From NCBI GenBank assembly GCA_036379675.1, contig DASVGF010000051.1, forward strand, positions 1-54,121: 54,121 nucleotides of DNA, written 5' to 3'. Numbering within the stretch: position 1 is the stretch's first letter; each line of letters opens with the position of its first letter. Positions 1 through 54,121 of the stretch are shown here, one piece after another. The translations under genes and the position numbers were made by a program. Below the pieces are notes generated by a model. That model did no database searches, was not told the origin of the DNA, and saw nothing but the letters and a program-made list of their open reading frames with translations. This DNA is from Gemmatimonadales bacterium. GTDB lineage: Bacteria > Gemmatimonadota > Gemmatimonadetes > Gemmatimonadales > GWC2-71-9.

Positions 1-3
1 GCG

Positions 4-1167
4 TTGACCCGGATGTCCACCATGGTGGCTGCCGTGGCCTGGCCCACCCGCGCTGGGACTGCCACTCTGCGTCCCGAGCCAGACGCCCTCTCTGCGGCAC
101 CAGCGCAGCATGTCCGTAGGATCGCGACCGAGGAAGCGTTCAGCATTCCTGAGGTGTCGGAGGCGCTGCGTGAAGTCGTGCGGCGGGGTGGGGCGAGCCT
201 GGATCTTAAACTCCTGCGCCTTATCTACGACCCCCCTCGAGATGCCTCACCGAATGCTCCACCAGTCGGTCCGACCGGGGTCAACCGGGATTCGCTGGCC
301 CAAACCTTACTTCCGCGCCTCCTCGACGTTGACGTGGCGCGGCTGGCCGATATGGACGCCAATGGCGTCGATATGCACCTCCTCTCGCTGGGAATGCCGG
401 GCGTCCAGATGTTCCAGAGGGACACGGCCATCGCACTGGCGCGCCTCTCAAACGATCGCTTAAGTGAAGCCGTGCGCCGTCATCCCACCCGATTTGCTGG
501 TCTGGCGAGTTTTGCTCCGCAAGATCCGCGTGCAGCAGCAAAGGAAATGGAACGGGCAATCAATATGCTCAGGCTCAACGGCTTCCTCGTCAATTCTCAT
601 ACCCAGGGCGTCTATCTTGACGAACCCCGCAGCTGGCCCATCCTCGAGGCCGCCGAGGCGCTCGGAGCACCGCTATACATTCACCCCCGCGCACCATCCG
701 ACGGCATGGCGGCCCCCTTCGGGGACTACCGCATGGAGGGGGCGATCTGGGGGTATGGTGTCGAGGCCGGGACACACGCGGTGCGCCTGATGTTGAGTGG
801 CGTCCTCGACCGGTTTCCCCGGCTTCGCGTCGTTCTTGGTCATATGGGAGAGGCCCTGCCATTCTGGCTCTGGCGACTCGATTACATGGCGGCACCGGGG
901 TCGCGCGCCGCCCTCAAGAACCAGCTCAAGCCGAGCGAATACCTTCGCCGCAACTTTGCGATCACAACCAGCGGGGTTGAGGACCCGCTCGTGCTCCGGT
1001 TCTGCATCGATAAGCTCGGCATTGAGAGCATCATGTGGGCGATCGACTATCCCTATCAGCCCACGGCGCCGGCCGTCGCCTTTCTTGAATCGGCGTCTCT
1101 ATCGGAACAGGAGCGGGCGCAGATCTCCTCTCGCAACGCCGAGCGGATCTTCCAGATCTCGGCATGA
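4..1167 (+). CDS. Amidohydrolase-2 family protein (ACMSD/LigW-like decarboxylase/hydrolase); cassette-borne; 5' end may lie off-window
   Basis: 387-aa ORF with RRIATEEAF N-terminal metal-site region, HPRAP and GHMGE motifs typical of PF04909-type amidohydrolases. Frame is open to position 1. Followed by attC at 1214. Confidence 0.7.
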   Translation: MTRMSTMVAAVAWPTRAGTATLRPEPDALSAAPAQHVRRIATEEAFSIPEVSEALREVVRRGGASLDLKLLRLIYDPPRDASPNAPPVGPTGVNRDSLAQTLLPRLLDVDVARLADMDANGVDMHLLSLGMPGVQMFQRDTAIALARLSNDRLSEAVRRHPTRFAGLASFAPQDPRAAAKEMERAINMLRLNGFLVNSHTQGVYLDEPRSWPILEAAEALGAPLYIHPRAPSDGMAAPFGDYRMEGAIWGYGVEAGTHAVRLMLSGVLDRFPRLRVVLGHMGEALPFWLWRLDYMAAPGSRAALKNQLKPSEYLRRNFAITTSGVEDPLVLRFCIDKLGIESIMWAIDYPYQPTAPAVAFLESASLSEQERAQISSRNAERIFQISA

Positions 1168-1213
1168 AGGGGCAAACGCGGCGGCACTGAGGACCGACAT
1201 CGCGCAGGCTGAT

Positions 1214-1354
1214 GCCTAACCCGCGCATGCAGCCGACGGGCCGAATGCGTCCCGGGGCTCCGCCCGGGCGCAGCGTCCCGTGAGGACGCTCCCGAACGAA
1301 GGGTTGTGTGGGCGCGAGCTCGAGGGCCCGCAGCTGATGCGCGGTCCGTTAGGC
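1214..1354 (+). repeat. attC site, long type B (141 bp)
   Basis: R'' GCCTAAC 1214-1220, R' GTTAGGC 1348-1354. Arms CCCGCGCATGCAGCCGACGGGCC / GGGCCCGCAGCTGATGCGCGG are imperfect inverted repeats. Same subtype as 2284-2425. Confidence 0.85.
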
Positions 1355-1381
1355 AGTCCCTCCGTGGAGTGAGACGCCCGT

Positions 1382-1741
1382 ATGGCCGACGAGCCGATCG
1401 CCCAACAACTGGTTACGCTCCGCAGGCTGCTCGATGAATTCGACGGCCGCCTGGCGCGCACTCCCATGGCCCCAGTGGGACTTGAGGACCTTAAGGGCAC
1501 GGTCGACACCCTGCGCACGAACATGTGGGCCATCCTCTCTGCCGGACACGGAGCTTTCGCACCGGTTCGGGTGGAACGTCTGAAGCTCCGCCGCGCCATC
1601 GAAGGCCTTAAGGCGATTCGCGCCAGCCTCACTACATCCGGGGCCGGTGCGCTCCACCCCGAGCACATCGAGCTCCAGCTCATTGCGCGGGAGCTCGCCG
1701 AACAGATCGGCAAGCTGGAGAAGTCTGGAGGGGCTACCTAA
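1382..1741 (+). CDS. Hypothetical cassette protein (119 aa, predicted helical)
   Basis: ORF starts 28 nt after R' and its TAA stop (1739-1741) sits inside R'' of the next attC. No family recognised. Overlapping minus-strand ORFs judged GC shadows. Confidence 0.6.
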   Translation: MADEPIAQQLVTLRRLLDEFDGRLARTPMAPVGLEDLKGTVDTLRTNMWAILSAGHGAFAPVRVERLKLRRAIEGLKAIRASLTTSGAGALHPEHIELQLIARELAEQIGKLEKSGGAT

Positions 1742-1837
1742 CAAGCGCATGCAGCTGGCGGGCGCTTCAATGCTAAGGAAGGTTAGATAGTGTCCAAAAC
1801 GGGCAAGTCGCCGCAGCCGATGCGCGGTCCGTTAGGC
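1736..1837 (+). repeat. attC site, type A (102 bp)
   Basis: R'' ACCTAAC 1736-1742, R' GTTAGGC 1831-1837. AAGCGCATGCAGCTGGCGG / GTCGCCGCAGCCGATGCGCGGTCC arms. Conserved loop AAGGAAGGTTAGATAGTG. Confidence 0.9.
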
Positions 1838-1851
1838 AGCCATGACCATTT

Positions 1852-2289
1852 ATGCATGCTGGCATTCTGAAGGCTTTCTTCTTGGGCCAGGCCACGGCCA
1901 CCGAGCTGTCACGGGATTTGGACGTCATTTGGGAGCCATCCGGATCCCGGTCCCGTTCTCGACGGTTCGTCTTTGAGGATCTCGACGAGGATTTCGAGAT
2001 TTATCCCGACCACCTCGTCAGGGTTTGCGACGCTGTTCTCGCAGGCGAAATCGAGGCCCCGAAGCTCGAAGGAGTGGGTGCAGCCCTGTTCACATCCGAT
2101 CACTTCACTTGGGGTGAAGAAGGTGCAGAGGCGGAGAGGGTCGCGCAAACGGTCTCCGACTGGGTAGATCCAGAGATTAACTTTGATCTAAATCTTGAAA
2201 CTACTCAGAAGTTTCGGCATCGGCTTCTTACAGGCGAACACCTTTTTACGCCGGCGGACTGGTGGATGTCGGTGCACCGGCCTGCCTAA
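1852..2289 (+). CDS. Hypothetical cassette protein (145 aa, acidic)
   Basis: ORF starts 15 nt after R'. TAA stop 2287-2289 lies inside R'' GCCTAAC. No family recognised. Confidence 0.6.
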   Translation: MHAGILKAFFLGQATATELSRDLDVIWEPSGSRSRSRRFVFEDLDEDFEIYPDHLVRVCDAVLAGEIEAPKLEGVGAALFTSDHFTWGEEGAEAERVAQTVSDWVDPEINFDLNLETTQKFRHRLLTGEHLFTPADWWMSVHRPA

Positions 2290-2425
2290 CCCGCGCATGC
2301 GGCCGACGGGCCGGAAGGGGCGCCAGCCTCCGCTCGGCCACAGCACGCCCGGAGCGCGCTACGGAACGTAGATTTGTGTGCGGGCCAGCTTGAGGGCCCG
2401 CAGCTGATGCGCCATGTCGTTAGGC
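2284..2425 (+). repeat. attC site, long type B (142 bp)
   Basis: R'' GCCTAAC 2284-2290, R' GTTAGGC 2419-2425. Left arm CCCGCGCATGCGGCCGACGGGCC and right arm GGGCCCGCAGCTGATGCGCC as in 1214-1354. Confidence 0.85.
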
Positions 2426-2433
2426 CGACTGCG

Positions 2434-2691
2434 CTATCGATACACATCGCGGCGGTGGCCGACTTTTACGACAAGCACGGCCCTCATCTGATCGTCGACG
2501 CTGTAGACGACTCGGTAGTCGCCCTGCCGGACTCGGTACTGGTCCTGGCCCGAGAGCTTCTCGCAGCCGTGCGGCCGAGGCTCCGAGGCGAGCGCCTCGA
2601 TGCGAGAGATGATCCTTCTGCGGTCTTTGATGGGAAGCGCTTCCAGCTCTTTGGCGGCGGAAGGCTTGATGAGCAAGCTATAGCTTGCCAC
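2434..2691 (-). CDS. Type II toxin, RelE/ParE family
   Basis: 85 aa. Pattern Y.L.I...A.KEL..LP......I...I..L...P.P.G..KL.G...YR.R.GDYR..Y.......V.V..VGHR..VY typical of RelE/StbE/ParE toxins. Overlaps the upstream antitoxin by 14 nt. Confidence 0.88.
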   Translation of the reverse strand: MASYSLLIKPSAAKELEALPIKDRRRIISRIEALASEPRPHGCEKLSGQDQYRVRQGDYRVVYSVDDQMRAVLVVKVGHRRDVYR

Positions 2692-2938
2692 GCCGTTTCA
2701 GATCCTTGAGGACCTCCGCGAAGGCGAGGCTCGGCTCTCCGGCACGGTCCTCAAAGGCAGCGAGGTCTTCGCTGTCCTCCGCGAGGCTCTGGCGGACGGC
2801 AACGTTGACGAGCTCTGAGAGCGAGCGCTCGGTTTCCGCCGCCTTCACGCGAAGGGCCTTATGAAGGCTCGGATCGAAATAGACGGTGGCCCGCTTCGGG
2901 GCACGCTTGCGAGTAGGCATGCCCAAAACTAACGTCAT
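2678..2938 (-). CDS. Antitoxin, ribbon-helix-helix (CopG/Arc-like)
   Basis: 86 aa. ATVYFDPSLHKALRVKAAETERSLSELVNVAVRQSL is a beta-strand-helix-helix DNA-binding signature with an acidic C-terminal tail. True start may be Met7 (2920). Confidence 0.75.
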   Translation of the reverse strand: MTLVLGMPTRKRAPKRATVYFDPSLHKALRVKAAETERSLSELVNVAVRQSLAEDSEDLAAFEDRAGEPSLAFAEVLKDLKRRGKL

Positions 2939-2952
2939 AGCGCTATAACGTC
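2930..2952 (-). promoter_or_regulatory. Candidate operator of the TA cassette (direct repeat TAACGTCA x2 around ATAGGCTAT palindrome)
   Basis: TAACGTCA at 2930-2937 and 2945-2952 flank ATAG-G-CTAT, immediately 5' of or overlapping the antitoxin start on the minus strand. RHH antitoxins autoregulate through such repeats. Confidence 0.3.
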
Positions 2953-2963
2953 AAAAGGGCAGC

Positions 2964-3065
2964 GGGCTAACAAGCGCATGCAGCCGACAGGCGCTTCAGG
3001 TCTATTGGAAAGTAGGATGGTGCGCAGGCCGGCAAGTCGCCGCAGATGATGCGCGGTCCGTTAGG
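2964..3065 (+). repeat. attC site, type A (102 bp)
   Basis: R'' GGCTAAC 2964-2970, R' GTTAGGC 3059-3065, canonical arms AAGCGCATGCAGCCGACAGG / GTCGCCGCAGATGATGCGCGGTCC. Confidence 0.9.
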
Positions 3066-3082
3066 CCGCTTCAAGGGCATCC

Positions 3083-3685
3083 ATGACCTGGGTAAAGTTC
3101 TTCGCGGCACCTGAGGATTTTCCCCCACTGCTCGAACGCTTTCTCGCCGGGGAGCGTCGTCTCTTTGAGGTTTACTCCGAGCCTGGTCACCACGCTCGCG
3201 AGTTCGCCACTCCTGCTGCCACTCGTTCTCTGTCCCTTGGCCTGGATCCCGCTGGCAGTGGCGTTGCGCTCCACCTTGGGTTGTGGGTCCCGAACGTGAT
3301 GCCAAGGCCCCACGTGCGCCGCATCGAGTTACGCGGCCCTAAATTCCCGCCCGGCAGCTGGCGGGAGACGGTCGAGGGGTGCGGTCTCTTCTGGCTTCAG
3401 ACTGGCGGCCTCTATGAAGACGCCGTTACTGCCTCCGCTATCGGCTGGTTTACGCAGCGTGCGGCTGCTCGGCAGTGCATGGTTCAGCCTGGCCCCGACA
3501 TGGTGGATTGGAAGGCTCACTGGGCCCTGGCGCAGGCGCTCAAGCGCTTCGTTCAGCAGGAGCTCGCCGCGGCGTCTGCTGGACCACACCCGGTCTTGCC
3601 GGACGCCCTCAAACGTCACCGTGACGGCAGCCGGCTCATCGCAGGTCTCGGGACCAAGCAGGAATTCCGCGTGGAAGCGGCCTAA
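3083..3685 (+). CDS. Hypothetical cassette protein (200 aa)
   Basis: Starts 18 nt after R'. TAA stop 3683-3685 lies inside R''. No family recognised. Confidence 0.6.
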   Translation: MTWVKFFAAPEDFPPLLERFLAGERRLFEVYSEPGHHAREFATPAATRSLSLGLDPAGSGVALHLGLWVPNVMPRPHVRRIELRGPKFPPGSWRETVEGCGLFWLQTGGLYEDAVTASAIGWFTQRAAARQCMVQPGPDMVDWKAHWALAQALKRFVQQELAAASAGPHPVLPDALKRHRDGSRLIAGLGTKQEFRVEAA

Positions 3686-3780
3686 CAAGCGCATGCAGCT
3701 GGCGGGCGCTCAGGTCAAAGGAACGTAGGATAGTGTCTATAGGGGGCAAGTCGCCGCAGCTGATGCGCGATCCGTTAGGC
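3680..3780 (+). repeat. attC site, type A (101 bp)
   Basis: R'' GCCTAAC 3680-3686, R' GTTAGGC 3774-3780. Loop CAGGTCAAAGGAACGTAGGATAGTG. Confidence 0.9.
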
Positions 3781-3846
3781 CGATGTCCAACCAGGTGGCT
3801 CTAATCTGGGTTTGTGCCCCAAGGAAAGGAGAGGCGACCGAGTGCC

Positions 3847-4404
3847 TTATCGGCTCCTGACGTTTGGATCAGGCTGGAACGTCACAAAGCCCCCGAGGGT
3901 CCAGCTGACTCCGCTATCGCGTGAGCGCTCGATCAATTGTTCGTACCCCGCCCCACGGGGACGCCAGGTAAGGCGTACCTGAATCGGGACGCCTCTGTCC
4001 AAGCGGGTTCGGAGGAAGCGCCACTCGGCAGCGTCCGGTCGTCCCTCGTAGACCTGGGAGTTCAGCTGGTCATCGACATAGTGCACCATCCAGCGCTGAG
4101 TGGGAGCATCGTACGCCCGTATGACCTTCGCGGTGAAGAGCACCTGGTCATCTTTGACCGCTTGCCAGTGCTCCTCGAAGGCGCAGCGACCAAACAGCGA
4201 CTGACTGTGCACCTTCATGAGGGCGTCCAACACGGTATCACGGCCGGAGACACTATAGCTGCGGCCCTGCCAGTGGCCTTGAAGGAACGCCATAGTCTTG
4301 GCAAGCGAGTCGGCGCACGCGGGCGTGGGTGAGGATTGCGCGTGGGCGGCGCCGCCGACAGTGGAGAGTAGCGCGAGGAGAAGAAGCGCGACCGAGGGAC
4401 GCAT
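3847..4404 (-). CDS. Secreted protein of unknown function (reverse-oriented cassette ORF)
   Basis: Met at 4404 gives MRPSVALLLLALLSTVGGAAHAQ, a signal peptide with an AHA-Q cleavage site. The longer 217-aa ORF start is unlikely. Orientation is opposite to the array. Confidence 0.6.
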   Translation of the reverse strand: MRPSVALLLLALLSTVGGAAHAQSSPTPACADSLAKTMAFLQGHWQGRSYSVSGRDTVLDALMKVHSQSLFGRCAFEEHWQAVKDDQVLFTAKVIRAYDAPTQRWMVHYVDDQLNSQVYEGRPDAAEWRFLRTRLDRGVPIQVRLTWRPRGAGYEQLIERSRDSGVSWTLGGFVTFQPDPNVRSR

Positions 4405-4469
4405 GGGAACTCGTGGGAGAGCTTCCCCCTCTACGGCCCAGCATGGGATAAAGTTTCGTGGGCTGCACG

Positions 4470-4495
4470 GCCTAACCCGCGCAACCAGCGGTGCA
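4470..4495 (+). repeat. attC remnant (left half only, type B-like)
   Basis: GCCTAACCCGCGCA is identical to the first 14 nt of the type B sites. No matching right arm or GTTRRRY before the next ORF. Confidence 0.5.
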
Positions 4496-4520
4496 TTCAA
4501 CTCGGAGCAGACTCGTCGCG

Positions 4521-5081
4521 ATGGGACTCTTGACCTTCAGCATCAACGTCACCCTCGACGGTTGCGTCGACCACCGGGAGGGAATCGCCGACGACGAGAC
4601 ACACGATTTCTTCACCCGTCTCATGAACGAGCGAGGGGCGATGCTGTGGGGTCGTGTCACCTACGAGATGATGGAGAGCTACTGGCCGGCGGTCGCTCGC
4701 GGCGACGAGAAGGCGCCGCCGGCGATGCGCGAGTGGGCGGTCAAGCTTGAGGCCAAGCCGAAGTACGTCGTTTCGTCGACGCGAACGGACTTCCCGTGGA
4801 CCAACAGCCACCGCATTGTCGGCGACTTGCGCACGAGCGTGCAGAAGCTCAAAGACGCTACCCCTGCCGGCGTGCTCCTCGGTAGCGGTAAGCTGGCGAC
4901 CGAGCTGGACCGGCTGGAGCTGATCGACGAGTACAGGTTTCTCCTCCACCCCAGGGTCGCCGGTCACGGACCGACCCTGTACCAGAGCGGGCTGCCCAGC
5001 ACGCGACGGCTCGAGTTGGTCTCGGCGACGCCGCTCCGCAATGGCGCCGTCGCTATGCACTACCGACGCGGGCGCGGTTAA
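4521..5081 (+). CDS. Dihydrofolate reductase family protein (RibD C-terminal domain type)
   Basis: MGLLTFSINVTLDG... start, GRVTYE, KYVVSST and LLGSG motifs typical of PF01872 reductases. TAA stop 5079-5081 lies inside R'' of a short attC. Confidence 0.75.
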   Translation: MGLLTFSINVTLDGCVDHREGIADDETHDFFTRLMNERGAMLWGRVTYEMMESYWPAVARGDEKAPPAMREWAVKLEAKPKYVVSSTRTDFPWTNSHRIVGDLRTSVQKLKDATPAGVLLGSGKLATELDRLELIDEYRFLLHPRVAGHGPTLYQSGLPSTRRLELVSATPLRNGAVAMHYRRGRG

Positions 5082-5139
5082 CAACGGGTTGCAGCGGACG
5101 GTCCACCCCGCAGCCCGCCGCTGAGCCCGGGCGTTAGGC
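5076..5139 (+). repeat. attC site, short type C (64 bp)
   Basis: GGTTAAC 5076-5082 ... GTTAGGC 5133-5139. Arms AACGGGTTGCAGCGG / CCGCTGAGCCCGGGCGTT pair imperfectly. Sequence is unrelated to types A and B. Confidence 0.7.
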
Positions 5140-5203
5140 GGCTACGAAACCAATTTAGGAATCCACATGGGCCTCTCTCTGGCTGTCAGAAGGGCGGCCT
5201 TCG

Positions 5204-5533
5204 GTGCAACGGTCTTGTCCCTGCTGGGCTCGAGCGGCCCAACTCCACAGCGACGATTTTCAACTGATCAACCCCCTGGGCGGAGTGCTGTCGAAAGAGC
5301 AGTACCTAGGCGGCATCGGCTCCGGGCAGATTCACTATTTGTATTGGGAACCTGAAGCAATCGCGGTCCGAGTGTATGGCGACGCTGCGGTGATCCGATA
5401 TCGGTCACAGCTGGAAATCGTCGTCCAGGGTCATCACATCCCGCGCCAGCAGTACTGGCATACTGACCTTTATGAGCGGCATGGCGCAGAGTGGCGAGTC
5501 GTGTGGTCGCATGCGACCGCGGCCCCGTCTTGA
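5204..5533 (+). CDS. SnoaL-like / DUF4440 (NTF2-fold) protein, possibly 5'-truncated
   Basis: LHSDDFQLINPLG..L.KEQYL..I.SG.......E......VRVYGDAAVIRYR ... WRVVWSHAT matches the DUF4440 pattern. Only ~109 aa from a GTG start, so the N-terminal helix appears short. Confidence 0.6.
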   Translation: MQRSCPCWARAAQLHSDDFQLINPLGGVLSKEQYLGGIGSGQIHYLYWEPEAIAVRVYGDAAVIRYRSQLEIVVQGHHIPRQQYWHTDLYERHGAEWRVVWSHATAAPS

Positions 5534-5553
5534 GGACGGGCTCGCGGATCACC

Positions 5554-5654
5554 GTCTAACACGCGCATGCAGCTGATGGCCGCTTCAGGTTTAGGGCACG
5601 TCGAATAGTGCGCAGGCTGAGGAGTCGCCGCAGCTGATGCGCAATCCGTTGGGT
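5554..5654 (+). repeat. attC site, type A (101 bp), R' GTTGGGT
   Basis: R'' GTCTAAC 5554-5560, R' GTTGGGT 5648-5654, arms ACGCGCATGCAGCTGATGG / GTCGCCGCAGCTGATGCGCAATCC. Confidence 0.85.
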
Positions 5655-5676
5655 GGTCGCATTTAGGATTAGACCG

Positions 5677-6129
5677 ATGTGGCCCTGCCGCGTTATATGC
5701 ATCCTCGCACTAAGCGCCTGCGCGCGGCAGCCAGAGCCCGAAACTAGCCCTGCGCTCACCTCCCACGGAGCCGCAGCACTAGCGGTGCTCCAGCGGGGCG
5801 ACTCGGGCAATGGTCCCTTGATCGTGGTCACCACAAAGCCCGTCCCACTCTTGGAGCAGGATCTCTCCGTGTTGGCGGCCGATAGTGTATGGCTGTGGCA
5901 ATCCGATAACCCATATGGCGGACAGCGTCGTTTCTCGGTGCTGCCAGATTCTTACTACGTGCTGCTGGACTTGCGGGAGATCGGGAACTCAGGTGATACC
6001 GCCTGGACCTTTACTGCCATGCTGGAGCGGTGTCCGGGATGGCCATGCCACGAGGAATACAGAATCCGGGTACGGCGGGATAGCGCTGGCTTCGTTCCTG
6101 ATTGGGTCCGGCTGCTGACCATAGAGTGA
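5677..6129 (+). CDS. Lipoprotein of unknown function
   Basis: MWPCRVICILALSAC has a lipobox LSAC. ATG at 5677 chosen over the GTG at 5653, which overlaps R'. Confidence 0.65.
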   Translation: MWPCRVICILALSACARQPEPETSPALTSHGAAALAVLQRGDSGNGPLIVVTTKPVPLLEQDLSVLAADSVWLWQSDNPYGGQRRFSVLPDSYYVLLDLREIGNSGDTAWTFTAMLERCPGWPCHEEYRIRVRRDSAGFVPDWVRLLTIE

Positions 6130-6137
6130 TTTTGGCC

Positions 6138-6235
6138 CCCTAACAGACGCACGCAGCTGGCGGCGCTTCACTCCAAGGAACGTTAGATAGTCCGCGAGCA
6201 GCCCTATCGCTGCAGCTGATGCGCGAGCCGCCGGG
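6138..6235 (+). repeat. attC site, type A, with mutated crossover box (GCCGGGC instead of GTTAGGC)
   Basis: R'' CCCTAAC 6138-6144. Right arm CGCTGCAGCTGATGCGCGAGCC is followed by GCCGGGC (6229-6235) where GTTRRRY is expected. Confidence 0.75.
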
Positions 6236-6256
6236 CCGACAGGATACAGGAGCAAC

Positions 6257-6760
6257 GTGCATACGGGTCGGATAAAGTACAGCTTCTTGATCGCGGCTCT
6301 CCTTGCGTGTCATCACCGTAAGGAATATGAGCGCGACTCAGTCGCGCCGGTCCGTTATCGTGGCCCCCCAGTGCCATCCAGTTCCCCATCGGCGAGCAGG
6401 ACTACAGGAGCGTTGGTGGGCGCGGTTTATGATTGCGGGGGGCACCCACTGGCTGCCGTGCTATTGAACGCGCGTCGCTATGGGGTCGATTCAGAGAGCG
6501 CCCCTGACAGCCTCGCTCAGCTTGTGGATTCAACCTTTGCAACCACTCCCCTCAGACCAGGAAGGTGGGATCTCACCTTTCGTGCGCTCGGTTACGCGAC
6601 TCGCTCGATCGCGGTAACTATTGATTCAGGTGCCATCGATACCCTGATGGTCCAGTTGAATGAGAGTTCGCTCGCAATCGGCGATTGCGTTTGCGCCAAC
6701 GGGGACTTCGGGTCGCAGTGCTGTAAGCCGGTGATCACGCGCGTGTGCGATGTTCCATAA
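6257..6760 (+). CDS. Lipoprotein with carboxypeptidase-regulatory-like (CarboxypepD_reg) beta-sandwich domain
   Basis: LIAALLAC lipobox. GALVGAVYDCGGHPLAAVLL...LRPGRWDLTFRALGYATRSIAVTI resembles the CarboxypepD_reg fold pattern. GTG start. Confidence 0.55.
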   Translation: MHTGRIKYSFLIAALLACHHRKEYERDSVAPVRYRGPPVPSSSPSASRTTGALVGAVYDCGGHPLAAVLLNARRYGVDSESAPDSLAQLVDSTFATTPLRPGRWDLTFRALGYATRSIAVTIDSGAIDTLMVQLNESSLAIGDCVCANGDFGSQCCKPVITRVCDVP

Positions 6761-6798
6761 AACGTCTGGGTGCGATTACGGGGTCGGGAAGCGCTGCG

Positions 6799-6815
6799 GC
6801 CCAACAAGCACACCG
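6799..6815 (+). repeat. Possible attC left-half remnant between two ORFs
   Basis: GCCCAACAAGCACACCG compared with consensus GCCTAACAAGCGCATGC (13/17). No right half. Confidence 0.3.
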
Positions 6816-6824
6816 TCACCTCCC

Positions 6825-7844
6825 ATGATCATGACCATCCTTCATCGTGCAGTCCTGCCGCTCTGCTTCATGATCTTGACCAGCTGTCCTTCACCGAGGC
6901 TCGATCCCACTCCCGTCGCCCAGCCGGAGCCAAGTCGGCACGAGGGGTATGTCGACGCCGGCGCCGGCGTAACGCTCTTTTATCGGTTGGTTGGCGACGC
7001 AAACCCGGATACGGTCATAATTCTCCATGGTGGGCCCGGATTGACGATGGAGTACTTGGCCGGCGACCTCAGACCGCTCGCGGCGCACCATACGCTCCTT
7101 TTCTACGATCAACGAGGCGCTGGCCGTTCTTCACTCGTCAGTGATTCCGCTGCCCTTGATGGACAGCGCTTCGCAGAGGACTTGGAGGCAGTACGGCAAC
7201 ATTTCGGACTCCAGACGGTGACCCTGCTCGGTCACTCGTGGGGCGCTGGGGTCGCCGCGTTGTATGCGGCCCGGTATCCCGACCGGATTGAACGCCTCCT
7301 CATCGTGGACGGGATTCCGCTGCGAGCGGAGGGGCTTGTCCAGGCCTTTCAGGAGTTGGCGGCCCGGCGAGACAGCACAACGCGGCAACAGATGGCGAAG
7401 TGGATGGAGCTTAGGCGCGCCAACCCTGGCGATGTCGCCGCATGTCACGCCTACTATGTGTTATGGTTCCGCCCGTTCGTCGTGGATCCCACCGCGTTGA
7501 GCCGCAGCCGGGGCGACTTCTGCGCGGGCACCACGGAATCTCGGCGCAACAAGATTCTCAGTGTCGACCGATACGTAGCCGCCTCGCTCGGCAGTTGGGA
7601 CTGGCGGCCGGCGCTTCGACGAGTGAACGCCCCGACGTTGATCATTCACGGAGCCGCTGATCCGCTGCCCGTCGCCAGTGCCCGTGAGTGGGCGGCTGCT
7701 CTGCCCGATGCTCGGCTCCTGTTGCTTCAAGGAGTCGGCCACTTTCCGTACCTCGAGACGCCGGATGCCTTCTTTACTGCTGTCGACACGTACTTGCGTG
7801 GCTCCTGGCCGCAGGGCGCCGAGCCCGCGAAGTCGACGCCGTAA
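6825..7844 (+). CDS. Alpha/beta hydrolase lipoprotein (proline iminopeptidase-like)
   Basis: MIMTILHRAVLPLCFMILTSC carries a lipobox. HGGPG oxyanion motif, GHSWG nucleophile elbow and C-terminal GHFP histidine motif are present. Confidence 0.85.
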   Translation: MIMTILHRAVLPLCFMILTSCPSPRLDPTPVAQPEPSRHEGYVDAGAGVTLFYRLVGDANPDTVIILHGGPGLTMEYLAGDLRPLAAHHTLLFYDQRGAGRSSLVSDSAALDGQRFAEDLEAVRQHFGLQTVTLLGHSWGAGVAALYAARYPDRIERLLIVDGIPLRAEGLVQAFQELAARRDSTTRQQMAKWMELRRANPGDVAACHAYYVLWFRPFVVDPTALSRSRGDFCAGTTESRRNKILSVDRYVAASLGSWDWRPALRRVNAPTLIIHGAADPLPVASAREWAAALPDARLLLLQGVGHFPYLETPDAFFTAVDTYLRGSWPQGAEPAKSTP

Positions 7845-7854
7845 TGTGGTCGCG

Positions 7855-7897
7855 GCCTAACCGGCGCTTGGATCTGGCGGCGCGGGTAGGATATTAC
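7855..7897 (+). repeat. attC remnant (left half plus part of loop)
   Basis: GCCTAACCGGCGCTTGGATCTGGCGGCGCGGGTAGGATATTAC parallels consensus GCCTAACCAGCGCATGCAGCTGGCGGCGC..GTTAGATAGTGAC. No right arm. Confidence 0.6.
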
Positions 7898-7914
7898 ATG
7901 ACTACTGAGCAGCA

Positions 7915-7965
7915 GCCTAACAGGCGCATGCAAGTGGCGGCGCTTCAGGTTTAAGGAACACAGGG
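7915..7965 (+). repeat. attC remnant (second left half plus loop start)
   Basis: GCCTAACAGGCGCATGCAAGTGGCGGCGCTTCAGGTTTAAGGAAC, then similarity ends. No GTTRRRY before the next ORF (a weak GTTACCG at 7989). Confidence 0.65.
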
Positions 7966-7997
7966 CGCATTTCTTTCTTGAAGGGCTGGTTACCGCT

Positions 7998-8468
7998 TTG
8001 TACCTCTGGGTCAAGCTTCTCCACGTGGCCGCGGTTGTCGCCTTCCTCGGCAATATTACTACGGGTCTCTTCTGGCATGCCCATGCCGCCCGCACTCGTG
8101 ACCCCCGGCTACTCGCGCATGCGGTCGACGGCATCATCCGGAGTGACCGCCTTTTCACCATTCCGGGTGTCATCGTGATCATCGTAACCGGTGCCGTTGC
8201 AGCGGTTATCGGTGGGTTTCCGATCCTGCGGACTCCTTGGATCCTGTGGTCCTTGGTGCTGTTCGCCGTGTCGGGGCTGGTTTTCGTGTTGCGCGTCGCG
8301 CCCCTCCAGGTCCAGCTCCGAGCTCTTGCGCAGGCTGGGGTTGAACCGGGCGTATGGGATTGGGAACGCTACAAGCGCCTGGCGCGCACCTGGGAGCTGT
8401 GGGGCGCTGTTGCGTTGCTTACGCCCATGGCTGCCCTGGTCCTGATGGTACTCAAGCCGAGCTTCTAG
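7998..8468 (+). CDS. DUF2269-like integral membrane protein
   Basis: 156 aa, four hydrophobic helices. N-terminal LWVKLLHVAAVVAFLGN pattern as in DUF2269. TTG start. Confidence 0.55.
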   Translation: MYLWVKLLHVAAVVAFLGNITTGLFWHAHAARTRDPRLLAHAVDGIIRSDRLFTIPGVIVIIVTGAVAAVIGGFPILRTPWILWSLVLFAVSGLVFVLRVAPLQVQLRALAQAGVEPGVWDWERYKRLARTWELWGAVALLTPMAALVLMVLKPSF

Positions 8469-8483
8469 GAGTGCGCGCCAGGT

Positions 8484-8584
8484 GCCTAACAAGGGCATGC
8501 AGCTGGCGGTCGCTTCAGATCAAAGGAACGTCGGATAGTGTGCATGCGGCCAAGTCGCCGCAGCTGATGTGCGGTCCGTTCGGC
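8484..8584 (+). repeat. attC site, type A (101 bp), R' GTTCGGC
   Basis: R'' GCCTAAC 8484-8490, R' GTTCGGC 8578-8584. Loop CAGATCAAAGGAACGTCGGATAGTG. Confidence 0.88.
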
Positions 8585-8755
8585 AGCGTCGGAGATCAAA
8601 CAGCATCGCTTTGCGTCGGCAGAGCCACAAAGCTGTCGCATCTCAGACAGGTTCCACCCCATTCCCATTTCCGGGTCGGGCGCTACGTTCTTTTTATCCC
8701 CACACACGATCCAGTTACCGGTGCCGCCGACCGGAACCGGCCAGTAGGAGGTCCT

Positions 8756-9871
8756 ATGAAGCCCGCTATGCCCTACCGGGTTCTTGCCCTCTCGCTCCTT
8801 GCGCTGCTGCTGGCGATCCGGCCGGGTGCCGCACAGGGCCGGCTCGCCCTTGGAGTCGCAGCTGGTCCCTCGCCCTATGATCTCGCGGGCACCGGTACCG
8901 GCACCTCCGGAGCCGCGCTCCTGGCCTGGCGGCCGGTCCGCGGTCTGGTGGTGGAGCCCGGCGTTACGGTCTTCAGCTATGTCAGCCAGTTCGGCACACG
9001 CACCAGCCTCCTCTTTCCCGAGCTCAGCGTCCAGGGGGAGCTGGTGCGCGGTTCTTTTCGTCCTTTTATCGGCGGCGGAGCTGGCTCCTCGTTCGGTCTC
9101 CAAGGCGAAGGTGAAATAGCCCTGACACTGCACGCGGTGGGCGGCGCGCGCGTCGACCTCAGCGATGCATGGTCTCTGCTCGGCGAGATGAGGATACGGG
9201 CGGTTCGTCCCTGGACCGGGAACACAGTCGATTTCCTGTTCGGTGTCAGCCGACGGCTTCAGCAGTTCGTGGGGAGACCCGCCGGCCCGACCTATCTTCC
9301 TGCTGTGCCGGTGGACCGTTCCCCAGTGGACCCAGGTCGGTTCGAGCTGGCAGGGCACCTGGGCGTGCATGTGGACCGGCCTGCGGAGGCCGATCGGGTG
9401 GTCACCGACAGAGGTGCGGCGATGTACGCCACAGCGGGTGAGGCGAGCGCCTTCTCGGCACGGCTGGGGTACTGGCTACGTCCCGCACTGGGCCTTCAGT
9501 TTGGTGTGAGTCACTCCTCCAACGCGGCCTGGGAGGGCTCGACGCCGATTCCTCCTCCTGGTTTCGCCAACCGCACCACGTACCTGAGCGCCCGCGGCGT
9601 GGTTCGCACATCGCCGGTGCGGCCCCTGCATCTGTTCGCCGCGGCGGGGCCCGCTCTCATGCTGTATGGCGGGACGGGCGAGAATCTCCGGACCAGAGAT
9701 GCGGATCTGGGTGGTGTACTGGACGTAGGCGCTCGACTGCGCATGACCCCCTGGCTAGGGGTAGAGCTGGCATTGAGCAATTACTTCTACGGCTCACAGT
9801 ATCGGGACGAAGGGAGTGTTTTCCGGCACGACCTGCTGATCTTGCCGGGGCTGGTCTTCTCTTGGAACTAG
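8756..9871 (+). CDS. Exported protein, two outer-membrane beta-barrel-like modules
   Basis: GGAGG RBS 8745-8749, ATG 8756, signal peptide MKPAMPYRVLALSLLALLLAIRPGAAQ. Alternating hydrophobic beta-strand pattern. The upstream 134 aa of the track ORF run through attC and are rejected. Confidence 0.65.
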   Translation: MKPAMPYRVLALSLLALLLAIRPGAAQGRLALGVAAGPSPYDLAGTGTGTSGAALLAWRPVRGLVVEPGVTVFSYVSQFGTRTSLLFPELSVQGELVRGSFRPFIGGGAGSSFGLQGEGEIALTLHAVGGARVDLSDAWSLLGEMRIRAVRPWTGNTVDFLFGVSRRLQQFVGRPAGPTYLPAVPVDRSPVDPGRFELAGHLGVHVDRPAEADRVVTDRGAAMYATAGEASAFSARLGYWLRPALGLQFGVSHSSNAAWEGSTPIPPPGFANRTTYLSARGVVRTSPVRPLHLFAAAGPALMLYGGTGENLRTRDADLGGVLDVGARLRMTPWLGVELALSNYFYGSQYRDEGSVFRHDLLILPGLVFSWN

Positions 9872-9921
9872 AGCGCAACGTCTCCTGCGCGTCCAGCTAA
9901 AGTCGTGTGATCGCTGCCGCT

Positions 9922-10023
9922 GCCTGACAAGCGCATGCATCCGATGGCGCGTCACCTCCAAAGGAAGGATAGGATTGTGCCCAAGCGGAGAAGCCGCCGC
10001 AGCTGATGCGCGGTCCGTTAGGC
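9922..10023 (+). repeat. attC site, type A (102 bp), R'' GCCTGAC
   Basis: R'' GCCTGAC 9922-9928, R' GTTAGGC 10017-10023, arms AAGCGCATGCATCCGATGG / GCCGCCGCAGCTGATGCGCGGTCC. Confidence 0.88.
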
Positions 10024-10047
10024 CGATCGCACGATTGAGGAGGAAGC

Positions 10048-10419
10048 TTGACTTCAGCCCCGTCGTCTCCATGCGGCCCGCTCGCGGTGCTGTTCCTACT
10101 GCTGACCGGCTGCTACACCTGGCAACCGTACGAGCACGGACCACTGCTGATAGCGGGTGAGTCCCTACCACACAATCTGCGAGCCACACGACGCGACAGT
10201 ACTCAGGTCACTGTAACTGCACCCTTCCTTCGGTCGGATACCCTCTTCGGGCATCTCGACGGGGATACTGTTGCGGTTCCTGTTCCCGATATTGCTAGAG
10301 TGCAGCGGCTGGGCTTTAGCACCGTACGGACCTTGGGACTAGTGCTCGTCCCGGCTGCGGCTTTGGGGTTGACATATCTGATCGTCTGTGGGGAGCGTGG
10401 CTGCGAGCCACAGTACTGA
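10048..10419 (+). CDS. Lipoprotein with C-terminal TM helix; paralog of 16634-16978
   Basis: LLLTGC lipobox. Shares CYTWQPY, PFLRSDTLFG, DTV.VP and RTLGL motifs with the ORF downstream of lspA. TTG start. Confidence 0.7.
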   Translation: MTSAPSSPCGPLAVLFLLLTGCYTWQPYEHGPLLIAGESLPHNLRATRRDSTQVTVTAPFLRSDTLFGHLDGDTVAVPVPDIARVQRLGFSTVRTLGLVLVPAAALGLTYLIVCGERGCEPQY

Positions 10420-10430
10420 CTGTGGCAACG

Positions 10431-10530
10431 GCCTAACCAGCGCATGCAGCTGGCGGCGCTTTAGGTCTAAGGAACGTTAGATAGTGACAGTACTTAGAAG
10501 TCGCCGCAGCTCATGCGCGGTCCGTTAGGC
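10431..10530 (+). repeat. attC site, type A (100 bp), closest to consensus
   Basis: R'' GCCTAAC 10431-10437, R' GTTAGGC 10524-10530. Loop TTTAGGTCTAAGGAACGTTAGATAGTG 10460-10486. Confidence 0.92.
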
Positions 10531-10576
10531 TGCACGAGCAGCTGTCCGCCACTTTAACCTGAGCGGGGCCTCGGCA

Positions 10577-11035
10577 ATGATGCGCCTCAACTCTCGTGGC
10601 AGGAGCGGCCTTATCGTTTTAGCCCTTCTCCTTGCCTGTGGCGACTCGCCCTATGAACCGACACCGGGGCAGCTCGTCGGCGAGTTTAGCGGCCGGGCTG
10701 GCCAGGACTTGCAGACTTACGACCTCTTCCTTGCCATCGACGAGGTTGCCGACTCAGTGCGGGGGCTGTGGAGTCTCGCCTTCGTGACAACCTGTGCGAC
10801 CCACGACGGTCCGTTGAGCGGGACGCTGCATGGCGACCAGCTCCGGCTGCGCCTGCGACCGGACGAGGCGTACGAGGCCACCTTCGACCTGACCGTGCGC
10901 GTGCTTCCTGGCGATAGCGTACTGAGCGGAGGCTTGACTGTGGTGGCGGTGGGCACCGAACCCCTCTGCTTTGACGACTTCGCGTCGATCAGACTGCATC
11001 AGGGTGAGGTGGACGGTCTGCCGCTTGGGCGCTGA
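10577..11035 (+). CDS. Lipoprotein of unknown function
   Basis: MMRLNSRGRSGLIVLALLLAC has a positively charged n-region and LLAC lipobox. Confidence 0.65.
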   Translation: MMRLNSRGRSGLIVLALLLACGDSPYEPTPGQLVGEFSGRAGQDLQTYDLFLAIDEVADSVRGLWSLAFVTTCATHDGPLSGTLHGDQLRLRLRPDEAYEATFDLTVRVLPGDSVLSGGLTVVAVGTEPLCFDDFASIRLHQGEVDGLPLGR

Positions 11036-11046
11036 GGCTGTGTGCA

Positions 11047-11144
11047 GCCCAACAAGCGCATGCAGCCGACGGCCGTTCAGGTTCAAGGGAACGTTGGATT
11101 GTCCGCAGTCGAAAAGTCGTCGTAGCTGATGCGGTCCGTTTGAC
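11047..11144 (+). repeat. attC site, type A (98 bp), R'' GCCCAAC / R' GTTTGAC
   Basis: GCCCAAC 11047-11053, GTTTGAC 11138-11144. Arms AAGCGCATGCAGCCGACGG / GTCGTCGTAGCTGATGCGGTCC. Confidence 0.82.
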
Positions 11145-11155
11145 GCCAGGGAGAC

Positions 11156-11596
11156 GTGATGACGGTCAAACGCATGGACAACGTCGGTATCGTGGTCGAA
11201 GACCTCGATGCTGCCATTGAGTTTTTCACCGCGCTGGGCCTCGAGCTTGAGGGGCGTGCCCCGATCGAAGGAGACTGGGCCGATGGCGTCACTGGGTTGC
11301 GCAACATGCGGGTCGAGATTGCCATGCTGCGTACGCCCGACGGTCACGGCCGGCTTGAGATGTCCCGATTCTTCGCACCGCCTGTGGCCGCCGATCACCG
11401 CAGCGCCCCGGTGAACGCTCTCGGTTACTTGCGCGTCATGTTTACTGTGGAGGACATCGACGATACGCTCGCCCGGCTCGGCCCACGGGGCGCGAAGCTC
11501 GTCGGCAAAGTGGTCCGGTACCAAGACACCTATCGGCTCTGCTACATCCGGGGCCCCGAGGGAATCCTCATCGGGCTGGCCCAAGAGCTTCGATAG
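11156..11596 (+). CDS. VOC family protein (glyoxalase/bleomycin-resistance/dioxygenase fold)
   Basis: MDNVGIVVEDLDAAIEFFTALGLEL ... GYLRVMFTVEDIDDTLARL ... YIRGPEGILIGLAQ shows two beta-alpha-beta-beta-beta modules typical of VOC proteins. Confidence 0.8.
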   Translation: MMTVKRMDNVGIVVEDLDAAIEFFTALGLELEGRAPIEGDWADGVTGLRNMRVEIAMLRTPDGHGRLEMSRFFAPPVAADHRSAPVNALGYLRVMFTVEDIDDTLARLGPRGAKLVGKVVRYQDTYRLCYIRGPEGILIGLAQELR

Positions 11597-11622
11597 CCAT
11601 GGGCGGTGAATAGGAGCAGAAC

Positions 11623-12105
11623 GTGCATCGCTGGTGGGCCGTAGCTCTCGTGATCATCCTCTACCCGCCAGCGGCATCGCTTGCTGGTCAGGAACCCCAT
11701 GTCGCACCTAACGCTCCCTCGGACCGGCCTGTTCGCGTGACCGAGCAGGAACAACGACAGCGGCTCGAGGCCGCTTTGACGCCGTACGTCGCACAGGCTC
11801 GAGCGACCTTTCCTAACGCCAAGGCTCGCTATCTCCGAGGACTTCCAGCAGGCCAGAGTTTCTTCGTAACCATCAAGCTCCGCGACCAGGCGGGGCGTAG
11901 CGAAATGGTCTTCCTCGCGGTAGACAGTCTGGCTCGAGACATCTTTGGCCGAATCTGGAACCAGATCCACGTGGTCCACGGCTACCGGTTGCGTGATCGG
12001 CATGCGGTGGCCGAGCACGAGGTTCTGGATTGGCTCATCACGAAGCCGGACGGCTCGGAGGAGGGGAATGTGGTGGGGAAGTTTCTGGACACCTACCGGC
12101 CATAA
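11623..12105 (+). CDS. Exported protein, DUF2314-like
   Basis: Signal-like N-terminus MHRWWAVALVIILYPPAASLAGQ. FFVTIKL....E.VFLAVD....IFGRIWN......GYRLRD......EVLDW resembles DUF2314. No attC separates it from the VOC gene. Confidence 0.45.
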   Translation: MHRWWAVALVIILYPPAASLAGQEPHVAPNAPSDRPVRVTEQEQRQRLEAALTPYVAQARATFPNAKARYLRGLPAGQSFFVTIKLRDQAGRSEMVFLAVDSLARDIFGRIWNQIHVVHGYRLRDRHAVAEHEVLDWLITKPDGSEEGNVVGKFLDTYRP

Positions 12106-12127
12106 GTGCGCGGGCAGATGGCTTGCA

Positions 12128-12160
12128 GCCTCACAAAGGCATGCGGCTGACGCTTCAAGG
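12128..12160 (+). repeat. attC remnant (left half only)
   Basis: GCCTCACAAAGGCATGCGGCTGACGCTTCAAGG compared with GCCTAACAAGCGCATGCAGCTGGCGGCGCTTCAGG. Right arm absent. Confidence 0.6.
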
Positions 12161-12178
12161 CGAAGGAGTGGGCCTCAG

Positions 12179-12625
12179 ATGATTCTTCCACTTGGAGGCG
12201 GGGCGAAACTGGTCAGGCTTCTGCCGCCCGGCATTGTCGCTGTTACGATTCTTGCGTGTTCGGATTCGCCCTCGGAGCCGAGGTTCGAGCCCTGCCCTGG
12301 CGAGGCGGTGACGATGGAGGTCAGCGCCGGGCTGACACCACTGTTTACGTGGACCCCTGCCTGTGGCATGGCGTTCCTCGAAGTCTATCCTGCCGCCGGC
12401 GGCAGCGCCCTGTGGACAGTCTATGCGGAGTCGGGTGCGGGTCCGGAGAATCCAATCCCTTCGGGTGTTCGGTACGGTACCACCCCATTGCGTGGTCATA
12501 CGGTCGCCGGGCCCCAGCCGCTGCAAGCAGGCGACTCATATCGCGCTCGCGTCAGTCGCATGCTCTGTGACCAAGGGGCGCTCTGCACTCTCCAGCACGC
12601 GGGTGACGCGTCCTTTCAGCCGTAG
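12179..12625 (+). CDS. Lipoprotein of unknown function
   Basis: ATG 12179 gives MILPLGGGAKLVRLLPPGIVAVTILACSDS (lipobox ILAC). The longer track ORF from 11945 overlaps the previous gene and the attC remnant. Confidence 0.6.
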   Translation: MILPLGGGAKLVRLLPPGIVAVTILACSDSPSEPRFEPCPGEAVTMEVSAGLTPLFTWTPACGMAFLEVYPAAGGSALWTVYAESGAGPENPIPSGVRYGTTPLRGHTVAGPQPLQAGDSYRARVSRMLCDQGALCTLQHAGDASFQP

Positions 12626-12643
12626 TCCACCAGGCCCTGGTGC

Positions 12644-12683
12644 GCCTCACAGGCTGCTGCAGCTGGCGGACGGCCCGTTAGCC
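12644..12683 (+). repeat. attC site with internal deletion (40 bp)
   Basis: GCCTCAC 12644-12650 + AGGCTGCTGCAGCTGGCGGACGGCCC + GTTAGCC 12677-12683. Left and right arms are fused at the shared GCAGCTG and the loop is missing. Confidence 0.6.
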
Positions 12684-12691
12684 CGTTCGTC

Positions 12692-13363
12692 TTGACAGTA
12701 TCGGGGCAGCTCCACCAATTGGACCACGATCAGGAGCCGACGACTGCGGTACGCCATTATAACCCTCGATGCTGTCCGGGATTCCAAGTGGAGGACCTTC
12801 GCTACGAGCTGAGCGCGCGCGATGAAATCTCCTTTGTCAATGAGGAATGGTTTCGTTTCGCCCGGGCCAACGACGGAGAGTCTCTTCGCGCCGGCCAGAT
12901 CCTGGGTCGCCCCCTGTGGGATTTCATCGGTGACATGGAGACCCGACAGATTTACCGTCTCCTCCACCGGCGCGTGCGGGAGAACGGCACGCCGGTGCGG
13001 CTCTGCTTCCGATGTGACGCCCCTGACCGGCGCCGGCTCCTAGAGCTCGACATCTCCGCAGGGCCGGAACGCGGGTTGATCTACCGCGTCCGCACCTTGG
13101 GGGAACGAGAACGTCAACCAGTGCCGCTCCTGGAACCACAACGTCCACGCTCAGAGCATTTTGTGACCATCTGCGCGTGGTGCGAGCGAATCGCAGTGCC
13201 GCCTCACGGGTGGCTGGAGATTGAGTCGGCCATCGCGGTGCTGCCGCTGCTGGCCGAGCCCCGTCCCCCGCAGCTGACCCATGGCGTCTGCGAGGTGTGC
13301 GTTCAAGCTCTTCACGCCGCGCTCGGCGAAGAGCCCGTTAGGGCCGTGTTGGGTCAACTGTAG
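12692..13363 (+). CDS. PAS-like protein with C-terminal Cys-rich motif (CAWC...HGVCEVC)
   Basis: ISFVNEEWFRFARANDGE...GRPLWDFI resembles a PAS core. C-terminus is ICAWCERI....GWLE....THGVCEVC. Start uncertain (TTG 12692 or GTG 12788). Confidence 0.5.
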   Translation: MTVSGQLHQLDHDQEPTTAVRHYNPRCCPGFQVEDLRYELSARDEISFVNEEWFRFARANDGESLRAGQILGRPLWDFIGDMETRQIYRLLHRRVRENGTPVRLCFRCDAPDRRRLLELDISAGPERGLIYRVRTLGERERQPVPLLEPQRPRSEHFVTICAWCERIAVPPHGWLEIESAIAVLPLLAEPRPPQLTHGVCEVCVQALHAALGEEPVRAVLGQL

Positions 13364-13365
13364 TC

Positions 13366-13419
13366 CGAAGTGAGAAGCGGCTCAGGAAGTCGCCGCCGCT
13401 GATGCGCGGCCCGTTCAGG
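13366..13419 (+). repeat. attC remnant (loop end plus right half)
   Basis: AAGTCGCCGCCGCTGATGCGCGGCCCGTTCAGG matches the consensus right arm, with R' GTTCAGG at 13413-13419. No R''/left arm. Confidence 0.65.
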
Positions 13420-13468
13420 CCGACCACGGAAGGAGAAGGCGATCACTGTCAGCGCGGCTGCTCCCGGC

Positions 13469-14164
13469 GTGCGGGCGTGTGTCTTTGACGCCTACGGCAC
13501 GCTACTTGACTTGGCCTCTGCGGTAGACCCCCACAGAGCAGCGCTGGGCGAGACGGCACCCCGGCTCCTTGCGCTCTGGCGGGCGAAGCAGCTGGAGTAC
13601 ACCTGGCTGCGCACCCTTATGGAACGCCACGCCGACTTCGCCCGGGTGACCGAGGAGGCGCTGGAGTACGCCTGTGCGGCGCTCGACATCCGGGACTTGC
13701 CGCTGCGCCGCAGCCTCCTGACAGGCTTCCTCGAGCTGGCCGCCTATCCCGATGCAGCGCAGATGCTCCGGCGCCTGCGGGCGAGAGGGCTGCGCACCGC
13801 GGTGCTCTCGAACGGCACGCCTGCCATGCTCGAGCAAGCCTTGACGCAGGCGGGCCTCGCCCCGTTGCTCGACAGCGTGCTCTCCGTCGAGACCGTCGGG
13901 TTCTACAAGCCGAGTCCTCGCGTCTATCACTTCGCTGCCGAGACGCTCGAGCTCGAGATCGGGGCGCTGTTGTTCGTCAGTGCCAATGCGTGGGATGCGG
14001 CTGGCGCGGCGAGCGCGGGGCTGCGGGCAGTCTGGGTCAACCGCGCCGGTGCGCCGGCCGAGCGACTCCCAGCAGGCCCGGCGTTCACCCTGCGAACGCT
14101 GGGTGAGGTGCCTGCCCTTCTCGGCGGGGGCCCGGAGGGGCCGCCGGGGCCTGTGGCGGCCTAG
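13469..14164 (+). CDS. Haloacid dehalogenase type II (HAD superfamily)
   Basis: FDAYGTLLD nucleophile motif, WR.KQLEYTWLR, LSNG, FYKP and SANAWDAAGA motifs characteristic of L-2-haloacid dehalogenases. TAG stop 14162-14164 lies inside GCCTAGC. Confidence 0.85.
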   Translation: MRACVFDAYGTLLDLASAVDPHRAALGETAPRLLALWRAKQLEYTWLRTLMERHADFARVTEEALEYACAALDIRDLPLRRSLLTGFLELAAYPDAAQMLRRLRARGLRTAVLSNGTPAMLEQALTQAGLAPLLDSVLSVETVGFYKPSPRVYHFAAETLELEIGALLFVSANAWDAAGAASAGLRAVWVNRAGAPAERLPAGPAFTLRTLGEVPALLGGGPEGPPGPVAA

Positions 14165-14241
14165 CCCACGCATGCTTCCGACGGCGCTTTGGTTACTTAG
14201 GATCGGAGGATAGCGCGCAGGGTCAGACGAATGACTAAGGC
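14159..14241 (+). repeat. Degenerate attC (R'' GCCTAGC, R' position CTAAGGC)
   Basis: Left arm CCACGCATGCTTCCGACGGCGCTTTGG and loop TTAGGATCGGAGGATAGCG are recognisable. The right arm is eroded and GTT is replaced by CTA. Confidence 0.55.
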
Positions 14242-14331
14242 CTAGACCGGCCGGAGCTCACGGGCGCTCTACTTTGAGGAAGCACTGACGCGCGATCGTC
14301 AGGCCGACGCGACGATACTGGCGGAGGGGTA

Positions 14332-14832
14332 ATGAGGCGGTGGCAACGGTGGGCTGCCCTCACTCCACTCGCCCTGGGACTCGGCCCCTGGGCGGCTGCG
14401 GCCGCCCAGACGACGTTCTATGCCGGGGCTGGCTTTGGCTACACGGCAGTGGTGGACGGCGGCCTGGGCAATCGACAGGGCAGCCGAAACTGGTTCGGCA
14501 TGGTAGGTCTGGAGAGCGGGGGCCCTGTAGGCGGCCGCCTGGAAGGTGCGGAAACCATGAGCCGGCTGTGGCTGAGTGCCGATCTGACCTACCGGCTGAG
14601 TGCCCGTGATCGACAAGTGCGTCCCTACGGGGTGATCGGTGGCGGGTTCGTGCTGGACCTGTCGGAATTGGATCCACTGCTCACCCTCGGGGCGGGACTT
14701 CGGGTACAGGCCGGGCGCCTCATCTTTCTGTTCACCGAGGCGCGGCTCCAGTGGGTGCCCAGCATGCCAGCCACATCGGGGGAAGCTAGGCTCGTTCTGC
14801 CGCTCATCGCTGGACTCGGGATCGGCTACTGA
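14332..14832 (+). CDS. Small outer-membrane beta-barrel-like exported protein
   Basis: Signal peptide ...LGPWAAAAAQ, alternating beta-strand pattern, C-terminal ...AGLGIGY aromatic end. Confidence 0.6.
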   Translation: MRRWQRWAALTPLALGLGPWAAAAAQTTFYAGAGFGYTAVVDGGLGNRQGSRNWFGMVGLESGGPVGGRLEGAETMSRLWLSADLTYRLSARDRQVRPYGVIGGGFVLDLSELDPLLTLGAGLRVQAGRLIFLFTEARLQWVPSMPATSGEARLVLPLIAGLGIGY

Positions 14833-14838
14833 GTCGCC

Positions 14839-14887
14839 GCCTCACAAGCGCATGCGGCCGCCGGGCTTCATCGATAAGGAATGTCGG
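14839..14887 (+). repeat. attC remnant (left half plus loop start)
   Basis: GCCTCACAAGCGCATGCGGCCGCCGGGCTTCATCGATAAGGAATGTCGG, then similarity ends. Confidence 0.65.
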
Positions 14888-14917
14888 TTGAAACCTGCAT
14901 CGGACCCCGAGCATTCA

Positions 14918-15496
14918 ATGCAAACCGAGCACCTGACTCGCGAGGACCTGGTTTCGGCACTATCGGCTGCGGAAGTGGACGTTGCAGACTTCTTCGCCTC
15001 GCTCACTCCAGACGAGCTTGTTTTGCGGGTGGAGAACGCCTGGACCGCTGCCGAGCAGCTCGCCCATCTCAACGCTGCCGTGAGTGCGGTGGCGAGGGGT
15101 TTTGCAGTTCCGCGGATTATCCTGCGTCTTCGATTCGGTCGGGCCCGGAGCTCCGGACGTAGCTACACGGCACTACGGGACGATTATCGTGCCCGGCTGG
15201 CGGCCGGTGGTCGGGCTTCCGGGCCGTTCGTTCCCAATCGCCATGATCTGCCGACGTCACAGGGTGAAGCGCGTCGCCGTGACTTGCTCGCACGTTGGCA
15301 CAGGGTAAACAATCGGCTTCAGAAGGCGCTCGAGTCGTGGAACGAGCAGGCTCTGAATACGATCCGGCTGCCTCATCCCTTGCTGGGGAAGATCACCGCT
15401 CGGGAGATGATCTACTTCACGTTGTACCACGCCAAGCACCACGTGACTGCGACCAAGAAACGGCTGCCACGCTTCACCGGGTCAAGTGCCGGCTGA
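14918..15496 (+). CDS. DinB family protein
   Basis: ATG 14918. WTAAEQLAHL near the N-terminus and FTLYHAKHH near the C-terminus fit the DinB/YfiT-type four-helix metal-binding His pattern. TGA stop 15494-15496 lies inside GGCTGAC. Confidence 0.6.
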   Translation: MQTEHLTREDLVSALSAAEVDVADFFASLTPDELVLRVENAWTAAEQLAHLNAAVSAVARGFAVPRIILRLRFGRARSSGRSYTALRDDYRARLAAGGRASGPFVPNRHDLPTSQGEARRRDLLARWHRVNNRLQKALESWNEQALNTIRLPHPLLGKITAREMIYFTLYHAKHHVTATKKRLPRFTGSSAG

Positions 15497-15520
15497 CAAG
15501 CGCATTCAGCCGATAAGCAG
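15491..15520 (+). repeat. attC remnant (left half only)
   Basis: GGCTGACAAGCGCATTCAGCCGATAAGCAG compared with GCCTAACAAGCGCATGCAGCCGAC. Confidence 0.55.
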
Positions 15521-15547
15521 CAAACCACCCTGTGCTGGGAGGCCAGC

Positions 15548-15916
15548 GTGAAACGACCACTGACAGGAATGATACTGGCGCTCACCAGCCTCCCGGCTTG
15601 CAGCGAGCGGGAGGCGACTCGCGATCCCGGGTCTTCTCACGCTGCCGAGGCGGTACCCCGATTGGATTCCGCCAAGGTGCCGGCCGATCTGCGGGATCTC
15701 GTGCCGTACGCGCAGCGCTGGGGGATCGGAGATGATGTCGCCCGCTCAGCGCGGGTTCGGAAGGCCACCGACGCCGAACGATCCGAACTGCGCGCGGCCT
15801 TTGGCCCGCGGCAGGCGCGGATCACAGCCTGGCTCGATTCCTTTGGACCGGGAGCAATGCCGGAGGAGGCGGCGGCCTTCATGTACACCCAGCTTGCCAT
15901 CGAGGAAATGCCCTAG
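15548..15916 (+). CDS. Lipoprotein of unknown function
   Basis: MKRPLTGMILALTSLPAC has a lipobox-like LPAC. GTG start. Confidence 0.55.
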   Translation: MKRPLTGMILALTSLPACSEREATRDPGSSHAAEAVPRLDSAKVPADLRDLVPYAQRWGIGDDVARSARVRKATDAERSELRAAFGPRQARITAWLDSFGPGAMPEEAAAFMYTQLAIEEMP

Positions 15917-15945
15917 GACGCGGCAGGCAGCGGGGATGTCACCCG

Positions 15946-16018
15946 GCCGCTAGCCGCCGGCCCGCTGGTACTCCATTTTCCAGAATTCCCCCGCCAGAGC
16001 GTGAAGCGGCCGTTAGCC
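15946..16018 (+). repeat. Degenerate attC (right half well conserved)
   Basis: GCGTGAAGCGGCCGTTAGCC (R' GTTAGCC 16012-16018) parallels GCTGATGCGCGGTCCGTTAGGC. The left part GCCGCTAGCCGCCGG is only weakly similar to GCCTAGCC-type R''. Confidence 0.45.
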
Positions 16019-16091
16019 AGTACAACGTGCGGAGGATGACAAACACGGAACGGCGCACATTCTCGAAGGTGCCATATTCCGGGATGTTGAC

Positions 16092-16589
16092 GTGTCTCCT
16101 AAAGTACGGTCGTTCTGGCCACTCCTGCTGAGTGTGCTCCTGACCGATTGCGCGACCAAGCAGTTCGCCATCGAGCGCCTCGCGCCGGTTGCCACACCGC
16201 ACGAGGTGCTGGGAGACTGGGTCAGACTCGTCCTTGTTTATAACCGCGGGGCGGCCATGGGTCTTTCCCTGGGATCCTGGGCTCGACCGCTCCTGGCGGT
16301 GGTCACGGTGGCGATGCTGGGGCTCTTGTGGGTGTGGTATCGGCGGACCAGGCGGCGGGATTGGATGACGGCGGCCGCACTGGGGCTGATCGCGGGCGGG
16401 GCGCTGGGGAATCTGCTGGACCGCCTGCGGTGGGACCGGGGGGTGGTGGACTTCATCGACATTGGCTGGGGATCGGTTCGCTTCTGGACTTTCAATGTGG
16501 CCGATGTCGGCATCACCTGCGGTGCCCTGTGGCTGGCGTGGCGACTGAGCCGCCGTCAGGCCGAACCACCTGAGCCGGCTGCGGTCTGA
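16092..16589 (+). CDS. lspA: Lipoprotein signal peptidase (signal peptidase II)
   Basis: LLTDCATKQ (conserved D/K), NRGAAMG, GGALGNLLDR, VVDFID and FNVADV motifs align with E. coli LspA. GTG start. TGA stop lies inside GTCTGAC. Confidence 0.9.
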   Translation: MSPKVRSFWPLLLSVLLTDCATKQFAIERLAPVATPHEVLGDWVRLVLVYNRGAAMGLSLGSWARPLLAVVTVAMLGLLWVWYRRTRRRDWMTAAALGLIAGGALGNLLDRLRWDRGVVDFIDIGWGSVRFWTFNVADVGITCGALWLAWRLSRRQAEPPEPAAV

Positions 16590-16608
16590 CCAGCGAGGCC
16601 GGTTGGGC
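16584..16608 (+). repeat. Possible minimal attC relic after lspA (GTCTGAC-N11-GTTGGGC)
   Basis: An RYYYRAC-like heptamer contains the lspA stop and is followed 11 nt later by GTTGGGC (the same R' variant as 5648). Too short to fold as a functional attC. Confidence 0.25.
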
Positions 16609-16633
16609 CGAGCCCGAAATCGGTGGAGGATTC

Positions 16634-16978
16634 ATGCGGTCATGGAACGCCTGGTTTCTCGCAGGTCTCGCGCTCTTTCTGGGAAGCTGCACCTACTGGG
16701 AGCCCTATGCTCCACTCGCATCTACGGGTCCATCACCGGACTTGCCGTCTTCACTCCAGGTCGTATCCGACACCGGCTCACCCCTGCTGCTCACCGAGCC
16801 ATTTGTCAGGGCCGACACCCTCTTCGGCCGCACCGGTCGGGACACCGTGCGGCTTCCGCTCCACCAGCTGCGTGAAGTACAGCGTCAACGGGTACATGGA
16901 TTGCGGACCCTCGGCTTGATTGCAGGCGTGGGCGCGGTATGGATCACTGTAGGGCTGTACGGTGGCGGGCTGGAATAG
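16634..16978 (+). CDS. Lipoprotein with C-terminal TM helix; paralog of cassette ORF 10048-10419
   Basis: LALFLGSC lipobox. CTYWEPY, PFVRADTLFG, DTVRLP and RTLGL motifs are shared with the cassette protein. Confidence 0.7.
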   Translation: MRSWNAWFLAGLALFLGSCTYWEPYAPLASTGPSPDLPSSLQVVSDTGSPLLLTEPFVRADTLFGRTGRDTVRLPLHQLREVQRQRVHGLRTLGLIAGVGAVWITVGLYGGGLE

Positions 16979-17003
16979 GTCACGGCGCATGGAACTGGGA
17001 GGG
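16977..17003 (+). repeat. Possible attC left-half relic
   Basis: AGGTCAC-G-GCGCATG-GAACTGG-GAGG compared with GCCTCAC-AA-GCGCATG-CAGCTGG-CGG. It starts at the stop codon of the preceding ORF. Confidence 0.3.
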
Positions 17004-17007
17004 GATC

Positions 17008-17391
17008 ATGGAGACTGTGGACCGTGCGTTCGGGTGGCTGCTGATCGTCGGAGGGGTCCTGCATGCGATCGGCTCATGGACGGGTTACAGGACTACGCCC
17101 GAGACGCTCCTCTGGGCCCTCGCGGGCTCGCTGGCGGCCCTGCTCGTGGCCGCGGTCAACCTGCTGCGGGCGGGCCGGCCGGGCGACCTTCCGCTGGCGT
17201 GGGTGAGCCTTGGCGGATCCGTCGCGTGGATGGCGGTGGCCCTCGGCTTCGGGATCGTGATCGGGAACCTCCTCGACCCTCGCGCGCTGATCCATATGCT
17301 CAACGCGCTGGTTCTGGCGGGGATGAGCCTGCGTACGGTCGGGCGTGCGAAAAAGGGGGCGCAGTATCCCCGAGGGCGCGGCGGAACCTGA
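17008..17391 (+). CDS. Integral membrane protein of unknown function
   Basis: GGGAGGGG RBS then ATG 17008. Four predicted hydrophobic helices. Confidence 0.55.
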   Translation: METVDRAFGWLLIVGGVLHAIGSWTGYRTTPETLLWALAGSLAALLVAAVNLLRAGRPGDLPLAWVSLGGSVAWMAVALGFGIVIGNLLDPRALIHMLNALVLAGMSLRTVGRAKKGAQYPRGRGGT

Positions 17392-17542
17392 ATTTTCTGC
17401 GGGCGCGGTAGCGTGCCAGGTGAGTGGTCTGCCAATACTGAGTCGCCCTCCTTCCACTTAACCGGGCCCTAGCCGTCCCCGCATAGCCTCTTCAGATTTC
17501 GAGCAGCCTGATCCTGTGTTTGGCAGCGTGGAGCCGCGTTGG

Positions 17543-17899
17543 ATGACCGTGAGCGCAAGCTTCAGAGCCTTCGTCCTCGAACAACTCGCCCGTGAGGTTC
17601 AGGGCATCCGCGGGCGGAACATGTTCGGCGGGGTGGGGATCTACAGTGGGGAGCTTTTCTTTGCGCTGATTGCCGATGACTCCCTGTACTTCAAGGTAGA
17701 CGAATCGAATCGGCCGGAGTTCGAGGCCAGAGGCATGGGTCCCTTTCAACCGTACGGCGAAGACGGCGAGGTGATGCAATACTACCGTGTGCCCGAGGAT
17801 CTGCTCGATGACCCCGAAGTGTTGGGCCAATGGGCTGAGAAAGCGATCAGTGTGGCACGCCGTGCCCGGCGCGGGCCTCCTCGCCGGCGCGGCGCCTGA
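17543..17899 (+). CDS. TfoX N-terminal domain protein
   Basis: MFGGVGIYSGELFFALIADDSLYFKVD....EF...G..PF......G.....YY.VP matches the TfoX_N pattern. Confidence 0.7.
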   Translation: MTVSASFRAFVLEQLAREVQGIRGRNMFGGVGIYSGELFFALIADDSLYFKVDESNRPEFEARGMGPFQPYGEDGEVMQYYRVPEDLLDDPEVLGQWAEKAISVARRARRGPPRRRGA

Positions 17900-17935
17900 G
17901 TGTCAGGAAACCGGCAGAACAGGAAGGAAGCCTCG

Positions 17936-18589
17936 ATGGTTCCAGCACGCGAAGCCCTCGCCCGGCTGCGGGAAGGGAACCTCCGGTTCGCTTCGAACGT
18001 CGGTGGCTCCCATCCATACCCGGCTCACGTGCGGCGGGCCGAGCTGGCCTCCGGCCAGCAGCCGTTCGCCATCATACTCGGCTGCTCGGACTCGCGGGTG
18101 CCGGCCGAGATCGTGTTCGATCAGGGATTGGGCGACCTTTTCGTCATTCGCGTTGCCGGCAACATCGTGGCCCCCTCCCAGGTCGGCAGCGTCGAGTTTG
18201 CCGCCGCCCGGTTCAATACCCGGCTGGTGGTAGTGCTGGGACACTCGCAGTGCGGCGCGGTCCTGGCCACGCTGGAAGAGCTTCAAAGGCCGACGGAGAA
18301 CCAGTCTCGCAACCTGCGGGCAATCGTCGATCGGGTGCGCCCCTCCGTCGAGGGGCTGCTGGCAACCGGACTACGGCACGATCTGGACGCCCTCATGCCG
18401 CACGCGGTTCGGGCTAACATCCGCGCATCCGTCAACCACCTGCGCCACGGCTCCGAGGTGCTGGAGCAGCTGATTCAGGACGAAGGCCTGCGCGTCGTCG
18501 GCGCCGAGTACTCACTGGAAACCGGCGTGGTGGACTTCTTCGACGGCGCTCCCGCAATTGAAGGCGTGTCGGTTCTCGAGGAGGCGTAG
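17936..18589 (+). CDS. Beta-class carbonic anhydrase
   Basis: CSDSRVPAEIVFDQGLGDLFVIRVAGN and VVLGHSQCGAV zinc-ligand motifs. AGGAAGG RBS upstream of ATG 17936. Confidence 0.88.
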   Translation: MVPAREALARLREGNLRFASNVGGSHPYPAHVRRAELASGQQPFAIILGCSDSRVPAEIVFDQGLGDLFVIRVAGNIVAPSQVGSVEFAAARFNTRLVVVLGHSQCGAVLATLEELQRPTENQSRNLRAIVDRVRPSVEGLLATGLRHDLDALMPHAVRANIRASVNHLRHGSEVLEQLIQDEGLRVVGAEYSLETGVVDFFDGAPAIEGVSVLEEA

Positions 18590-18602
18590 CGGCTCGGCTC
18601 GG

Positions 18603-19208
18603 ATGAGACACCCCGAGCTCCGGACCGAGCTGCTCGAGCTTGCCGCGCACGACCTGCGAGTACGATCGGAGATCGCGTCAGCCGGCCAGCTGAGCCAGGC
18701 CGGGTATCATCCGCAAATGCAGGAGGTACACCGCCGCAACGCCGAGCGGCTCCGTGCCATCCTTGCCCGCCACGGGTGGCCCGACGAGGACATGGTCGGT
18801 CCCGATGGGGCCGAGGCCGCGTGGCTCATCGTCCAACATGCCATCGGCGATCCCGCGCTCCAGCGCCAGTCGCTGGAGCGCGTGCAGCGCGCAGCGAGCC
18901 TGGGCGCGGTGCCGGGCTGGCAGGCCGCGTTTCTGGAAGACCGGATCAGGTTCTTCGAGGGCCGACCCCAGCTTTACGGGACCCAATTCGACTGGGACGA
19001 GTCGGGCCAGCTGAGCCCGGCACCCGACATCGAAGATCCCGCTGGAGTGGACGCCCGCCGGCGGTCCGTTGGGCTGGAGCCGCTGGCAGAGGCGACACGC
19101 CGGCACCGGGAGCGGGCGGCGATCGACAACGAGCGCCCCCCCGCAGATCCTGCCGCCCGGCGGCGCGAGCTGGAAGAGTGGGCCCGCCGGGTGGGCTGGC
19201 GCCGCTAG
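18603..19208 (+). CDS. Conserved hypothetical protein (DUF6624-like)
   Basis: L.E....D...R ... N...L..I....GWP....VG..GA.AAWL.VQHA ... AFLEDR......Q.YGTQ pattern. Assignment by memory only. Confidence 0.45.
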   Translation: MRHPELRTELLELAAHDLRVRSEIASAGQLSQAGYHPQMQEVHRRNAERLRAILARHGWPDEDMVGPDGAEAAWLIVQHAIGDPALQRQSLERVQRAASLGAVPGWQAAFLEDRIRFFEGRPQLYGTQFDWDESGQLSPAPDIEDPAGVDARRRSVGLEPLAEATRRHRERAAIDNERPPADPAARRRELEEWARRVGWRR

Positions 19209-19229
19209 GCGCTTCGCCGAGGAGTCGCC

Positions 19230-19538
19230 ATGCATCTGGTCCAGCTTCTCCTGCCGGTTCGCGACGAGTCGGGCCGGCCCTTCCCCCGGAAGCTGTACGA
19301 TACGCTGGTTGATGAGCTGACCGACCGGTTTGGCGGCGTGACGGCCTACACCCGGGCTCCGGCCTCCGGCCTGTGGGAAGAGAACTCGGGACGGACGGTG
19401 CGAGACGACGTGGTCGTCTACGAGGTCATGGCCAACCAGCTCGATGAGAGATGGTGGAAAGCGCTGCGAACCCGCCTGGAGAAGGCATTCGATCAGGATG
19501 AGCTGGTTGTGCGGGCCCATGAAATACGCCGGCTGTAA
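19230..19538 (+). CDS. Hypothetical protein (102 aa)
   Basis: Clean ATG ORF with plausible composition. No family recognised. Confidence 0.5.
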   Translation: MHLVQLLLPVRDESGRPFPRKLYDTLVDELTDRFGGVTAYTRAPASGLWEENSGRTVRDDVVVYEVMANQLDERWWKALRTRLEKAFDQDELVVRAHEIRRL

Positions 19539-19571
19539 CCTCCCCCTTTTCCCACCAGCAACGAGGGATTC

Positions 19572-19979
19572 TTGCCAAGCAACCTGTTCGAGCTCACGGT
19601 TGGCATCGCGATCGGAGTGCTCGCGGCCTGGGTGTGTTTCCTGGTCTGGAAGGTGGGGTATACCACCCGCATCCGGGAGGATGCGGTTCAGCGCAGCCAG
19701 GCGATAACGGCGGGGAAGGTCCACGAGCAGCTGATTCCCTATCTCCCCGTGTTTCCCTACAACCCGAAGGACGTCCGGTTTCTCGGCAGCCCGGTGGATC
19801 TGGTGGTGTTTGACGGGCTGTCGGAAGGCCGGTTGGACCGCATCGTCTTCGTTGAGGTCAAGACCGGCGGCTCCGGCCTGACCATCCGTGAACGATCCGT
19901 GCGGGACGTCGTTCGCGCTGGGGAAATCGACTGGGAGGAGCTCCGCGTGCCCCGTCCCGTTGCCAGCGGCGCGGCGTGA
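19572..19979 (+). CDS. Membrane-anchored Holliday-junction-resolvase-like endonuclease (COG4741-like)
   Basis: N-terminal TM helix. GSPVDLVVFDG......IVFVEVKTGGS.L..RE resembles the archaeal Hjc/PD-(D/E)xK core. TTG start. Confidence 0.5.
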   Translation: MPSNLFELTVGIAIGVLAAWVCFLVWKVGYTTRIREDAVQRSQAITAGKVHEQLIPYLPVFPYNPKDVRFLGSPVDLVVFDGLSEGRLDRIVFVEVKTGGSGLTIRERSVRDVVRAGEIDWEELRVPRPVASGAA

Positions 19980-20004
19980 CCAGCCTTTCGTAGATGGAGG
20001 ACTC

Positions 20005-20763
20005 ATGCTTCGATACTCTCTCGCCGTCCTGACACTGTCGGTCGCCGGCGTCCACCTGGCGCAGGAGCCGGAGCTGCTTCGACGCGCCAGGATGGTCCGG
20101 ATGTCCTCGCTGGATTCCACGCTTCCGGCTGTCTCCCTCGAGCGTTGGCTGCTCCAGCAGGCAGCGGGGGCGGGCGCGAAGGTTGAGTGGGAGGTCAACG
20201 ACTGTGGTGAGGGTGGCGACGGGCTGGCGGCACCCACCTGCGTGGAAGGCCGGGTCCAAGTGGCCCCCGATACCGCCGCCTACCTCAGCCTGATCGTGGC
20301 CGGTACCGATGGGGAATCGGGCAGACCGGAGATCTGGTCGCTGCATGCCACTGAAGGAAGGGCCGTCACCACCTTCCAGAGCCTTCCGGCTTGGGCGGCG
20401 TACCTTCGCCGAGACCCGCGACGCCAGGTGTTCGTGGCCGAGAGCAGCTTCGCGGCCAGCATGGCCCGTCGCGACCTCGAGGCCTTTGCGGCCTTTGTCT
20501 CGCCCGAAGCGGTCTTCTTCGCCGATACGGCGGTGCTGCGCGGCCGCGACCGGGTCGTCGAGGGCTGGCGGCGGTTCTTCGTGGGCCCGGCCCCCTTCTC
20601 CTGGAAACCCGACGTCATCGAGGTGCTCCCCTCGGGCAAGCTCGCGATCAGCAACGGGCCCGTCTTCGATCCAGCCGGCAAGAAGATCGGCAGCTTCAGC
20701 TCGATCTGGCGCCGGGAGCCCGATGGCCGCTGGCTGATCATCTTCGACAAGGGCTGCGCCTGA
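20005..20763 (+). CDS. Exported protein with C-terminal SnoaL-like/DUF4440 domain
   Basis: GGAGG RBS, ATG 20005, signal peptide MLRYSLAVLTLSVAGVHLAQ. The C-terminal FVSPEAVFF....LRGRD.V..GW ... GRWLIIFDKG has the NTF2-like pattern. Confidence 0.6.
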   Translation: MLRYSLAVLTLSVAGVHLAQEPELLRRARMVRMSSLDSTLPAVSLERWLLQQAAGAGAKVEWEVNDCGEGGDGLAAPTCVEGRVQVAPDTAAYLSLIVAGTDGESGRPEIWSLHATEGRAVTTFQSLPAWAAYLRRDPRRQVFVAESSFAASMARRDLEAFAAFVSPEAVFFADTAVLRGRDRVVEGWRRFFVGPAPFSWKPDVIEVLPSGKLAISNGPVFDPAGKKIGSFSSIWRREPDGRWLIIFDKGCA

Positions 20764-21108
20764 GTGTTCGTCCGCATCTGGAAGTTCCACGTGCATCCCG
20801 GCAGGAACCACGAGTTCGAGGCCGCCTATGGGCCTATCGGACCCTGGACCCGGCTCTTTGAGCGGGTAGCCGGCTATTGCGGCACCGAGCTCCTGACTGA
20901 CGCCGGCGACGCGAATACCTACTTCACCATCGATTGGTGGGAGAGCGCGGAGGCATGGGCCGCGTTTCTGCGGGCGTGGGGTGAAGACTATGCCGCGCTT
21001 GATCGGCGTTGCGAGGGGCTGGCGCTTTCAGAAATGGAGGTGGGAGAGTTCCAGGGGCTCGGGGCCTCCGACCCGGCGTGCCAGAAGTTGCGAAACACGA
21101 TCGAATAG
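20764..21108 (+). CDS. Antibiotic biosynthesis monooxygenase (ABM)-like protein
   Basis: MFVRIWKFHV..G....FE..Y ... YFTIDWWES.EAW..F has the ferredoxin-like ABM pattern. GTG start abuts the upstream stop. Confidence 0.55.
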   Translation: MFVRIWKFHVHPGRNHEFEAAYGPIGPWTRLFERVAGYCGTELLTDAGDANTYFTIDWWESAEAWAAFLRAWGEDYAALDRRCEGLALSEMEVGEFQGLGASDPACQKLRNTIE

Positions 21109-21121
21109 CGAAGCGGGTGTC

Positions 21122-21158
21122 GGGCTGGTTGCTGAAGCCTTCCGGCCAAGGCCAGCCC
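21122..21158. terminator. Hairpin between convergent genes (no U-tract)
   Basis: GGGCTGG (21122-21128) pairs with CCAGCCC (21152-21158), with an inner CCTT..AAGG hairpin. Located between the ABM (+) and LVIVD (-) genes. Confidence 0.25.
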
Positions 21159-21206
21159 GCCACCGAACAAATTCACCTTCCTCTGGGTCTCAACCCTTCC
21201 GACGCG

Positions 21207-23210
21207 TCAGCTCCGGGCCAGTCTCGGCGCCGCGGCCAGCTTTCTTACCGCATTGGCCAGCAGACGAGTCTTTGCCGGATCCTTGGCGCCCGCGGCTTCG
21301 GTCTCCAGACGCGTCGCCAGGGCGGCCAACGCCTTGCTCCGCTCGGCGTCGGAGGCCTTTTCGGCAGCGGCCAGGGCGGCCCGGAACTCGGCGATTCGAC
21401 CCGCGTCCAATCCCTTCGACCGCTCCAGCTGATCCAGATAGGCTCGGGGGACGGAGAACGTGGCCGGCCAGACCAGCTTCGGCTGTCCCTGGACGTTCAG
21501 ATACTCCAGCTTCACCGAGCGGGCCGCATCGATCTCGTTCTGGCTGACCAGCCCGCTTGGCACCAGCTCCAGAATGTCCAGCCCGCGGGAGATCTCGGAG
21601 CTGACGATGACGCCGTTGTACCAGTACGCCGACCACGAGCCGCCGCCCTCCATCCGGGTCGAGTCCACCGGCCCCCGGTCGAAGTAGGCGATCTCTTTCG
21701 GCTGCTTGGGATCAGTCCAGTCGAACACCGAGATGCCGCCCTGGTACCAGGCCTGCACCATCACGTCGCGGCCGGGGATCGGGATCAGCGACCCGTTATG
21801 GGCCACGCAGTTCTCCTGCGGCGTCTGCGGGGCCGGCAGCTTGTAATAGCTCTGGAACTGCATCTTCCGGTCGCGGGTGAGGGTGAAGATGGCATCCGCT
21901 CCCCACTCCCGCTTGTCCGTGCTGCGGCACTTGGGCTGGCTGCCGCCGCCCCACTCATCGGAAAAGAGGATCTTGGTGCCGTCGTTGTTGAACGTGGCCG
22001 AGTGCCAGTAGGAGAAGTTCGAGTCGGCCACGGCGCCGATGCGGACCGGCTGCACCGGGTTGCGGATGTCGAGCAGGAGGCCATAGCCGCCGCAGGCGCC
22101 GCCGGCCAGCCCGATGGCCGGGTAAACCGTGATGTCATGGCACTGGGTCGGCCCGGCATTGGAATCGGGCATTTCGGCCATGTACGTCTTCATTTCGGCC
22201 TCGATGATTCCCGGCAGCGCCCGCCGCAGGGTGGAGCTGTCCGTTGAAGTCGGGGCGCCGGTTCCGTTGCGGGCCTTTACGATGCTGTCCAGCAACATCG
22301 CGGTCCACTGCGGATTGATTAACTGTTCCTCCCCATGGATCATCGCGGTGAATCCACCGTGAGCCTTGGCCTCAGCCAATGCCTTTTCCGCCGCAACCTT
22401 GTCCTCCGGTGCGTCGCCGTGCTCCGGCGGCGCCACCAGACCCTCGAAAATCCTGGGCGAGCTGACGATCGCCGCCTGCTCCGGATGGGCCAGCGGCACC
22501 TTGATGACCTCGATGCGGAACAGCGCCGAGTTGGGATCCTTCGGCGCACGCACGCAGCCGGGCATCTCGTTGGGCGACCGCACCTGCGACGATCCCGAGA
22601 TGTAGACGTAGACGTTCTCCCGGTCCTTCGGATCCACCAGCACCGTGTGGGTATGCGAGCCCCGGCAGGTCTGCACGTTGCCCACGTTCCGGGGCCGGGT
22701 GATGTCGGTGATGTCGAAGATGCGGATGCCCCGCAGCCGGTCCTTGCTCACCGTGTCCTGCACGCCCTCCACCCCGCAATCCAGCCGGGCTGCGAGATTC
22801 TCGCCCGACACGAAGAGCAGATTCTTGTAGACCGAAACGTCGCTCTGGGAGGCGGGACAGACGTGGGCCGCTTTCAGGCTGGGCCGGCGCGGGTTGGAGA
22901 TGTCCCACACCTGGTAACCGTTGTAGTTGCCCTGGATTGCGTAGTTCCCGGTAAAGGCCAGGTCGGAGTTGGTGACGTCCAGGAACTGGTCCGGCGGCGG
23001 CGTCTTGGAGAGCACGCGCAGATTCCACACCGCTTCCGCGGCATCCATCTTCCCGGCCCGGAGACCCACCCGGGGATCCGGATTTGGAGCTGCCGTAGAC
23101 CGGTGAGCGCTCGGGGCCGGAGTACCGTCCGAGCCCGACGAGGTGGAGCGGGCACAGGCCGCGCCGGCGAGGAGGGCGAGTATCAACGGCAACTTCAGTA
23201 CGGATACCAT
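21207..23210 (-). CDS. LVIVD-repeat beta-propeller protein (COG5276-like), exported
   Basis: Signal peptide MVSVLKLPLILALLAGAAC. Repeated YKNLLFVSGE, HTHTVL, CHDITVY, HSATFNNDGT and AWYQGGISVFDW blades. Confidence 0.7.
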   Translation of the reverse strand: MVSVLKLPLILALLAGAACARSTSSGSDGTPAPSAHRSTAAPNPDPRVGLRAGKMDAAEAVWNLRVLSKTPPPDQFLDVTNSDLAFTGNYAIQGNYNGYQVWDISNPRRPSLKAAHVCPASQSDVSVYKNLLFVSGENLAARLDCGVEGVQDTVSKDRLRGIRIFDITDITRPRNVGNVQTCRGSHTHTVLVDPKDRENVYVYISGSSQVRSPNEMPGCVRAPKDPNSALFRIEVIKVPLAHPEQAAIVSSPRIFEGLVAPPEHGDAPEDKVAAEKALAEAKAHGGFTAMIHGEEQLINPQWTAMLLDSIVKARNGTGAPTSTDSSTLRRALPGIIEAEMKTYMAEMPDSNAGPTQCHDITVYPAIGLAGGACGGYGLLLDIRNPVQPVRIGAVADSNFSYWHSATFNNDGTKILFSDEWGGGSQPKCRSTDKREWGADAIFTLTRDRKMQFQSYYKLPAPQTPQENCVAHNGSLIPIPGRDVMVQAWYQGGISVFDWTDPKQPKEIAYFDRGPVDSTRMEGGGSWSAYWYNGVIVSSEISRGLDILELVPSGLVSQNEIDAARSVKLEYLNVQGQPKLVWPATFSVPRAYLDQLERSKGLDAGRIAEFRAALAAAEKASDAERSKALAALATRLETEAAGAKDPAKTRLLANAVRKLAAAPRLARS

Positions 23211-23222
23211 GTTCGATCCCGG

Positions 23223-23900
23223 TTAGGGTGTGAGCGCGGCGAGCATCTTCTCCATCCGCGCGATTTCGGTGGATTGGTCGACGCTGACATCATTGGCGAA
23301 CTTGAACACGGTCTCGTCCTGAGCTGCGCCGGGCGAACCAAACAGGTCCTTCACCATGTCCACGGCGCCGCGGTGGTGCTGGATCATCAAAGTCAGGAAA
23401 AGGCGGTCAAACTCGTGGCCCCTCGCCTGATCCAGCTCCTCGAGTTGCGCCCTGGAGAGCATTCCGGGCATCGGCATTCCGTGCCCGGCATGGTCGTGCC
23501 CGGAGCCCGAGTGCTCCATGGTCATGCCGCTGCCGGGGAGCTCGGGCACCGGCTTCCCCCGGTCCCCCAGCCACCGCTGCATCGAGGCGATCTCGTCCTG
23601 CTGGGCGTTGATGATCCGTTCGGCCAGCACTCGCACGGACGGGCTGGCGCCATGGGTCGGCGCCCAGCCGGCTATCACGATAGCCTGGGCGTGATGGCCG
23701 ATCATATGTGACATGAACCGAACGTCCGCCTCGGTATAGGGATAGCGGCCGGCGCCGGATGCCGACGTTGCCCCGGGAGCGGTGCCGTGACGGGCCGGCT
23801 CGGGAGTGGTTCGGGGGCCCCGGGAGCCGGTGCCGCAGGCCGTCAGGCTGGATGCAACTACCAGGGTTATCACGGTAAGTCGGGGGCATGAGCTTGTCAT
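23223..23900 (-). CDS. DUF305 domain protein (exported, His/Met-rich metal-binding type)
   Basis: Two copies of the F...MI.HH..A motif (FMSHMIGHHAQAI, FLTLMIQHHRGAV). His/Met-rich linker HSGSGHDHAGHGMPMPGM. Lipoprotein-like LTAC. Confidence 0.75.
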   Translation of the reverse strand: MTSSCPRLTVITLVVASSLTACGTGSRGPRTTPEPARHGTAPGATSASGAGRYPYTEADVRFMSHMIGHHAQAIVIAGWAPTHGASPSVRVLAERIINAQQDEIASMQRWLGDRGKPVPELPGSGMTMEHSGSGHDHAGHGMPMPGMLSRAQLEELDQARGHEFDRLFLTLMIQHHRGAVDMVKDLFGSPGAAQDETVFKFANDVSVDQSTEIARMEKMLAALTP

Positions 23901-24024
23901 ATATGATAGATACCACGATCGGCCGCACGGTTGGTACCCGCCGATTGGAGCACCGCGCCGGACCTCCCTACGGCCAGGGGAGAAGCATGGTTTCCGGCGC
24001 GGGCGGCGCGGCTAGCTTAAAGGT

Positions 24025-24642
24025 ATGGCGTCCCCTGTCTGGACCGTGGGCCATTCGACTCATTCGCTGGAAAAGTTTCTCGATCTTCTTGCCGCTCATC
24101 GGGTCGAGGCAGTCGCCGACGTCCGCCGGTACCCAGGGAGCCGGCGGTGGCCTCACTTTGCCCGAGAGGCTTTGCGCCAGAGCCTGGAGCATCGCGGGCT
24201 GGGATACGAGTGGATGCCGGAGCTGGGCGGCCGGCGCGAGCCGCGGCCGGATTCCCCTAACACCGCCTGGCGGAACGCCGGCTTCAGGGGCTACGCCGAT
24301 TACATGGCCACGGATGAATTCGCGAATGGGCTTTCCCGGCTCGCGTCCATGGCGGAGGGCCTCCGGACGGCCATCATGTGCGCGGAGGCAGCCTGGTGGC
24401 GGTGCCACCGGGGGCTCATCGCCGACGCGTTGCGCTGGTCCGGCTTCGAGGTCGGCCATATCATGGGGCCGGGAGCCCTCATTACTCACCCCTACACCTC
24501 GGCGGCGCGGATAGAAGGGGGGCTGCTCACCTATGCCCCGCCCGCGCAGCCCGATCTATTCGACAAGGAGACGAACGATGTGCCGGAACATCAAGCGGCT
24601 GCGACGCCCCAACGAGGAGCCCACCGACCAGGAGCTGCATGA
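24025..24642 (+). CDS. DUF488 family protein
   Basis: VWTVGHSTHSLEKFLDLL....V..V.DVR..P.SR and CAE..WW.CHR motifs typical of DUF488. Confidence 0.75.
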   Translation: MASPVWTVGHSTHSLEKFLDLLAAHRVEAVADVRRYPGSRRWPHFAREALRQSLEHRGLGYEWMPELGGRREPRPDSPNTAWRNAGFRGYADYMATDEFANGLSRLASMAEGLRTAIMCAEAAWWRCHRGLIADALRWSGFEVGHIMGPGALITHPYTSAARIEGGLLTYAPPAQPDLFDKETNDVPEHQAAATPQRGAHRPGAA

Positions 24643-24802
24643 CGCGGCTCTCCAGTTCGTGCGCAAGATCAGCGGCTTCAACGCACCCTCCAAGGCCAAT
24701 GAAGCGGCCTTCGACCAGGCGGTTCGGGAGGTGGCCGAGGCAGGCCGGACCCTGTTCCAGTCGCTGCAGGTTCGGCCGGCGGCGCACGCATCCAGCCACT
24801 GA
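24578..24802 (+). CDS. DUF2277 family protein
   Basis: MCRNIKRL.....PT..E...AALQFVRKISGF..PSKANE.AF..AV is the DUF2277 signature. Overlaps the DUF488 3' end by 65 nt in another frame. Confidence 0.75.
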   Translation: MCRNIKRLRRPNEEPTDQELHDAALQFVRKISGFNAPSKANEAAFDQAVREVAEAGRTLFQSLQVRPAAHASSH

Positions 24803-24816
24803 TTAAGCTTCCCCGC

Positions 24817-26361
24817 ATGGAAAGCCCCGAGACCAGCTTCCTCGAGCGTCTCCGCCAGGCCACCGAGCTGCTCGAGGCCATCGTTGCCGACCGCGCCTTG
24901 CTCGCGGACGTACCGGCCGACGATCGTCAGCGCCTGCTGCAGGCCTCCGGCCATGTGTACGCGCCGGATGCCGTGGCCCGCCGCCAGCTGGTGCGGGCGA
25001 GCGCCCGCCGACGGAAGGCGGAAAAGATCGAGCGGGAAGACCGGGCTCTCAACGGGACCGGCATCCGGACGCTTCGCCGGCAAACGGTGTTTACCACCCC
25101 GAACGTGTTTCCGCCCGAGGCATTTGAGCAGGAGGAGGTTGCCGAGCCGGAATTCCGCGAAGTGATCGAGCCGCAGCACTGCTACGTCTGCAAGCAGAAG
25201 TTCACGGTCCTGCACCACTTTTACGACCAGATGTGCCCGCCGTGCGCCGCCTTCAACTACGCCAAGCGCACCGAGTTGGCCGACCTTCGGGGACGGGTGG
25301 CCCTCCTGACCGGTGGCCGGGTGAAGATCGGCTACCAGGCCGGGATCAAGCTGCTGCGCTCCGGCGCGCACCTGATCGTCACCACCCGTTTTCCTCGGGA
25401 CTCCGCGATGCGCTACGCCGCCGAGCCCGACTTCGCCGACTGGGGCCACCGGCTCGAGATCTATGGGCTGGATTTGCGCCATACCCCGAGCGTGGAGGCC
25501 TTTTGCAGGGAGCTGGAGGCCACCCACGAACGGCTCGATTTCATCATCAACAACGCCTGCCAGACCGTGCGCCGCCCACCCGAGTTCTACGAGCACATGA
25601 TGGAACGGGAGACGGCCGCCTTGAAGTTCATGCCTGAGCCTGCCCACCGGCTCCTGGGGGCCTACGAAGGCTGGCGCGGCGCCCACCTCCATCCTACTGG
25701 TGGCGACGCAACCGTGCCGGCGGTCTTCGAGCGCCGCCTCCCCAGCATTGCCGGGCTGGCTCATCCGGCCGAGCTGTCCCAGGTGCGGCTGCTGCCGGAG
25801 GAAAACGGCTCGCGGAGGCACCTGTTTCCTGAGGGGCGGCTGGATCAGGACCGGCAGCAGGTGGACCTGCGGGAGCGGAACTCGTGGCGAATGCTCCTGG
25901 CCGATGTGCCCTCGGTCGAACTGATGGAGGTACACCTGGTCAACGCCATCGCCCCCTTCATCCTGAACGCCCGGCTCAAGCCGCTCATGCTGCGGGCGCC
26001 GGGGCGCGACCAGCACATCGTCAACGTGTCCGCCGTCGAAGGCCAGTTCTACCGGAATTTCAAGACGACTCGCCACCCCCACACCAACATGGCCAAGGCC
26101 GCGCTCAACATGATGACCCGGACCGCCGCCGCGGATTACCACAGCGATGGGATCCACATGAACAGCGTGGATACCGGCTGGGTGACCGACGAGGATGCGG
26201 TCGAGCTGGCCGCGCGGAAGACCGCCGAGCACCGGTTTCATCCGCCGCTCGACATCGTGGACGGCGCCGCCCGGATCGTGGACCCGATCATCGCCGGCAT
26301 CAACTCCGGCCACCACGTGTGGGGCAAGTTTCTGAAGGACTACCAGCCGACGGACTGGTAA
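24817..26361 (+). CDS. SDR family oxidoreductase (long form with N-terminal extension)
   Basis: VALLTGGRVKIGY Rossmann motif, IINNACQTV and an MAKAALN (Y-less variant/K) region. The 680-aa antisense ORF is judged a GC shadow. Confidence 0.75.
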   Translation: MESPETSFLERLRQATELLEAIVADRALLADVPADDRQRLLQASGHVYAPDAVARRQLVRASARRRKAEKIEREDRALNGTGIRTLRRQTVFTTPNVFPPEAFEQEEVAEPEFREVIEPQHCYVCKQKFTVLHHFYDQMCPPCAAFNYAKRTELADLRGRVALLTGGRVKIGYQAGIKLLRSGAHLIVTTRFPRDSAMRYAAEPDFADWGHRLEIYGLDLRHTPSVEAFCRELEATHERLDFIINNACQTVRRPPEFYEHMMERETAALKFMPEPAHRLLGAYEGWRGAHLHPTGGDATVPAVFERRLPSIAGLAHPAELSQVRLLPEENGSRRHLFPEGRLDQDRQQVDLRERNSWRMLLADVPSVELMEVHLVNAIAPFILNARLKPLMLRAPGRDQHIVNVSAVEGQFYRNFKTTRHPHTNMAKAALNMMTRTAAADYHSDGIHMNSVDTGWVTDEDAVELAARKTAEHRFHPPLDIVDGAARIVDPIIAGINSGHHVWGKFLKDYQPTDW

Positions 26362-26373
26362 GAGACCTGGCTC

Positions 26374-26526
26374 ATGAGCGGATCTTCCCCCCAACCGGCT
26401 TCCTTCGAGCTCACCCGCGAGGTGCGGCCGGAGGACATCGACGAGCCCGGCCACGTCGGCATCGTTGTCGTTCCGCGATGGATCCAGGACGCTGCCACGT
26501 CCCGCGGGTTGGCTGGAGCGCCCTGA
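26374..26526 (+). pseudogene. Possible remnant of a 4HBT-type thioesterase (50 codons)
   Basis: ELTREVRPEDIDEPGHVGIVVVPRWIQDAA resembles the N-terminal V...ED.D..GHV.N..Y motif of hotdog thioesterases. The ORF stops after 50 codons. Confidence 0.2.
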
Positions 26527-26530
26527 GACC

Positions 26531-26941
26531 ATGCTCCCCTGGTTCCAGGATCGCTTTGCCGAGCAGCTTCGCGAGTATGAGGATCGCAATCCGGCCATGG
26601 CCGCCCTTATCCGGCGGCTGGAGGTTATCTACCTCTTTGGCACCATCGGGATAGAAGCGGTTCTCAAGCCCGATGGACGTGTCCTGGTCATGGTGGACGA
26701 GCACTTCGACCAGCCCTTCCCACCGGTCGAGCCGGCCTGGCGTCCGGCCAGCGACCACGAGCGCACCGCCGCGCTCGTCATTGCAGGGCGGCGAATTCCC
26801 GAGGTTGCCGAGCTGCTGCCGCGCCGCCCCTCCAATGCCACCACCTGCCCGGTGTGCCGGGGCAAGGGGTGGCTGGTTCAGGAGGTGGTGTGCATGGACT
26901 GTGGTGGCCTCGGCTGGACCAGGCCCCGGAAGCCGGCTTAA
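26531..26941 (+). CDS. Hypothetical protein with C-terminal CxxC...CxxC zinc-ribbon
   Basis: ATG 26531. C-terminus is CPVCRGKGWLVQEVVCMDCGGLGW. Confidence 0.5.
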   Translation: MLPWFQDRFAEQLREYEDRNPAMAALIRRLEVIYLFGTIGIEAVLKPDGRVLVMVDEHFDQPFPPVEPAWRPASDHERTAALVIAGRRIPEVAELLPRRPSNATTCPVCRGKGWLVQEVVCMDCGGLGWTRPRKPA

Positions 26942-27570
26942 AGGCCGGCTGTCCCCGGCCGGGTAGTGGATGGCACTCCCCAGTACCGCCGCAGCGAGCT
27001 GATGATCACCGGCAGCCCCCGGAAGACGCAGAAGGCCACCGCCGTCCACGCGAGGACCCGCACAATCGCCATAATGCTCGGAACGGCGGCGGCAACGTCG
27101 GGAAAGCCGGCCAGCGCCTGAGCCAGGGCCAGGCCACAGAACGTCAACACTTTCGTGACGGCGTAACCGGTCCGCATCCAGGTCGAGCCCACCAGAAATC
27201 TTCCGAGAGCCGTTCGGTGTTGCTCGAAGGGCGCCGTCCCCTGGCCTACCCCGATGCTCCGGAGCGCGTCGGTCAGCGTCGTACGCGTGATGATGATGAT
27301 GGGGATGGCCACCGGAATCATCTCCAGGTCGGCAAAGCACACCCAGAGCACCAGCTCGTAGGTCCGGTCGGCCGCGATGTCCAGCACGCTGCCGAACAGG
27401 CTGGTCTGGCCCGTCCGGCGGGCCACCATCCCGTCCACCGTGTCCAGCATGAGCCCCACAAAGAGCAGCCCCACGCCGGCGAGCCGGGCCGGGGGAGAGC
27501 CCTGGTACAGGATCAGCACCGTGACCAGCAACAGGGGGAAGCGCGAGATGGTAATCCAGTTGGCTAGCAT
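26938..27570 (-). CDS. CDP-alcohol phosphatidyltransferase family protein
   Basis: DTVDGMVARRTGQTSLFGSVLDIAADR equals the D(x2)DG(x2)AR(x8)G(x3)D(x3)D motif. ATG at 27570. Confidence 0.85.
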   Translation of the reverse strand: MLANWITISRFPLLLVTVLILYQGSPPARLAGVGLLFVGLMLDTVDGMVARRTGQTSLFGSVLDIAADRTYELVLWVCFADLEMIPVAIPIIIITRTTLTDALRSIGVGQGTAPFEQHRTALGRFLVGSTWMRTGYAVTKVLTFCGLALAQALAGFPDVAAAVPSIMAIVRVLAWTAVAFCVFRGLPVIISSLRRYWGVPSTTRPGTAGL

Positions 27571-27583
27571 CGTCGGTTCCCTC

Positions 27584-29326
27584 TCACTTGGCTTTGCCGA
27601 GGAACAGCCTCCCTTGCCAGCCTCGCACCCGGATCGAGTCTCCCTGGAGCCTGCCATTGATCGACTCGAGCGCCAGCACCGCGCGCCGGGTGGGCGACCT
27701 CGCCTCGAGCCGGAGGCGGTCTGCGGCGACGCTCCATGACTGCGCGCTATCCTGCACTTGTGCGGCGAGCCGACCGAGGTCGAAGACGAGCGTGTCGGAC
27801 CCGGCTCTCACACGGGCGATGCCAGTGGCGGTGTCGAACCGGACCCGTACCGAATCGCCACCGGCGACGAGCGTGGTCGTATCCCCCGCTGACACGTTCA
27901 GCATCCACTCGAGCCCCGAGATCGGCGTAGCGGAATGGCGGGCGGCGTTGAGGTGCACATACCCCTCGTCTGACATGGCAAATCGGGGAACGTAGCGGAG
28001 GCCCGCCCTCTTCAGGATCCGGGTAGCCGCCTGGTCCCGCAGTGTCGGCGAGTCCGGCAGTGAATCCCAGTTCAATGGCTCGAGCTTGGAAGGAAAGGCT
28101 GCTGCGACCTGACGGCGTGCGCCATGCTCCAGCAGGAACCGCAATGCCGCGCTGGCCTCCCGCTCGCGATTGGCCTCATCGCTCTGACTGATGAGACGAG
28201 CCAGCCGCCTCCCCTGGCTTGCAACCGAGAGACTGGTGACGCTCAGCGGTCCGTAGGCGGTCAGCAGAAGTAATGCGGCCAGCGTCAAGGGAATCGGCCT
28301 GATCCCGGCCCGCGGCCGCAGGGTGTAGCTCAGCGCGATCCCCAGCAGCCACAGGCCCAGCAACACGCCGAGCAGGCGTAGCTCCGTCCAGCCGTAAGGA
28401 AGGACCCTCTTCCAGAAGGCCAGGAGCAACACGACCGCGGCCGGAATCAGGCCGATGAAGAGCCCCCGCGAATAGGTCCGGATCCAGCCCTCTCCCGGCT
28501 CGTTCCGAAGCGGATGGACCAGAAGGAAGCCCAGGAGCCCGGCCACGGCGACGCTGGTGACCAGCCAGCCGATCCACCCCGAGGGCCACTCGCCACCCAG
28601 GATGATCTTCACCAGGTAGGCGAGGAGCATGGCCAGGTAGACGAAGACGAGCGGCGTGAGGATGTACTGGGCGAAGACCTTGAGGACGCGGGGATAGCTG
28701 GTATCACTGGCCAGCCGTCCCATGCCACGGGGGACCTCAGCGAGAAAGATCCATGTGTTCAGCACGAAGACGACGACGATCCAGAGCCTGGGGTAAACTT
28801 CCTCGGGAACATGCACCCCGAAGAGCTGGTCCAGAGCCACGATCGCAATCGCCAGCCCCGCGAACAGGACCGCCGAGAAGACGGCTGCCCGCAGAATCCC
28901 GAGAAACAGCCGCCGATTGTATTGCCAGAAGGCGCGGCTCTCGTCGCGGCCCAGGAACGGCAGGACCGCCACCAACAGGTGCAAGCCGGCGCTGAGCTGC
29001 AGGTAACGGATGACCTCGTGCTTGCGCTCCGGGCCGGGCCAGACCAGGTAGAACACCAGAAGGAGCACCACGCCGCCGGCGTTGAGCGCCGCCTTCCGGC
29101 CGGGGGTCCATCCCCGTTCTTCGGCAAACAGTGTCAGCGCCAGCGTGAGGGGAATGCCCAGCGCGACGGCCATCCCGATGCGGGCCAGCTCATCGGCATT
29201 GGCGGGCCGGGCGGTGCCCTGCAGGGCCGCGGCGGCGGCAATGACGGCGGCGGTTAACGTCCAGGGAAACCGGAACAGGACCTCCCTGGCCTGGTGGGCC
29301 AGGGTCTCGAGCGAGGGGAGTCGCAT
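27584..29326 (-). CDS. Polytopic membrane protein (DUF4153-like) with C-terminal soluble domain
   Basis: 580 aa, ~10 hydrophobic helices followed by a ~200-aa hydrophilic C-terminus. Family assignment tentative. Confidence 0.55.
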   Translation of the reverse strand: MRLPSLETLAHQAREVLFRFPWTLTAAVIAAAAALQGTARPANADELARIGMAVALGIPLTLALTLFAEERGWTPGRKAALNAGGVVLLLVFYLVWPGPERKHEVIRYLQLSAGLHLLVAVLPFLGRDESRAFWQYNRRLFLGILRAAVFSAVLFAGLAIAIVALDQLFGVHVPEEVYPRLWIVVVFVLNTWIFLAEVPRGMGRLASDTSYPRVLKVFAQYILTPLVFVYLAMLLAYLVKIILGGEWPSGWIGWLVTSVAVAGLLGFLLVHPLRNEPGEGWIRTYSRGLFIGLIPAAVVLLLAFWKRVLPYGWTELRLLGVLLGLWLLGIALSYTLRPRAGIRPIPLTLAALLLLTAYGPLSVTSLSVASQGRRLARLISQSDEANREREASAALRFLLEHGARRQVAAAFPSKLEPLNWDSLPDSPTLRDQAATRILKRAGLRYVPRFAMSDEGYVHLNAARHSATPISGLEWMLNVSAGDTTTLVAGGDSVRVRFDTATGIARVRAGSDTLVFDLGRLAAQVQDSAQSWSVAADRLRLEARSPTRRAVLALESINGRLQGDSIRVRGWQGRLFLGKAK

Positions 29327-29424
29327 CGAATCTCCTATCAGCGGCAGGGGGACGGTTGCCGCCGTATCTTAACCCGGATGAACTTTGGATGAGGCTGAGC
29401 GACCGGTCTGAGGGAAACGGACGG

Positions 29425-30003
29425 ATGCGGGCAGACGACCTCGAAGGGATCCTGACTTTCCTCCGGGCGGCGGAGCGGCTGAAGATCCAGACGCGCAGCG
29501 GCTGGACGTCGACCGGGCAGGCCGAGAGCGTGGCGGAGCACACCTGGCGGCTCTGTCTGATGGCGATGCTCCTCTATGGCCACACCCCGGGGATCGATCT
29601 CGGCCGGCTGCTGCGGATGTGCCTCATTCACGACCTCGGCGAGGCTATCGGCGGCGACGTTCCGGCGCCGGCGCAGCAAGCGGGAGCGAGCAAAGCCGGC
29701 CAGGAGCGGGCCGACCTCCTCGAGCTGACGGCTTCCCTGCCGCGGGGCCTGCGGGACGAGATTGTCGGACTGTGGGACGAGTACGAGAGCGCCGCGTCTC
29801 CCGAGGCCAGGCTCGCCAAGGGGCTCGATAAGCTGGAAACGATTCTGCAGCACACTCAGGGGCAGAACCCGCCCGACTTCGATTACGCCTTCAACCTGGC
29901 GTACGGCCGGCAATACACCGGCACTGATCCCGTTATGGCCGCTCTCAGAGCCAGGCTCGACGAGGAAACCTCCCGGCGGGCCCGGGGCGAAGAGGGGAGC
30001 TGA
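29425..30003 (+). CDS. HD domain protein (YfbR-like 5'-nucleotidase family)
   Basis: RSGW......ESVAEHTWR and CLIHDLGEAIGGD (H...HD...D) metal motifs. Confidence 0.75.
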   Translation: MRADDLEGILTFLRAAERLKIQTRSGWTSTGQAESVAEHTWRLCLMAMLLYGHTPGIDLGRLLRMCLIHDLGEAIGGDVPAPAQQAGASKAGQERADLLELTASLPRGLRDEIVGLWDEYESAASPEARLAKGLDKLETILQHTQGQNPPDFDYAFNLAYGRQYTGTDPVMAALRARLDEETSRRARGEEGS

Positions 30004-30004
30004 G

Positions 30005-30547
30005 ATGGACGCTGTCCGGTCGGTGCTGATCCGGCGCGGGAGGCCGGATGAGGCGGGCGCGCTGGCCGCGTTCGGCGAACGGGTATTCCGCGAGGCCTTT
30101 GCCGCCCAGAATCGGGCCGCGGATCTGGAGATGTACATCGGGAGGGCCTACGGCCACAGCCAGCAGCTGGCCGAGCTCAACGATCCTGACGTGACCACCC
30201 TGGTGGCAGAGGTGGAAGGCAAACTGGCCGGGTTCGCCCAGGTTCGGCCGGGGGAAACTCCCCCGTGCGTTCCTGGCCCGGCGCCGATCGAGCTGTGGCG
30301 GTTCTATGTGGACCGCCCGTTTCAGGGTATGGGGGTGGCGGGGAGGCTGATGCAGGCGGTCGTCGAGTCGGCCCTCGCGCGGGATGCCAGAACCCTGTGG
30401 CTGGGCGTGTGGGAGAGGAACCCGCGAGCCCAGGGGTTCTATCGCAAGTGTGGATTCGTGGATGTCGGCAAGCACGCCTTCGTGCTCGGCAGCGATATCC
30501 AGACCGACCGGGTGATGGCCCGGCCGCTGGTCTCTTTCCCCTCCTAG
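30005..30547 (+). CDS. GNAT family N-acetyltransferase
   Basis: RFYVDRPFQGMGVAGRLM (Q/RxxGxG/A acetyl-CoA motif) and FYRKCGF. Confidence 0.8.
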   Translation: MDAVRSVLIRRGRPDEAGALAAFGERVFREAFAAQNRAADLEMYIGRAYGHSQQLAELNDPDVTTLVAEVEGKLAGFAQVRPGETPPCVPGPAPIELWRFYVDRPFQGMGVAGRLMQAVVESALARDARTLWLGVWERNPRAQGFYRKCGFVDVGKHAFVLGSDIQTDRVMARPLVSFPS

Positions 30548-30610
30548 GCCGCCGGTCTACCTTTTCTGTCCCTGGCAGCCTCCGCTCACCCTCTTGCCCC
30601 TCCCGGCCAC

Positions 30611-31369
30611 ATGGACTGGATAAGCAACCCCGAAGCGTGGATCGCGCTGGCCACGCTCACTGTGCTGGAGATCGTACTCGGCATCGATAACGTGGTCTTT
30701 ATCTCCATCCTGGCCGGCAAGCTGCCGCGCGACCAGCAGAACAAGGCGCGGCGGATCGGGTTGGGGCTGGCGATGCTGATGCGCATTCTCCTTCTCCTCT
30801 CCCTCACCTGGATCATCAAGCTCACCGCTCCGCTGTTCACGGTGCTGGGCGAAGAGATCTCGGGGCGCGACCTGGTGCTGATCGTTGGAGGCTTGTTCCT
30901 CCTGTTCAAGAGCACCCGTGAGATCCATGAGCGGCTGGAAGGCGAGGAGGGGCATGGGTCCGGCCGGGTCGCTCCTTCATTGGCCAGCGTGCTGATCCAG
31001 ATCATGCTGCTGGACATCGTCTTCTCCCTCGATTCAGTCATCACGGCGGTCGGGATGGCCGAGGACGTGGGGGTCATGATCACGGCCGTGGTGGTGGCGG
31101 TGGCCTTCATGATGCTCTTTGCCCGTCCGATCAGCGAGTTCGTGGATCAGCATCCCACGGTGAAGATGCTGGCCTTGAGCTTCCTGCTGCTGATCGGCAT
31201 GGCGCTCATCGCCGAGGGCCTGGATCTGCATATTCCGAAGGGCTACATCTACTTCGCCATGGCGTTCTCGGTCGGCGTGGAGCTGCTGAACCTCAGGATG
31301 CGCAAGCGCAAGGCGGAAGCGATCAAGCTGCGCCGCCCCTATGTTCCGGGCGAAGGCGGAGCGGCATAG
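30611..31369 (+). CDS. TerC family integral membrane protein
   Basis: LEIVLGIDNVVFISIL and LLDIVFSLDSVITAVGM show the duplicated TerC motif. Confidence 0.85.
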   Translation: MDWISNPEAWIALATLTVLEIVLGIDNVVFISILAGKLPRDQQNKARRIGLGLAMLMRILLLLSLTWIIKLTAPLFTVLGEEISGRDLVLIVGGLFLLFKSTREIHERLEGEEGHGSGRVAPSLASVLIQIMLLDIVFSLDSVITAVGMAEDVGVMITAVVVAVAFMMLFARPISEFVDQHPTVKMLALSFLLLIGMALIAEGLDLHIPKGYIYFAMAFSVGVELLNLRMRKRKAEAIKLRRPYVPGEGGAA

Positions 31370-31388
31370 AGCATAGGAGGAAGCGTCG

Positions 31389-31619
31389 ATGGAGTTCGAG
31401 GCACGTCTCAAGCCGGAGCACCGGCGTGATCATCCCGACCTGAGCGGCTACAAGTGGTACCCGGTAGTCCCGCTCTGGCCCGGCCTCACGGAGCGGACCC
31501 GGAACATGTCGGGCCAGCGGCTGGCCCGGCTGAAGACTTCGCAGGATTACATGATGATTCGGGCCGACCACCTGGAGTTCAGGGTCAAGGGATCCGGGGA
31601 GAACGAGGCCACTGGCTAG
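31389..31619 (+). CDS. Hypothetical small protein (76 aa)
   Basis: ATG ORF. No family recognised. Overlaps the probable start region of the next gene. Confidence 0.35.
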   Translation: MEFEARLKPEHRRDHPDLSGYKWYPVVPLWPGLTERTRNMSGQRLARLKTSQDYMMIRADHLEFRVKGSGENEATG

Positions 31620-32670
31620 ATTCCCGGCTCTCGGCCTTGCCGTGGTGCTGGCAGCATGTAGCGAGTCGAAGCCCCCGGCTCCCCCGGTGGAGCTGGCCCG
31701 GGGGGGCGACACCGTCTCCACCAACTTCGCGGCAGTTACCGACGCGGTGTGGCTCGGGGGCAGCCGCTGGGCGGTGATTGCCCCCAGCAACGAAGCCGTA
31801 GGGATCGTGGACTTCTCCGATCACCGCTACCGCCCCCTGGGCGCCAACCGGTCGAAGGAGCTCCGCAACCCGGCAACGGTCTTCCGCGCCGGTGACACAC
31901 TGTACGTGGGCGACTGGGGGCTGCGCCGTATCAGCCTCTGGACACCTGCTGGGAGGCTGGTGGGCTCCGCGCCCACCGCCGATGCGGTGAGGGGCACGCT
32001 GCCGCGGGCTCGCGACAACGCAGGCCGGTTCTACCTGGACCTCTACCCCAGGCCCGGGCCCGACGGGAGCGGCAACCGCGACTCCGCCGCCATCGTCCGC
32101 ACCGATCCCCGATTCACCCGGGCCGACACCGTGGCCCGGCTTGCCCCGCTCGACATTGCCGAGGTGACGGGAGACGCGGGACGCCGCTTCGAACGCCGCG
32201 TGTTCGGGGGGGCCGACGAGTGGGGTGTCCTGCCGGATGGCTCCATCTGGATCGCGCGGGTCTACGGGAACCGGGTGGACTGGCGGTCCCCCGACGGCAC
32301 GTGGACCCGGGGGCAGTCTCTCCCCGACCGCGTGCTCGAGGTTACTCGCTATGACCGGGAGCTTTTCATCCGGGGCTTTCCGCCGGAGCTGCGAGGCACC
32401 GCTCAGGACCTGCCGTTCGCTCCCCTGAAGCCGCCGTTCGAATCCGGATTCACCAGCGCGACCGGAGAGGTCTGGTTGGAGAAGAGCCGCGCGCCGGCGG
32501 ACTCTGCCCGCGCGTACCACGTGGTGGACCGCAATGGCCGCCTGATTCGCGAGGTCCGTTTACCCGGGCAGGGCCGGATTCTCGGGGTGGGCGCCGACGC
32601 CGCGCTGGTTGCCGAATCAACCAACGACGGGACCCGCCTCGTCCAGGTCCCCTTGCCTTCGATCAACTGA
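31612..32670 (+). CDS. Lipoprotein, tandem paralog 1 (beta-propeller-like); start codon uncertain (CTG 31612 or GTG 31642)
   Basis: Frame encodes ARFPALGLAVVLAAC (lipobox LAAC), but the only canonical start (GTG 31642) lies inside it. Shares W.AR..GNRVDWR.PDG.WT with 32682-33794. Confidence 0.6.
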   Translation: MARFPALGLAVVLAACSESKPPAPPVELARGGDTVSTNFAAVTDAVWLGGSRWAVIAPSNEAVGIVDFSDHRYRPLGANRSKELRNPATVFRAGDTLYVGDWGLRRISLWTPAGRLVGSAPTADAVRGTLPRARDNAGRFYLDLYPRPGPDGSGNRDSAAIVRTDPRFTRADTVARLAPLDIAEVTGDAGRRFERRVFGGADEWGVLPDGSIWIARVYGNRVDWRSPDGTWTRGQSLPDRVLEVTRYDRELFIRGFPPELRGTAQDLPFAPLKPPFESGFTSATGEVWLEKSRAPADSARAYHVVDRNGRLIREVRLPGQGRILGVGADAALVAESTNDGTRLVQVPLPSIN

Positions 32671-32681
32671 GGAATGCCAGA

Positions 32682-33794
32682 ATGAAGCTCGTCTTCTCCT
32701 TGAGCACCGTCACCCTCGCTGCGGCGGTGGGATGCACCAGAGCTGAAAGCCAGAGCGCCGTCACGCTCGATGCCACGCTGGCGGCCTCATATGGCGCCGT
32801 GAGCAATGTGGTGGAGCTGAAAGACGGCCGGGTGGCGTTTGCCGATACGAGGGACAAGCTGTTCCTGACCGGAGACCTCAAGAGCGGCAAGGTGGACACC
32901 CTCGGCAGCCGGGTTGACTCGCTCAAGCCGGGGGGGCCCGTAGGCCAATACAAGTTTCCCGGCTGGGTAGCGCATCTGGGAGGCGATACGGTCGCCCTGG
33001 TGGATTTCAGCGTGCTCCGCACGACCCTGTGGACCGAAAAGGGCAAGCCGCTGGGCGTCCTCCCCATCCTCGGCGTGGCGGGTGAAACCCCGGTGTTGCT
33101 GTACGATTCCGTGGGCCACGGGTACAAGATCGACTATCAGGCGATGTTCGGGCGCGGCGCCCCGGGCCGGGTGCTGCAGACGGATAGCATTCCCGTGCTC
33201 CGCATCCGCCTCAAGGGCGGCAAGGTGGACACCGTCGCAATGCTGGCCGGCCCGGAGCTGGGCGACGCGACCTTCGGCGAGCAGGTGCAGCAGGCGGCCA
33301 AGGTCTTTGCGCCCAACGACCACTTCGGGGTCCTGGGCGACGGCACCGCGTGGGTGGCGCGCGGGCATCAGAACAGGGTGGACTGGCGGGCGCCGGATGG
33401 GAGCTGGACCCAGGGAAAGGCGCGGGAGTACCCCAGGGTGCCGGTAACCCAGGCCGACCGGGACCGGGTCCTGGCCCAGGTGCGGGAGCAGGGGAAGCAG
33501 TTCGGCATGCCGCAGGAGCTGAAAATCGTCTACCCCTTCGCCGAGACCAGGCCTCCGTTCGACTTTGCATTGGGCCGGCCCAACGGCGAAGTCTGGCTCC
33601 AGCGGCCGCGGAGCCAGGAGGACGCGCCCCTGGTGTATGATGTGGTGGATCGCCGGGGCGAGTGGCGGCGCGCGGTTACCTTCCCGAAGGGGGCCACGCT
33701 CGCCGGGTTCGGGGCCAACGATGCGGTCTATGCGGTGATCAAGGGCGGGGACGGCAAGCGTACGGTGGGGCGGTATAAGGTCACCTCTCACTAG
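32682..33794 (+). CDS. Lipoprotein, tandem paralog 2 (beta-propeller-like)
   Basis: MKLVFSLSTVTLAAAVGC lipobox. WVARGHQNRVDWRAPDGSWTQG, EVWLQRPRS and YDVVDRRG motifs parallel the upstream gene. Confidence 0.7.
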   Translation: MKLVFSLSTVTLAAAVGCTRAESQSAVTLDATLAASYGAVSNVVELKDGRVAFADTRDKLFLTGDLKSGKVDTLGSRVDSLKPGGPVGQYKFPGWVAHLGGDTVALVDFSVLRTTLWTEKGKPLGVLPILGVAGETPVLLYDSVGHGYKIDYQAMFGRGAPGRVLQTDSIPVLRIRLKGGKVDTVAMLAGPELGDATFGEQVQQAAKVFAPNDHFGVLGDGTAWVARGHQNRVDWRAPDGSWTQGKAREYPRVPVTQADRDRVLAQVREQGKQFGMPQELKIVYPFAETRPPFDFALGRPNGEVWLQRPRSQEDAPLVYDVVDRRGEWRRAVTFPKGATLAGFGANDAVYAVIKGGDGKRTVGRYKVTSH

Positions 33795-34516
33795 TCCAAA
33801 ATCGGTGGCTGGTCTCCCGGCGGAGTGTTGGGCCCACCTCCATCGCTCCGACGCCGGTCGCGCCGCTGACCTTCCTCGTACCAGCGTCGGGTGATTTCGC
33901 CGGCCAGCTCGCGATTCCCCAGCCCGAAGGCCAGTCCCACCGCCAGGGCCGCCGCGCCGAGGATGAGGGTGAAGGCGGCCGTGACGATCTCCTCCGCAAC
34001 CCCCACCTGCTGCAACGCCATGAAGATCGAGATCACGATCACCGCCCCCTTGGCCACCTTGGCCACGGTCGGCACCCCGGCGACGCTGCCTGCGGACGCC
34101 ACGATCACCCCTCGCACGAACTCGCCCACGATGATGCCGAGGATCACGATCACGATGGCGGCGATGAGGGTAGGAATGAACGCGAGCATCAGCCCGAACA
34201 TCTCGTTGATGCTTTCCAATCCCAGGGCCGTGCTGGCGAGGAGAATGACCACCAGCATCACCAGCCAGAACAGCAGCTTGGTCAGCGCGCGGACCGGGTC
34301 CAGGCGGGAGCCGGTGCGGACGACCGCCTGATCGAGCCCCCCTGCCGATGCCATCCGGTTGAAGTCGAGCCGCTTGAGCGTATCATCGGCCCAGCGCTGG
34401 ATCTGCTTCGCGAGGAAATAGCCGGTGAGGAGGATGACGGCCGCGCCCACGAGGGCAGGCAGCACGTGGCCGATCTGCTCCGCGCCTATCAGGATCCGCT
34501 GCCAGAGTTCGTTCAC
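33791..34516 (-). CDS. Membrane protein with conserved-TM-helix repeats (mechanosensitive-channel-associated type)
   Basis: GTG 34516 overlaps the upstream stop (GTGA). Repeated helix-plus-short-amphipathic units. Basic/Pro-rich C-terminal tail. Confidence 0.55.
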   Translation of the reverse strand: MNELWQRILIGAEQIGHVLPALVGAAVILLTGYFLAKQIQRWADDTLKRLDFNRMASAGGLDQAVVRTGSRLDPVRALTKLLFWLVMLVVILLASTALGLESINEMFGLMLAFIPTLIAAIVIVILGIIVGEFVRGVIVASAGSVAGVPTVAKVAKGAVIVISIFMALQQVGVAEEIVTAAFTLILGAAALAVGLAFGLGNRELAGEITRRWYEEGQRRDRRRSDGGGPNTPPGDQPPILD

Positions 34517-35550
34517 GGTGAAACCTCGATCACGAGTTTGCCCATCTGCTCGCCCCGCTGCAGCCGCTCGAGGGCCGCAAGTGCCTCCGCCAGCGGCACC
34601 GTCCGGTCGATCACCGGCCACAGCTCTCCCTGCGCCGCGAGGGCTACGATCTCGGCGTACTCCCGGCGGTTGCCCAGCGTGGATCCCATGATGCTCCACT
34701 GCCGCCAGAAGAGCCGTCTGAGATCCAGGGAAATCATCGGTCCTGTCGTCGCTCCGCAGATCACCAGCCTGCCCCCGCGCCGCAGGGCGCGAAGCGAGTG
34801 CTGCCAGCTCTGTTCCCCGACGCTGTCCACCACCACGTCGGCCCCACGGCCACCGCTGTGCTTCCGGACCTCGGCCACCACGTCTGCTTCACGATGGTTG
34901 AGCAGGACGTCCGCGCCCAGCGCACGTGCCGCTTCCAGCTTGGCATCTGATCCGCTGGTGACGATGGTCTGGAGTCCGATCATCCGGGCAATCTGAAGGG
35001 CGGCCAGCGCCACCCCGCCGCCGATGCCCCAGATCAACACCGTCTCGCCCGGCTCCGCCCGGGCCCGGGTGACGAGCATTCGCCAGGCGGTCAACGTGGC
35101 CAGCGAAAAGGAAGCGGCCTGGGGCCAGGGCATTCTTGCCGGCACCGCCGCGAGATTGGCAGCGGGGACCACGATGTACTCCGCCGCCGTGCCGCCACAG
35201 TGCTCCCCTATGACCCGGAGCCCGTCGCAGAGGGACTCCTCGCCGGCTTGGCAGGCGTCACATTCGCCACACGAGAGCGCCGGGTTGATCATGACCCGGT
35301 CGCCGGGGCGGAACCCGGAAACCTCCGACCCCACCTCCTGCACCAGGCCGGCGCCGTCCGTCCCGATCACGTGGGGAAAGCTGTGAGTGGCTCCCGGGAG
35401 ACCCGAGGTGACGAACAGATCGAGGCGATTGAGGCCTGCAGCCTTGACCCGCACCAGTGCCTGGCGAGGCGACTGAATCGCCGGCTGAGGCAACTCCTGT
35501 ACCTTGAGATGCTCCAGCCCTCCGGCGGCAACCAGGGTCAGCGCCTTCAT
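34513..35550 (-). CDS. Zinc-type alcohol dehydrogenase / quinone oxidoreductase (MDR superfamily)
   Basis: MKALTL..., GTDGAG..VEVG, C..C..C..G structural-zinc loop (CGECDACQAG) and IWGIGGGVA nucleotide motif. Confidence 0.85.
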   Translation of the reverse strand: MKALTLVAAGGLEHLKVQELPQPAIQSPRQALVRVKAAGLNRLDLFVTSGLPGATHSFPHVIGTDGAGLVQEVGSEVSGFRPGDRVMINPALSCGECDACQAGEESLCDGLRVIGEHCGGTAAEYIVVPAANLAAVPARMPWPQAASFSLATLTAWRMLVTRARAEPGETVLIWGIGGGVALAALQIARMIGLQTIVTSGSDAKLEAARALGADVLLNHREADVVAEVRKHSGGRGADVVVDSVGEQSWQHSLRALRRGGRLVICGATTGPMISLDLRRLFWRQWSIMGSTLGNRREYAEIVALAAQGELWPVIDRTVPLAEALAALERLQRGEQMGKLVIEVSP

Positions 35551-35563
35551 CGGTGCAGGTACT

Positions 35564-37747
35564 TCAGAATGAGGGGGTAAGAATCTGCTCGCCTGACTTG
35601 AGCGGAACGGGCACGGGCGGGCTTCCCGTCGCCGTAGATTGCAAGAAGAGACTGAATTCCACCCGGCCTCGGGCTGCATCCGCAATGCGGCCTACGACGT
35701 AGGCCAGGCGGTCGCCGTCGCGGGACACGGCCAGCGCCGAGATCGGCTGTTCGGTCTGCAGGATCGATGTGGTCTTGGAGCCTCCCATCGCCAGCCGCAG
35801 GATTTTGGATCCTTTCGATCCGCCGCCACGCTCCACCGCAAAGGCCAGATCGCCGTTGGGGAAGAATCGCGGGCTCGCCTCACGCACCGAAGTACGCGTT
35901 ATCCGCCGCGGATTGCTGCCATCGATGCCCATCGAGTAGAGCTCCTGATTGCCATCGCGGGCCGAGACGAATGCGATGGTGCGCCCGTCGGGGGACACGG
36001 CCGGAGAGTGGTTGCCTCCCGGGGTGGCGGTGAGCACGACCTCACTGCCGTCCAGCGAAATGATGGCGATCTGGGTGCCGGTCCCGCGGGTCGAGGTGTA
36101 GACGATGCGGGTCCCGTCCGGCGTCCAGAACGGGTCGCCCTCGTTCCTCGGATCGGTGGTCAGCCGGCGCAGGTTCTGCCCATCGGCGTCCATGAGGTAG
36201 AGGTCGAAGTTGCCACCCCGGTTGGAGCTGAAGGCCACGCGGGTACGATCGGGAGACAGCGACGCCTGGATGTTGGTAGCGGTATCCGTCAGCAGCGGCA
36301 TCAGGGTGTGGGGACCGGTGACCCGGATCTGGTAGATCCCGTAGCTGCCCCCGCGGCTGGAGCTGAGGAGCAGGTCGGCGGTGACGATTACGTCGGCCCT
36401 GGCGCTCTTGCCCCACGGCGTCGTTGCGGTCACCGCCGCACGTCCCGGACCGACCCCTTCCACCACCCCACCCTCCCTGGCCAGCGCCACGTCCGGACGG
36501 TCGGAGCTCCACCGGACTGCGGGCGCCTTCCCCACCTCCCCGCCCGGTGCATCCCGAAGAATCGCCGCCAGGGTGGTGCGCTGGCCAATGGCGAGACCGG
36601 CGCGCTCCGGCTGCACCCCGATCTCCCCGGCGGTGACCTCGATGGTCCACACTGCCGGCCGTATGCCTGCGGTTCGAGCCGTGAGCGTAGTCGTGCCGAG
36701 GGTCCTGGGTGTGAGCATCCCGGAGCCGGGATCGAATGAGGCCACCGCGGTGTCGGCCAGCTCCCAGGTGACCCGGGCTTCCGGGATGGAAGTTGAATCG
36801 TCGGCTTCGGCCACGGCGGTGAACCGGCGACTGGAGCGAAGCGGGACCTGGATGGGGCCGGCACTCGGCTGCGGTGAGACGACGAGCGCCGCCGGGTCCC
36901 GGTGAACCGTCACCGGGATCCGGCGCTCCAGCGAGAGACCCGACGCGATGACCTCGGTCTTGCCCGCGCCGTGGGCGCGCACGATGCCGGTAGGGCTCAC
37001 GCTCGCCACGCTGGAATCGCTCGAGCGCCACTGCACCAGACCGCGGAGCTCGCGGTTCCCCTGGCTCGGAACCAGGGCACGCAGAGTGTCCACCTCGCCC
37101 GGAGCAAGGTTCAGCGACTGCCGCGAAAGGACGTACTCGGGGGGAGAAACCGTTACGGTCAGAGTAGCCACCAGCTTGCTGCCGGATGAGGCCTCGATCA
37201 CCGCCCGGCCAGGCGCGACGCCAGTGACCACGCCTCCGGTGTCTACCGTGGCGATCTCGGGATTCCGCGAGATCCAGGTCACCCTCCCCACCAGGGCCGG
37301 GCTTCCATCCTCCCGGACCGCCCGCGGGGTCACGCGTACGTTTTCGCCCGGGAAGAGACTGGCGCCGGCGGGGTCGAGAGTCAGAGAGGATACCGGCTGG
37401 GCTCGGGCGCCCGGAGGACTGCCGGTGATAAGCACCGCCATGGAGGCCCGCCTACCGCCGGTCCGCGCTTCGATCTTGGCCAGACCGGGGTTGACCCCGA
37501 CGACCGTCCCGTCCTTCCGGACCTGGGCGATCATCGTGTCCGAGCTCCAGAAGGTGAACTTGGCCGCGGCGATCAGGTTGCCGCGCGCGTCGAACGCGGT
37601 GGCGAACAGGGCCTGCTTCTGGCCCAGCCCCAGGGTCATGGTTTCCGGGGTAATCTGGACTTCGGCAACGGTCGGAGCCTGGGCCAGAGCGCCGTCGGGC
37701 CATGTTGCAAGTCCCAGCCCCAGGAGCAGATAGGTGGGTGTCCACAC
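35564..37747 (-). CDS. Exported protein: ~5 bacterial Ig-like (Big_2) domains plus TolB-like PD40 beta-propeller
   Basis: Repeated ...V.V.P....L..G....L.A...D..G......V.W.SS....A.V...G.V.G...G.A.I.A modules, then SPDG..IAF, G..ELY and DG PD40 repeats. Start uncertain (GTG 37747 or 37795). Confidence 0.75.
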   Translation of the reverse strand: MWTPTYLLLGLGLATWPDGALAQAPTVAEVQITPETMTLGLGQKQALFATAFDARGNLIAAAKFTFWSSDTMIAQVRKDGTVVGVNPGLAKIEARTGGRRASMAVLITGSPPGARAQPVSSLTLDPAGASLFPGENVRVTPRAVREDGSPALVGRVTWISRNPEIATVDTGGVVTGVAPGRAVIEASSGSKLVATLTVTVSPPEYVLSRQSLNLAPGEVDTLRALVPSQGNRELRGLVQWRSSDSSVASVSPTGIVRAHGAGKTEVIASGLSLERRIPVTVHRDPAALVVSPQPSAGPIQVPLRSSRRFTAVAEADDSTSIPEARVTWELADTAVASFDPGSGMLTPRTLGTTTLTARTAGIRPAVWTIEVTAGEIGVQPERAGLAIGQRTTLAAILRDAPGGEVGKAPAVRWSSDRPDVALAREGGVVEGVGPGRAAVTATTPWGKSARADVIVTADLLLSSSRGGSYGIYQIRVTGPHTLMPLLTDTATNIQASLSPDRTRVAFSSNRGGNFDLYLMDADGQNLRRLTTDPRNEGDPFWTPDGTRIVYTSTRGTGTQIAIISLDGSEVVLTATPGGNHSPAVSPDGRTIAFVSARDGNQELYSMGIDGSNPRRITRTSVREASPRFFPNGDLAFAVERGGGSKGSKILRLAMGGSKTTSILQTEQPISALAVSRDGDRLAYVVGRIADAARGRVEFSLFLQSTATGSPPVPVPLKSGEQILTPSF

Positions 37748-37868
37748 GGGCAGGCCGCGGCAGGCGCGGCCCCGGTCGCTGGGGGCGGGTTTCACCGAAT
37801 CGTTGAGTCCACAAAAATGGGATGAAGTGCGGTAATTATAGCGCACACAACGGGCTGCCGCATATGCC

Positions 37869-37898
37869 TTGCACAAGCTTTGAGGACGTGCATGTTAT
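37869..37898 (+). promoter_or_regulatory. Candidate sigma70-type promoter for 37978 gene
   Basis: TTGCAC (37869-37874), 18 nt spacer, TGTTAT (37893-37898) in a locally AT-richer divergent intergenic region. Confidence 0.25.
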
Positions 37899-37977
37899 AG
37901 GGTCTCGTTAGTGGCGGGCGCGGGAGCGCCTCGACCGGCGGCGGGTGGCGCCGCACATGCGCTTGGAGGGAGCGAAG

Positions 37978-38385
37978 ATGGCCGAGCTTCATTATATGGA
38001 GATGGGCTGGTCCGGCTCAGGCTGGATGGATCCGCTGCCGATGGAGAACACCCCCGCTCCGGCTCCCACCTCCAGACCTTCATCCTTCGATGACTTCAAT
38101 GAGCCCGCAGCGGCTCGCCCCCGTCCACCCGCGCGGAAGAAGAGCGCCAGGAAGAGCGCGAAGAAGAGCAGCTCCCGCAAGTCGGCCAAGCGCTCCAAGG
38201 GAGCCAAGAAGTCGGCGCGTAAAGGCGCCAGGAAGGCGGCCAAGCGCGGCGGCCGGAAGACGGCGCGGAAATCAGCCCGAAAGAGCGCCCGGAAGTCCAC
38301 CAGGAAGAGCGCCCGGAAGACCGCCAAGCGGGGCCGGTCCACCGCGCGCAAGCGGGCCAAAAAGGGCGGCCGGCGTCGCCGCTAG
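37978..38385 (+). CDS. Lys/Arg/Ala-rich histone H1-like basic repeat protein
   Basis: GGAGGGA RBS, ATG 37978. ~45-aa acidic/aromatic N-terminus, then ~90 aa of KSARK/KSAKK/RKTARK repeats ending GGRRRR. Confidence 0.55.
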   Translation: MAELHYMEMGWSGSGWMDPLPMENTPAPAPTSRPSSFDDFNEPAAARPRPPARKKSARKSAKKSSSRKSAKRSKGAKKSARKGARKAAKRGGRKTARKSARKSARKSTRKSARKTAKRGRSTARKRAKKGGRRRR

Positions 38386-38394
38386 TGGCTCCGA

Positions 38395-40251
38395 CTAGCC
38401 CTCGTCCTTCAGGCGGGCGAGGGCTGCGGCACAGTTGATCAACGCAATGTGGGTAAAGGCCTGGGGGAAATTCCCCAGAAACTCTCCCGTGGCCGGCTCG
38501 ATCTCTTCCGAATAGAGCCCGACGTGATTGGCGTGGCGTAGCATCCGGCGGAAAACCCGCTCGGCTCGTTCCCGCTCGCCGATCATTGCCAGTGCCTGCG
38601 CCAGCCAGAAGGTGCAGATCGAAAAGGCGCCTTCCTCTCCCTCCAGCCCATCCGGGTGACGGTACCGGTAGACCAGCTCGCCGTCCACGGTGGTAAGGTC
38701 CCGCGCGATGGCATGGACCGTACTGTGGACCCGGGGATGGTTCCAGGGAAGAAACCGAAACATGGGAATGGCCAGGGCGGCCGCATCCAGCGCATCACTG
38801 CCGTACGACTGGACGAACGATTGGCGCTCCTCGCTCCAGCCCCGCTCCATGATCTCAGCGTGCAGGACGTCGCGGGCCGTTTGCCAGGCCGCGGTGTCGC
38901 CATCGAGACTGAGCTCCTCGGCCATCCGCACCCCGCGGTCCAACGCCACCCAGCTCATCACCTTGCTGAACACGTAGTGGCGCACCTCGCCGCGCACTTC
39001 CCAGATGCTCGAGTCGGGCAGGTGCCAGTTCCGACTCACCCAGTCCACCAGCCCCCGCAGCACCCGCCAGGTGCCCTCGGTCATCTCGTGATTCCGGCGC
39101 CAGATGTCGGCGGTCTCCATGACCTCGCCGTACACATCCAGCTGGAGCTGGCCGACGGCGCCGTTGCCCACCCTGACCGGCTGCGACCCGTAGTACCCGG
39201 TGAGGTGATCGAGCTGGCGTTCGATCAGATCTCGTCGCCCGTCGATGCCGTACATGATCTGCAGGTGGCCGCCGCCCTCGTGCCGGCAGACCTTCTTGAG
39301 GAACCGCATGAAGTGGTCCGCCTCGCGGTGGTGGCCCACGGCGTCGAGGGCGGCCAGCGTAAACGCGGCGTCGCGGAGCCAGACGAAGCGATAATCCCAG
39401 TTGCGCATGCCGCCGATGGTCTCGGGGAGCGAGGTGGTCGGCGCGGCGATCATGGCGCCGGTCTCCGCGTGGGTGAGCAGCTTGAGCGCCAGGGCGGACC
39501 GTTTCACCATGCCGCGGTAGGGCCCGCGGTACTTCACGCCCGACGACCACTTCTGCCAGAACGCCGCCGTGTCGTCCAGCTTGCGGGCGCTTTCGTAGCG
39601 GTCGACCGGGTGGATGTCGTCGTCATCGTACCGCAGGACCAGCCAGCGCTCTTCCCCTTTTTCCAGGTGGAACCGGGTGGTGGCCATGGACTGCTCGACG
39701 ACCCAGTCGAACGGCTTCGCGCTGGAGAGGGTGAGAACCTGGTCGGTGCGGTCGGTCGCGAAGAGGCCGGCGCGAAGGAGCTCGAGGCGCGTGGTCCGGG
39801 CCCCGTACTCGAACCGCGGCATGAACACCATATCGAGGGCCAGACGGCCCCGGGTACCGCGCAGGCGCCGGTGAATCTCCGGATGGGGACCCGTAGGACG
39901 GCCGTCCTGGGCCACCGGCATGAAATCGGTGACCGTGACGATGCCGTCGTCAGCGGTCCGGAAGGTGGTCTCGAGGATGTTGGTGCGCGGCAGGTAGCGC
40001 TGGGTGGAGGTGTATTTCTCCGCCGGCCGGATCGACCAGGTGCCGCCGCGTTCCGGGTCGAGTAGCGCCGCGAATACGCTCCCGCTGTCGAACCGCGGCA
40101 GACAGCACCAGTCGATGCCGCCGTCCAGGCCCACGAGCGCAGCCGTGCGCATGTCGCCGATCAGTCCGTAGGAGGAGATCGGCTGCTGTCGAGCTGTGCC
40201 GCTGCGCCGGGCGGTGGCATCGGCCAGCGCCTGGGGCTGGACTTCAGTCAT
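38395..40251 (-). CDS. Glycoside hydrolase family 15 protein (glucoamylase/trehalase-like)
   Basis: YGLIGDMRTAALVGLDGGIDWCCLPRFDSGSVFAALLD N-terminal signature, alpha/alpha-toroid catalytic region with WLRDA and WE motifs. Confidence 0.85.
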   Translation of the reverse strand: MTEVQPQALADATARRSGTARQQPISSYGLIGDMRTAALVGLDGGIDWCCLPRFDSGSVFAALLDPERGGTWSIRPAEKYTSTQRYLPRTNILETTFRTADDGIVTVTDFMPVAQDGRPTGPHPEIHRRLRGTRGRLALDMVFMPRFEYGARTTRLELLRAGLFATDRTDQVLTLSSAKPFDWVVEQSMATTRFHLEKGEERWLVLRYDDDDIHPVDRYESARKLDDTAAFWQKWSSGVKYRGPYRGMVKRSALALKLLTHAETGAMIAAPTTSLPETIGGMRNWDYRFVWLRDAAFTLAALDAVGHHREADHFMRFLKKVCRHEGGGHLQIMYGIDGRRDLIERQLDHLTGYYGSQPVRVGNGAVGQLQLDVYGEVMETADIWRRNHEMTEGTWRVLRGLVDWVSRNWHLPDSSIWEVRGEVRHYVFSKVMSWVALDRGVRMAEELSLDGDTAAWQTARDVLHAEIMERGWSEERQSFVQSYGSDALDAAALAIPMFRFLPWNHPRVHSTVHAIARDLTTVDGELVYRYRHPDGLEGEEGAFSICTFWLAQALAMIGERERAERVFRRMLRHANHVGLYSEEIEPATGEFLGNFPQAFTHIALINCAAALARLKDEG

Positions 40252-40333
40252 TGCCAAAGTATAAGTCCGGCGTAATGGAACTTGCATCACCACGGCGACC
40301 GGCCCACCTTCCAGCACCCTTTCACTGATCGCT

Positions 40334-40804
40334 ATGCGTGTCTCCGTCCTCATCGTGGCGGCTGCTCTCGCGGCCTGCCGGGCTTCAGGCCAGCCCTCAG
40401 CGGCACCGGTGACCAGCCCCGACGCAGGCTTGAAACCCCAGATTACCGCCCAGCTCAGCCGGGCCGCCGGCGACTGGAATCGGGGTGACCTCGACGCCTT
40501 CCTGTCCGACTATGCGCCCGACAGCACCACGACCTTCGTGGATGGCTTCCGCTCGCGCCGCGGCTTCGCCTGGATCCGGGAGCATTACGCACCCCGCTTT
40601 ACCGGCCAGGCGCGCCGGGATAGCCTCCACTTCGAGGAAATCGAGACCCGGGCCCTCGGCCCCTCGTTTGCGCTCGTGACCGCCCGGTTCATTCTCGAGC
40701 GAGGCGGCCGGACCACCGCGAGCGGCCCGTTCACCCTCGTCATGGAGCGCCGGCCCGAAGGCTGGAAGATTCTTCACGACCATTCATCCAGTGATCCGCG
40801 TTAG
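40334..40804 (+). CDS. Lipoprotein with SnoaL-like/DUF4440 domain
   Basis: AAALAAC lipobox. AAGDWNRGDLDAFLSDYAPD ... GWKILHDHSS has the NTF2-like pattern. Confidence 0.65.
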   Translation: MRVSVLIVAAALAACRASGQPSAAPVTSPDAGLKPQITAQLSRAAGDWNRGDLDAFLSDYAPDSTTTFVDGFRSRRGFAWIREHYAPRFTGQARRDSLHFEEIETRALGPSFALVTARFILERGGRTTASGPFTLVMERRPEGWKILHDHSSSDPR

Positions 40805-40824
40805 CCGCCCGGGCCGGTAGCGCC

Positions 40825-41748
40825 ATGTCGCTCGATCGTACCGAGCCACTCACCGCTCCGGGCAGCACCCAGGAGGCTATCGAGCGGCTGCGGCTGTACT
40901 TTGCGGCGACCACCACCCGCCAGGGCATCCTCGCGCGCCAGGCGCTGGGGGAGCCGGCGCCCGGAGACGAGCTGCTGGGCCAGCGGCTGGCAGACGATAT
41001 GCGGGCCGAAACCCGGATGGATGGGAGCATCGCAGGAGCCGTGGTCCCTACCATCTGGCGCGCTCACGAGCTGCTCGACCTCGGATGCGACGGGGGTCAG
41101 GCCGGGACGGGGCGGGTAATGGGCTGGATTCTTCAGCTGCAGGGCAAGCCAGGAGCATTCAGCGAAGGCTGCAGCGCCCCGCGCCACGCCCATCGTACCT
41201 GCCAGCATTTCATCTCGGGGTTCTTTTCGCCCGCGCCGCCAGGACAGCGGCTCACCCCGGTCATGCTGCCCAACGGGAAGGTATTCCGGGCAGAGCCGGC
41301 CGCCCGGTTCGCCATCAGCTGCATGGCTCTGCGCGCGGCGCTCCGGGCGCGAATGGAAGACCGGCCCGAGGTCCGGCAGCACCTCCTGGGACTGCTGCAG
41401 CTCCAGGAACAGTGGGAGGACTGGGACGGGTACTTTTCCGCGGATGCGATAATCGCCGGCATCCACGCGCTGGCGTTCGCGCCGGAGCCCCATCGCGCCG
41501 GGCTGCCCCGGCTGGCGTCAATTGTGGCGGCCAATCAGGCGGCCGACGGTACCTGGCCCCACGCCGACCTGTTCCACACCCTGGAGGCCCTGCGCGCGCT
41601 GAGCTCCGCCGAGGCCCACACCGCGGTTCGCCGGGCCGTGCCCGCCCTGTTGGCGCGGCAACGGATCGACGGTAGCTTCGGCGCAACCGCCCAGCAGGAG
41701 CGGGCCCTGATAGCGCTGCGCGCGCTGCTCTGGTCGGAAAGGGACTAG
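40825..41748 (+). CDS. Prenyltransferase/squalene-cyclase-like alpha/alpha-toroid repeat protein
   Basis: Repeated Q..DGS/T motifs (RMDGSIAG, QAADGTWPH, QRIDGSFG). Its stop TAG abuts the selD ATG (TAGATG). Confidence 0.45.
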   Translation: MSLDRTEPLTAPGSTQEAIERLRLYFAATTTRQGILARQALGEPAPGDELLGQRLADDMRAETRMDGSIAGAVVPTIWRAHELLDLGCDGGQAGTGRVMGWILQLQGKPGAFSEGCSAPRHAHRTCQHFISGFFSPAPPGQRLTPVMLPNGKVFRAEPAARFAISCMALRAALRARMEDRPEVRQHLLGLLQLQEQWEDWDGYFSADAIIAGIHALAFAPEPHRAGLPRLASIVAANQAADGTWPHADLFHTLEALRALSSAEAHTAVRRAVPALLARQRIDGSFGATAQQERALIALRALLWSERD

Positions 41749-42822
41749 ATGAGCGGCAAGCCGATCGACCAGAAACCGAGGATCAGATTGACCGCGCTGT
41801 CGCACGGCGCCGGCTGAGCCTGCAAGCTCGGCTCGGCCGACCTGGCGCAGGTCCTGCGCCTTCTGCCCAGCGTAAAGGACCCCCGGGTCCTCATCGACGC
41901 CGCCAGCAAGGACGACGCCGCCGTCTTTGTCTTGTCTCCCGAGCGCGCGCTGGTGGCCACGGTCGACTTCTTCACCCCTATCGTCGACAACCCTGCCTCG
42001 TGGGGCGCCATCGCGGTCGCCAACGCCCTGAGCGACATCTATGCGATGGGGGCCACGCCGCTCTTCGGCCTCAACCTGGTGGGATGGCCCCGCGAGCAGC
42101 TACCCATGGAGATGCTGGGCGAGGTGCTCCGCGGCGCCGCCGAGGTGGCGGAGCGGGCCCGGTGTCTCGTTCTCGGGGGCCACACCATCGATGCGGTCGA
42201 GCCCACCTTCGGCATGGCCATCATCGGCGACGTGCATCCCGACGGGATGCTGACCAACGCCGGTGCGTGCGCCGGTGATGTGCTGGTGTTGACCAAACCC
42301 ATCGGGACGGGAATTCTGGCCACCGCGCTCAAGCGGGACGCACTGATCGAGGCCGGCATGGCCGAGGCGGTGCGATCCATGACCACGCTGAACGACGGCG
42401 CTGCCCGGGCGGCGTTGCGGGTGGGAGTCAGCGCGGCCACCGATGTCACCGGCTTCGGACTGATCGGCCACCTGACCAATATGCTCGAGGCCAGCAAGGT
42501 GGCGGCGGAGATCGCGTTCGAGGCCATTCCCATCCTGCCCCACGCCCGGAACCTCGCCTCGCGCGGCATCGTCCCGGGCGGCACCGAGCGCAACCTCCAG
42601 GCGGCCACCCAGGTGGAATGGTCTCCCGAGATCGGACAGGCCGACCGCTACCTCTGCGTGGACGCCCAGACCTCCGGCGGCCTGCTGCTGGCGGTGCCGG
42701 CGGAGAACGAGGCGGCCCTGGTCAGCGCGCTGAAGGAAGAGCGCACCCCGGCGGCCGCGGTGATCGGTAGGGTTGTCGCCGGCAAGGCGGGACAGGTCAG
42801 AGTCACCCGCAAGCTCGGCTAA
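41749..42822 (+). CDS. selD: Selenide, water dikinase (selenophosphate synthetase) with in-frame UGA = selenocysteine at codon 23
   Basis: From ATG 41749: MSGKPIDQKPRIRLTALSHGAG-TGA(41815-41817)-ACKLGSADLAQVL..., colinear with E. coli [25 protein letters not shown] (Cys17). The rest (track ORF 41932-42822) has DDAAV, VDFFTPIVD, SDIYAMG, GGHTID, TDVTGFGL and GGTERN motifs. Confidence 0.85.
41828..41859 (+). promoter_or_regulatory. Candidate SECIS region downstream of the selD UGA
   Basis: Alternative GC hairpins 11-45 nt after UGA: UCGGC-UCG-GCCGA (41828-41840), GACCUG-GCG-CAGGUC (41839-41853) and GCGCAG-GUC-CUGCGC (41845-41859). No proper SECIS model was run. Confidence 0.35.
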
Positions 42823-42829
42823 AGCGAAT

Positions 42830-43078
42830 GTGTTGTCTGAGGAGCTCCTCCTAGTGCCGCCAATTCGCTGGACAGCCCAAAGGATGGACCAGCTCGAGAG
42901 CGCCGCCCGGCGCGGCCTCCGGGTGGCGCTCGACCGTCGTGGCACCGAGTACATCGTGGTGGCGTTGCGGGTAACCTCGGTGGATCAGCACGATGCGCTG
43001 GTTGCCCGGCTCCCCATGACCGGAGAAGAGCTCACCTTCCGGCTCGACGACATCTCGAGCTTTCAGGTGATCGAGTGA
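42830..43078 (+). CDS. Hypothetical small protein (82 aa), translationally coupled to rnhA
   Basis: GTG 42830 after the selD stop. Its stop overlaps the rnhA start (GTGA at 43075-43078). Confidence 0.45.
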   Translation: MLSEELLLVPPIRWTAQRMDQLESAARRGLRVALDRRGTEYIVVALRVTSVDQHDALVARLPMTGEELTFRLDDISSFQVIE

Positions 43079-43689
43079 GCGTGGTGGCCGTCGTACACCT
43101 CGATGAGAGCTGCCTCGGCAACGGACGGGATGGGGAGAACGCAGGCGGCTATGCCGGCCTCATCGAGGTACGGACGCGTTCGCAGATCCAGCGGCGGGAC
43201 TTCTACGGGCACTCGCCGGCCACCACCAACAATCGGATGGCCCTCACCGGTGCCACCCGCGCGCTGGAGCTGCTCGGCGGTAAAGGGGCCCGGCTGCACG
43301 CGCTGATGGTGTCGGACTCGGAATACCTGGTCAAAGGAATGCGTATGTGGGTGACTGGCTGGCAGGCGCGGGGCTGGAAGCGGGCCGGCGGCCCCATCGA
43401 GAACCTCCAGCTCTGGCAGGACCTGGTCGCGGCAGCCGGCAAGCATGACTTGCAGTGGGCCTGGGTCCGCGGGCATGCGGGCCACCCGAAAAACGAGTAC
43501 GTGGATATGCTCGCGGTGGCGGCGGCACGGGAGCAGACGAGCACACCGGGAGCGGTGGAATCAGGCTTCCTGCAATGGCTCGCTGGGAAACTCGCAAAGG
43601 GCAAATACCTGGAGTACGACCCCGACAGGGAATTCGACCAGCTGGCGCAAAGAGTCGCTGCCGGCGAGTCATTTCCGCTGGCGATATGA
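43075..43689 (+). CDS. rnhA: Ribonuclease HI with ~55-aa C-terminal extension
   Basis: DESCLGN, TNNRMAL, SDSEYLV, GW..RGWK and WAWVRGHAGHPKNEYVD align with E. coli RNase HI catalytic D/E/D/D motifs. Confidence 0.88.
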   Translation: MSVVAVVHLDESCLGNGRDGENAGGYAGLIEVRTRSQIQRRDFYGHSPATTNNRMALTGATRALELLGGKGARLHALMVSDSEYLVKGMRMWVTGWQARGWKRAGGPIENLQLWQDLVAAAGKHDLQWAWVRGHAGHPKNEYVDMLAVAAAREQTSTPGAVESGFLQWLAGKLAKGKYLEYDPDREFDQLAQRVAAGESFPLAI

Positions 43690-43690
43690 C

Positions 43691-43735
43691 TCACTCCAGC
43701 TCACCTCTCACCTCTCACCTCTCACCTCTCACCCC
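43691..43735. repeat. Tandem heptamer repeat (TCACCTC)x4.9
   Basis: TCACTCC-AGC-TCACCTC TCACCTC TCACCTC TCACCTC TCACCC between convergent rnhA and the 43722-44582 ORF, whose stop lies in the repeat. Confidence 0.9.
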
Positions 43736-44582
43736 GGATGGCGTAGCTCGCCATCACCCTGCCGGTCACCGCATCGCCCGGCGCGCCGTAGATCTGCCCG
43801 CTCAGGGCCAGTCGGCCTCCCGGGCTCCAGGTAGCGCCTCCGAACAGCGCCGCCTGAGTCAGGTCTACCTCGACCTTTCGATTGTCGGTCTCGCCGAATT
43901 GATCGGTGAAGTTCACCTGGAATCGCGGGTGGAGCAGGTTGAGCCCTCCCCCCACGAATGGTCGTACCCGTCCCTCAGCCAACGGCCAGGATAGCGTGCC
44001 TTCCAAGCCGAAGATGTTGGGGTGATAGCGGTCGTCCGACCGGGTTCCCTGGTAACACACGCTCGCCGGGTCCTGCAGCGCCTCGTCGTTACAGGTGATC
44101 GGAGCGCGAATACGGCCAATGGTGCCGTGCGCTCGAAGGGTCATCAGCGCCCGCCGGCCCAGCGGAAACGGCCGCTGGACGGAGAGGCCTACCAGGTTGG
44201 CCTTCACATCGTTCAATGGAATGGGCGGCACCCAGCTCGCTTCGAGCATCAACCCCGCCGGAAGCTCGACCGATACTCGGGGGCGGGGAAAGGCAAACAG
44301 CAGATCGGTGTTCTCGGGACCTTTGCCAGGCCGGCAGGTCGTGGGGGTGCGGGTCTCCTCGTCGATGTTGGGCAGGTAGGTGACCTCGAGCGCAAGCCGG
44401 ACCCCGCCCGGCATCGGGATCAGCGGCGCCCCGGCTACCGAGTAGGCCAGCGGCACGGACAGCTCGGCAAAGAGCTGCGCTTCGTTCGAGGTCTTGGAGG
44501 GGAAGCAGTCGGGCAGCTGGCCCCAGGCAATAGCCGGGAGCAGCAGGAGGCCCGCGCCCGGGCCGGCGGTCAAGCCACGCAT
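43722..44582 (-). CDS. Exported/outer-membrane beta-barrel-like protein of unknown function
   Basis: Signal peptide MRGLTAGPGAGLLLLPAIAWGQ. Beta-rich alternating pattern. Confidence 0.55.
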   Translation of the reverse strand: MRGLTAGPGAGLLLLPAIAWGQLPDCFPSKTSNEAQLFAELSVPLAYSVAGAPLIPMPGGVRLALEVTYLPNIDEETRTPTTCRPGKGPENTDLLFAFPRPRVSVELPAGLMLEASWVPPIPLNDVKANLVGLSVQRPFPLGRRALMTLRAHGTIGRIRAPITCNDEALQDPASVCYQGTRSDDRYHPNIFGLEGTLSWPLAEGRVRPFVGGGLNLLHPRFQVNFTDQFGETDNRKVEVDLTQAALFGGATWSPGGRLALSGQIYGAPGDAVTGRVMASYAIRGER

Positions 44583-44597
44583 CCTCGGGTCCTTTGC

Positions 44598-44626
44598 TTG
44601 ACAGTGGGTTAGGCGACCTCTAACCT
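44598..44626 (+). promoter_or_regulatory. Candidate sigma70-type promoter for 44659 gene
   Basis: TTGACA (44598-44603), 17 nt spacer, TAACCT (44621-44626), 32 nt upstream of the GTG start. Confidence 0.35.
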
Positions 44627-44658
44627 GCGTTCCACATCGCCTTTCCGCGAGGCTACGA

Positions 44659-45276
44659 GTGACCGAGGTGGAGCGCCTCTTCCGTCAGATCGTGCGGAAT
44701 CTGTCCGCCACCGATCCCTCACGGCTGCGCCGCCCGCTTGCCCTAGGCGACATCCGCGATCGCATTGTGCCGTATCGCACCAGCCGGCGGCCGCTCGAGC
44801 TGGAGAGCAGCGAGGACTACGAGCTGGCGCTCATCCGGCTGTGTGCCGGCGAGGGCGGCTTCGCGCGGACCGAGCCGGCCGAAGCCCGCGCGGAGCTCCA
44901 GGCCGAGGTCACCAGCCCCAACCCGGACCTCGGTATCCTGAGAAAATACGGCGACGCGATGGTGTCCCTCGAAGCGAGCCTGGTTGCCCACGCGCTGGAT
45001 CCCGTCCCCGACCGGGCTTTCGCTCCACCGGACCACCCGGTTCCGCGGATCGAGATAGGAGAGCCCATCATGGCGCCGGTGGCGTCGCCGGAAGAGGCGG
45101 CTCCCCCTCGCTGTTCCCACTGCAAAGGCAAACTGCCCCGCCGGCGACCTGCCAATTTCTGTCCTCACTGCGGCCGGAGCCAGGCGCTGACTCACTGCCC
45201 GGTATGCGAGGAGGAGGTCGAGGCCGGATGGCGTCACTGCGTGAGCTGCGGCTACCTGATCGGCGACGGGCCATAA
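44659..45276 (+). CDS. Protein with C-terminal double zinc-ribbon
   Basis: C-terminus CSHCKGK...FCPHCG...HCPVCEEEV...HCVSCG holds four CxxC pairs. GTG start. Confidence 0.6.
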   Translation: MTEVERLFRQIVRNLSATDPSRLRRPLALGDIRDRIVPYRTSRRPLELESSEDYELALIRLCAGEGGFARTEPAEARAELQAEVTSPNPDLGILRKYGDAMVSLEASLVAHALDPVPDRAFAPPDHPVPRIEIGEPIMAPVASPEEAAPPRCSHCKGKLPRRRPANFCPHCGRSQALTHCPVCEEEVEAGWRHCVSCGYLIGDGP

Positions 45277-45298
45277 CCCGGGTCGCTATATTTCTCGC

Positions 45299-46507
45299 GT
45301 GTCCCAACCCCACTCGAATTCCGTCGTTTTTCTCTCCGGCGTTCGCACCGGTTTCGGCTCCTTCGGCGGCACGCTGAAGGACCTCTCGGCCACCGACCTT
45401 GGGGTCATCGCGGCCCAGGGCGCCCTGAGCCGTGCGAGCGTGCCCGCCGAAGCCGTGGATCACGTCGTCTTCGGCAACGTGCTCCAGACGTCGGCCGATG
45501 CCATCTATCTCGCCCGCCACATCGGCCTCCGATCGGGCCTCCCGGTGGACACCCCCGCGCTCACGGTCAACCGCCTGTGCGGCTCCGGTTTCGAGGCCGT
45601 GATTCAGGCGGCGCAGCAGATTGTGCTGGGCGAGTCGCAGGTCGTCCTGGCCGGGGGGACCGAGTCGATGAGCCAGGCGCCCCACGTGGTTCGGGGTGCG
45701 CGCTGGGGCCTCAGGCTCGGTCCCCCCGCGCCGCTCGAAGACAGCCTGTGGGAGGCGCTGCGAGATCCCGGCTGCGGACTCTCCATGGCGGAGACAGCGG
45801 AGAGGCTGGCGGAAAAATACCGGATCGGGCGCCAGGCAGTGGACTGCTACGCGGCACGCAGCCAGGCCGCCGCCGCCGCCGCGTGGGACTCGGGTGCCTT
45901 CGCCGACGAGGTCATCCCCGTCCCGATCAAGAATCGGAAGACCGGCCAGACCGACAGCTGGATGGCCGACGAGCACCTGCGCCGGGGGACCACGGTGGAG
46001 GGGCTGGCCAAGCTGGCCCCCTACTTCAAGAAGGACGGCGTGGTGACGGCCGGGAACGCGTCAGGTATTTGCGATGGGGCCGCCGCGCTGGTGCTGGCCT
46101 CCGAGCGTTTTGCGACCGAACGCGGTGTGCGCCCGCTGGGCCGCCTCGTGGCCTGGGCCAGTGTCGGTGTCGAGCCGGCCCTCATGGGGATCGGCCCCGC
46201 GCCGGCCTCCCGGAAGGCGCTGGCCCGCGCCGGCCTGAAACTCGACGACATGGATCTCGTCGAAGTGAACGAGGCGTTCGCCGCCCAGTACCTGGCCGTC
46301 GAGCAGGAGCTCGGGCTCGACCGCGAGCGGACCAATGTGGAGGGTGGGGCGGTGGCCATCGGCCACCCGCTGGGAGCGAGCGGGGCACGGATCACCCTGC
46401 ACCTGCTGCATGCGCTGCGGCGGACCGGAGGTCGTTATGGGTTGGGCAGCGCCTGCATCGGTGGCGGGCAGGGGGCGGCAGTGGTGGTCGAAGCCTTTTC
46501 CGGGTGA
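45299..46507 (+). CDS. Acetyl-CoA C-acetyltransferase (thiolase II)
   Basis: VNRLCGSGFEAV active-site Cys, NEAFAAQ, GGAVAIGHPLGASG and CIGGGQG motifs. Confidence 0.92.
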   Translation: MSQPHSNSVVFLSGVRTGFGSFGGTLKDLSATDLGVIAAQGALSRASVPAEAVDHVVFGNVLQTSADAIYLARHIGLRSGLPVDTPALTVNRLCGSGFEAVIQAAQQIVLGESQVVLAGGTESMSQAPHVVRGARWGLRLGPPAPLEDSLWEALRDPGCGLSMAETAERLAEKYRIGRQAVDCYAARSQAAAAAAWDSGAFADEVIPVPIKNRKTGQTDSWMADEHLRRGTTVEGLAKLAPYFKKDGVVTAGNASGICDGAAALVLASERFATERGVRPLGRLVAWASVGVEPALMGIGPAPASRKALARAGLKLDDMDLVEVNEAFAAQYLAVEQELGLDRERTNVEGGAVAIGHPLGASGARITLHLLHALRRTGGRYGLGSACIGGGQGAAVVVEAFSG

Positions 46508-46515
46508 GCTGAGCC

Positions 46516-47382
46516 ATGGATCTCGCAGTCGGGGCGCTGGCGTTCGCGGTGATCTACTCGTTCCTCAGCATGCGGGTCCTGCGTCAGTACGAGCGGGGGG
46601 TCGCCTTTTTCCTGGGCCGCTACTGGGGCACCAAGGGCCCCGGGCTCATCTTCCTGCCGGCCGGCTTCGCCAGTCAGAAGCGGGTCTCGCTCCGAATCTC
46701 AGCCGTCGATATCCCGCCCCAGGACGTGATCACCCGTGACAACGTATCGGTCAAGGTCAACGCGGTGCTGTACATGCGGGTGAGCGAGCCGGCCAAGGCG
46801 GTGATCGAGATCGAGGACTATATGTATGCCACGAGCCAGCTGGCCCAGACCACACTGCGCTCCGTGCTGGGCGAGGTGGAGCTGGACGAGCTGCTGTCCG
46901 ATCGGGAGAAGATCAACGCCGTGCTCAAGAAGATCATCGACGAGCGCACCGAGGCCTGGGGTATCGAGGTCTCCGCGGTGGAGGTGAAGGACGTGGACCT
47001 GCCCGATCAGATGAAGCGGGCCATGGCGCGGCAGGCCGAGGCCGAGCGCGAGCGCCGGGCCAAGGTGATCAACGCTCAGGGCGAGCTCCAGGCCTCCGAG
47101 ACCCTGGCGCAGGCGGCCCGGCAGCTGGCCACCGAGCCTACCGCATTGCAGCTCCGCTACCTCCAGACGGTCACCGAGATCGCGGCCGAGAACAACTCGA
47201 CCACCATCTTTCCCATTCCGATGGAGCTCTTCCGTCCTTTCCTGGCCCCGCCCGCGGCGCCCGGCCCCAGGGCCGTAGGATCGGCTGAGCCGTCCGGACC
47301 CGCCCTGCCCGCGGCCGACATCTCATCGCTGATGTCCCAGCTCCGCATCCAGGCCGCCGCCAAAGACCCTGCGCAGGAATAG
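46516..47382 (+). CDS. SPFH/band-7 (stomatin-like) protein
   Basis: N-terminal [36 protein letters not shown], coiled-coil [13 protein letters not shown]. Confidence 0.88.
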
Positions 47383-47383
47383 C

Positions 47384-48220
47384 ATGGCCGAGGGCAACGG
47401 ACCCGCGCGGATCGATCGAGCCGCGCTTGAACGGATCATTCAGCGGGCGGCCGAGCTGCAGACCGCTGAGCACGAGATCGGCGACAGCATGACCTCGGAC
47501 GAGCTGATGGCGCTGGGCCGGGAGGTCGGGATTCCGGGCCGCTATCTCCAGCAGGCCATGCTCGAGGAGCGCACCCGGCTGGGCACCGTGGGGGCCACGG
47601 GCCTGGTCCAGCGGGTGGCCGGTCCGGGCCAAATTACGGTTCAGCGCGTGGTGGCGGGCGAGCAGGACTCGATCGAGCAGAACCTGCTTCGCTGGATCGA
47701 GCACAATGAGCTGTTCTGCGTGCAGCGGCAGAAGCCAGGACGCATCACCTGGGAGCCGATCGGCGGCATCCAGGCCGCCATCCGCCGTTCCACCGCCGCG
47801 CTGGGCTCGGGCAAACGGCCGTTCATGCTTTCGCGCGCAGCCACCGTGTCGGCCACGGTGGTTCCGCTCGAGCCCGGCTACGCCCACGTGACGCTGACCG
47901 CCGATACCAAAAACCTCCGGAACGAGTACGTCGCGGCGGGATCACTCCTTGCCGGGGCCGGCGTGGGCGGCACCGCCATCCTCGTTGCCCTGGGCGCTCT
48001 GCTGCCGCTGGCGCTCCTCCCGTTGCCGGTGGCCTTCGGCTTCGGGTATGGCATCCTCAGGCGCTATGGCCCGGTCGTGGCCCGCATTCATCTGGGCCTC
48101 GAGCGGGCGCTCGACTTCCTGGAGCAAGGCAATCCGAAGGCGCACCACCAACTCCCCGACCGCTCCGCCGGGATCCTCGGCCTTCTGGCGGACGAAGTGC
48201 GGAAGGCTCTGAAATCGTGA
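47384..48220 (+). CDS. Hypothetical membrane protein (soluble N-domain plus 2 C-terminal TM helices)
   Basis: ATG 2 nt after the SPFH stop. Hydrophobic hairpin AGSLLAGAGVGGTAILVALGALLPLALLPLPVAFGFGYGIL. Confidence 0.55.
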   Translation: MAEGNGPARIDRAALERIIQRAAELQTAEHEIGDSMTSDELMALGREVGIPGRYLQQAMLEERTRLGTVGATGLVQRVAGPGQITVQRVVAGEQDSIEQNLLRWIEHNELFCVQRQKPGRITWEPIGGIQAAIRRSTAALGSGKRPFMLSRAATVSATVVPLEPGYAHVTLTADTKNLRNEYVAAGSLLAGAGVGGTAILVALGALLPLALLPLPVAFGFGYGILRRYGPVVARIHLGLERALDFLEQGNPKAHHQLPDRSAGILGLLADEVRKALKS

Positions 48221-48229
48221 CCGCGCGCC

Positions 48230-49135
48230 ATGACTGACATCGAGAAGGTGGGCGTAGTCGGCTGCGGGCTCATGGGGAGCGGCATTGCCCAGGTCGCGGC
48301 GTGTGCGGGGTTCCCCACCAAGGTACACGACGTCGCCGAGTCATACCTGGCCAAGGGACGAGCGGGAATAGTGAAATCGCTCGGCCGGATGATGGAGCGC
48401 GAGAAGATCACGGCCCAGGTGCGGGACCAGGCGCTGGGACGGCTGAGCTTTGTCACCGATCTCACGGCCCTCAGCGACTGCGACATCGTTATCGAGGCCG
48501 TCACCGAAGATCTCGAGCTCAAGAATCGGCTGTGGCGCGAGCTGGACCGTGCCTGCGCACCCGGGACGATCTTTGCCTCCAATACCTCGAGCCTCACCAT
48601 CGCGTCCATGGCCGCGGCTACCCGGCGGGCCGACCGCTTCGTGGGCCTCCACTTCTTCAATCCGGTTCCGATGATGCCGCTGGTCGAGGTCGTCCGCGCC
48701 TCCAGCACCAGCGCGGAGACGTTCGACCGGGCCTTCGCCTTTGCCGCGGCCCTCGGAAAGGAGCCGGTGGCGGCGGTGGACAGCCCGGGCTTCATCGTGA
48801 ACCTCCTGCTGGTTCCCTTCCTGCTGGACTCGGTTCGGGCGCTGGAACGGGGGGCCGCGTCCACCGTCCACCTCGACCGCGCCATGCAGCTCGGCTGCGG
48901 CCACCCCATGGGCCCGCTATCGCTGATGGACTTCATCGGACTGGACACGGTCGTCCGCATTGCCGACATCATGTTCGAGGCCTACGGCGACAGCCGGTAT
49001 GCCGCGCCGGCCCTGCTCCGCCGGATGACCGAGCAGGGACTGCATGGCAAGAAAAGCGGGAAGGGGTTTTATGATTACTCAGCTGATCCACCAAGACCGG
49101 TCGACCTCATCCAGCAGGTACGCAGTAAGCGGTAA
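48230..49135 (+). CDS. hbd: 3-hydroxybutyryl-CoA dehydrogenase
   Basis: VGVVGCGLMGSGIAQV Rossmann motif, SNTSSL, HFFNPVP and GFIVNRLL-like (GFIVNLLL) motifs. Confidence 0.9.
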   Translation: MTDIEKVGVVGCGLMGSGIAQVAACAGFPTKVHDVAESYLAKGRAGIVKSLGRMMEREKITAQVRDQALGRLSFVTDLTALSDCDIVIEAVTEDLELKNRLWRELDRACAPGTIFASNTSSLTIASMAAATRRADRFVGLHFFNPVPMMPLVEVVRASSTSAETFDRAFAFAAALGKEPVAAVDSPGFIVNLLLVPFLLDSVRALERGAASTVHLDRAMQLGCGHPMGPLSLMDFIGLDTVVRIADIMFEAYGDSRYAAPALLRRMTEQGLHGKKSGKGFYDYSADPPRPVDLIQQVRSKR

Positions 49136-49194
49136 GCGGTGAGAGGGCCCTGCCCATCACCTCCCGCTCACCTCTTGCCGCTTACCGCTCACGC
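49124..49194. repeat. Heptamer-built inverted-repeat element (copy B)
   Basis: Left arm AGTAAGC GGTAAGC GGTGAGA GGG. Right arm CCCGCTCACCTCTTGCCGCTTACCGCTCAC (49163-49192). AGCGGTAAGCGG (49128-49139) is the perfect complement of CCGCTTACCGCT (49179-49190). Contains the hbd stop. Confidence 0.85.
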
Positions 49195-49207
49195 TTCTGG
49201 AGAAGAC

Positions 49208-49795
49208 ATGCTCGGCTACGACTGGCCCCGTCTCCACGCCCTCCTGAACGACTTCCCGGCCGCCCTGCTGGTCACGGCGGTCCTGTTCGACCTGATCGGG
49301 CTCGCCACCCGCCGTCCCGGATTCCGCCAGGCAGGTTTCTGGACTATGCTGGCGGGCGGGGCAGGTGGGGTCGTAGCTGTGCTCTCCGGACTGCAGGCGG
49401 AAGATCACATCGCCCACGGCGACGCGGTTCATCGGGTCATGGAAACCCACGAGCAGCTCGGCCTCATCACGCTCGGTATCTTTGGCGTGCTGATCCTGTG
49501 GCGCATCGTGCGGGAGAAGCGCATGGCGAGCGGCGAGCGGGTCGCCTCGTTTCTCTTTTCGCTGGCGGGTGTCGGGGTCCTCATCGCCACCGGCCTGTAC
49601 GGCGGCCGGCTGGTATTCGAGCATGCCGCCGGCATCGGCACGCCCGTCCTGCAGGCTGAGCTCCAGGAGCGTACCCGGGACCATCACCACGAAGCCGGCG
49701 GGGGACACGAGGCGCCCACGGTCCCCGATTCGGCCGCGGCGCCGGCGCCGGCGGGGCACGTCGATCCCCCCGGTACGCCGCCGCACACCCACTGA
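49208..49795 (+). CDS. DUF2231-like membrane protein with His-rich C-terminus
   Basis: ATG 49208. LHALLNDFPAALLVTAVLFDL pattern, four TM helices, tail DHHHEAGGGHE...PPHTH. Confidence 0.5.
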   Translation: MLGYDWPRLHALLNDFPAALLVTAVLFDLIGLATRRPGFRQAGFWTMLAGGAGGVVAVLSGLQAEDHIAHGDAVHRVMETHEQLGLITLGIFGVLILWRIVREKRMASGERVASFLFSLAGVGVLIATGLYGGRLVFEHAAGIGTPVLQAELQERTRDHHHEAGGGHEAPTVPDSAAAPAPAGHVDPPGTPPHTH

Positions 49796-49797
49796 CT

Positions 49798-50316
49798 ATG
49801 CGCAGTCTCTGGCTCCTCAGTATCGGGCTGGCGGCCGCGTGCCAGCCTACTACGAACCGCCCCGCGGTGGTACCGCGCCCGGAGGCGGTGGGCCAGGAGC
49901 TCCGGCTCTCGCGGCGGGAAGCCACCCAGCGTCTTGCCGCGGCCCTCAGGGCTGACACCATTCCGATTCGCAGAGTGGAGCTTCGGGACGGATATATGGA
50001 AAGCCCCTGGTTCGACGCGCGCACCGGGCGGCCCACCAACCGGCGGCCGGTTGGATCGGGTGTGGTGAAGATTCGCGCCTGGGCGGACCCCGCCCGGCCC
50101 GGCAGCAGCCGTCTCACTGTGGAGACTCTCTATCAGCCGCTGGCGGATCCGTCCTTACCTCACCGCGAGCTGGAGCAACTGGTCCCGGCCGACCACCGGG
50201 TGGCCAGGAAGGTCACCGCGGTCCTGGCAAGGATGGCCGAACGCTACGGAGCACCACCTCCGCCCCAGCCCGAGGAGCCGCGGGCGGTGCAACCGAGCGA
50301 GACCAACCCCGAATAA
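49798..50316 (+). CDS. Lipoprotein of unknown function
   Basis: MRSLWLLSIGLAAAC has lipobox LAAC. Confidence 0.55.
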   Translation: MRSLWLLSIGLAAACQPTTNRPAVVPRPEAVGQELRLSRREATQRLAAALRADTIPIRRVELRDGYMESPWFDARTGRPTNRRPVGSGVVKIRAWADPARPGSSRLTVETLYQPLADPSLPHRELEQLVPADHRVARKVTAVLARMAERYGAPPPPQPEEPRAVQPSETNPE

Positions 50317-50318
50317 AA

Positions 50319-50345
50319 AGCCCGGCGACAAGGCCGGGCTTTTTC
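50319..50345. terminator. Rho-independent terminator (bidirectional)
   Basis: AAAAAGCCCGGC-GACAA-GCCGGGCTTTTT: 8-bp GC stem flanked by an A-tract and a T-tract between convergent genes. Confidence 0.8.
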
Positions 50346-50375
50346 GTTGTCCTCTCGAGCGGGCCGTCGTGTTTT

Positions 50376-51170
50376 CTAGGCCACGTACGCCCGCACCCAC
50401 TCCTCGAACTGTCCCAGGTTGAGAGCCGCGTCCTTGCAGGGGCCGGAGGGCAGGGTCATCGTGAGACCCAGTACCGGAATCTTACCCGCGACGTCGTGCA
50501 GGCCGCTCACCATGTCCCGCTCACACGCCACTGCCACCACGGCCCGCGGCCGCCGCTCGCGAATCACCCGGCGCGCCAGCTGACCGCGCGTGGCCACGAA
50601 GACCGGAACGCCGTAGCGCCCGGCGATTCCCAGAACTCCGTCGAGCGTCTCCTTGGACAGGCACCGGGGAATGAGCACCAGCAGCTCGCCCTGGCCCACT
50701 TTCCGTCCACGCCTGACCGCGAGGGCGTTGTACACCTTCACCGCCGCGTTCTCCACCCAGTCGCGCCGGCCGAACTGATCGGCGACCCGGGAGGTCAGGC
50801 GCATGAGCCGGAGGAACGGCCCCCGCTCGCCCAGCCGTTCGGGCAGGAGCGGCCGGCGAAGCTCATAAGAGAGGAAGATCAGGCTCCACCAGAGCCAGAC
50901 CACCGCCGCACCGGCGAGCAGGGAGCCCCACAGGATCCCGGGTACCGACCGGTGGATCCCACCGAGACGGGGTGCCAGCAGGAAGAGAGTCAGCGCCAGG
51001 GCCCCGAGCCCCACTGTCAGGGTAACGGCGGACCAGGCGAAGAAGAGGGCGGGCGGGGAATCGTAGTTTCCCTGGTTGGGCAGGGGCTTGCCGTTCCACT
51101 CGTCCCACTCGTGGCCCAGCCGTCGATCCACATCGATATGAATGAGTTGAGCGCGGGTGCCTTCAGCCAT
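50376..51170 (-). CDS. DUF116 family membrane protein
   Basis: N-terminal TM helices. LLVLIPRCL ... AVVAVACERDMVSGL ... LPSGPCKDAALNL resembles DUF116. ATG at 51170. Confidence 0.55.
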   Translation of the reverse strand: MAEGTRAQLIHIDVDRRLGHEWDEWNGKPLPNQGNYDSPPALFFAWSAVTLTVGLGALALTLFLLAPRLGGIHRSVPGILWGSLLAGAAVVWLWWSLIFLSYELRRPLLPERLGERGPFLRLMRLTSRVADQFGRRDWVENAAVKVYNALAVRRGRKVGQGELLVLIPRCLSKETLDGVLGIAGRYGVPVFVATRGQLARRVIRERRPRAVVAVACERDMVSGLHDVAGKIPVLGLTMTLPSGPCKDAALNLGQFEEWVRAYVA

Positions 51171-51199
51171 AGGCTGTTGAAGATACTTATCTTTCGACG

Positions 51200-52864
51200 A
51201 TGCTGCCTCCTCCGGAAATCCGCGGTATCTATCGGACCGATGTGAGAGCCCGGGCAGCATATGCCGAAGGGGCGGGCATCTACCGCATCGTCCCCCAGGC
51301 GGTTTGCCTGCCCGCCGATTCCGCGGACCTGCAACAGCTCGTGACTTGGGCCGCCGAGCACCGCGTGGCCCTCGTGCCCCGCGGCGCCGGCAGCGCCATG
51401 GCCGGAGGCAACGTGGGGGACGGCGTGGTCGTGGACCTCACCAGGCTGGCGCAGCGGCCGATTCAGATAGACGCCATGGCGCCCCGGGCTGTGGCCGGCT
51501 CGAGCGTAACGCTTGCTGAGCTCAATGCGGCAGCGGCTCGGTACGGACTCCGCCTGCCTCCCGATCCCTCGAGTGGCCGGTGGGCAACGTTAGGCGGGAT
51601 GCTCTCGACCAATGCCGCGGGCGCCAGATCCGTCCGCTATGGGAGCGTTCGCCGGTGGGTCGAGGGCCTGACGATGGTGACGGCCGACGGCGAAGCCGTG
51701 GAGCTGCGCCGGGGTGACACCAGCGCTGCCGGCCAGAGCTCGGCGGCCCTCACCCGCTTCAGTCGCGACGTCGCGCCGGCGATCCGGCAGTCCGCCCAGC
51801 TCATCGCCGCCCGGTTCCCTCACACCCGGAAGAACTCTTCGGGCTACGCCCTGGATGCCTACCTCGGCTCCGGCGATGTGCTGGACCTGATCATCGGCTC
51901 CGAGGGCACCCTCGGCATCGTCTCCCAGATCGACTGGCGGTTGGACGCCGTTCCGCCTTTTCGGGCCGGGCTTCGGGTGCATCTCGCCTCGCTCGATCGC
52001 CTCAGCGACGTGGTCCGAGCGCTTCAACAATGCGAGCCTTCCGCGCTGGAGCTGCTGGACCGGACGTTTCTCGAGCTTGTCGGGGCCGAGAGCTGGGGCG
52101 GGCCCGCCGGCGGCTTCGTTCCCGAGGCCATCCTGCTGGTCGAGCTGGAGCGGAGCGACCCCGAAGCGCTGCGGCAGGTGTTGGCCGGCGCGTCCGAAGG
52201 TATCCAACGCTGGGCAACCTCCATCGAAACAGCATTCTCACCCCCCCAGGCGGAGCGGCTGTGGGCCATCCGCCATGCGGCGAGTCCCATTCTCGCCGGC
52301 CTTCCCGAGGATAGGCGGTCGCTCCAGGTGATCGAGGATGCCTGCGTGCCCGTTGATCGAATGACTGAGTACATCCGGGCCGTTCGCCGCGCGGCGTCGG
52401 AGCGCGGGCTTTCGGTGGTGATGTTCGGCCACGCCGGCGACGGCCACCTCCATGTCAACCTCCTTCCAGAGCTGGCCCGCCCCGACTGGGAAGTGGCCGT
52501 CGCCCGCCTGCTGGAGGAGGTAACCGCGGTGGTTGTCCAGCTTGGCGGCACACCCTCGGGGGAGCACGGCGACGGAAGACTTCGAGCCAGCCTGCTCGAG
52601 CAGGTGTATGGGCCGGAGATCGTGGACCTGTTCCGCCGTACCAAGGCCGCGTTCGATCCACTCGGAATCCTGAATCCCGGGATTGTGCTTCCTTCCTGTA
52701 CCGGGGCTGGCGCCGGGGCGCCTGCGATCAGCCGCCTCAAGGTCGGCCCCGGCGCCGCCCCTCTACCGCCCGACATTGAGCGCGGACTCCGTGAGATCGA
52801 GGTAACGGGGGGATATCTGAGGTCCAGGCTGGAGCTGGCTGGGGAGCTGGGAGCTGGGAGCTAG
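51200..52864 (+). CDS. FAD-binding oxidoreductase (GlcD/D-lactate dehydrogenase-like)
   Basis: VALVPRGAGSAMAGGNV FAD-PCMH motif and GTLGIV. C-terminal GHAGDGHLHVN and GEHGDGRLR motifs. Confidence 0.85.
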   Translation: MLPPPEIRGIYRTDVRARAAYAEGAGIYRIVPQAVCLPADSADLQQLVTWAAEHRVALVPRGAGSAMAGGNVGDGVVVDLTRLAQRPIQIDAMAPRAVAGSSVTLAELNAAAARYGLRLPPDPSSGRWATLGGMLSTNAAGARSVRYGSVRRWVEGLTMVTADGEAVELRRGDTSAAGQSSAALTRFSRDVAPAIRQSAQLIAARFPHTRKNSSGYALDAYLGSGDVLDLIIGSEGTLGIVSQIDWRLDAVPPFRAGLRVHLASLDRLSDVVRALQQCEPSALELLDRTFLELVGAESWGGPAGGFVPEAILLVELERSDPEALRQVLAGASEGIQRWATSIETAFSPPQAERLWAIRHAASPILAGLPEDRRSLQVIEDACVPVDRMTEYIRAVRRAASERGLSVVMFGHAGDGHLHVNLLPELARPDWEVAVARLLEEVTAVVVQLGGTPSGEHGDGRLRASLLEQVYGPEIVDLFRRTKAAFDPLGILNPGIVLPSCTGAGAGAPAISRLKVGPGAAPLPPDIERGLREIEVTGGYLRSRLELAGELGAGS

Positions 52865-52971
52865 CAGGTGGAAGCGGAGGTGGCGCTCAGGTTCCTTATG
52901 CTCGTGATGAGGATATCTTTTCCGCTCGTCGCTCCTGGCCCTTGGCTCCCAGCTCCCGGCTCCCAGCTCTC
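52827..52971. repeat. Inverted repeat of GGGAGCT heptamers flanking an ~80-bp core (copy D)
   Basis: Left GGAGCTGGCTGGGGAGCTGGGAGCTGGGAGCT (52830-52862, inside the oxidase 3' end). Right GGCTCCCAGCTCCCGGCTCCCAGCTC (52944-52969, just before the thyX ATG). Confidence 0.85.
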
Positions 52972-53724
52972 ATGGAAATCATCCGCACCCCCACTGTAAC
53001 CCTGATCGCCCGTCCCCAGTTCATCGAGCCCGCCCACCTGCCGGTTCAGTGGAAGGGCCAGTCGAGCGATGGGGAGCGGATCGCCGAGTTCGCGGGCCGG
53101 CTCTGCTACATGAGCCAGCACAACCCCGCGGGCCGGACCACGGCCGAGTACCTCCGCAACATTCTCAGTCAGGGCCACGGCTCGGTCTTCGAGCACAGCA
53201 CGTATGTCATGCTGATCGAGGGGATCTCGCGCTCGTGCAGCCACGAGCTGGTGCGGCATCGGGCCGGCTTCGGCTACTCCCAGCTTTCCCAGCGGTATGT
53301 GGACGAGTCGCATGCCGCCTTCGTCATGCCTCCGGCCATCATGGGCGATCCGGCGGGCGAGTCCGAGTGGACTCGGCAGGTGGAGGGGGCGCAGGCGGCC
53401 TATGTAGCCTCCGTCGAGCGCTTGATGACCCGCTATGAGTGGGTGGAGGACAAGGTCCATCGGCGGAAGATGGCGCGGGAGGCGGCGCGGAGCGTCCTCC
53501 CCAATGCCACCGAAGTAAAGATCGTCGTGAGCGCCAACGTGCGGGCCTGGCGAACGATGCTCGAGCTTCGCCTGGGAGAAGGGGCGGAGCTGGAGATCCG
53601 ACGGATGGCCGTGGCCTGTCTCAGGGTGCTTCAGCAGGAGGCGCCGGCTCTCTTCGCCGACTTCGAGATCTATCAATCTTCGGAGGGAGGCGAGGCGGGT
53701 CGGGTAGGATTTCATAAGGTCTGA
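52972..53724 (+). CDS. thyX: FAD-dependent thymidylate synthase
   Basis: ThyX signature SCSHELVRHRAGFGYSQLSQRY (RHRxxSxxxxSQR). ATG 52972. Confidence 0.9.
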   Translation: MEIIRTPTVTLIARPQFIEPAHLPVQWKGQSSDGERIAEFAGRLCYMSQHNPAGRTTAEYLRNILSQGHGSVFEHSTYVMLIEGISRSCSHELVRHRAGFGYSQLSQRYVDESHAAFVMPPAIMGDPAGESEWTRQVEGAQAAYVASVERLMTRYEWVEDKVHRRKMAREAARSVLPNATEVKIVVSANVRAWRTMLELRLGEGAELEIRRMAVACLRVLQQEAPALFADFEIYQSSEGGEAGRVGFHKV

Positions 53725-53728
53725 ACTA

Positions 53729-53852
53729 CGGTAAGCGGTGAGCAGTACGCGGTGAGAGGGAGGTGCGAATGCAATGACCCTCCAGGGCCCGGACGAAGGG
53801 GGTCGTTCGATGCTGGGGACCCCCGCTCACCTCTTACCGCTTACCGCTCACC
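53729..53852. repeat. Heptamer-built inverted-repeat element (copy C, long core)
   Basis: Left GGTAAGC GGTGAGC AGTACGC GGTGAGA GGGAGG. Right arm CCCGCTCACCTCTTACCGCTTACCGCTCAC (53822-53851) matches copy B at 29/30 positions. The core contains nested hairpins (GGGGTC...GACCCC). Confidence 0.85.
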
Positions 53853-53941
53853 GGAAAACTCGATCCGACTTTTTCCCCAAAAACTATTGTGGTCCCAAAA
53901 ACTTTTTCTTACCTTAGATGCCATCGAAGCTCACTCGTCTC

Positions 53942-53969
53942 GGCTCGTCTCTCGCAGACGGCCTTTTTT
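53942..53969 (+). terminator. Rho-independent terminator-like hairpin plus T6
   Basis: GGC-T-CGTCT CTCGC AGACG GCC followed by TTTTTT (53964-53969), downstream of a 70-bp AT-rich patch. Confidence 0.5.
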
Positions 53970-54121
53970 GTAGAGGAAGCCTTTGGCAGTTCGGATCGGA
54001 CTCGCCTTCAATCTCAAACCTGCGGCGCCGGCTAGTCCAGCCGGGGCGAATCGCGATTCCCCCTCGACCACCGAGGCAGCCAACCGGGGATATCGCTCAG
54101 ACCTCCAGCAACCCGATCTCT

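Follow-up and report, generated by a model that had tools for sequence, protein, structure and literature searches.

Introduction

Selenocysteine-containing (Sec-type) selenophosphate synthetases (SelD) include those of Haemophilus influenzae and Aquifex aeolicus, as well as those of many Deltaproteobacteria and Clostridia. Among bacterial selenoproteins, none are more widespread than FdhA and SelD (PMC1794560), and SelD, with its UxxK motif, constitutes the second largest prokaryotic selenoprotein family (PMC13188914). Sec-type genes account for 19% of prokaryotic SelD genes, with Sec always occupying the same position, and RNAz recovers their bacterial SECIS (bSECIS) elements (PMC4561486). 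Conversions of SelD from Sec to Cys, which leave remnant SECIS-like structures, have also been described (PMC1794560).

The bSECIS model of Zhang and Gladyshev (2005), as far as it is summarised in PMC13188914, comprises an upper stem of 4–16 bp, a loop of 3–9 nt and a minimum free energy of −7.5 kcal/mol or lower. In the same summary, a G is found within the first two loop positions, typically in the arrangement N1-G-[G/U]-N-N2, and 16–37 nt separate the UGA from the loop (PMC13188914).

Here, we analyse a selD gene within a 54,121-nt stretch of DNA, hereafter the window, from an uncultured Gemmatimonadales-like organism. The original prediction for this locus held that selD is itself a selenoprotein gene, with an in-frame UGA in place of the codon for the catalytic Cys. 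Our results indicate that selD (41749-42822) very likely encodes a Sec-containing SelD.

Results

A full-length selD reading frame interrupted by a single UGA

The selD coding sequence extends over positions 41749..42822 of the forward strand and comprises 357 codons and a TAA stop, which the translation places at 42820-42822; the UGA at codon 23 is predicted to be read as selenocysteine. In the sequence, the ATG (41749-41751) directly follows the TAG (41746-41748) of the upstream gene, and translation of 41749-42822 yields MSGKPIDQKPRIRLTALSHGAG*ACKLGSADLAQVL..., where the sole internal stop is the TGA of codon 23 (41815..41817, forward strand). This predicted Sec codon, U23, corresponds to Cys17 of E. 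coli SelD and forms a UxxK motif with K26. The mechanical ORF list offers 41932..42822 alone for selD, a 296-aa product with a TTG start; this internal TTG (41932..41934, forward strand) appears to be a false start, giving a truncated SelD without the catalytic loop. The 61 codons between 41749 and 41932 are free of stops apart from the TGA at 41815-41817. The original prediction had described each of these elements, namely, the ATG abutting the upstream TAG, the single in-frame TGA, the TTG-initiated fragment as the sole listed selD ORF and the otherwise stop-free 61 codons, and all of them are present as described. A purine-rich, Shine-Dalgarno-like stretch, GGAAAGGGA, can be read from the sequence at 41736..41744 of the forward strand, 4 nt before the selD ATG. 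The position of GGAAAGGGA within the 3' end of the upstream gene suggests that selD may be translationally coupled to it.

Profile searches were run on the 357-aa product with Cys substituted at the TGA. The product scores 366.4 bits against TIGR00476 (cutoff 125; residues 13-320, covering profile positions 1-310 of 311) and 358.2 bits against NF002098 (cutoff 299; residues 10-352), and the alignments to both of these SelD HMMs run across the TGA. Among solved structures, E. coli SelD (PDB 3U0O; E 4.7e-73) matches best, and Aquifex aeolicus SelD (2YYE/2ZOD) comes next. The phmmer alignment to 3U0O pairs residue 23, encoded by the TGA, with Cys17, C25 with Cys19 and K26 with Lys20, in agreement with the colinearity initially proposed, and the glycine-rich loop reads HGAG-U23-A-C25-K26 in the window and HGAG-C17-G-C19-K20 in E. 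coli. By these profile and structure matches, the predicted product of 41749-42822 is a full-length selenophosphate synthetase SelD.

The codon is TGA in half of the homologues, and the sequence before it is constrained

Scanning a single genome for each GTDB species provided a set of 80 homologous loci. Those nearest to the window come from Gemmatimonadota MAGs, L001 being 79% identical. The codon equivalent to Cys17 is TGA in 39 of the 79 other loci and TGC or TGT in 40, and one further locus lacks the 5' end; the comparisons below therefore set 40 TGA-type sequences, the window included, against 40 TGC/TGT-type (Cys-type) sequences. TGA-type selD was found in Gemmatimonadota, Marinimicrobia, Actinomycetota, Chloroflexota, Planctomycetota, Bacillota and others.

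Over the 13 codons preceding the TGA, the window and L001 differ by 9 synonymous and 0 non-synonymous changes, and in comparisons with other Gemmatimonadota relatives, synonymous changes at these codons are at least as numerous as non-synonymous ones. The amino acids encoded by all 22 upstream codons are conserved, the nucleotide differences including synonymous ones. GC3 is 0.91 upstream of the TGA and 0.92 downstream, and an ATG 21-22 codons before the TGA is also found in L001, L002, L022, L083 and L084. Given the synonymous excess, the GC3 of 0.91 and the conserved ATG position, the 5' stretch behaves as translated coding sequence, and the 13 codons before the TGA are, by their pattern of substitution, under purifying selection. 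TGA terminates 13 of the 32 other genes of the window and is thus not globally reassigned. A contig of the Logan assembly (L081) is 100% identical to the window over 3,211 nt, TGA included, which is not fully independent support, since the contig may derive from the same reads.

A hairpin downstream of the UGA conforms to the bSECIS model

Folding of the 60 nt from the UGA produces a 7-bp hairpin at 41844-41860. This predicted bacterial SECIS core (41844..41860, forward strand) consists of the stem strands GGCGCAG (41844-41850) and CUGCGCC (41854-41860) and the loop GUC (41851-41853), and is coded by the codons for L-A-Q-V-L-R. A 26-nt spacer separates the minihelix from the UGA, and the UGA-to-hairpin spacing as scored in the bSECIS model is 33 nt. 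The isolated hairpin has a folding energy of −12.5 kcal/mol, a stability equalled by 0 of 200 shuffles. In all the published bSECIS features, that is, stem length (7 bp), loop (3 nt, G-U-C, closed by G-C), spacing (33 nt) and energy (−12.5 kcal/mol), the hairpin agrees with the model.

The structure distinguishes the two types of selD. In the same codon register, all 7 pairs can form in 22 of the 40 TGA-type genes vs none of the 40 Cys-type genes, and at least 6 pairs in 32 of 40 vs 1 of 40, with 8 of the 40 TGA-type genes retaining fewer than 6. Three Cys-type genes (L004, L051 and L068) encode the identical peptide LAQVLR with synonymous codons that break the stem and leave 5 of 7 pairs; conservation of the peptide hence does not explain the structure. 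RNAalifold returned no consensus structure on the TGA-type alignment of 40 sequences and 78 columns, and explicit structures were therefore tested by pair counts. For the hairpin, 86% of the cells of the TGA-type alignment are paired, and double changes occur in 6 of the 7 pairs, with G-C, C-G and U-A pairs all represented at columns 45/55. The covariation score is 0.305, compared with 0.145 in shuffles, and 0 of 500 shuffles reach 0.305. When the 3' partner is slid along the TGA-type alignment, pairing amounts to 34-51%, and the same structure imposed on 32 Cys-type genes is paired in 52% of cells, which equals a 2-column slide and represents the background level. As judged from these alignments, evolution has maintained the hairpin in UGA-type selD specifically.

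An Infernal covariance model built from 39 TGA-type sequences, with the window left out, matches 41815-41874 with 75.2 bits (E 2.6e-27), and no other comparable match occurs in the 54 kb. The best Cys-type locus, L004, reaches 58.5 bits against this model, and the score accordingly reflects in part the similarity of the coding sequences. The SECIS element that the original prediction expected downstream of 41817 is thereby matched by a bSECIS-type hairpin at 41844-41860 and by the 75.2-bit Infernal hit. Rfam gave no match over the whole window at gathering thresholds; for 41700-41950 at E values up to 10, it gave no SECIS family and one chance match to the P27 sRNA on the minus strand. Since bacterial SECIS elements vary widely and are particular to their genes (PMC13188914), the blank Rfam result does not weaken the bSECIS assignment.

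Two further hairpins were considered. The strongest local fold in the window, a hairpin that contains the UGA (41811-41820/41830-41839), is nevertheless paired in 64% of cells, no better than shuffles, and was rejected as the SECIS. A hairpin in the spacer (columns 23-29 with 35-41) is paired in 76% of cells with weak covariation, a level that 35 of 500 shuffles reach; codon conservation of the K-L-G-x-x-E/D-L segment probably explains much of this pairing.

Close relatives differ in the Sec/Cys codon and in their gene calls

Synteny with the window extends over more than 20 kb in three long contigs, L082 (1.07 Mb), L083 and L084; assemblies GCA_050733075.1 and GCA_975305025.1 represent syntenic relatives. 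Both L083 and L084 carry the same TGA and an intact hairpin. L082 has TGC, with 6 of 7 hairpin pairs and one pair broken by a change from CGC to CAC, and L004 likewise has TGC, with 5 of 7 pairs. On this comparison of sequences, the Gemmatimonadota locus shows a known dynamic, in which Sec-to-Cys conversion leaves decaying 'fossil' SECIS hairpins (L004 and L082).

Recorded gene calls vary along with the contigs. The call on the Logan contig starts at the position equivalent to TTG 41932, that on L083 is shortened to 318 aa, and that on L084, a contig from an NCBI assembly, is 356 aa long and spans the TGA, so that the recorded call for L084 reads through it.

Sec-decoding machinery

No tRNA genes of any kind are present in the 54-kb window, and Pfam scans of its ORFs turned up neither SelA nor SelB among what are common housekeeping genes. 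The 3 kb on either side of the Gemmatimonadota selD loci yielded no tRNA-Sec, selA or selB, and a Pfam census of 117 flank ORFs of TGA-type loci disclosed no general linkage of selA or selB to selD. In two Bacillota loci (L057 and L058), tRNA-SeC and SelB adjoin a TGA-type selD with the same hairpin, and the SelB proteins score 346 and 326 bits, respectively, against TIGR00475 (cutoff 242). This linkage is a positive control for the TGA-type selD family. For the organism studied here, we infer that selA, selB and selC are located elsewhere in the genome. No other UGA-interrupted genes were detected in the window: among 24 in-frame TGA candidates assessed by GC3, the one at 41815 alone is credible, those at 20761 and 48218 being ordinary gene boundaries and the remaining ones lying in non-coding frames.

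Genes adjoining selD

The upstream gene (40825..41748, forward strand), whose TAG stop abuts the selD ATG, encodes a predicted alpha/alpha-toroid protein of 307 aa. The protein has no Pfam or NCBIfam family, and its 934 homologs are all annotated as hypothetical. Its AF2 model (pLDDT 81.6) gives terpene-cyclase-like and TED-like fold matches, and the protein carries an invariant Cys116/His121/Cys126/His128 loop. The gene is syntenic with selD in a Gemmatimonadales subclade, as seen in L001, L002, L004, L082, L083 and L084. Immediately downstream of selD, a small conserved gene with a GTG start (42854..43078, forward strand) encodes 74 aa; tblastn places it directly after selD in nine Gemmatimonadales loci, and it is also found in L082-L084. 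The 74-aa protein has no Pfam family, and its single-sequence AF2 model (pLDDT 57) was set aside. Next comes an RNase H gene (43075-43689; PF00075, 95.6 bits), the start of which overlaps the stop of the 74-aa gene. Overall, the gene order is a SnoaL-like gene, the 307-aa toroid protein, selD, the 74-aa protein and RNase H. The conserved neighbours, that is, the 307-aa gene upstream and the 74-aa gene downstream, are the sole unexplained elements of the selD locus.

What supplies SelD with selenium in vivo has yet to be settled in the literature (PMC13188914). Synteny and the modelled fold raise the idea, which we consider unlikely, that selD belongs to a conserved, translationally coupled string of genes in this Gemmatimonadales subclade and that the 307-aa protein might be a lineage-specific selenium-handling partner, for instance one that delivers selenide to SelD or sequesters it for the enzyme.

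Discussion

In the present study, we examined a selD gene with a UGA at the codon for the catalytic residue and a conserved recoding hairpin downstream of it, a combination from which the gene almost certainly encodes selenocysteine. Translation would begin at ATG 41749; SelB would be expected to bind the hairpin, and Sec would then be inserted at the UGA instead of termination. The residue would thereby take the site of the catalytic Cys17 of E. coli SelD, within the glycine-rich loop near the N-terminus (HGAG-U-AC-K). The central claim of the original prediction, that the UGA is read as selenocysteine, is supported by the SelD profile alignment across the UGA, the conserved 5' codons and the covarying, UGA-type-specific hairpin. 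Its further statement that Sec-containing SelD is already known in bacteria is textbook knowledge (PMC1794560, PMC4561486, PMC13188914).

Other readings of the UGA have to be weighed against Sec insertion. It is very unlikely that the codon is read through without Sec, by near-cognate Cys or Trp insertion stimulated by the hairpin, as has been proposed for insect SPS1-UGA. We know of no bacterial SelD for which such read-through has been reported, and the hairpin shows the N1-G-U-N-N2 pattern of bSECIS elements that bind SelB and lies at the canonical distance. The Sec machinery of this organism would lie outside the 54-kb window, which leaves room for this reading, and yet tRNA-Sec and SelB adjoin selD within the same selD group (L057 and L058). 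In eukaryotic SPS genes, a stem-loop after the UGA can favour read-through that does not depend on Sec (PMC4561486), whereas Sec-type SelD in the genomes surveyed was found within Sec-decoding organisms (PMC1794560).

Less probable still is that the UGA is a real stop, with either a truncated SelD initiated from an internal codon, e.g., TTG 41932, or a pseudogenised selD whose 5' end has decayed. Exactly this truncated product does emerge from mechanical ORF finding and from some gene callers, and Sec machinery was not found in the 54-kb window; however, initiation at 41932 would leave the protein without the glycine-rich loop in which Cys/Sec17 and Lys20 lie. Moreover, the codons before the UGA bear the signature of purifying selection (9 synonymous and 0 non-synonymous differences from L001, with a GC3 of 0.91), the start position is conserved, and both the UGA and the hairpin are conserved across phyla. 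The least probable reading is that the organism has an ordinary Cys-type SelD, whose TGC was turned into TGA by an error in sequencing or assembly. A single-base difference would suffice for such an error, and the close relatives L082 and L004 do have Cys-type orthologs, but the identical sequence is present in the Logan contig L081, and TGA occupies the same codon in the syntenic L083 and L084 and in 39 other loci. The hairpin points in the same direction: it is perfect in the window (7/7 pairs), as opposed to 6/7 in L082 and 5/7 in L004, and no Cys-type gene has 7/7.

With the UGA read as Sec, the main value of the locus lies in annotation, as ORF finding and several gene callers give products of 296-318 aa and thereby drop the catalytic loop. 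The correct selD product is predicted to be 357 aa long, residue 23 being Sec. On the strength of this gene, the Gemmatimonadales-like organism is also a probable Sec decoder, and other UGA-interrupted genes are consequently worth seeking in its genome. Our understanding of selenium biology is unchanged by this selD.

Comparison with the best-studied systems places the locus firmly among described ones. The likeness to E. coli SelD (3U0O) extends over approximately 340 aligned residues, with the same layout of the SHGAG-x-x-CK loop and with Lys20 and Cys19 kept; in E. coli, however, Cys (TGC/TGT) takes the catalytic place that Sec (TGA) is predicted to have in the window, and the gene can do without a SECIS. 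Like the consensus bSECIS, the window element is a stem-loop that follows the UGA closely within the coding sequence, and G and then U open its loop. The SECIS of E. coli fdhF is a 40-nt hairpin that starts at the UGA and has a bulged U and a larger loop, whereas the window element is a short perfect minihelix without a bulge, following a 26-nt spacer after the UGA. Insect SPS1-UGA genes with their HRE are similar in that a gene of the SPS/SelD family has the homologous codon replaced by an in-frame UGA and a stem-loop after it (PMC4561486). These genes are eukaryotic, reside in genomes without Sec machinery and have a three-stem element with the UGA within a stem; in the window selD, by contrast, conservation is seen for a hairpin of the SelB type and not for the stem that contains the UGA.

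The closest counterpart is the family of Sec-containing SelD proteins, with which the gene shares the Sec position, the UxxK motif and a bSECIS located just downstream of the UGA inside the coding sequence. A literature search on Gemmatimonadetes and Sec found no paper that singles out Gemmatimonadota, which is a gap in taxonomic coverage rather than a sign of a new kind of system. Structure and predicted mechanism are the same as in the described members, the lineage, an uncultured Gemmatimonadales-like one, being the sole difference. In every respect tested here by sequence analysis, the gene is a canonical Sec-type SelD, of a kind already known.

Apparent Sec-to-Cys conversion and variation of the SECIS hairpin

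Two close relatives, the syntenic contig L082 (10905-11972) and the homologous locus L004 (3001-4035), carry a Cys-type gene, with TGC in the position where the window has TGA. In both genes, the canonical hairpin, i.e., the predicted bacterial SECIS element, is recognizable but partly decayed, retaining 6 of 7 base pairs in L082, through a CGC to CAC change, and 5 of 7 in L004, through synonymous changes. These two selD genes look like recent Sec-to-Cys conversions, with fossil SECIS elements left behind. Departure from the canonical hairpin is also found among TGA-type genes: 8 of the 40 (L021, L024, L053, L059, L069, L077, L078, and L079) form at most 5 of the 7 pairs in the canonical register, about 60 nt after the TGA. 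Some of these eight contain other hairpins near by (e.g., CGGGGC-GCU-GCCCCG in L069 and L078), and these noncanonical hairpins suggest the existence of alternative SECIS forms.

Within the window, the second-best match of the selD-SECIS covariance model, at 27094-27127 on the minus strand, scored 15 bits and covered the hairpin part only. It falls within a gene for a CDP-alcohol phosphatidyltransferase, the frame of which has no in-frame stop; we therefore consider it a chance GC-rich hairpin.

Reading frames of selD orthologs

Public assemblies disagree on the gene call for the same selD ortholog. In L081, a contig identical to the window over 3,211 nt, and in the syntenic relative L083, the call is truncated and begins at an internal start (2886-3209 and 11023-11979, respectively), whereas in the relative L084 it is full length and spans the TGA (10909-11979). 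In a number of Cys-type loci (L009, L010, L012, L017, L023, L026, L028, L030-L034, L061, L067, and L072), the frame upstream of the SelD domain, counted 5' of the T-H-G-L-G-C-A-C-K motif, remains free of stops for at least 30 codons. SelD fusions are known, and the open upstream frame suggests that these loci encode putative N-terminal fusion proteins.

Other regions of the window

The first ~19 kb (1-19000) have a GC content of 62-65% vs 66-69% in the remainder and code for an amidohydrolase, an alpha/beta hydrolase, a HAD hydrolase, a DinB-like protein, and a carbonic anhydrase; a scan of ten ORFs from this stretch revealed no mobile-element genes. Long ORFs with high GC3 and no Pfam family occur at 21207-23222 (-), 31558-33794 (+), 43722-44582 (-), and 47333-48220 (+). 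Within the second of these stretches, ORFs 31558-32670 and 32355-33794 have counterparts in the syntenic relatives, where the genes encode 358 and 368 aa and likewise belong to no family.

Genes neighboring selD

Directly after selD lies a gene for a cysteine-free protein of 74 aa (42854-43078, +), with a GTG start preceded 10 nt upstream by GAGGAG; its TGA stop and the GTG start of the RNase H gene at 43075-43689 overlap. Nine Gemmatimonadales loci, as well as L082-L084, have the 74-aa gene in the same position. The protein yielded only sub-threshold matches, WYL and ROF-like (E 0.03-0.1), and its single-sequence AF2 model (pLDDT 57) was of too low quality for use.

In three Bacillota loci, a GT4 glycosyltransferase gene (L057, 1904-2938; L058, 1924-2922; L074, 1967-2971) is placed between tRNA-Sec/SelB and TGA-type selD. 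Its best match, NF038229, is below cutoff, and it resembles SenB, the selenosugar synthase for selenoneine (TIGR04348), likewise at a sub-threshold score (71-79 bits; cutoff 300).

Upstream, the TAG stop of a 307-aa gene (40825-41748, +) abuts the selD ATG, and the two genes are syntenic in L001, L002, L004, and L082-L084, with Sec- and Cys-type selD alike. The protein matched no Pfam or NCBIfam family. Of its 934 homologs, 120 were listed, all of them unnamed or "hypothetical," and where the source names an organism among them, it is always from Gemmatimonadales or Gemmatimonadota. Residues 110-138 form a disordered insertion bearing invariant C116, R120, H121, C126, and H128. The AF2 model is an all-helical alpha/alpha toroid (pLDDT 82, pTM 0.83), which bears a weak likeness (TM about 0.5-0.58) to class II terpene cyclases, thioester-containing domains, and transcobalamin.

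Follow-up and report, generated by a model that had tools for sequence, protein, structure and literature searches.

The window examined here is a stretch of 54,121 nt, contig C51 in the MAG of a soil bacterium of the Gemmatimonadales (2.78 Mb in 268 contigs, 66.8% GC, ~80% complete); judged by hbd, its closest relatives are Gemmatimonadales MAGs. Pfam assigns the flanking genes to hbd (3HCDH_N/3HCDH), DUF2231, FAD-linked oxidase and ThyX. Between or beside these genes lie three hairpins whose arms are tandem arrays of 7-nt words, and a solo arm and a possible relic arm lie elsewhere in the window. Positions are those of the forward strand.

49117-49194: element 1, between hbd and DUF2231
49117-49147: G-rich 5' arm of element 1, GGTACGC AGTAAGC GGTAAGC GGTGAGA GGG
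49148-49162: loop of element 1, 15 nt
49163-49194: C-rich 3' arm of element 1, CCC GCTCACC TCTTGCC GCTTACC GCTCACGC
53729-53853: element 2, downstream of thyX
53729-53760: G-rich arm of element 2, CGGTAAGC GGTGAGC AGTACGC GGTGAGA GGG
53761-53821: loop of element 2, 61 nt, with a nested stem inside (GACCCUCC.../...GGGGGUC)
53822-53853: C-rich arm of element 2, 29 of 30 positions shared with the arm of element 1
52842-52969: element 3, same class with another word, GGGAGCT x3, loop, GCTCCCA x3.6
43700-43733: solo arm, (CTCACCT) x4.9, without inverted partner
30582-30598: possible C-rich relic arm, CCGCTCACCCTCTTGCC, in the gap separating a stop codon from the following start codon, without partner arm

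The left arm of element 1 encodes the final five residues of hbd together with its stop codon TAA (49133-49135), and the DUF2231 start codon (ATG, 49208) lies 13 nt past the end of the C-rich arm. Likewise, the left arm of element 3 provides the tail of the FAD-oxidase (...GELGAGS) and its stop codon TAG (52862-52864), and the thyX start codon (ATG, 52972) lies 2 nt past the right arm. The stop codon of thyX (TGA, 53722-53724) is 4 nt ahead of the G-rich arm of element 2, whose right flank (CCGGAAAACTCGATCCGACTTTTTCCCC AAAAACTATTGTG) is kept in congeners whose arms use different words. On the minus strand, the solo arm at 43700-43733 reads as GGTGAGA repeats and overlaps the 3' end of a minus-strand gene (43722-44582).

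A first-pass annotation had picked out elements 1 and 2 from the letters alone, and its description of them stands: the block at 49163-49192, CCCGCTCACCTCTTGCCGCTTACCGCTCAC, is repeated at 53822-53851 with one mismatch (a family at 97%), both copies are preceded by GCGGTGAGAGGG (49136-49147 and 53749-53760), and both lie near stop codons, those of hbd and thyX. The partial copy that it listed at 30582-30598 is present but differs by 1 inserted nt and lacks an inverted partner, making it at most a relic arm. Its proposal that the arms can pair in several registers is confirmed by arm identities of 85% in the best register and ~83% after a shift of one unit. The inner arm ends, GCGGTGAGAGGG and CCCGCTCACCTCTTACCGCTTACCGCTCAC, are common to both elements.

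All three elements are predicted to fold stably, with dG of -48.7 kcal/mol for element 1 (49110-49215; z -4.78), -68.7 kcal/mol for element 2 (53722-53860; z -4.83) and -83.1 kcal/mol for element 3 (z -4.98). Folded as RNA from either strand, elements 1 and 2 outperformed all 200 of 200 shuffles, their main helix spanning 20-35 bp. No Rfam family was detected over the window at gathering thresholds, nor over 53700-54121 at E <= 1. Within the genome, element 1 has its closest match in element 2 and vice versa, the next best matches differing by three mismatches (four loci), and ~45 loci match the 30-mer with up to five mismatches and have the inner CCC/GGG end in common. The two elements also share an irregular order of unit variants (29 of 30 positions), which suggests copying from one site to another 4.6 kb away.

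A genome-wide class of tandem-word hairpins

To place the window elements in their genomic context, we searched the whole genome with Tandem Repeats Finder, which returned 304 arrays of period 7 and 270 of period 8, compared with 10, 111 and 91 of periods 5, 10 and 11. Merging overlaps and retaining at least 2.8 copies left 225 heptamer arrays, which together with 167 octamer arrays form the genome-wide family that the first-pass annotation had anticipated. An inverted partner lies within 200 nt of 139 of the 225 heptamer arrays (62%) and of 61 of the 167 octamer arrays, far above chance, since only 1 of 200 random 28-mers has one. The inverted pairs amount to 128 hairpin elements; several contigs start or end in arrays, so the real number must be higher. 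Heptamer pairs have a median loop of 33 nt and octamer pairs one of 53.5 nt. The elements have long-stem terminal inverted repeats in their folds, with median values of ~90-107 nt total length, 43 paired positions and an MFE of -72 kcal/mol.

More than ten word families were found, among them GGTRAGC, RGTGAGA, GAGTCRC, GGGAGTC, GGGAGCT, GTGAACR, AGTGAAR, the AT-rich AGCTATT and the octamers AAGGCGGT and AGCGGGGC. Many intergrade through single-base steps, and mixed arrays occur. Some families contain a GGG tract in every unit (GGGAGCT, GGGAGTC) and others do not (GGTRAGC, GAGTCRC, RGTGARA). Most arms comprise three or four units, usually about four. The arms are complementary by word, and the unit variants of one arm are not mirrored in the other. 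We therefore rejected an exact palindrome produced by fold-back duplication.

The arms follow a strict polarity. In 120 of the 128 pairs the G-rich arm precedes the C-rich arm (5' to 3'), with one pair reversed and seven ambiguous; because each element is a palindrome, the rule is valid on both strands. Stop codons were considered as the cause of this polarity and rejected, since families without a stop triplet (GAGTCGC, AGCGGGGC, CCCCGCCG) show the same arrangement. Speculatively, polarity may be a trace of how the arms were synthesized, the G-rich strands running 5' to 3' toward the centre as if repeats had been added to two 3' break ends. Alternatively, it could reflect selection for a C-rich RNA arm that is never single-stranded and leaves Rho no loading place.

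Paired arrays are mainly intergenic and adjoin the ends of genes. Of 122 stop-facing sides, 91 have the stop codon at -60 to +20 nt relative to the outer end of the arm, and 43 have it inside the array; in a random-placement comparison, 147 of 725 positions were within 0-20 nt. On the opposite side, the arm end tends to precede the next start codon by 10-40 nt. Among 65 heptamer pairs with classified context, the flanking genes are co-directional in 48, convergent in 9 and divergent in 8; divergent regions, with a baseline of 24%, are thus depleted about twofold.

Gain and replacement at gene junctions

Comparison with relatives revealed both empty and filled sites, though with a divergence of 20% or more in every relative the boundaries of insertions are blurred and target-site duplications unreadable. 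In seven relatives (five congeners and the relatives L002 and L003), the hbd-DUF2231 junction is only 10-13 nt long (TGA ggagaccc ATG) and Hbd ends in ...DLGL*. Here, the same junction holds a 72-nt GGTRAGC hairpin and Hbd ends in ...DLIQQVRSKR*. Hairpins built from other words occupy this site in G015 (GGGAGCT), G009 (GTRAACG) and L001 (AGTGAAA), and only a relic is left in G006. Wherever the site is filled, the ancestral C-terminus (DLGL*) has been recoded. In Acidobacteriaceae MAGs, similar arrays follow hbd, again with different words.

The two sites around thyX behave similarly. The junction between FAD-oxidase and thyX is 12-14 nt long in G001 and G007. Six other congeners have hairpins there, drawing on five or more different words, and in several of these genomes the C-terminus of the oxidase is recoded by the left arm. 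Downstream of thyX, the site is empty in G004 and carries GAGTCAG arms in G008 and G002 beside the same conserved right flank; in G012 and G007 the arms are 8-mers and 9-mers around loops of ~240 and ~400 nt. These last two inserts, ~320 nt in G012 and ~500 nt in G007, are long R-to-Y hairpins; considered as places for hidden IVP genes, they contain ORFs that look low-complexity.

Short, hairpin-free junctions in most congeners imply that the neighbouring genes do not need a hairpin. The hairpins are gains at gene junctions and not conserved signals, and an unrelated word can take the place of the word at one site. No transposase was found in any hairpin loop.

PF05635 genes inside word-armed cassettes

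One protein-coding gene family recurs within the loops. This genome contains four PF05635 ("23S rRNA intervening-sequence protein", IVP) genes, and three of the four are flanked by word arrays, on one side or both.

Contig C184: PF05635 gene between octamer arrays, AGCGGGGC x4.6 and CTGCCCCG x9
Contig C165: PF05635 gene between GGTAAGC x5.3 and CCCGCTTACCGCTCAC at the contig end; the word is the GGTRAGC of elements 1 and 2
Contig C15: PF05635 gene, followed by CGTTCCCT x6.8
Contig C186: PF05635 gene with no word-armed bracket

The protein encoded on C165 matches PDB 2GSC, the Xanthomonas S23p pentamer. PF05635 is regarded as a homologue of Avd, the accessory protein of DGRs (PMC10053308). We considered the involvement of a reverse transcriptase or DGR and rejected it: this 80%-complete genome has no RVT_1 gene, and no other gene accompanies the IVP genes in their loops, which are ~500 nt long.

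Across the genus, PF05635 is present in 15 of 20 genomes. We examined 32 of its loci and found 21 bracketed by complementary inverted arrays of 7-, 8- or 9-mers, with the G-rich arm on the left in 20 of the 21. Another five loci have arrays on both sides and six on one side, four of them where the contig ends; none of the 32 is array-free. The words around IVP genes are also those of gene-less hairpins in the same genome, as in G005, where GAAGGTC flanks both an IVP gene and the thyX junction. PF05635 is the only recurrent protein-coding cargo of the loops. A second cargo, an inverted-repeat element with termini TGTCACCCCGAGCGNAGCGAGGGGGCC, occupies the loops of hairpins that differ in their words.

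To determine whether hairpins and PF05635 genes occur together, we counted paired arrays in 11 related genomes, sampling 44-144 kb from each of ten congeners in addition to this genome. Densities were 0, 0, 0, 0 and 52 paired arrays per Mb in PF05635-negative genomes and 28-154 per Mb in positive ones, with 72 per Mb in this genome. The negative genome at 52 per Mb (G010) has hairpins and no detected PF05635, and is 70% complete. The association is significant at the level of genomes (one-sided Mann-Whitney p = 0.016; pooled binomial p = 8e-5), for a set of few related genomes, small samples and incomplete MAGs in which the PF05635-negative members may be one clade.

When the loops of 95 gene-less hairpins were compared, they had almost nothing in common in sequence, either among themselves or with what lies inside the IVP cassettes, and an origin of the gene-less hairpins as internal deletions of such cassettes was accordingly not demonstrated.

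Relation to known repeats and origin of the hairpins

Tandem head-to-tail 7-nt units at many intergenic loci identify the elements as heptameric SSRs of the STRR type, the short tandemly repeated repetitive heptanucleotides of cyanobacteria (Mazel et al. 1990, as cited in PMC4692102). Their inverted pairing (139 of 225 arrays) with the G-rich arm first has the geometry of Xanthomonas convergent pairs, of which there are 70-75 per genome, formed by GGGAATC arrays that are G-rich on the plus strand and then on the minus strand (Rehm et al. 2015, PMC4692102). The class is thus already known from cyanobacteria and Xanthomonas. The first-pass annotation had not recognized a described element: heptameric SSRs, STRR and the Xanthomonas pairs are all published, but we found no paper describing the class in Gemmatimonadota, nor one linking gene-less heptamer hairpins to PF05635 cassettes.

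Like the arrays here, Xanthomonas GGGAATC and Nostoc GGGGAYT (PMC4692102) are intergenic tandem heptamers of mostly about four units, and the Xanthomonas convergent pairs have the same polarity and the same stem-loop potential. Xanthomonas, however, has one dominant, G-quadruplex-capable word, whereas this genome has its many families as well as octamers and nonamers, and GGTRAGC lacks a GGG tract per unit; the host phylum also differs, and PMC4692102 reports no link to PF05635 cassettes. STRR and the TAACTGA repeats of Beggiatoaceae (PMC4679880) resemble the present arrays as several dispersed intergenic heptamer families that often adjoin coding regions. By contrast, they are mostly direct arrays, with few pairs in Nostoc and one indirect set among 170 in 'Maribeggiatoa' against 62% of heptamer arrays paired here, and their hosts are unlike this high-GC member of the Gemmatimonadota.

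The closest parallel to the bracketed genes is the 23S rRNA intervening sequence (IVS) with an S23p/IVP ORF, as in Coxiella and Leptospira (PMC4990558), in which complementary termini form a ~28-bp stem around a PF05635 ORF. In Coxiella, RNase III cleaves the 28-bp terminal stem, and the 5' part contains GACAGAT heptamers whose copy number varies (PMC4990558). Similarly, a PF05635 ORF lies inside a word-armed hairpin at 21-26 of the 32 loci in the genus. Unlike the intervening sequences, elements 1 and 2 contain no ORF (loops of 15 and 61 nt) and lie between protein-coding genes, not in 23S helices. Excision by RNase III is proven for the intervening sequences; the hairpins described here are probably cut as well, by analogy.

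The first-pass annotation had favoured a role as terminators or mRNA-stabilising hairpins; both the flanks and the junctions speak against terminators. Defining a U-tract as at least 4 T in 6 nt within 16 nt of the hairpin side, counted from the array ends, we found one at 21% of hairpin sides genome-wide (79% without), compared with 6.5% in the control. Neither window copy has a U-tract, the tails being GCTTCTGGAG in element 1 and CGGAAAACTC in element 2. Since ~80% of the hairpins lack this feature, they are not canonical terminators, and a terminator scan, the 8-nt loop limit of which would exclude them anyway, flags none. Moreover, two of the three window hairpins (elements 1 and 3) occupy operon-type junctions that measure 10-14 nt in relatives and are hairpin-free in most congeners. 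On the U-tract counts and the junction comparisons, the canonical terminator was rejected. A wider functional reading holds that these are RNA hairpins under selection, serving as U-tract-poor bidirectional terminators or as 3' stem-loops that protect mRNA, much as E. coli REP elements shield upstream mRNA against exonucleases. It gains from the proximity of stop codons, the high stability of the folds and the depletion of divergent regions, from the GGTRAGC family, in which 33-43% of sides have a U-tract (against the 6.5% of the control), often amid A-rich sequence on the 5' side and T-rich sequence on the 3' side, and from the position of element 2 between thyX and an apparently separate conserved unit. 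It is nevertheless difficult to reconcile with the scarcity of U-tracts, with hairpin-free junctions in most congeners at elements 1 and 3, with words that differ wholly between species at one site and with hairpins that also lie in divergent regions and around genes; in addition, the organism does possess sites that resemble canonical terminators, such as 53945-53961, after which comes T6. We consider selection for such a function unlikely.

Could the hairpins instead be neutral products of DNA metabolism, arising by replication slippage in steps of 7-8 nt, with template switching in quasi-palindromes to hold the arms complementary, and with no dedicated protein and no movement between sites? 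In many prokaryotes no long SSRs are more abundant than heptamers, for which a cause in polymerase slippage has been put forward (Mrazek 2007, in the summary of PMC4679880). Multi-register pairing, mixed arrays and unique loops all suit this idea, and unmirrored unit variants and the single-base grading of words fit slippage and drift in place as well as they fit copying. Slippage does not predict the strict G-rich-first polarity, however, and the narrow range of arm length, the same word and inner GGG/CCC ends at dozens of loci, the irregular variant order that is alike in the two window copies, the unrelated word families beside one conserved flank at thyX and the tight association and co-occurrence of arrays with PF05635 genes all argue against it, so that we doubt it too. 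A further candidate was a REP/BIME-like element mobilized by a RAYT (IS200/IS605-type Y1 transposase). The first-pass annotation had placed the repeats in a REP/MITE-like class with a heptad substructure, and much of that description is borne out: they are dispersed, STRR-like inverted repeats at gene ends, and like REP/BIME and MITEs they are short extragenic palindromes that vary in presence among relatives and are nested with small repeats. A search with PF01797 found one Y1_Tnp gene in the genome (C248:13455-13793). This gene is bordered by ordinary short GC hairpins (CCCCACCCGTAAGGGTGGGG and similar) and not by heptamer arrays, the nearest heptamer pair being 1.6 kb away, and one gene cannot explain more than ten word families. 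Furthermore, the arms are low-complexity, multi-register tandem arrays of 28-30 nt, unlike REP units of 20-40 nt with a conserved GTAG head. We therefore rejected the REP/RAYT link, and mobilization by a RAYT is very improbable. The data fit the alternative raised in the first-pass annotation, a mobile or protein-bound element, better than they fit a terminator.

The reading that we prefer, with confidence about evenly balanced, is that elements 1 and 2 belong to a cargo-less, STRR/Xanthomonas-type class of heptamer hairpins that is related to IVS cassettes and was gained at stop-proximal junctions. Each such element consists of a G-rich arm of about four 7-nt words, a loop and a complementary C-rich arm, and fills the junction from the stop codon, often self-supplied, to just before the next start. 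Because arms of the same words also surround genes of PF05635, the S23p/IVP family with an Avd-like four-helix bundle, hairpins without a gene are best read as short versions of a cassette type, that of the 23S rRNA intervening sequence; a gene-less hairpin would be to an IVP cassette what a MITE is to the full-length element. Their derivation from IVP cassettes, the manner of their spread and their cleavage by RNase III are inferred. Between congeners, hairpins are quickly gained, lost and replaced, with complementarity maintained at the level of words and not of mirrored units. When co-transcribed, they would form long dsRNA stems that, by analogy with intervening sequences, would be substrates of RNase III. 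Since such stems would be processed, the host probably tolerates hairpins within its operons, where they would do no more than alter mRNA stability as a side effect. A bolder version makes the PF05635 protein a dedicated partner that would recognize words of 7-9 nt and create, maintain or spread the hairpins, and unites IVS, STRR, Xanthomonas pairs and Gemmatimonadales hairpins in one transposase-less class across phyla; this we regard as quite unlikely.

Tandem heptamers have been known in bacteria since 1990 (STRR) and are the commonest class of long SSRs in many genomes. This genome adds a quantified case from another phylum, together with a strict rule: G-rich arm first, about four units per arm. 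In practical terms, the elements break short-read assemblies and introduce spurious C-terminal tails and extended start codons into gene calls. Comparative evidence indicates that hairpins are gained at tight operon junctions, where they rewrite the C-termini of proteins. PF05635, whose genes are almost always found within such hairpins and co-occur with them across genomes, is a candidate partner, and with it an old descriptive puzzle becomes experimentally testable.

Hairpin arms in coding sequence and at contig ends

Arms of the word-armed hairpins, which are foldback elements with arms of tandem 7- or 8-nt words, recode protein C-termini at 49118-49135 and 52842-52864 of the window. At the former, Hbd ends in DLIQQVRSKR*, in contrast to the DLGL* typical of the genus; at the latter, the tail of the FAD-linked oxidase (...GELGAGS*) falls in GGGAGCT repeats. 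C-rich arms are also entered spuriously by longest-ORF gene calls, for example GTG 49139 and TTG 52942.

Word arrays stand at the start or end of many contigs of this Gemmatimonadales genome (G000), including:

C153:6-35, word array at contig end
C165:1-26 and 8373-8393, word arrays at contig ends
C53:24-87, word array at contig end
C257:38-67, word array at contig end
C118:14584-14628, word array at contig end

The short-read assembly was therefore fragmented by these repeats, and word-array and hairpin counts for G000 are accordingly lower bounds.

A second inverted-repeat element and REP-like hairpins

The genome also carries a second inverted-repeat element, a small one whose termini are TGTCACCCCGAGCGNAGCGAGGGGGCC / GGCCCCCTCGCTGCGCTCGGGGTGACA and which has about 25 half-sites genome-wide. 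It is nested repeatedly inside the loops of word-armed hairpins, the words of the host hairpins differing from one another. Copies lie at:

C153:39-117, second element
C91:5530-5609, second element
C192:19540-19676, second element
C11, C55, C143 and C179, second element

L005, a Gemmatimonas MAG, has a similar motif 3' of hbd.

At C248:13890-14300, immediately downstream of the sole Y1_Tnp (RAYT/IS200-like) gene, short GC hairpins of the classical REP-like type, such as CCCCACCCGTAAGGGTGGGG and GGCCGGCCCCGTGGGCCGGCC, form a cluster. They are a repeat system distinct from the heptamer hairpins.

Cassette-like array and conserved block in the window

About 15 attC-like sites of ~105 nt apiece are arrayed across 1200-15500. 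Their form, GCCTAAC...GCATGCAGCTGGCGG ... CCGCAGCTGATGCGC...GTTAGGC, is consistent with an R''/L''/L'/R' layout, and the small cassette-like ORFs between them encode an alpha/beta hydrolase, a DinB-family protein and hypotheticals. The 54,121-nt window contains no integrase, the ORF at 1-1167 encoding an amidohydrolase; the region resembles an array of integron cassettes whose integrase is missing from this stretch.

At the right end, non-coding block 53879-54121 shows 80-87% identity across the genus. It opens with AAAAACTATTGTG, and a canonical terminator-like stem followed by T6 lies within it at 53945-53970. Rfam gave no hit for the block, even with the threshold relaxed to E <= 1. This block may be a small RNA, or a leader or attenuator of the next gene.

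Heptamer arrays in Acidobacteriaceae

In an Acidobacteriaceae MAG (L017), a perfect CTGCTAA array of 42.7 copies occupies 9750-10048, 3' of hbd, and Acidobacteriaceae MAGs hold numerous further heptamer arrays near this gene. The heptamer-array class is plentiful in their phylum also, with AT-richer words.
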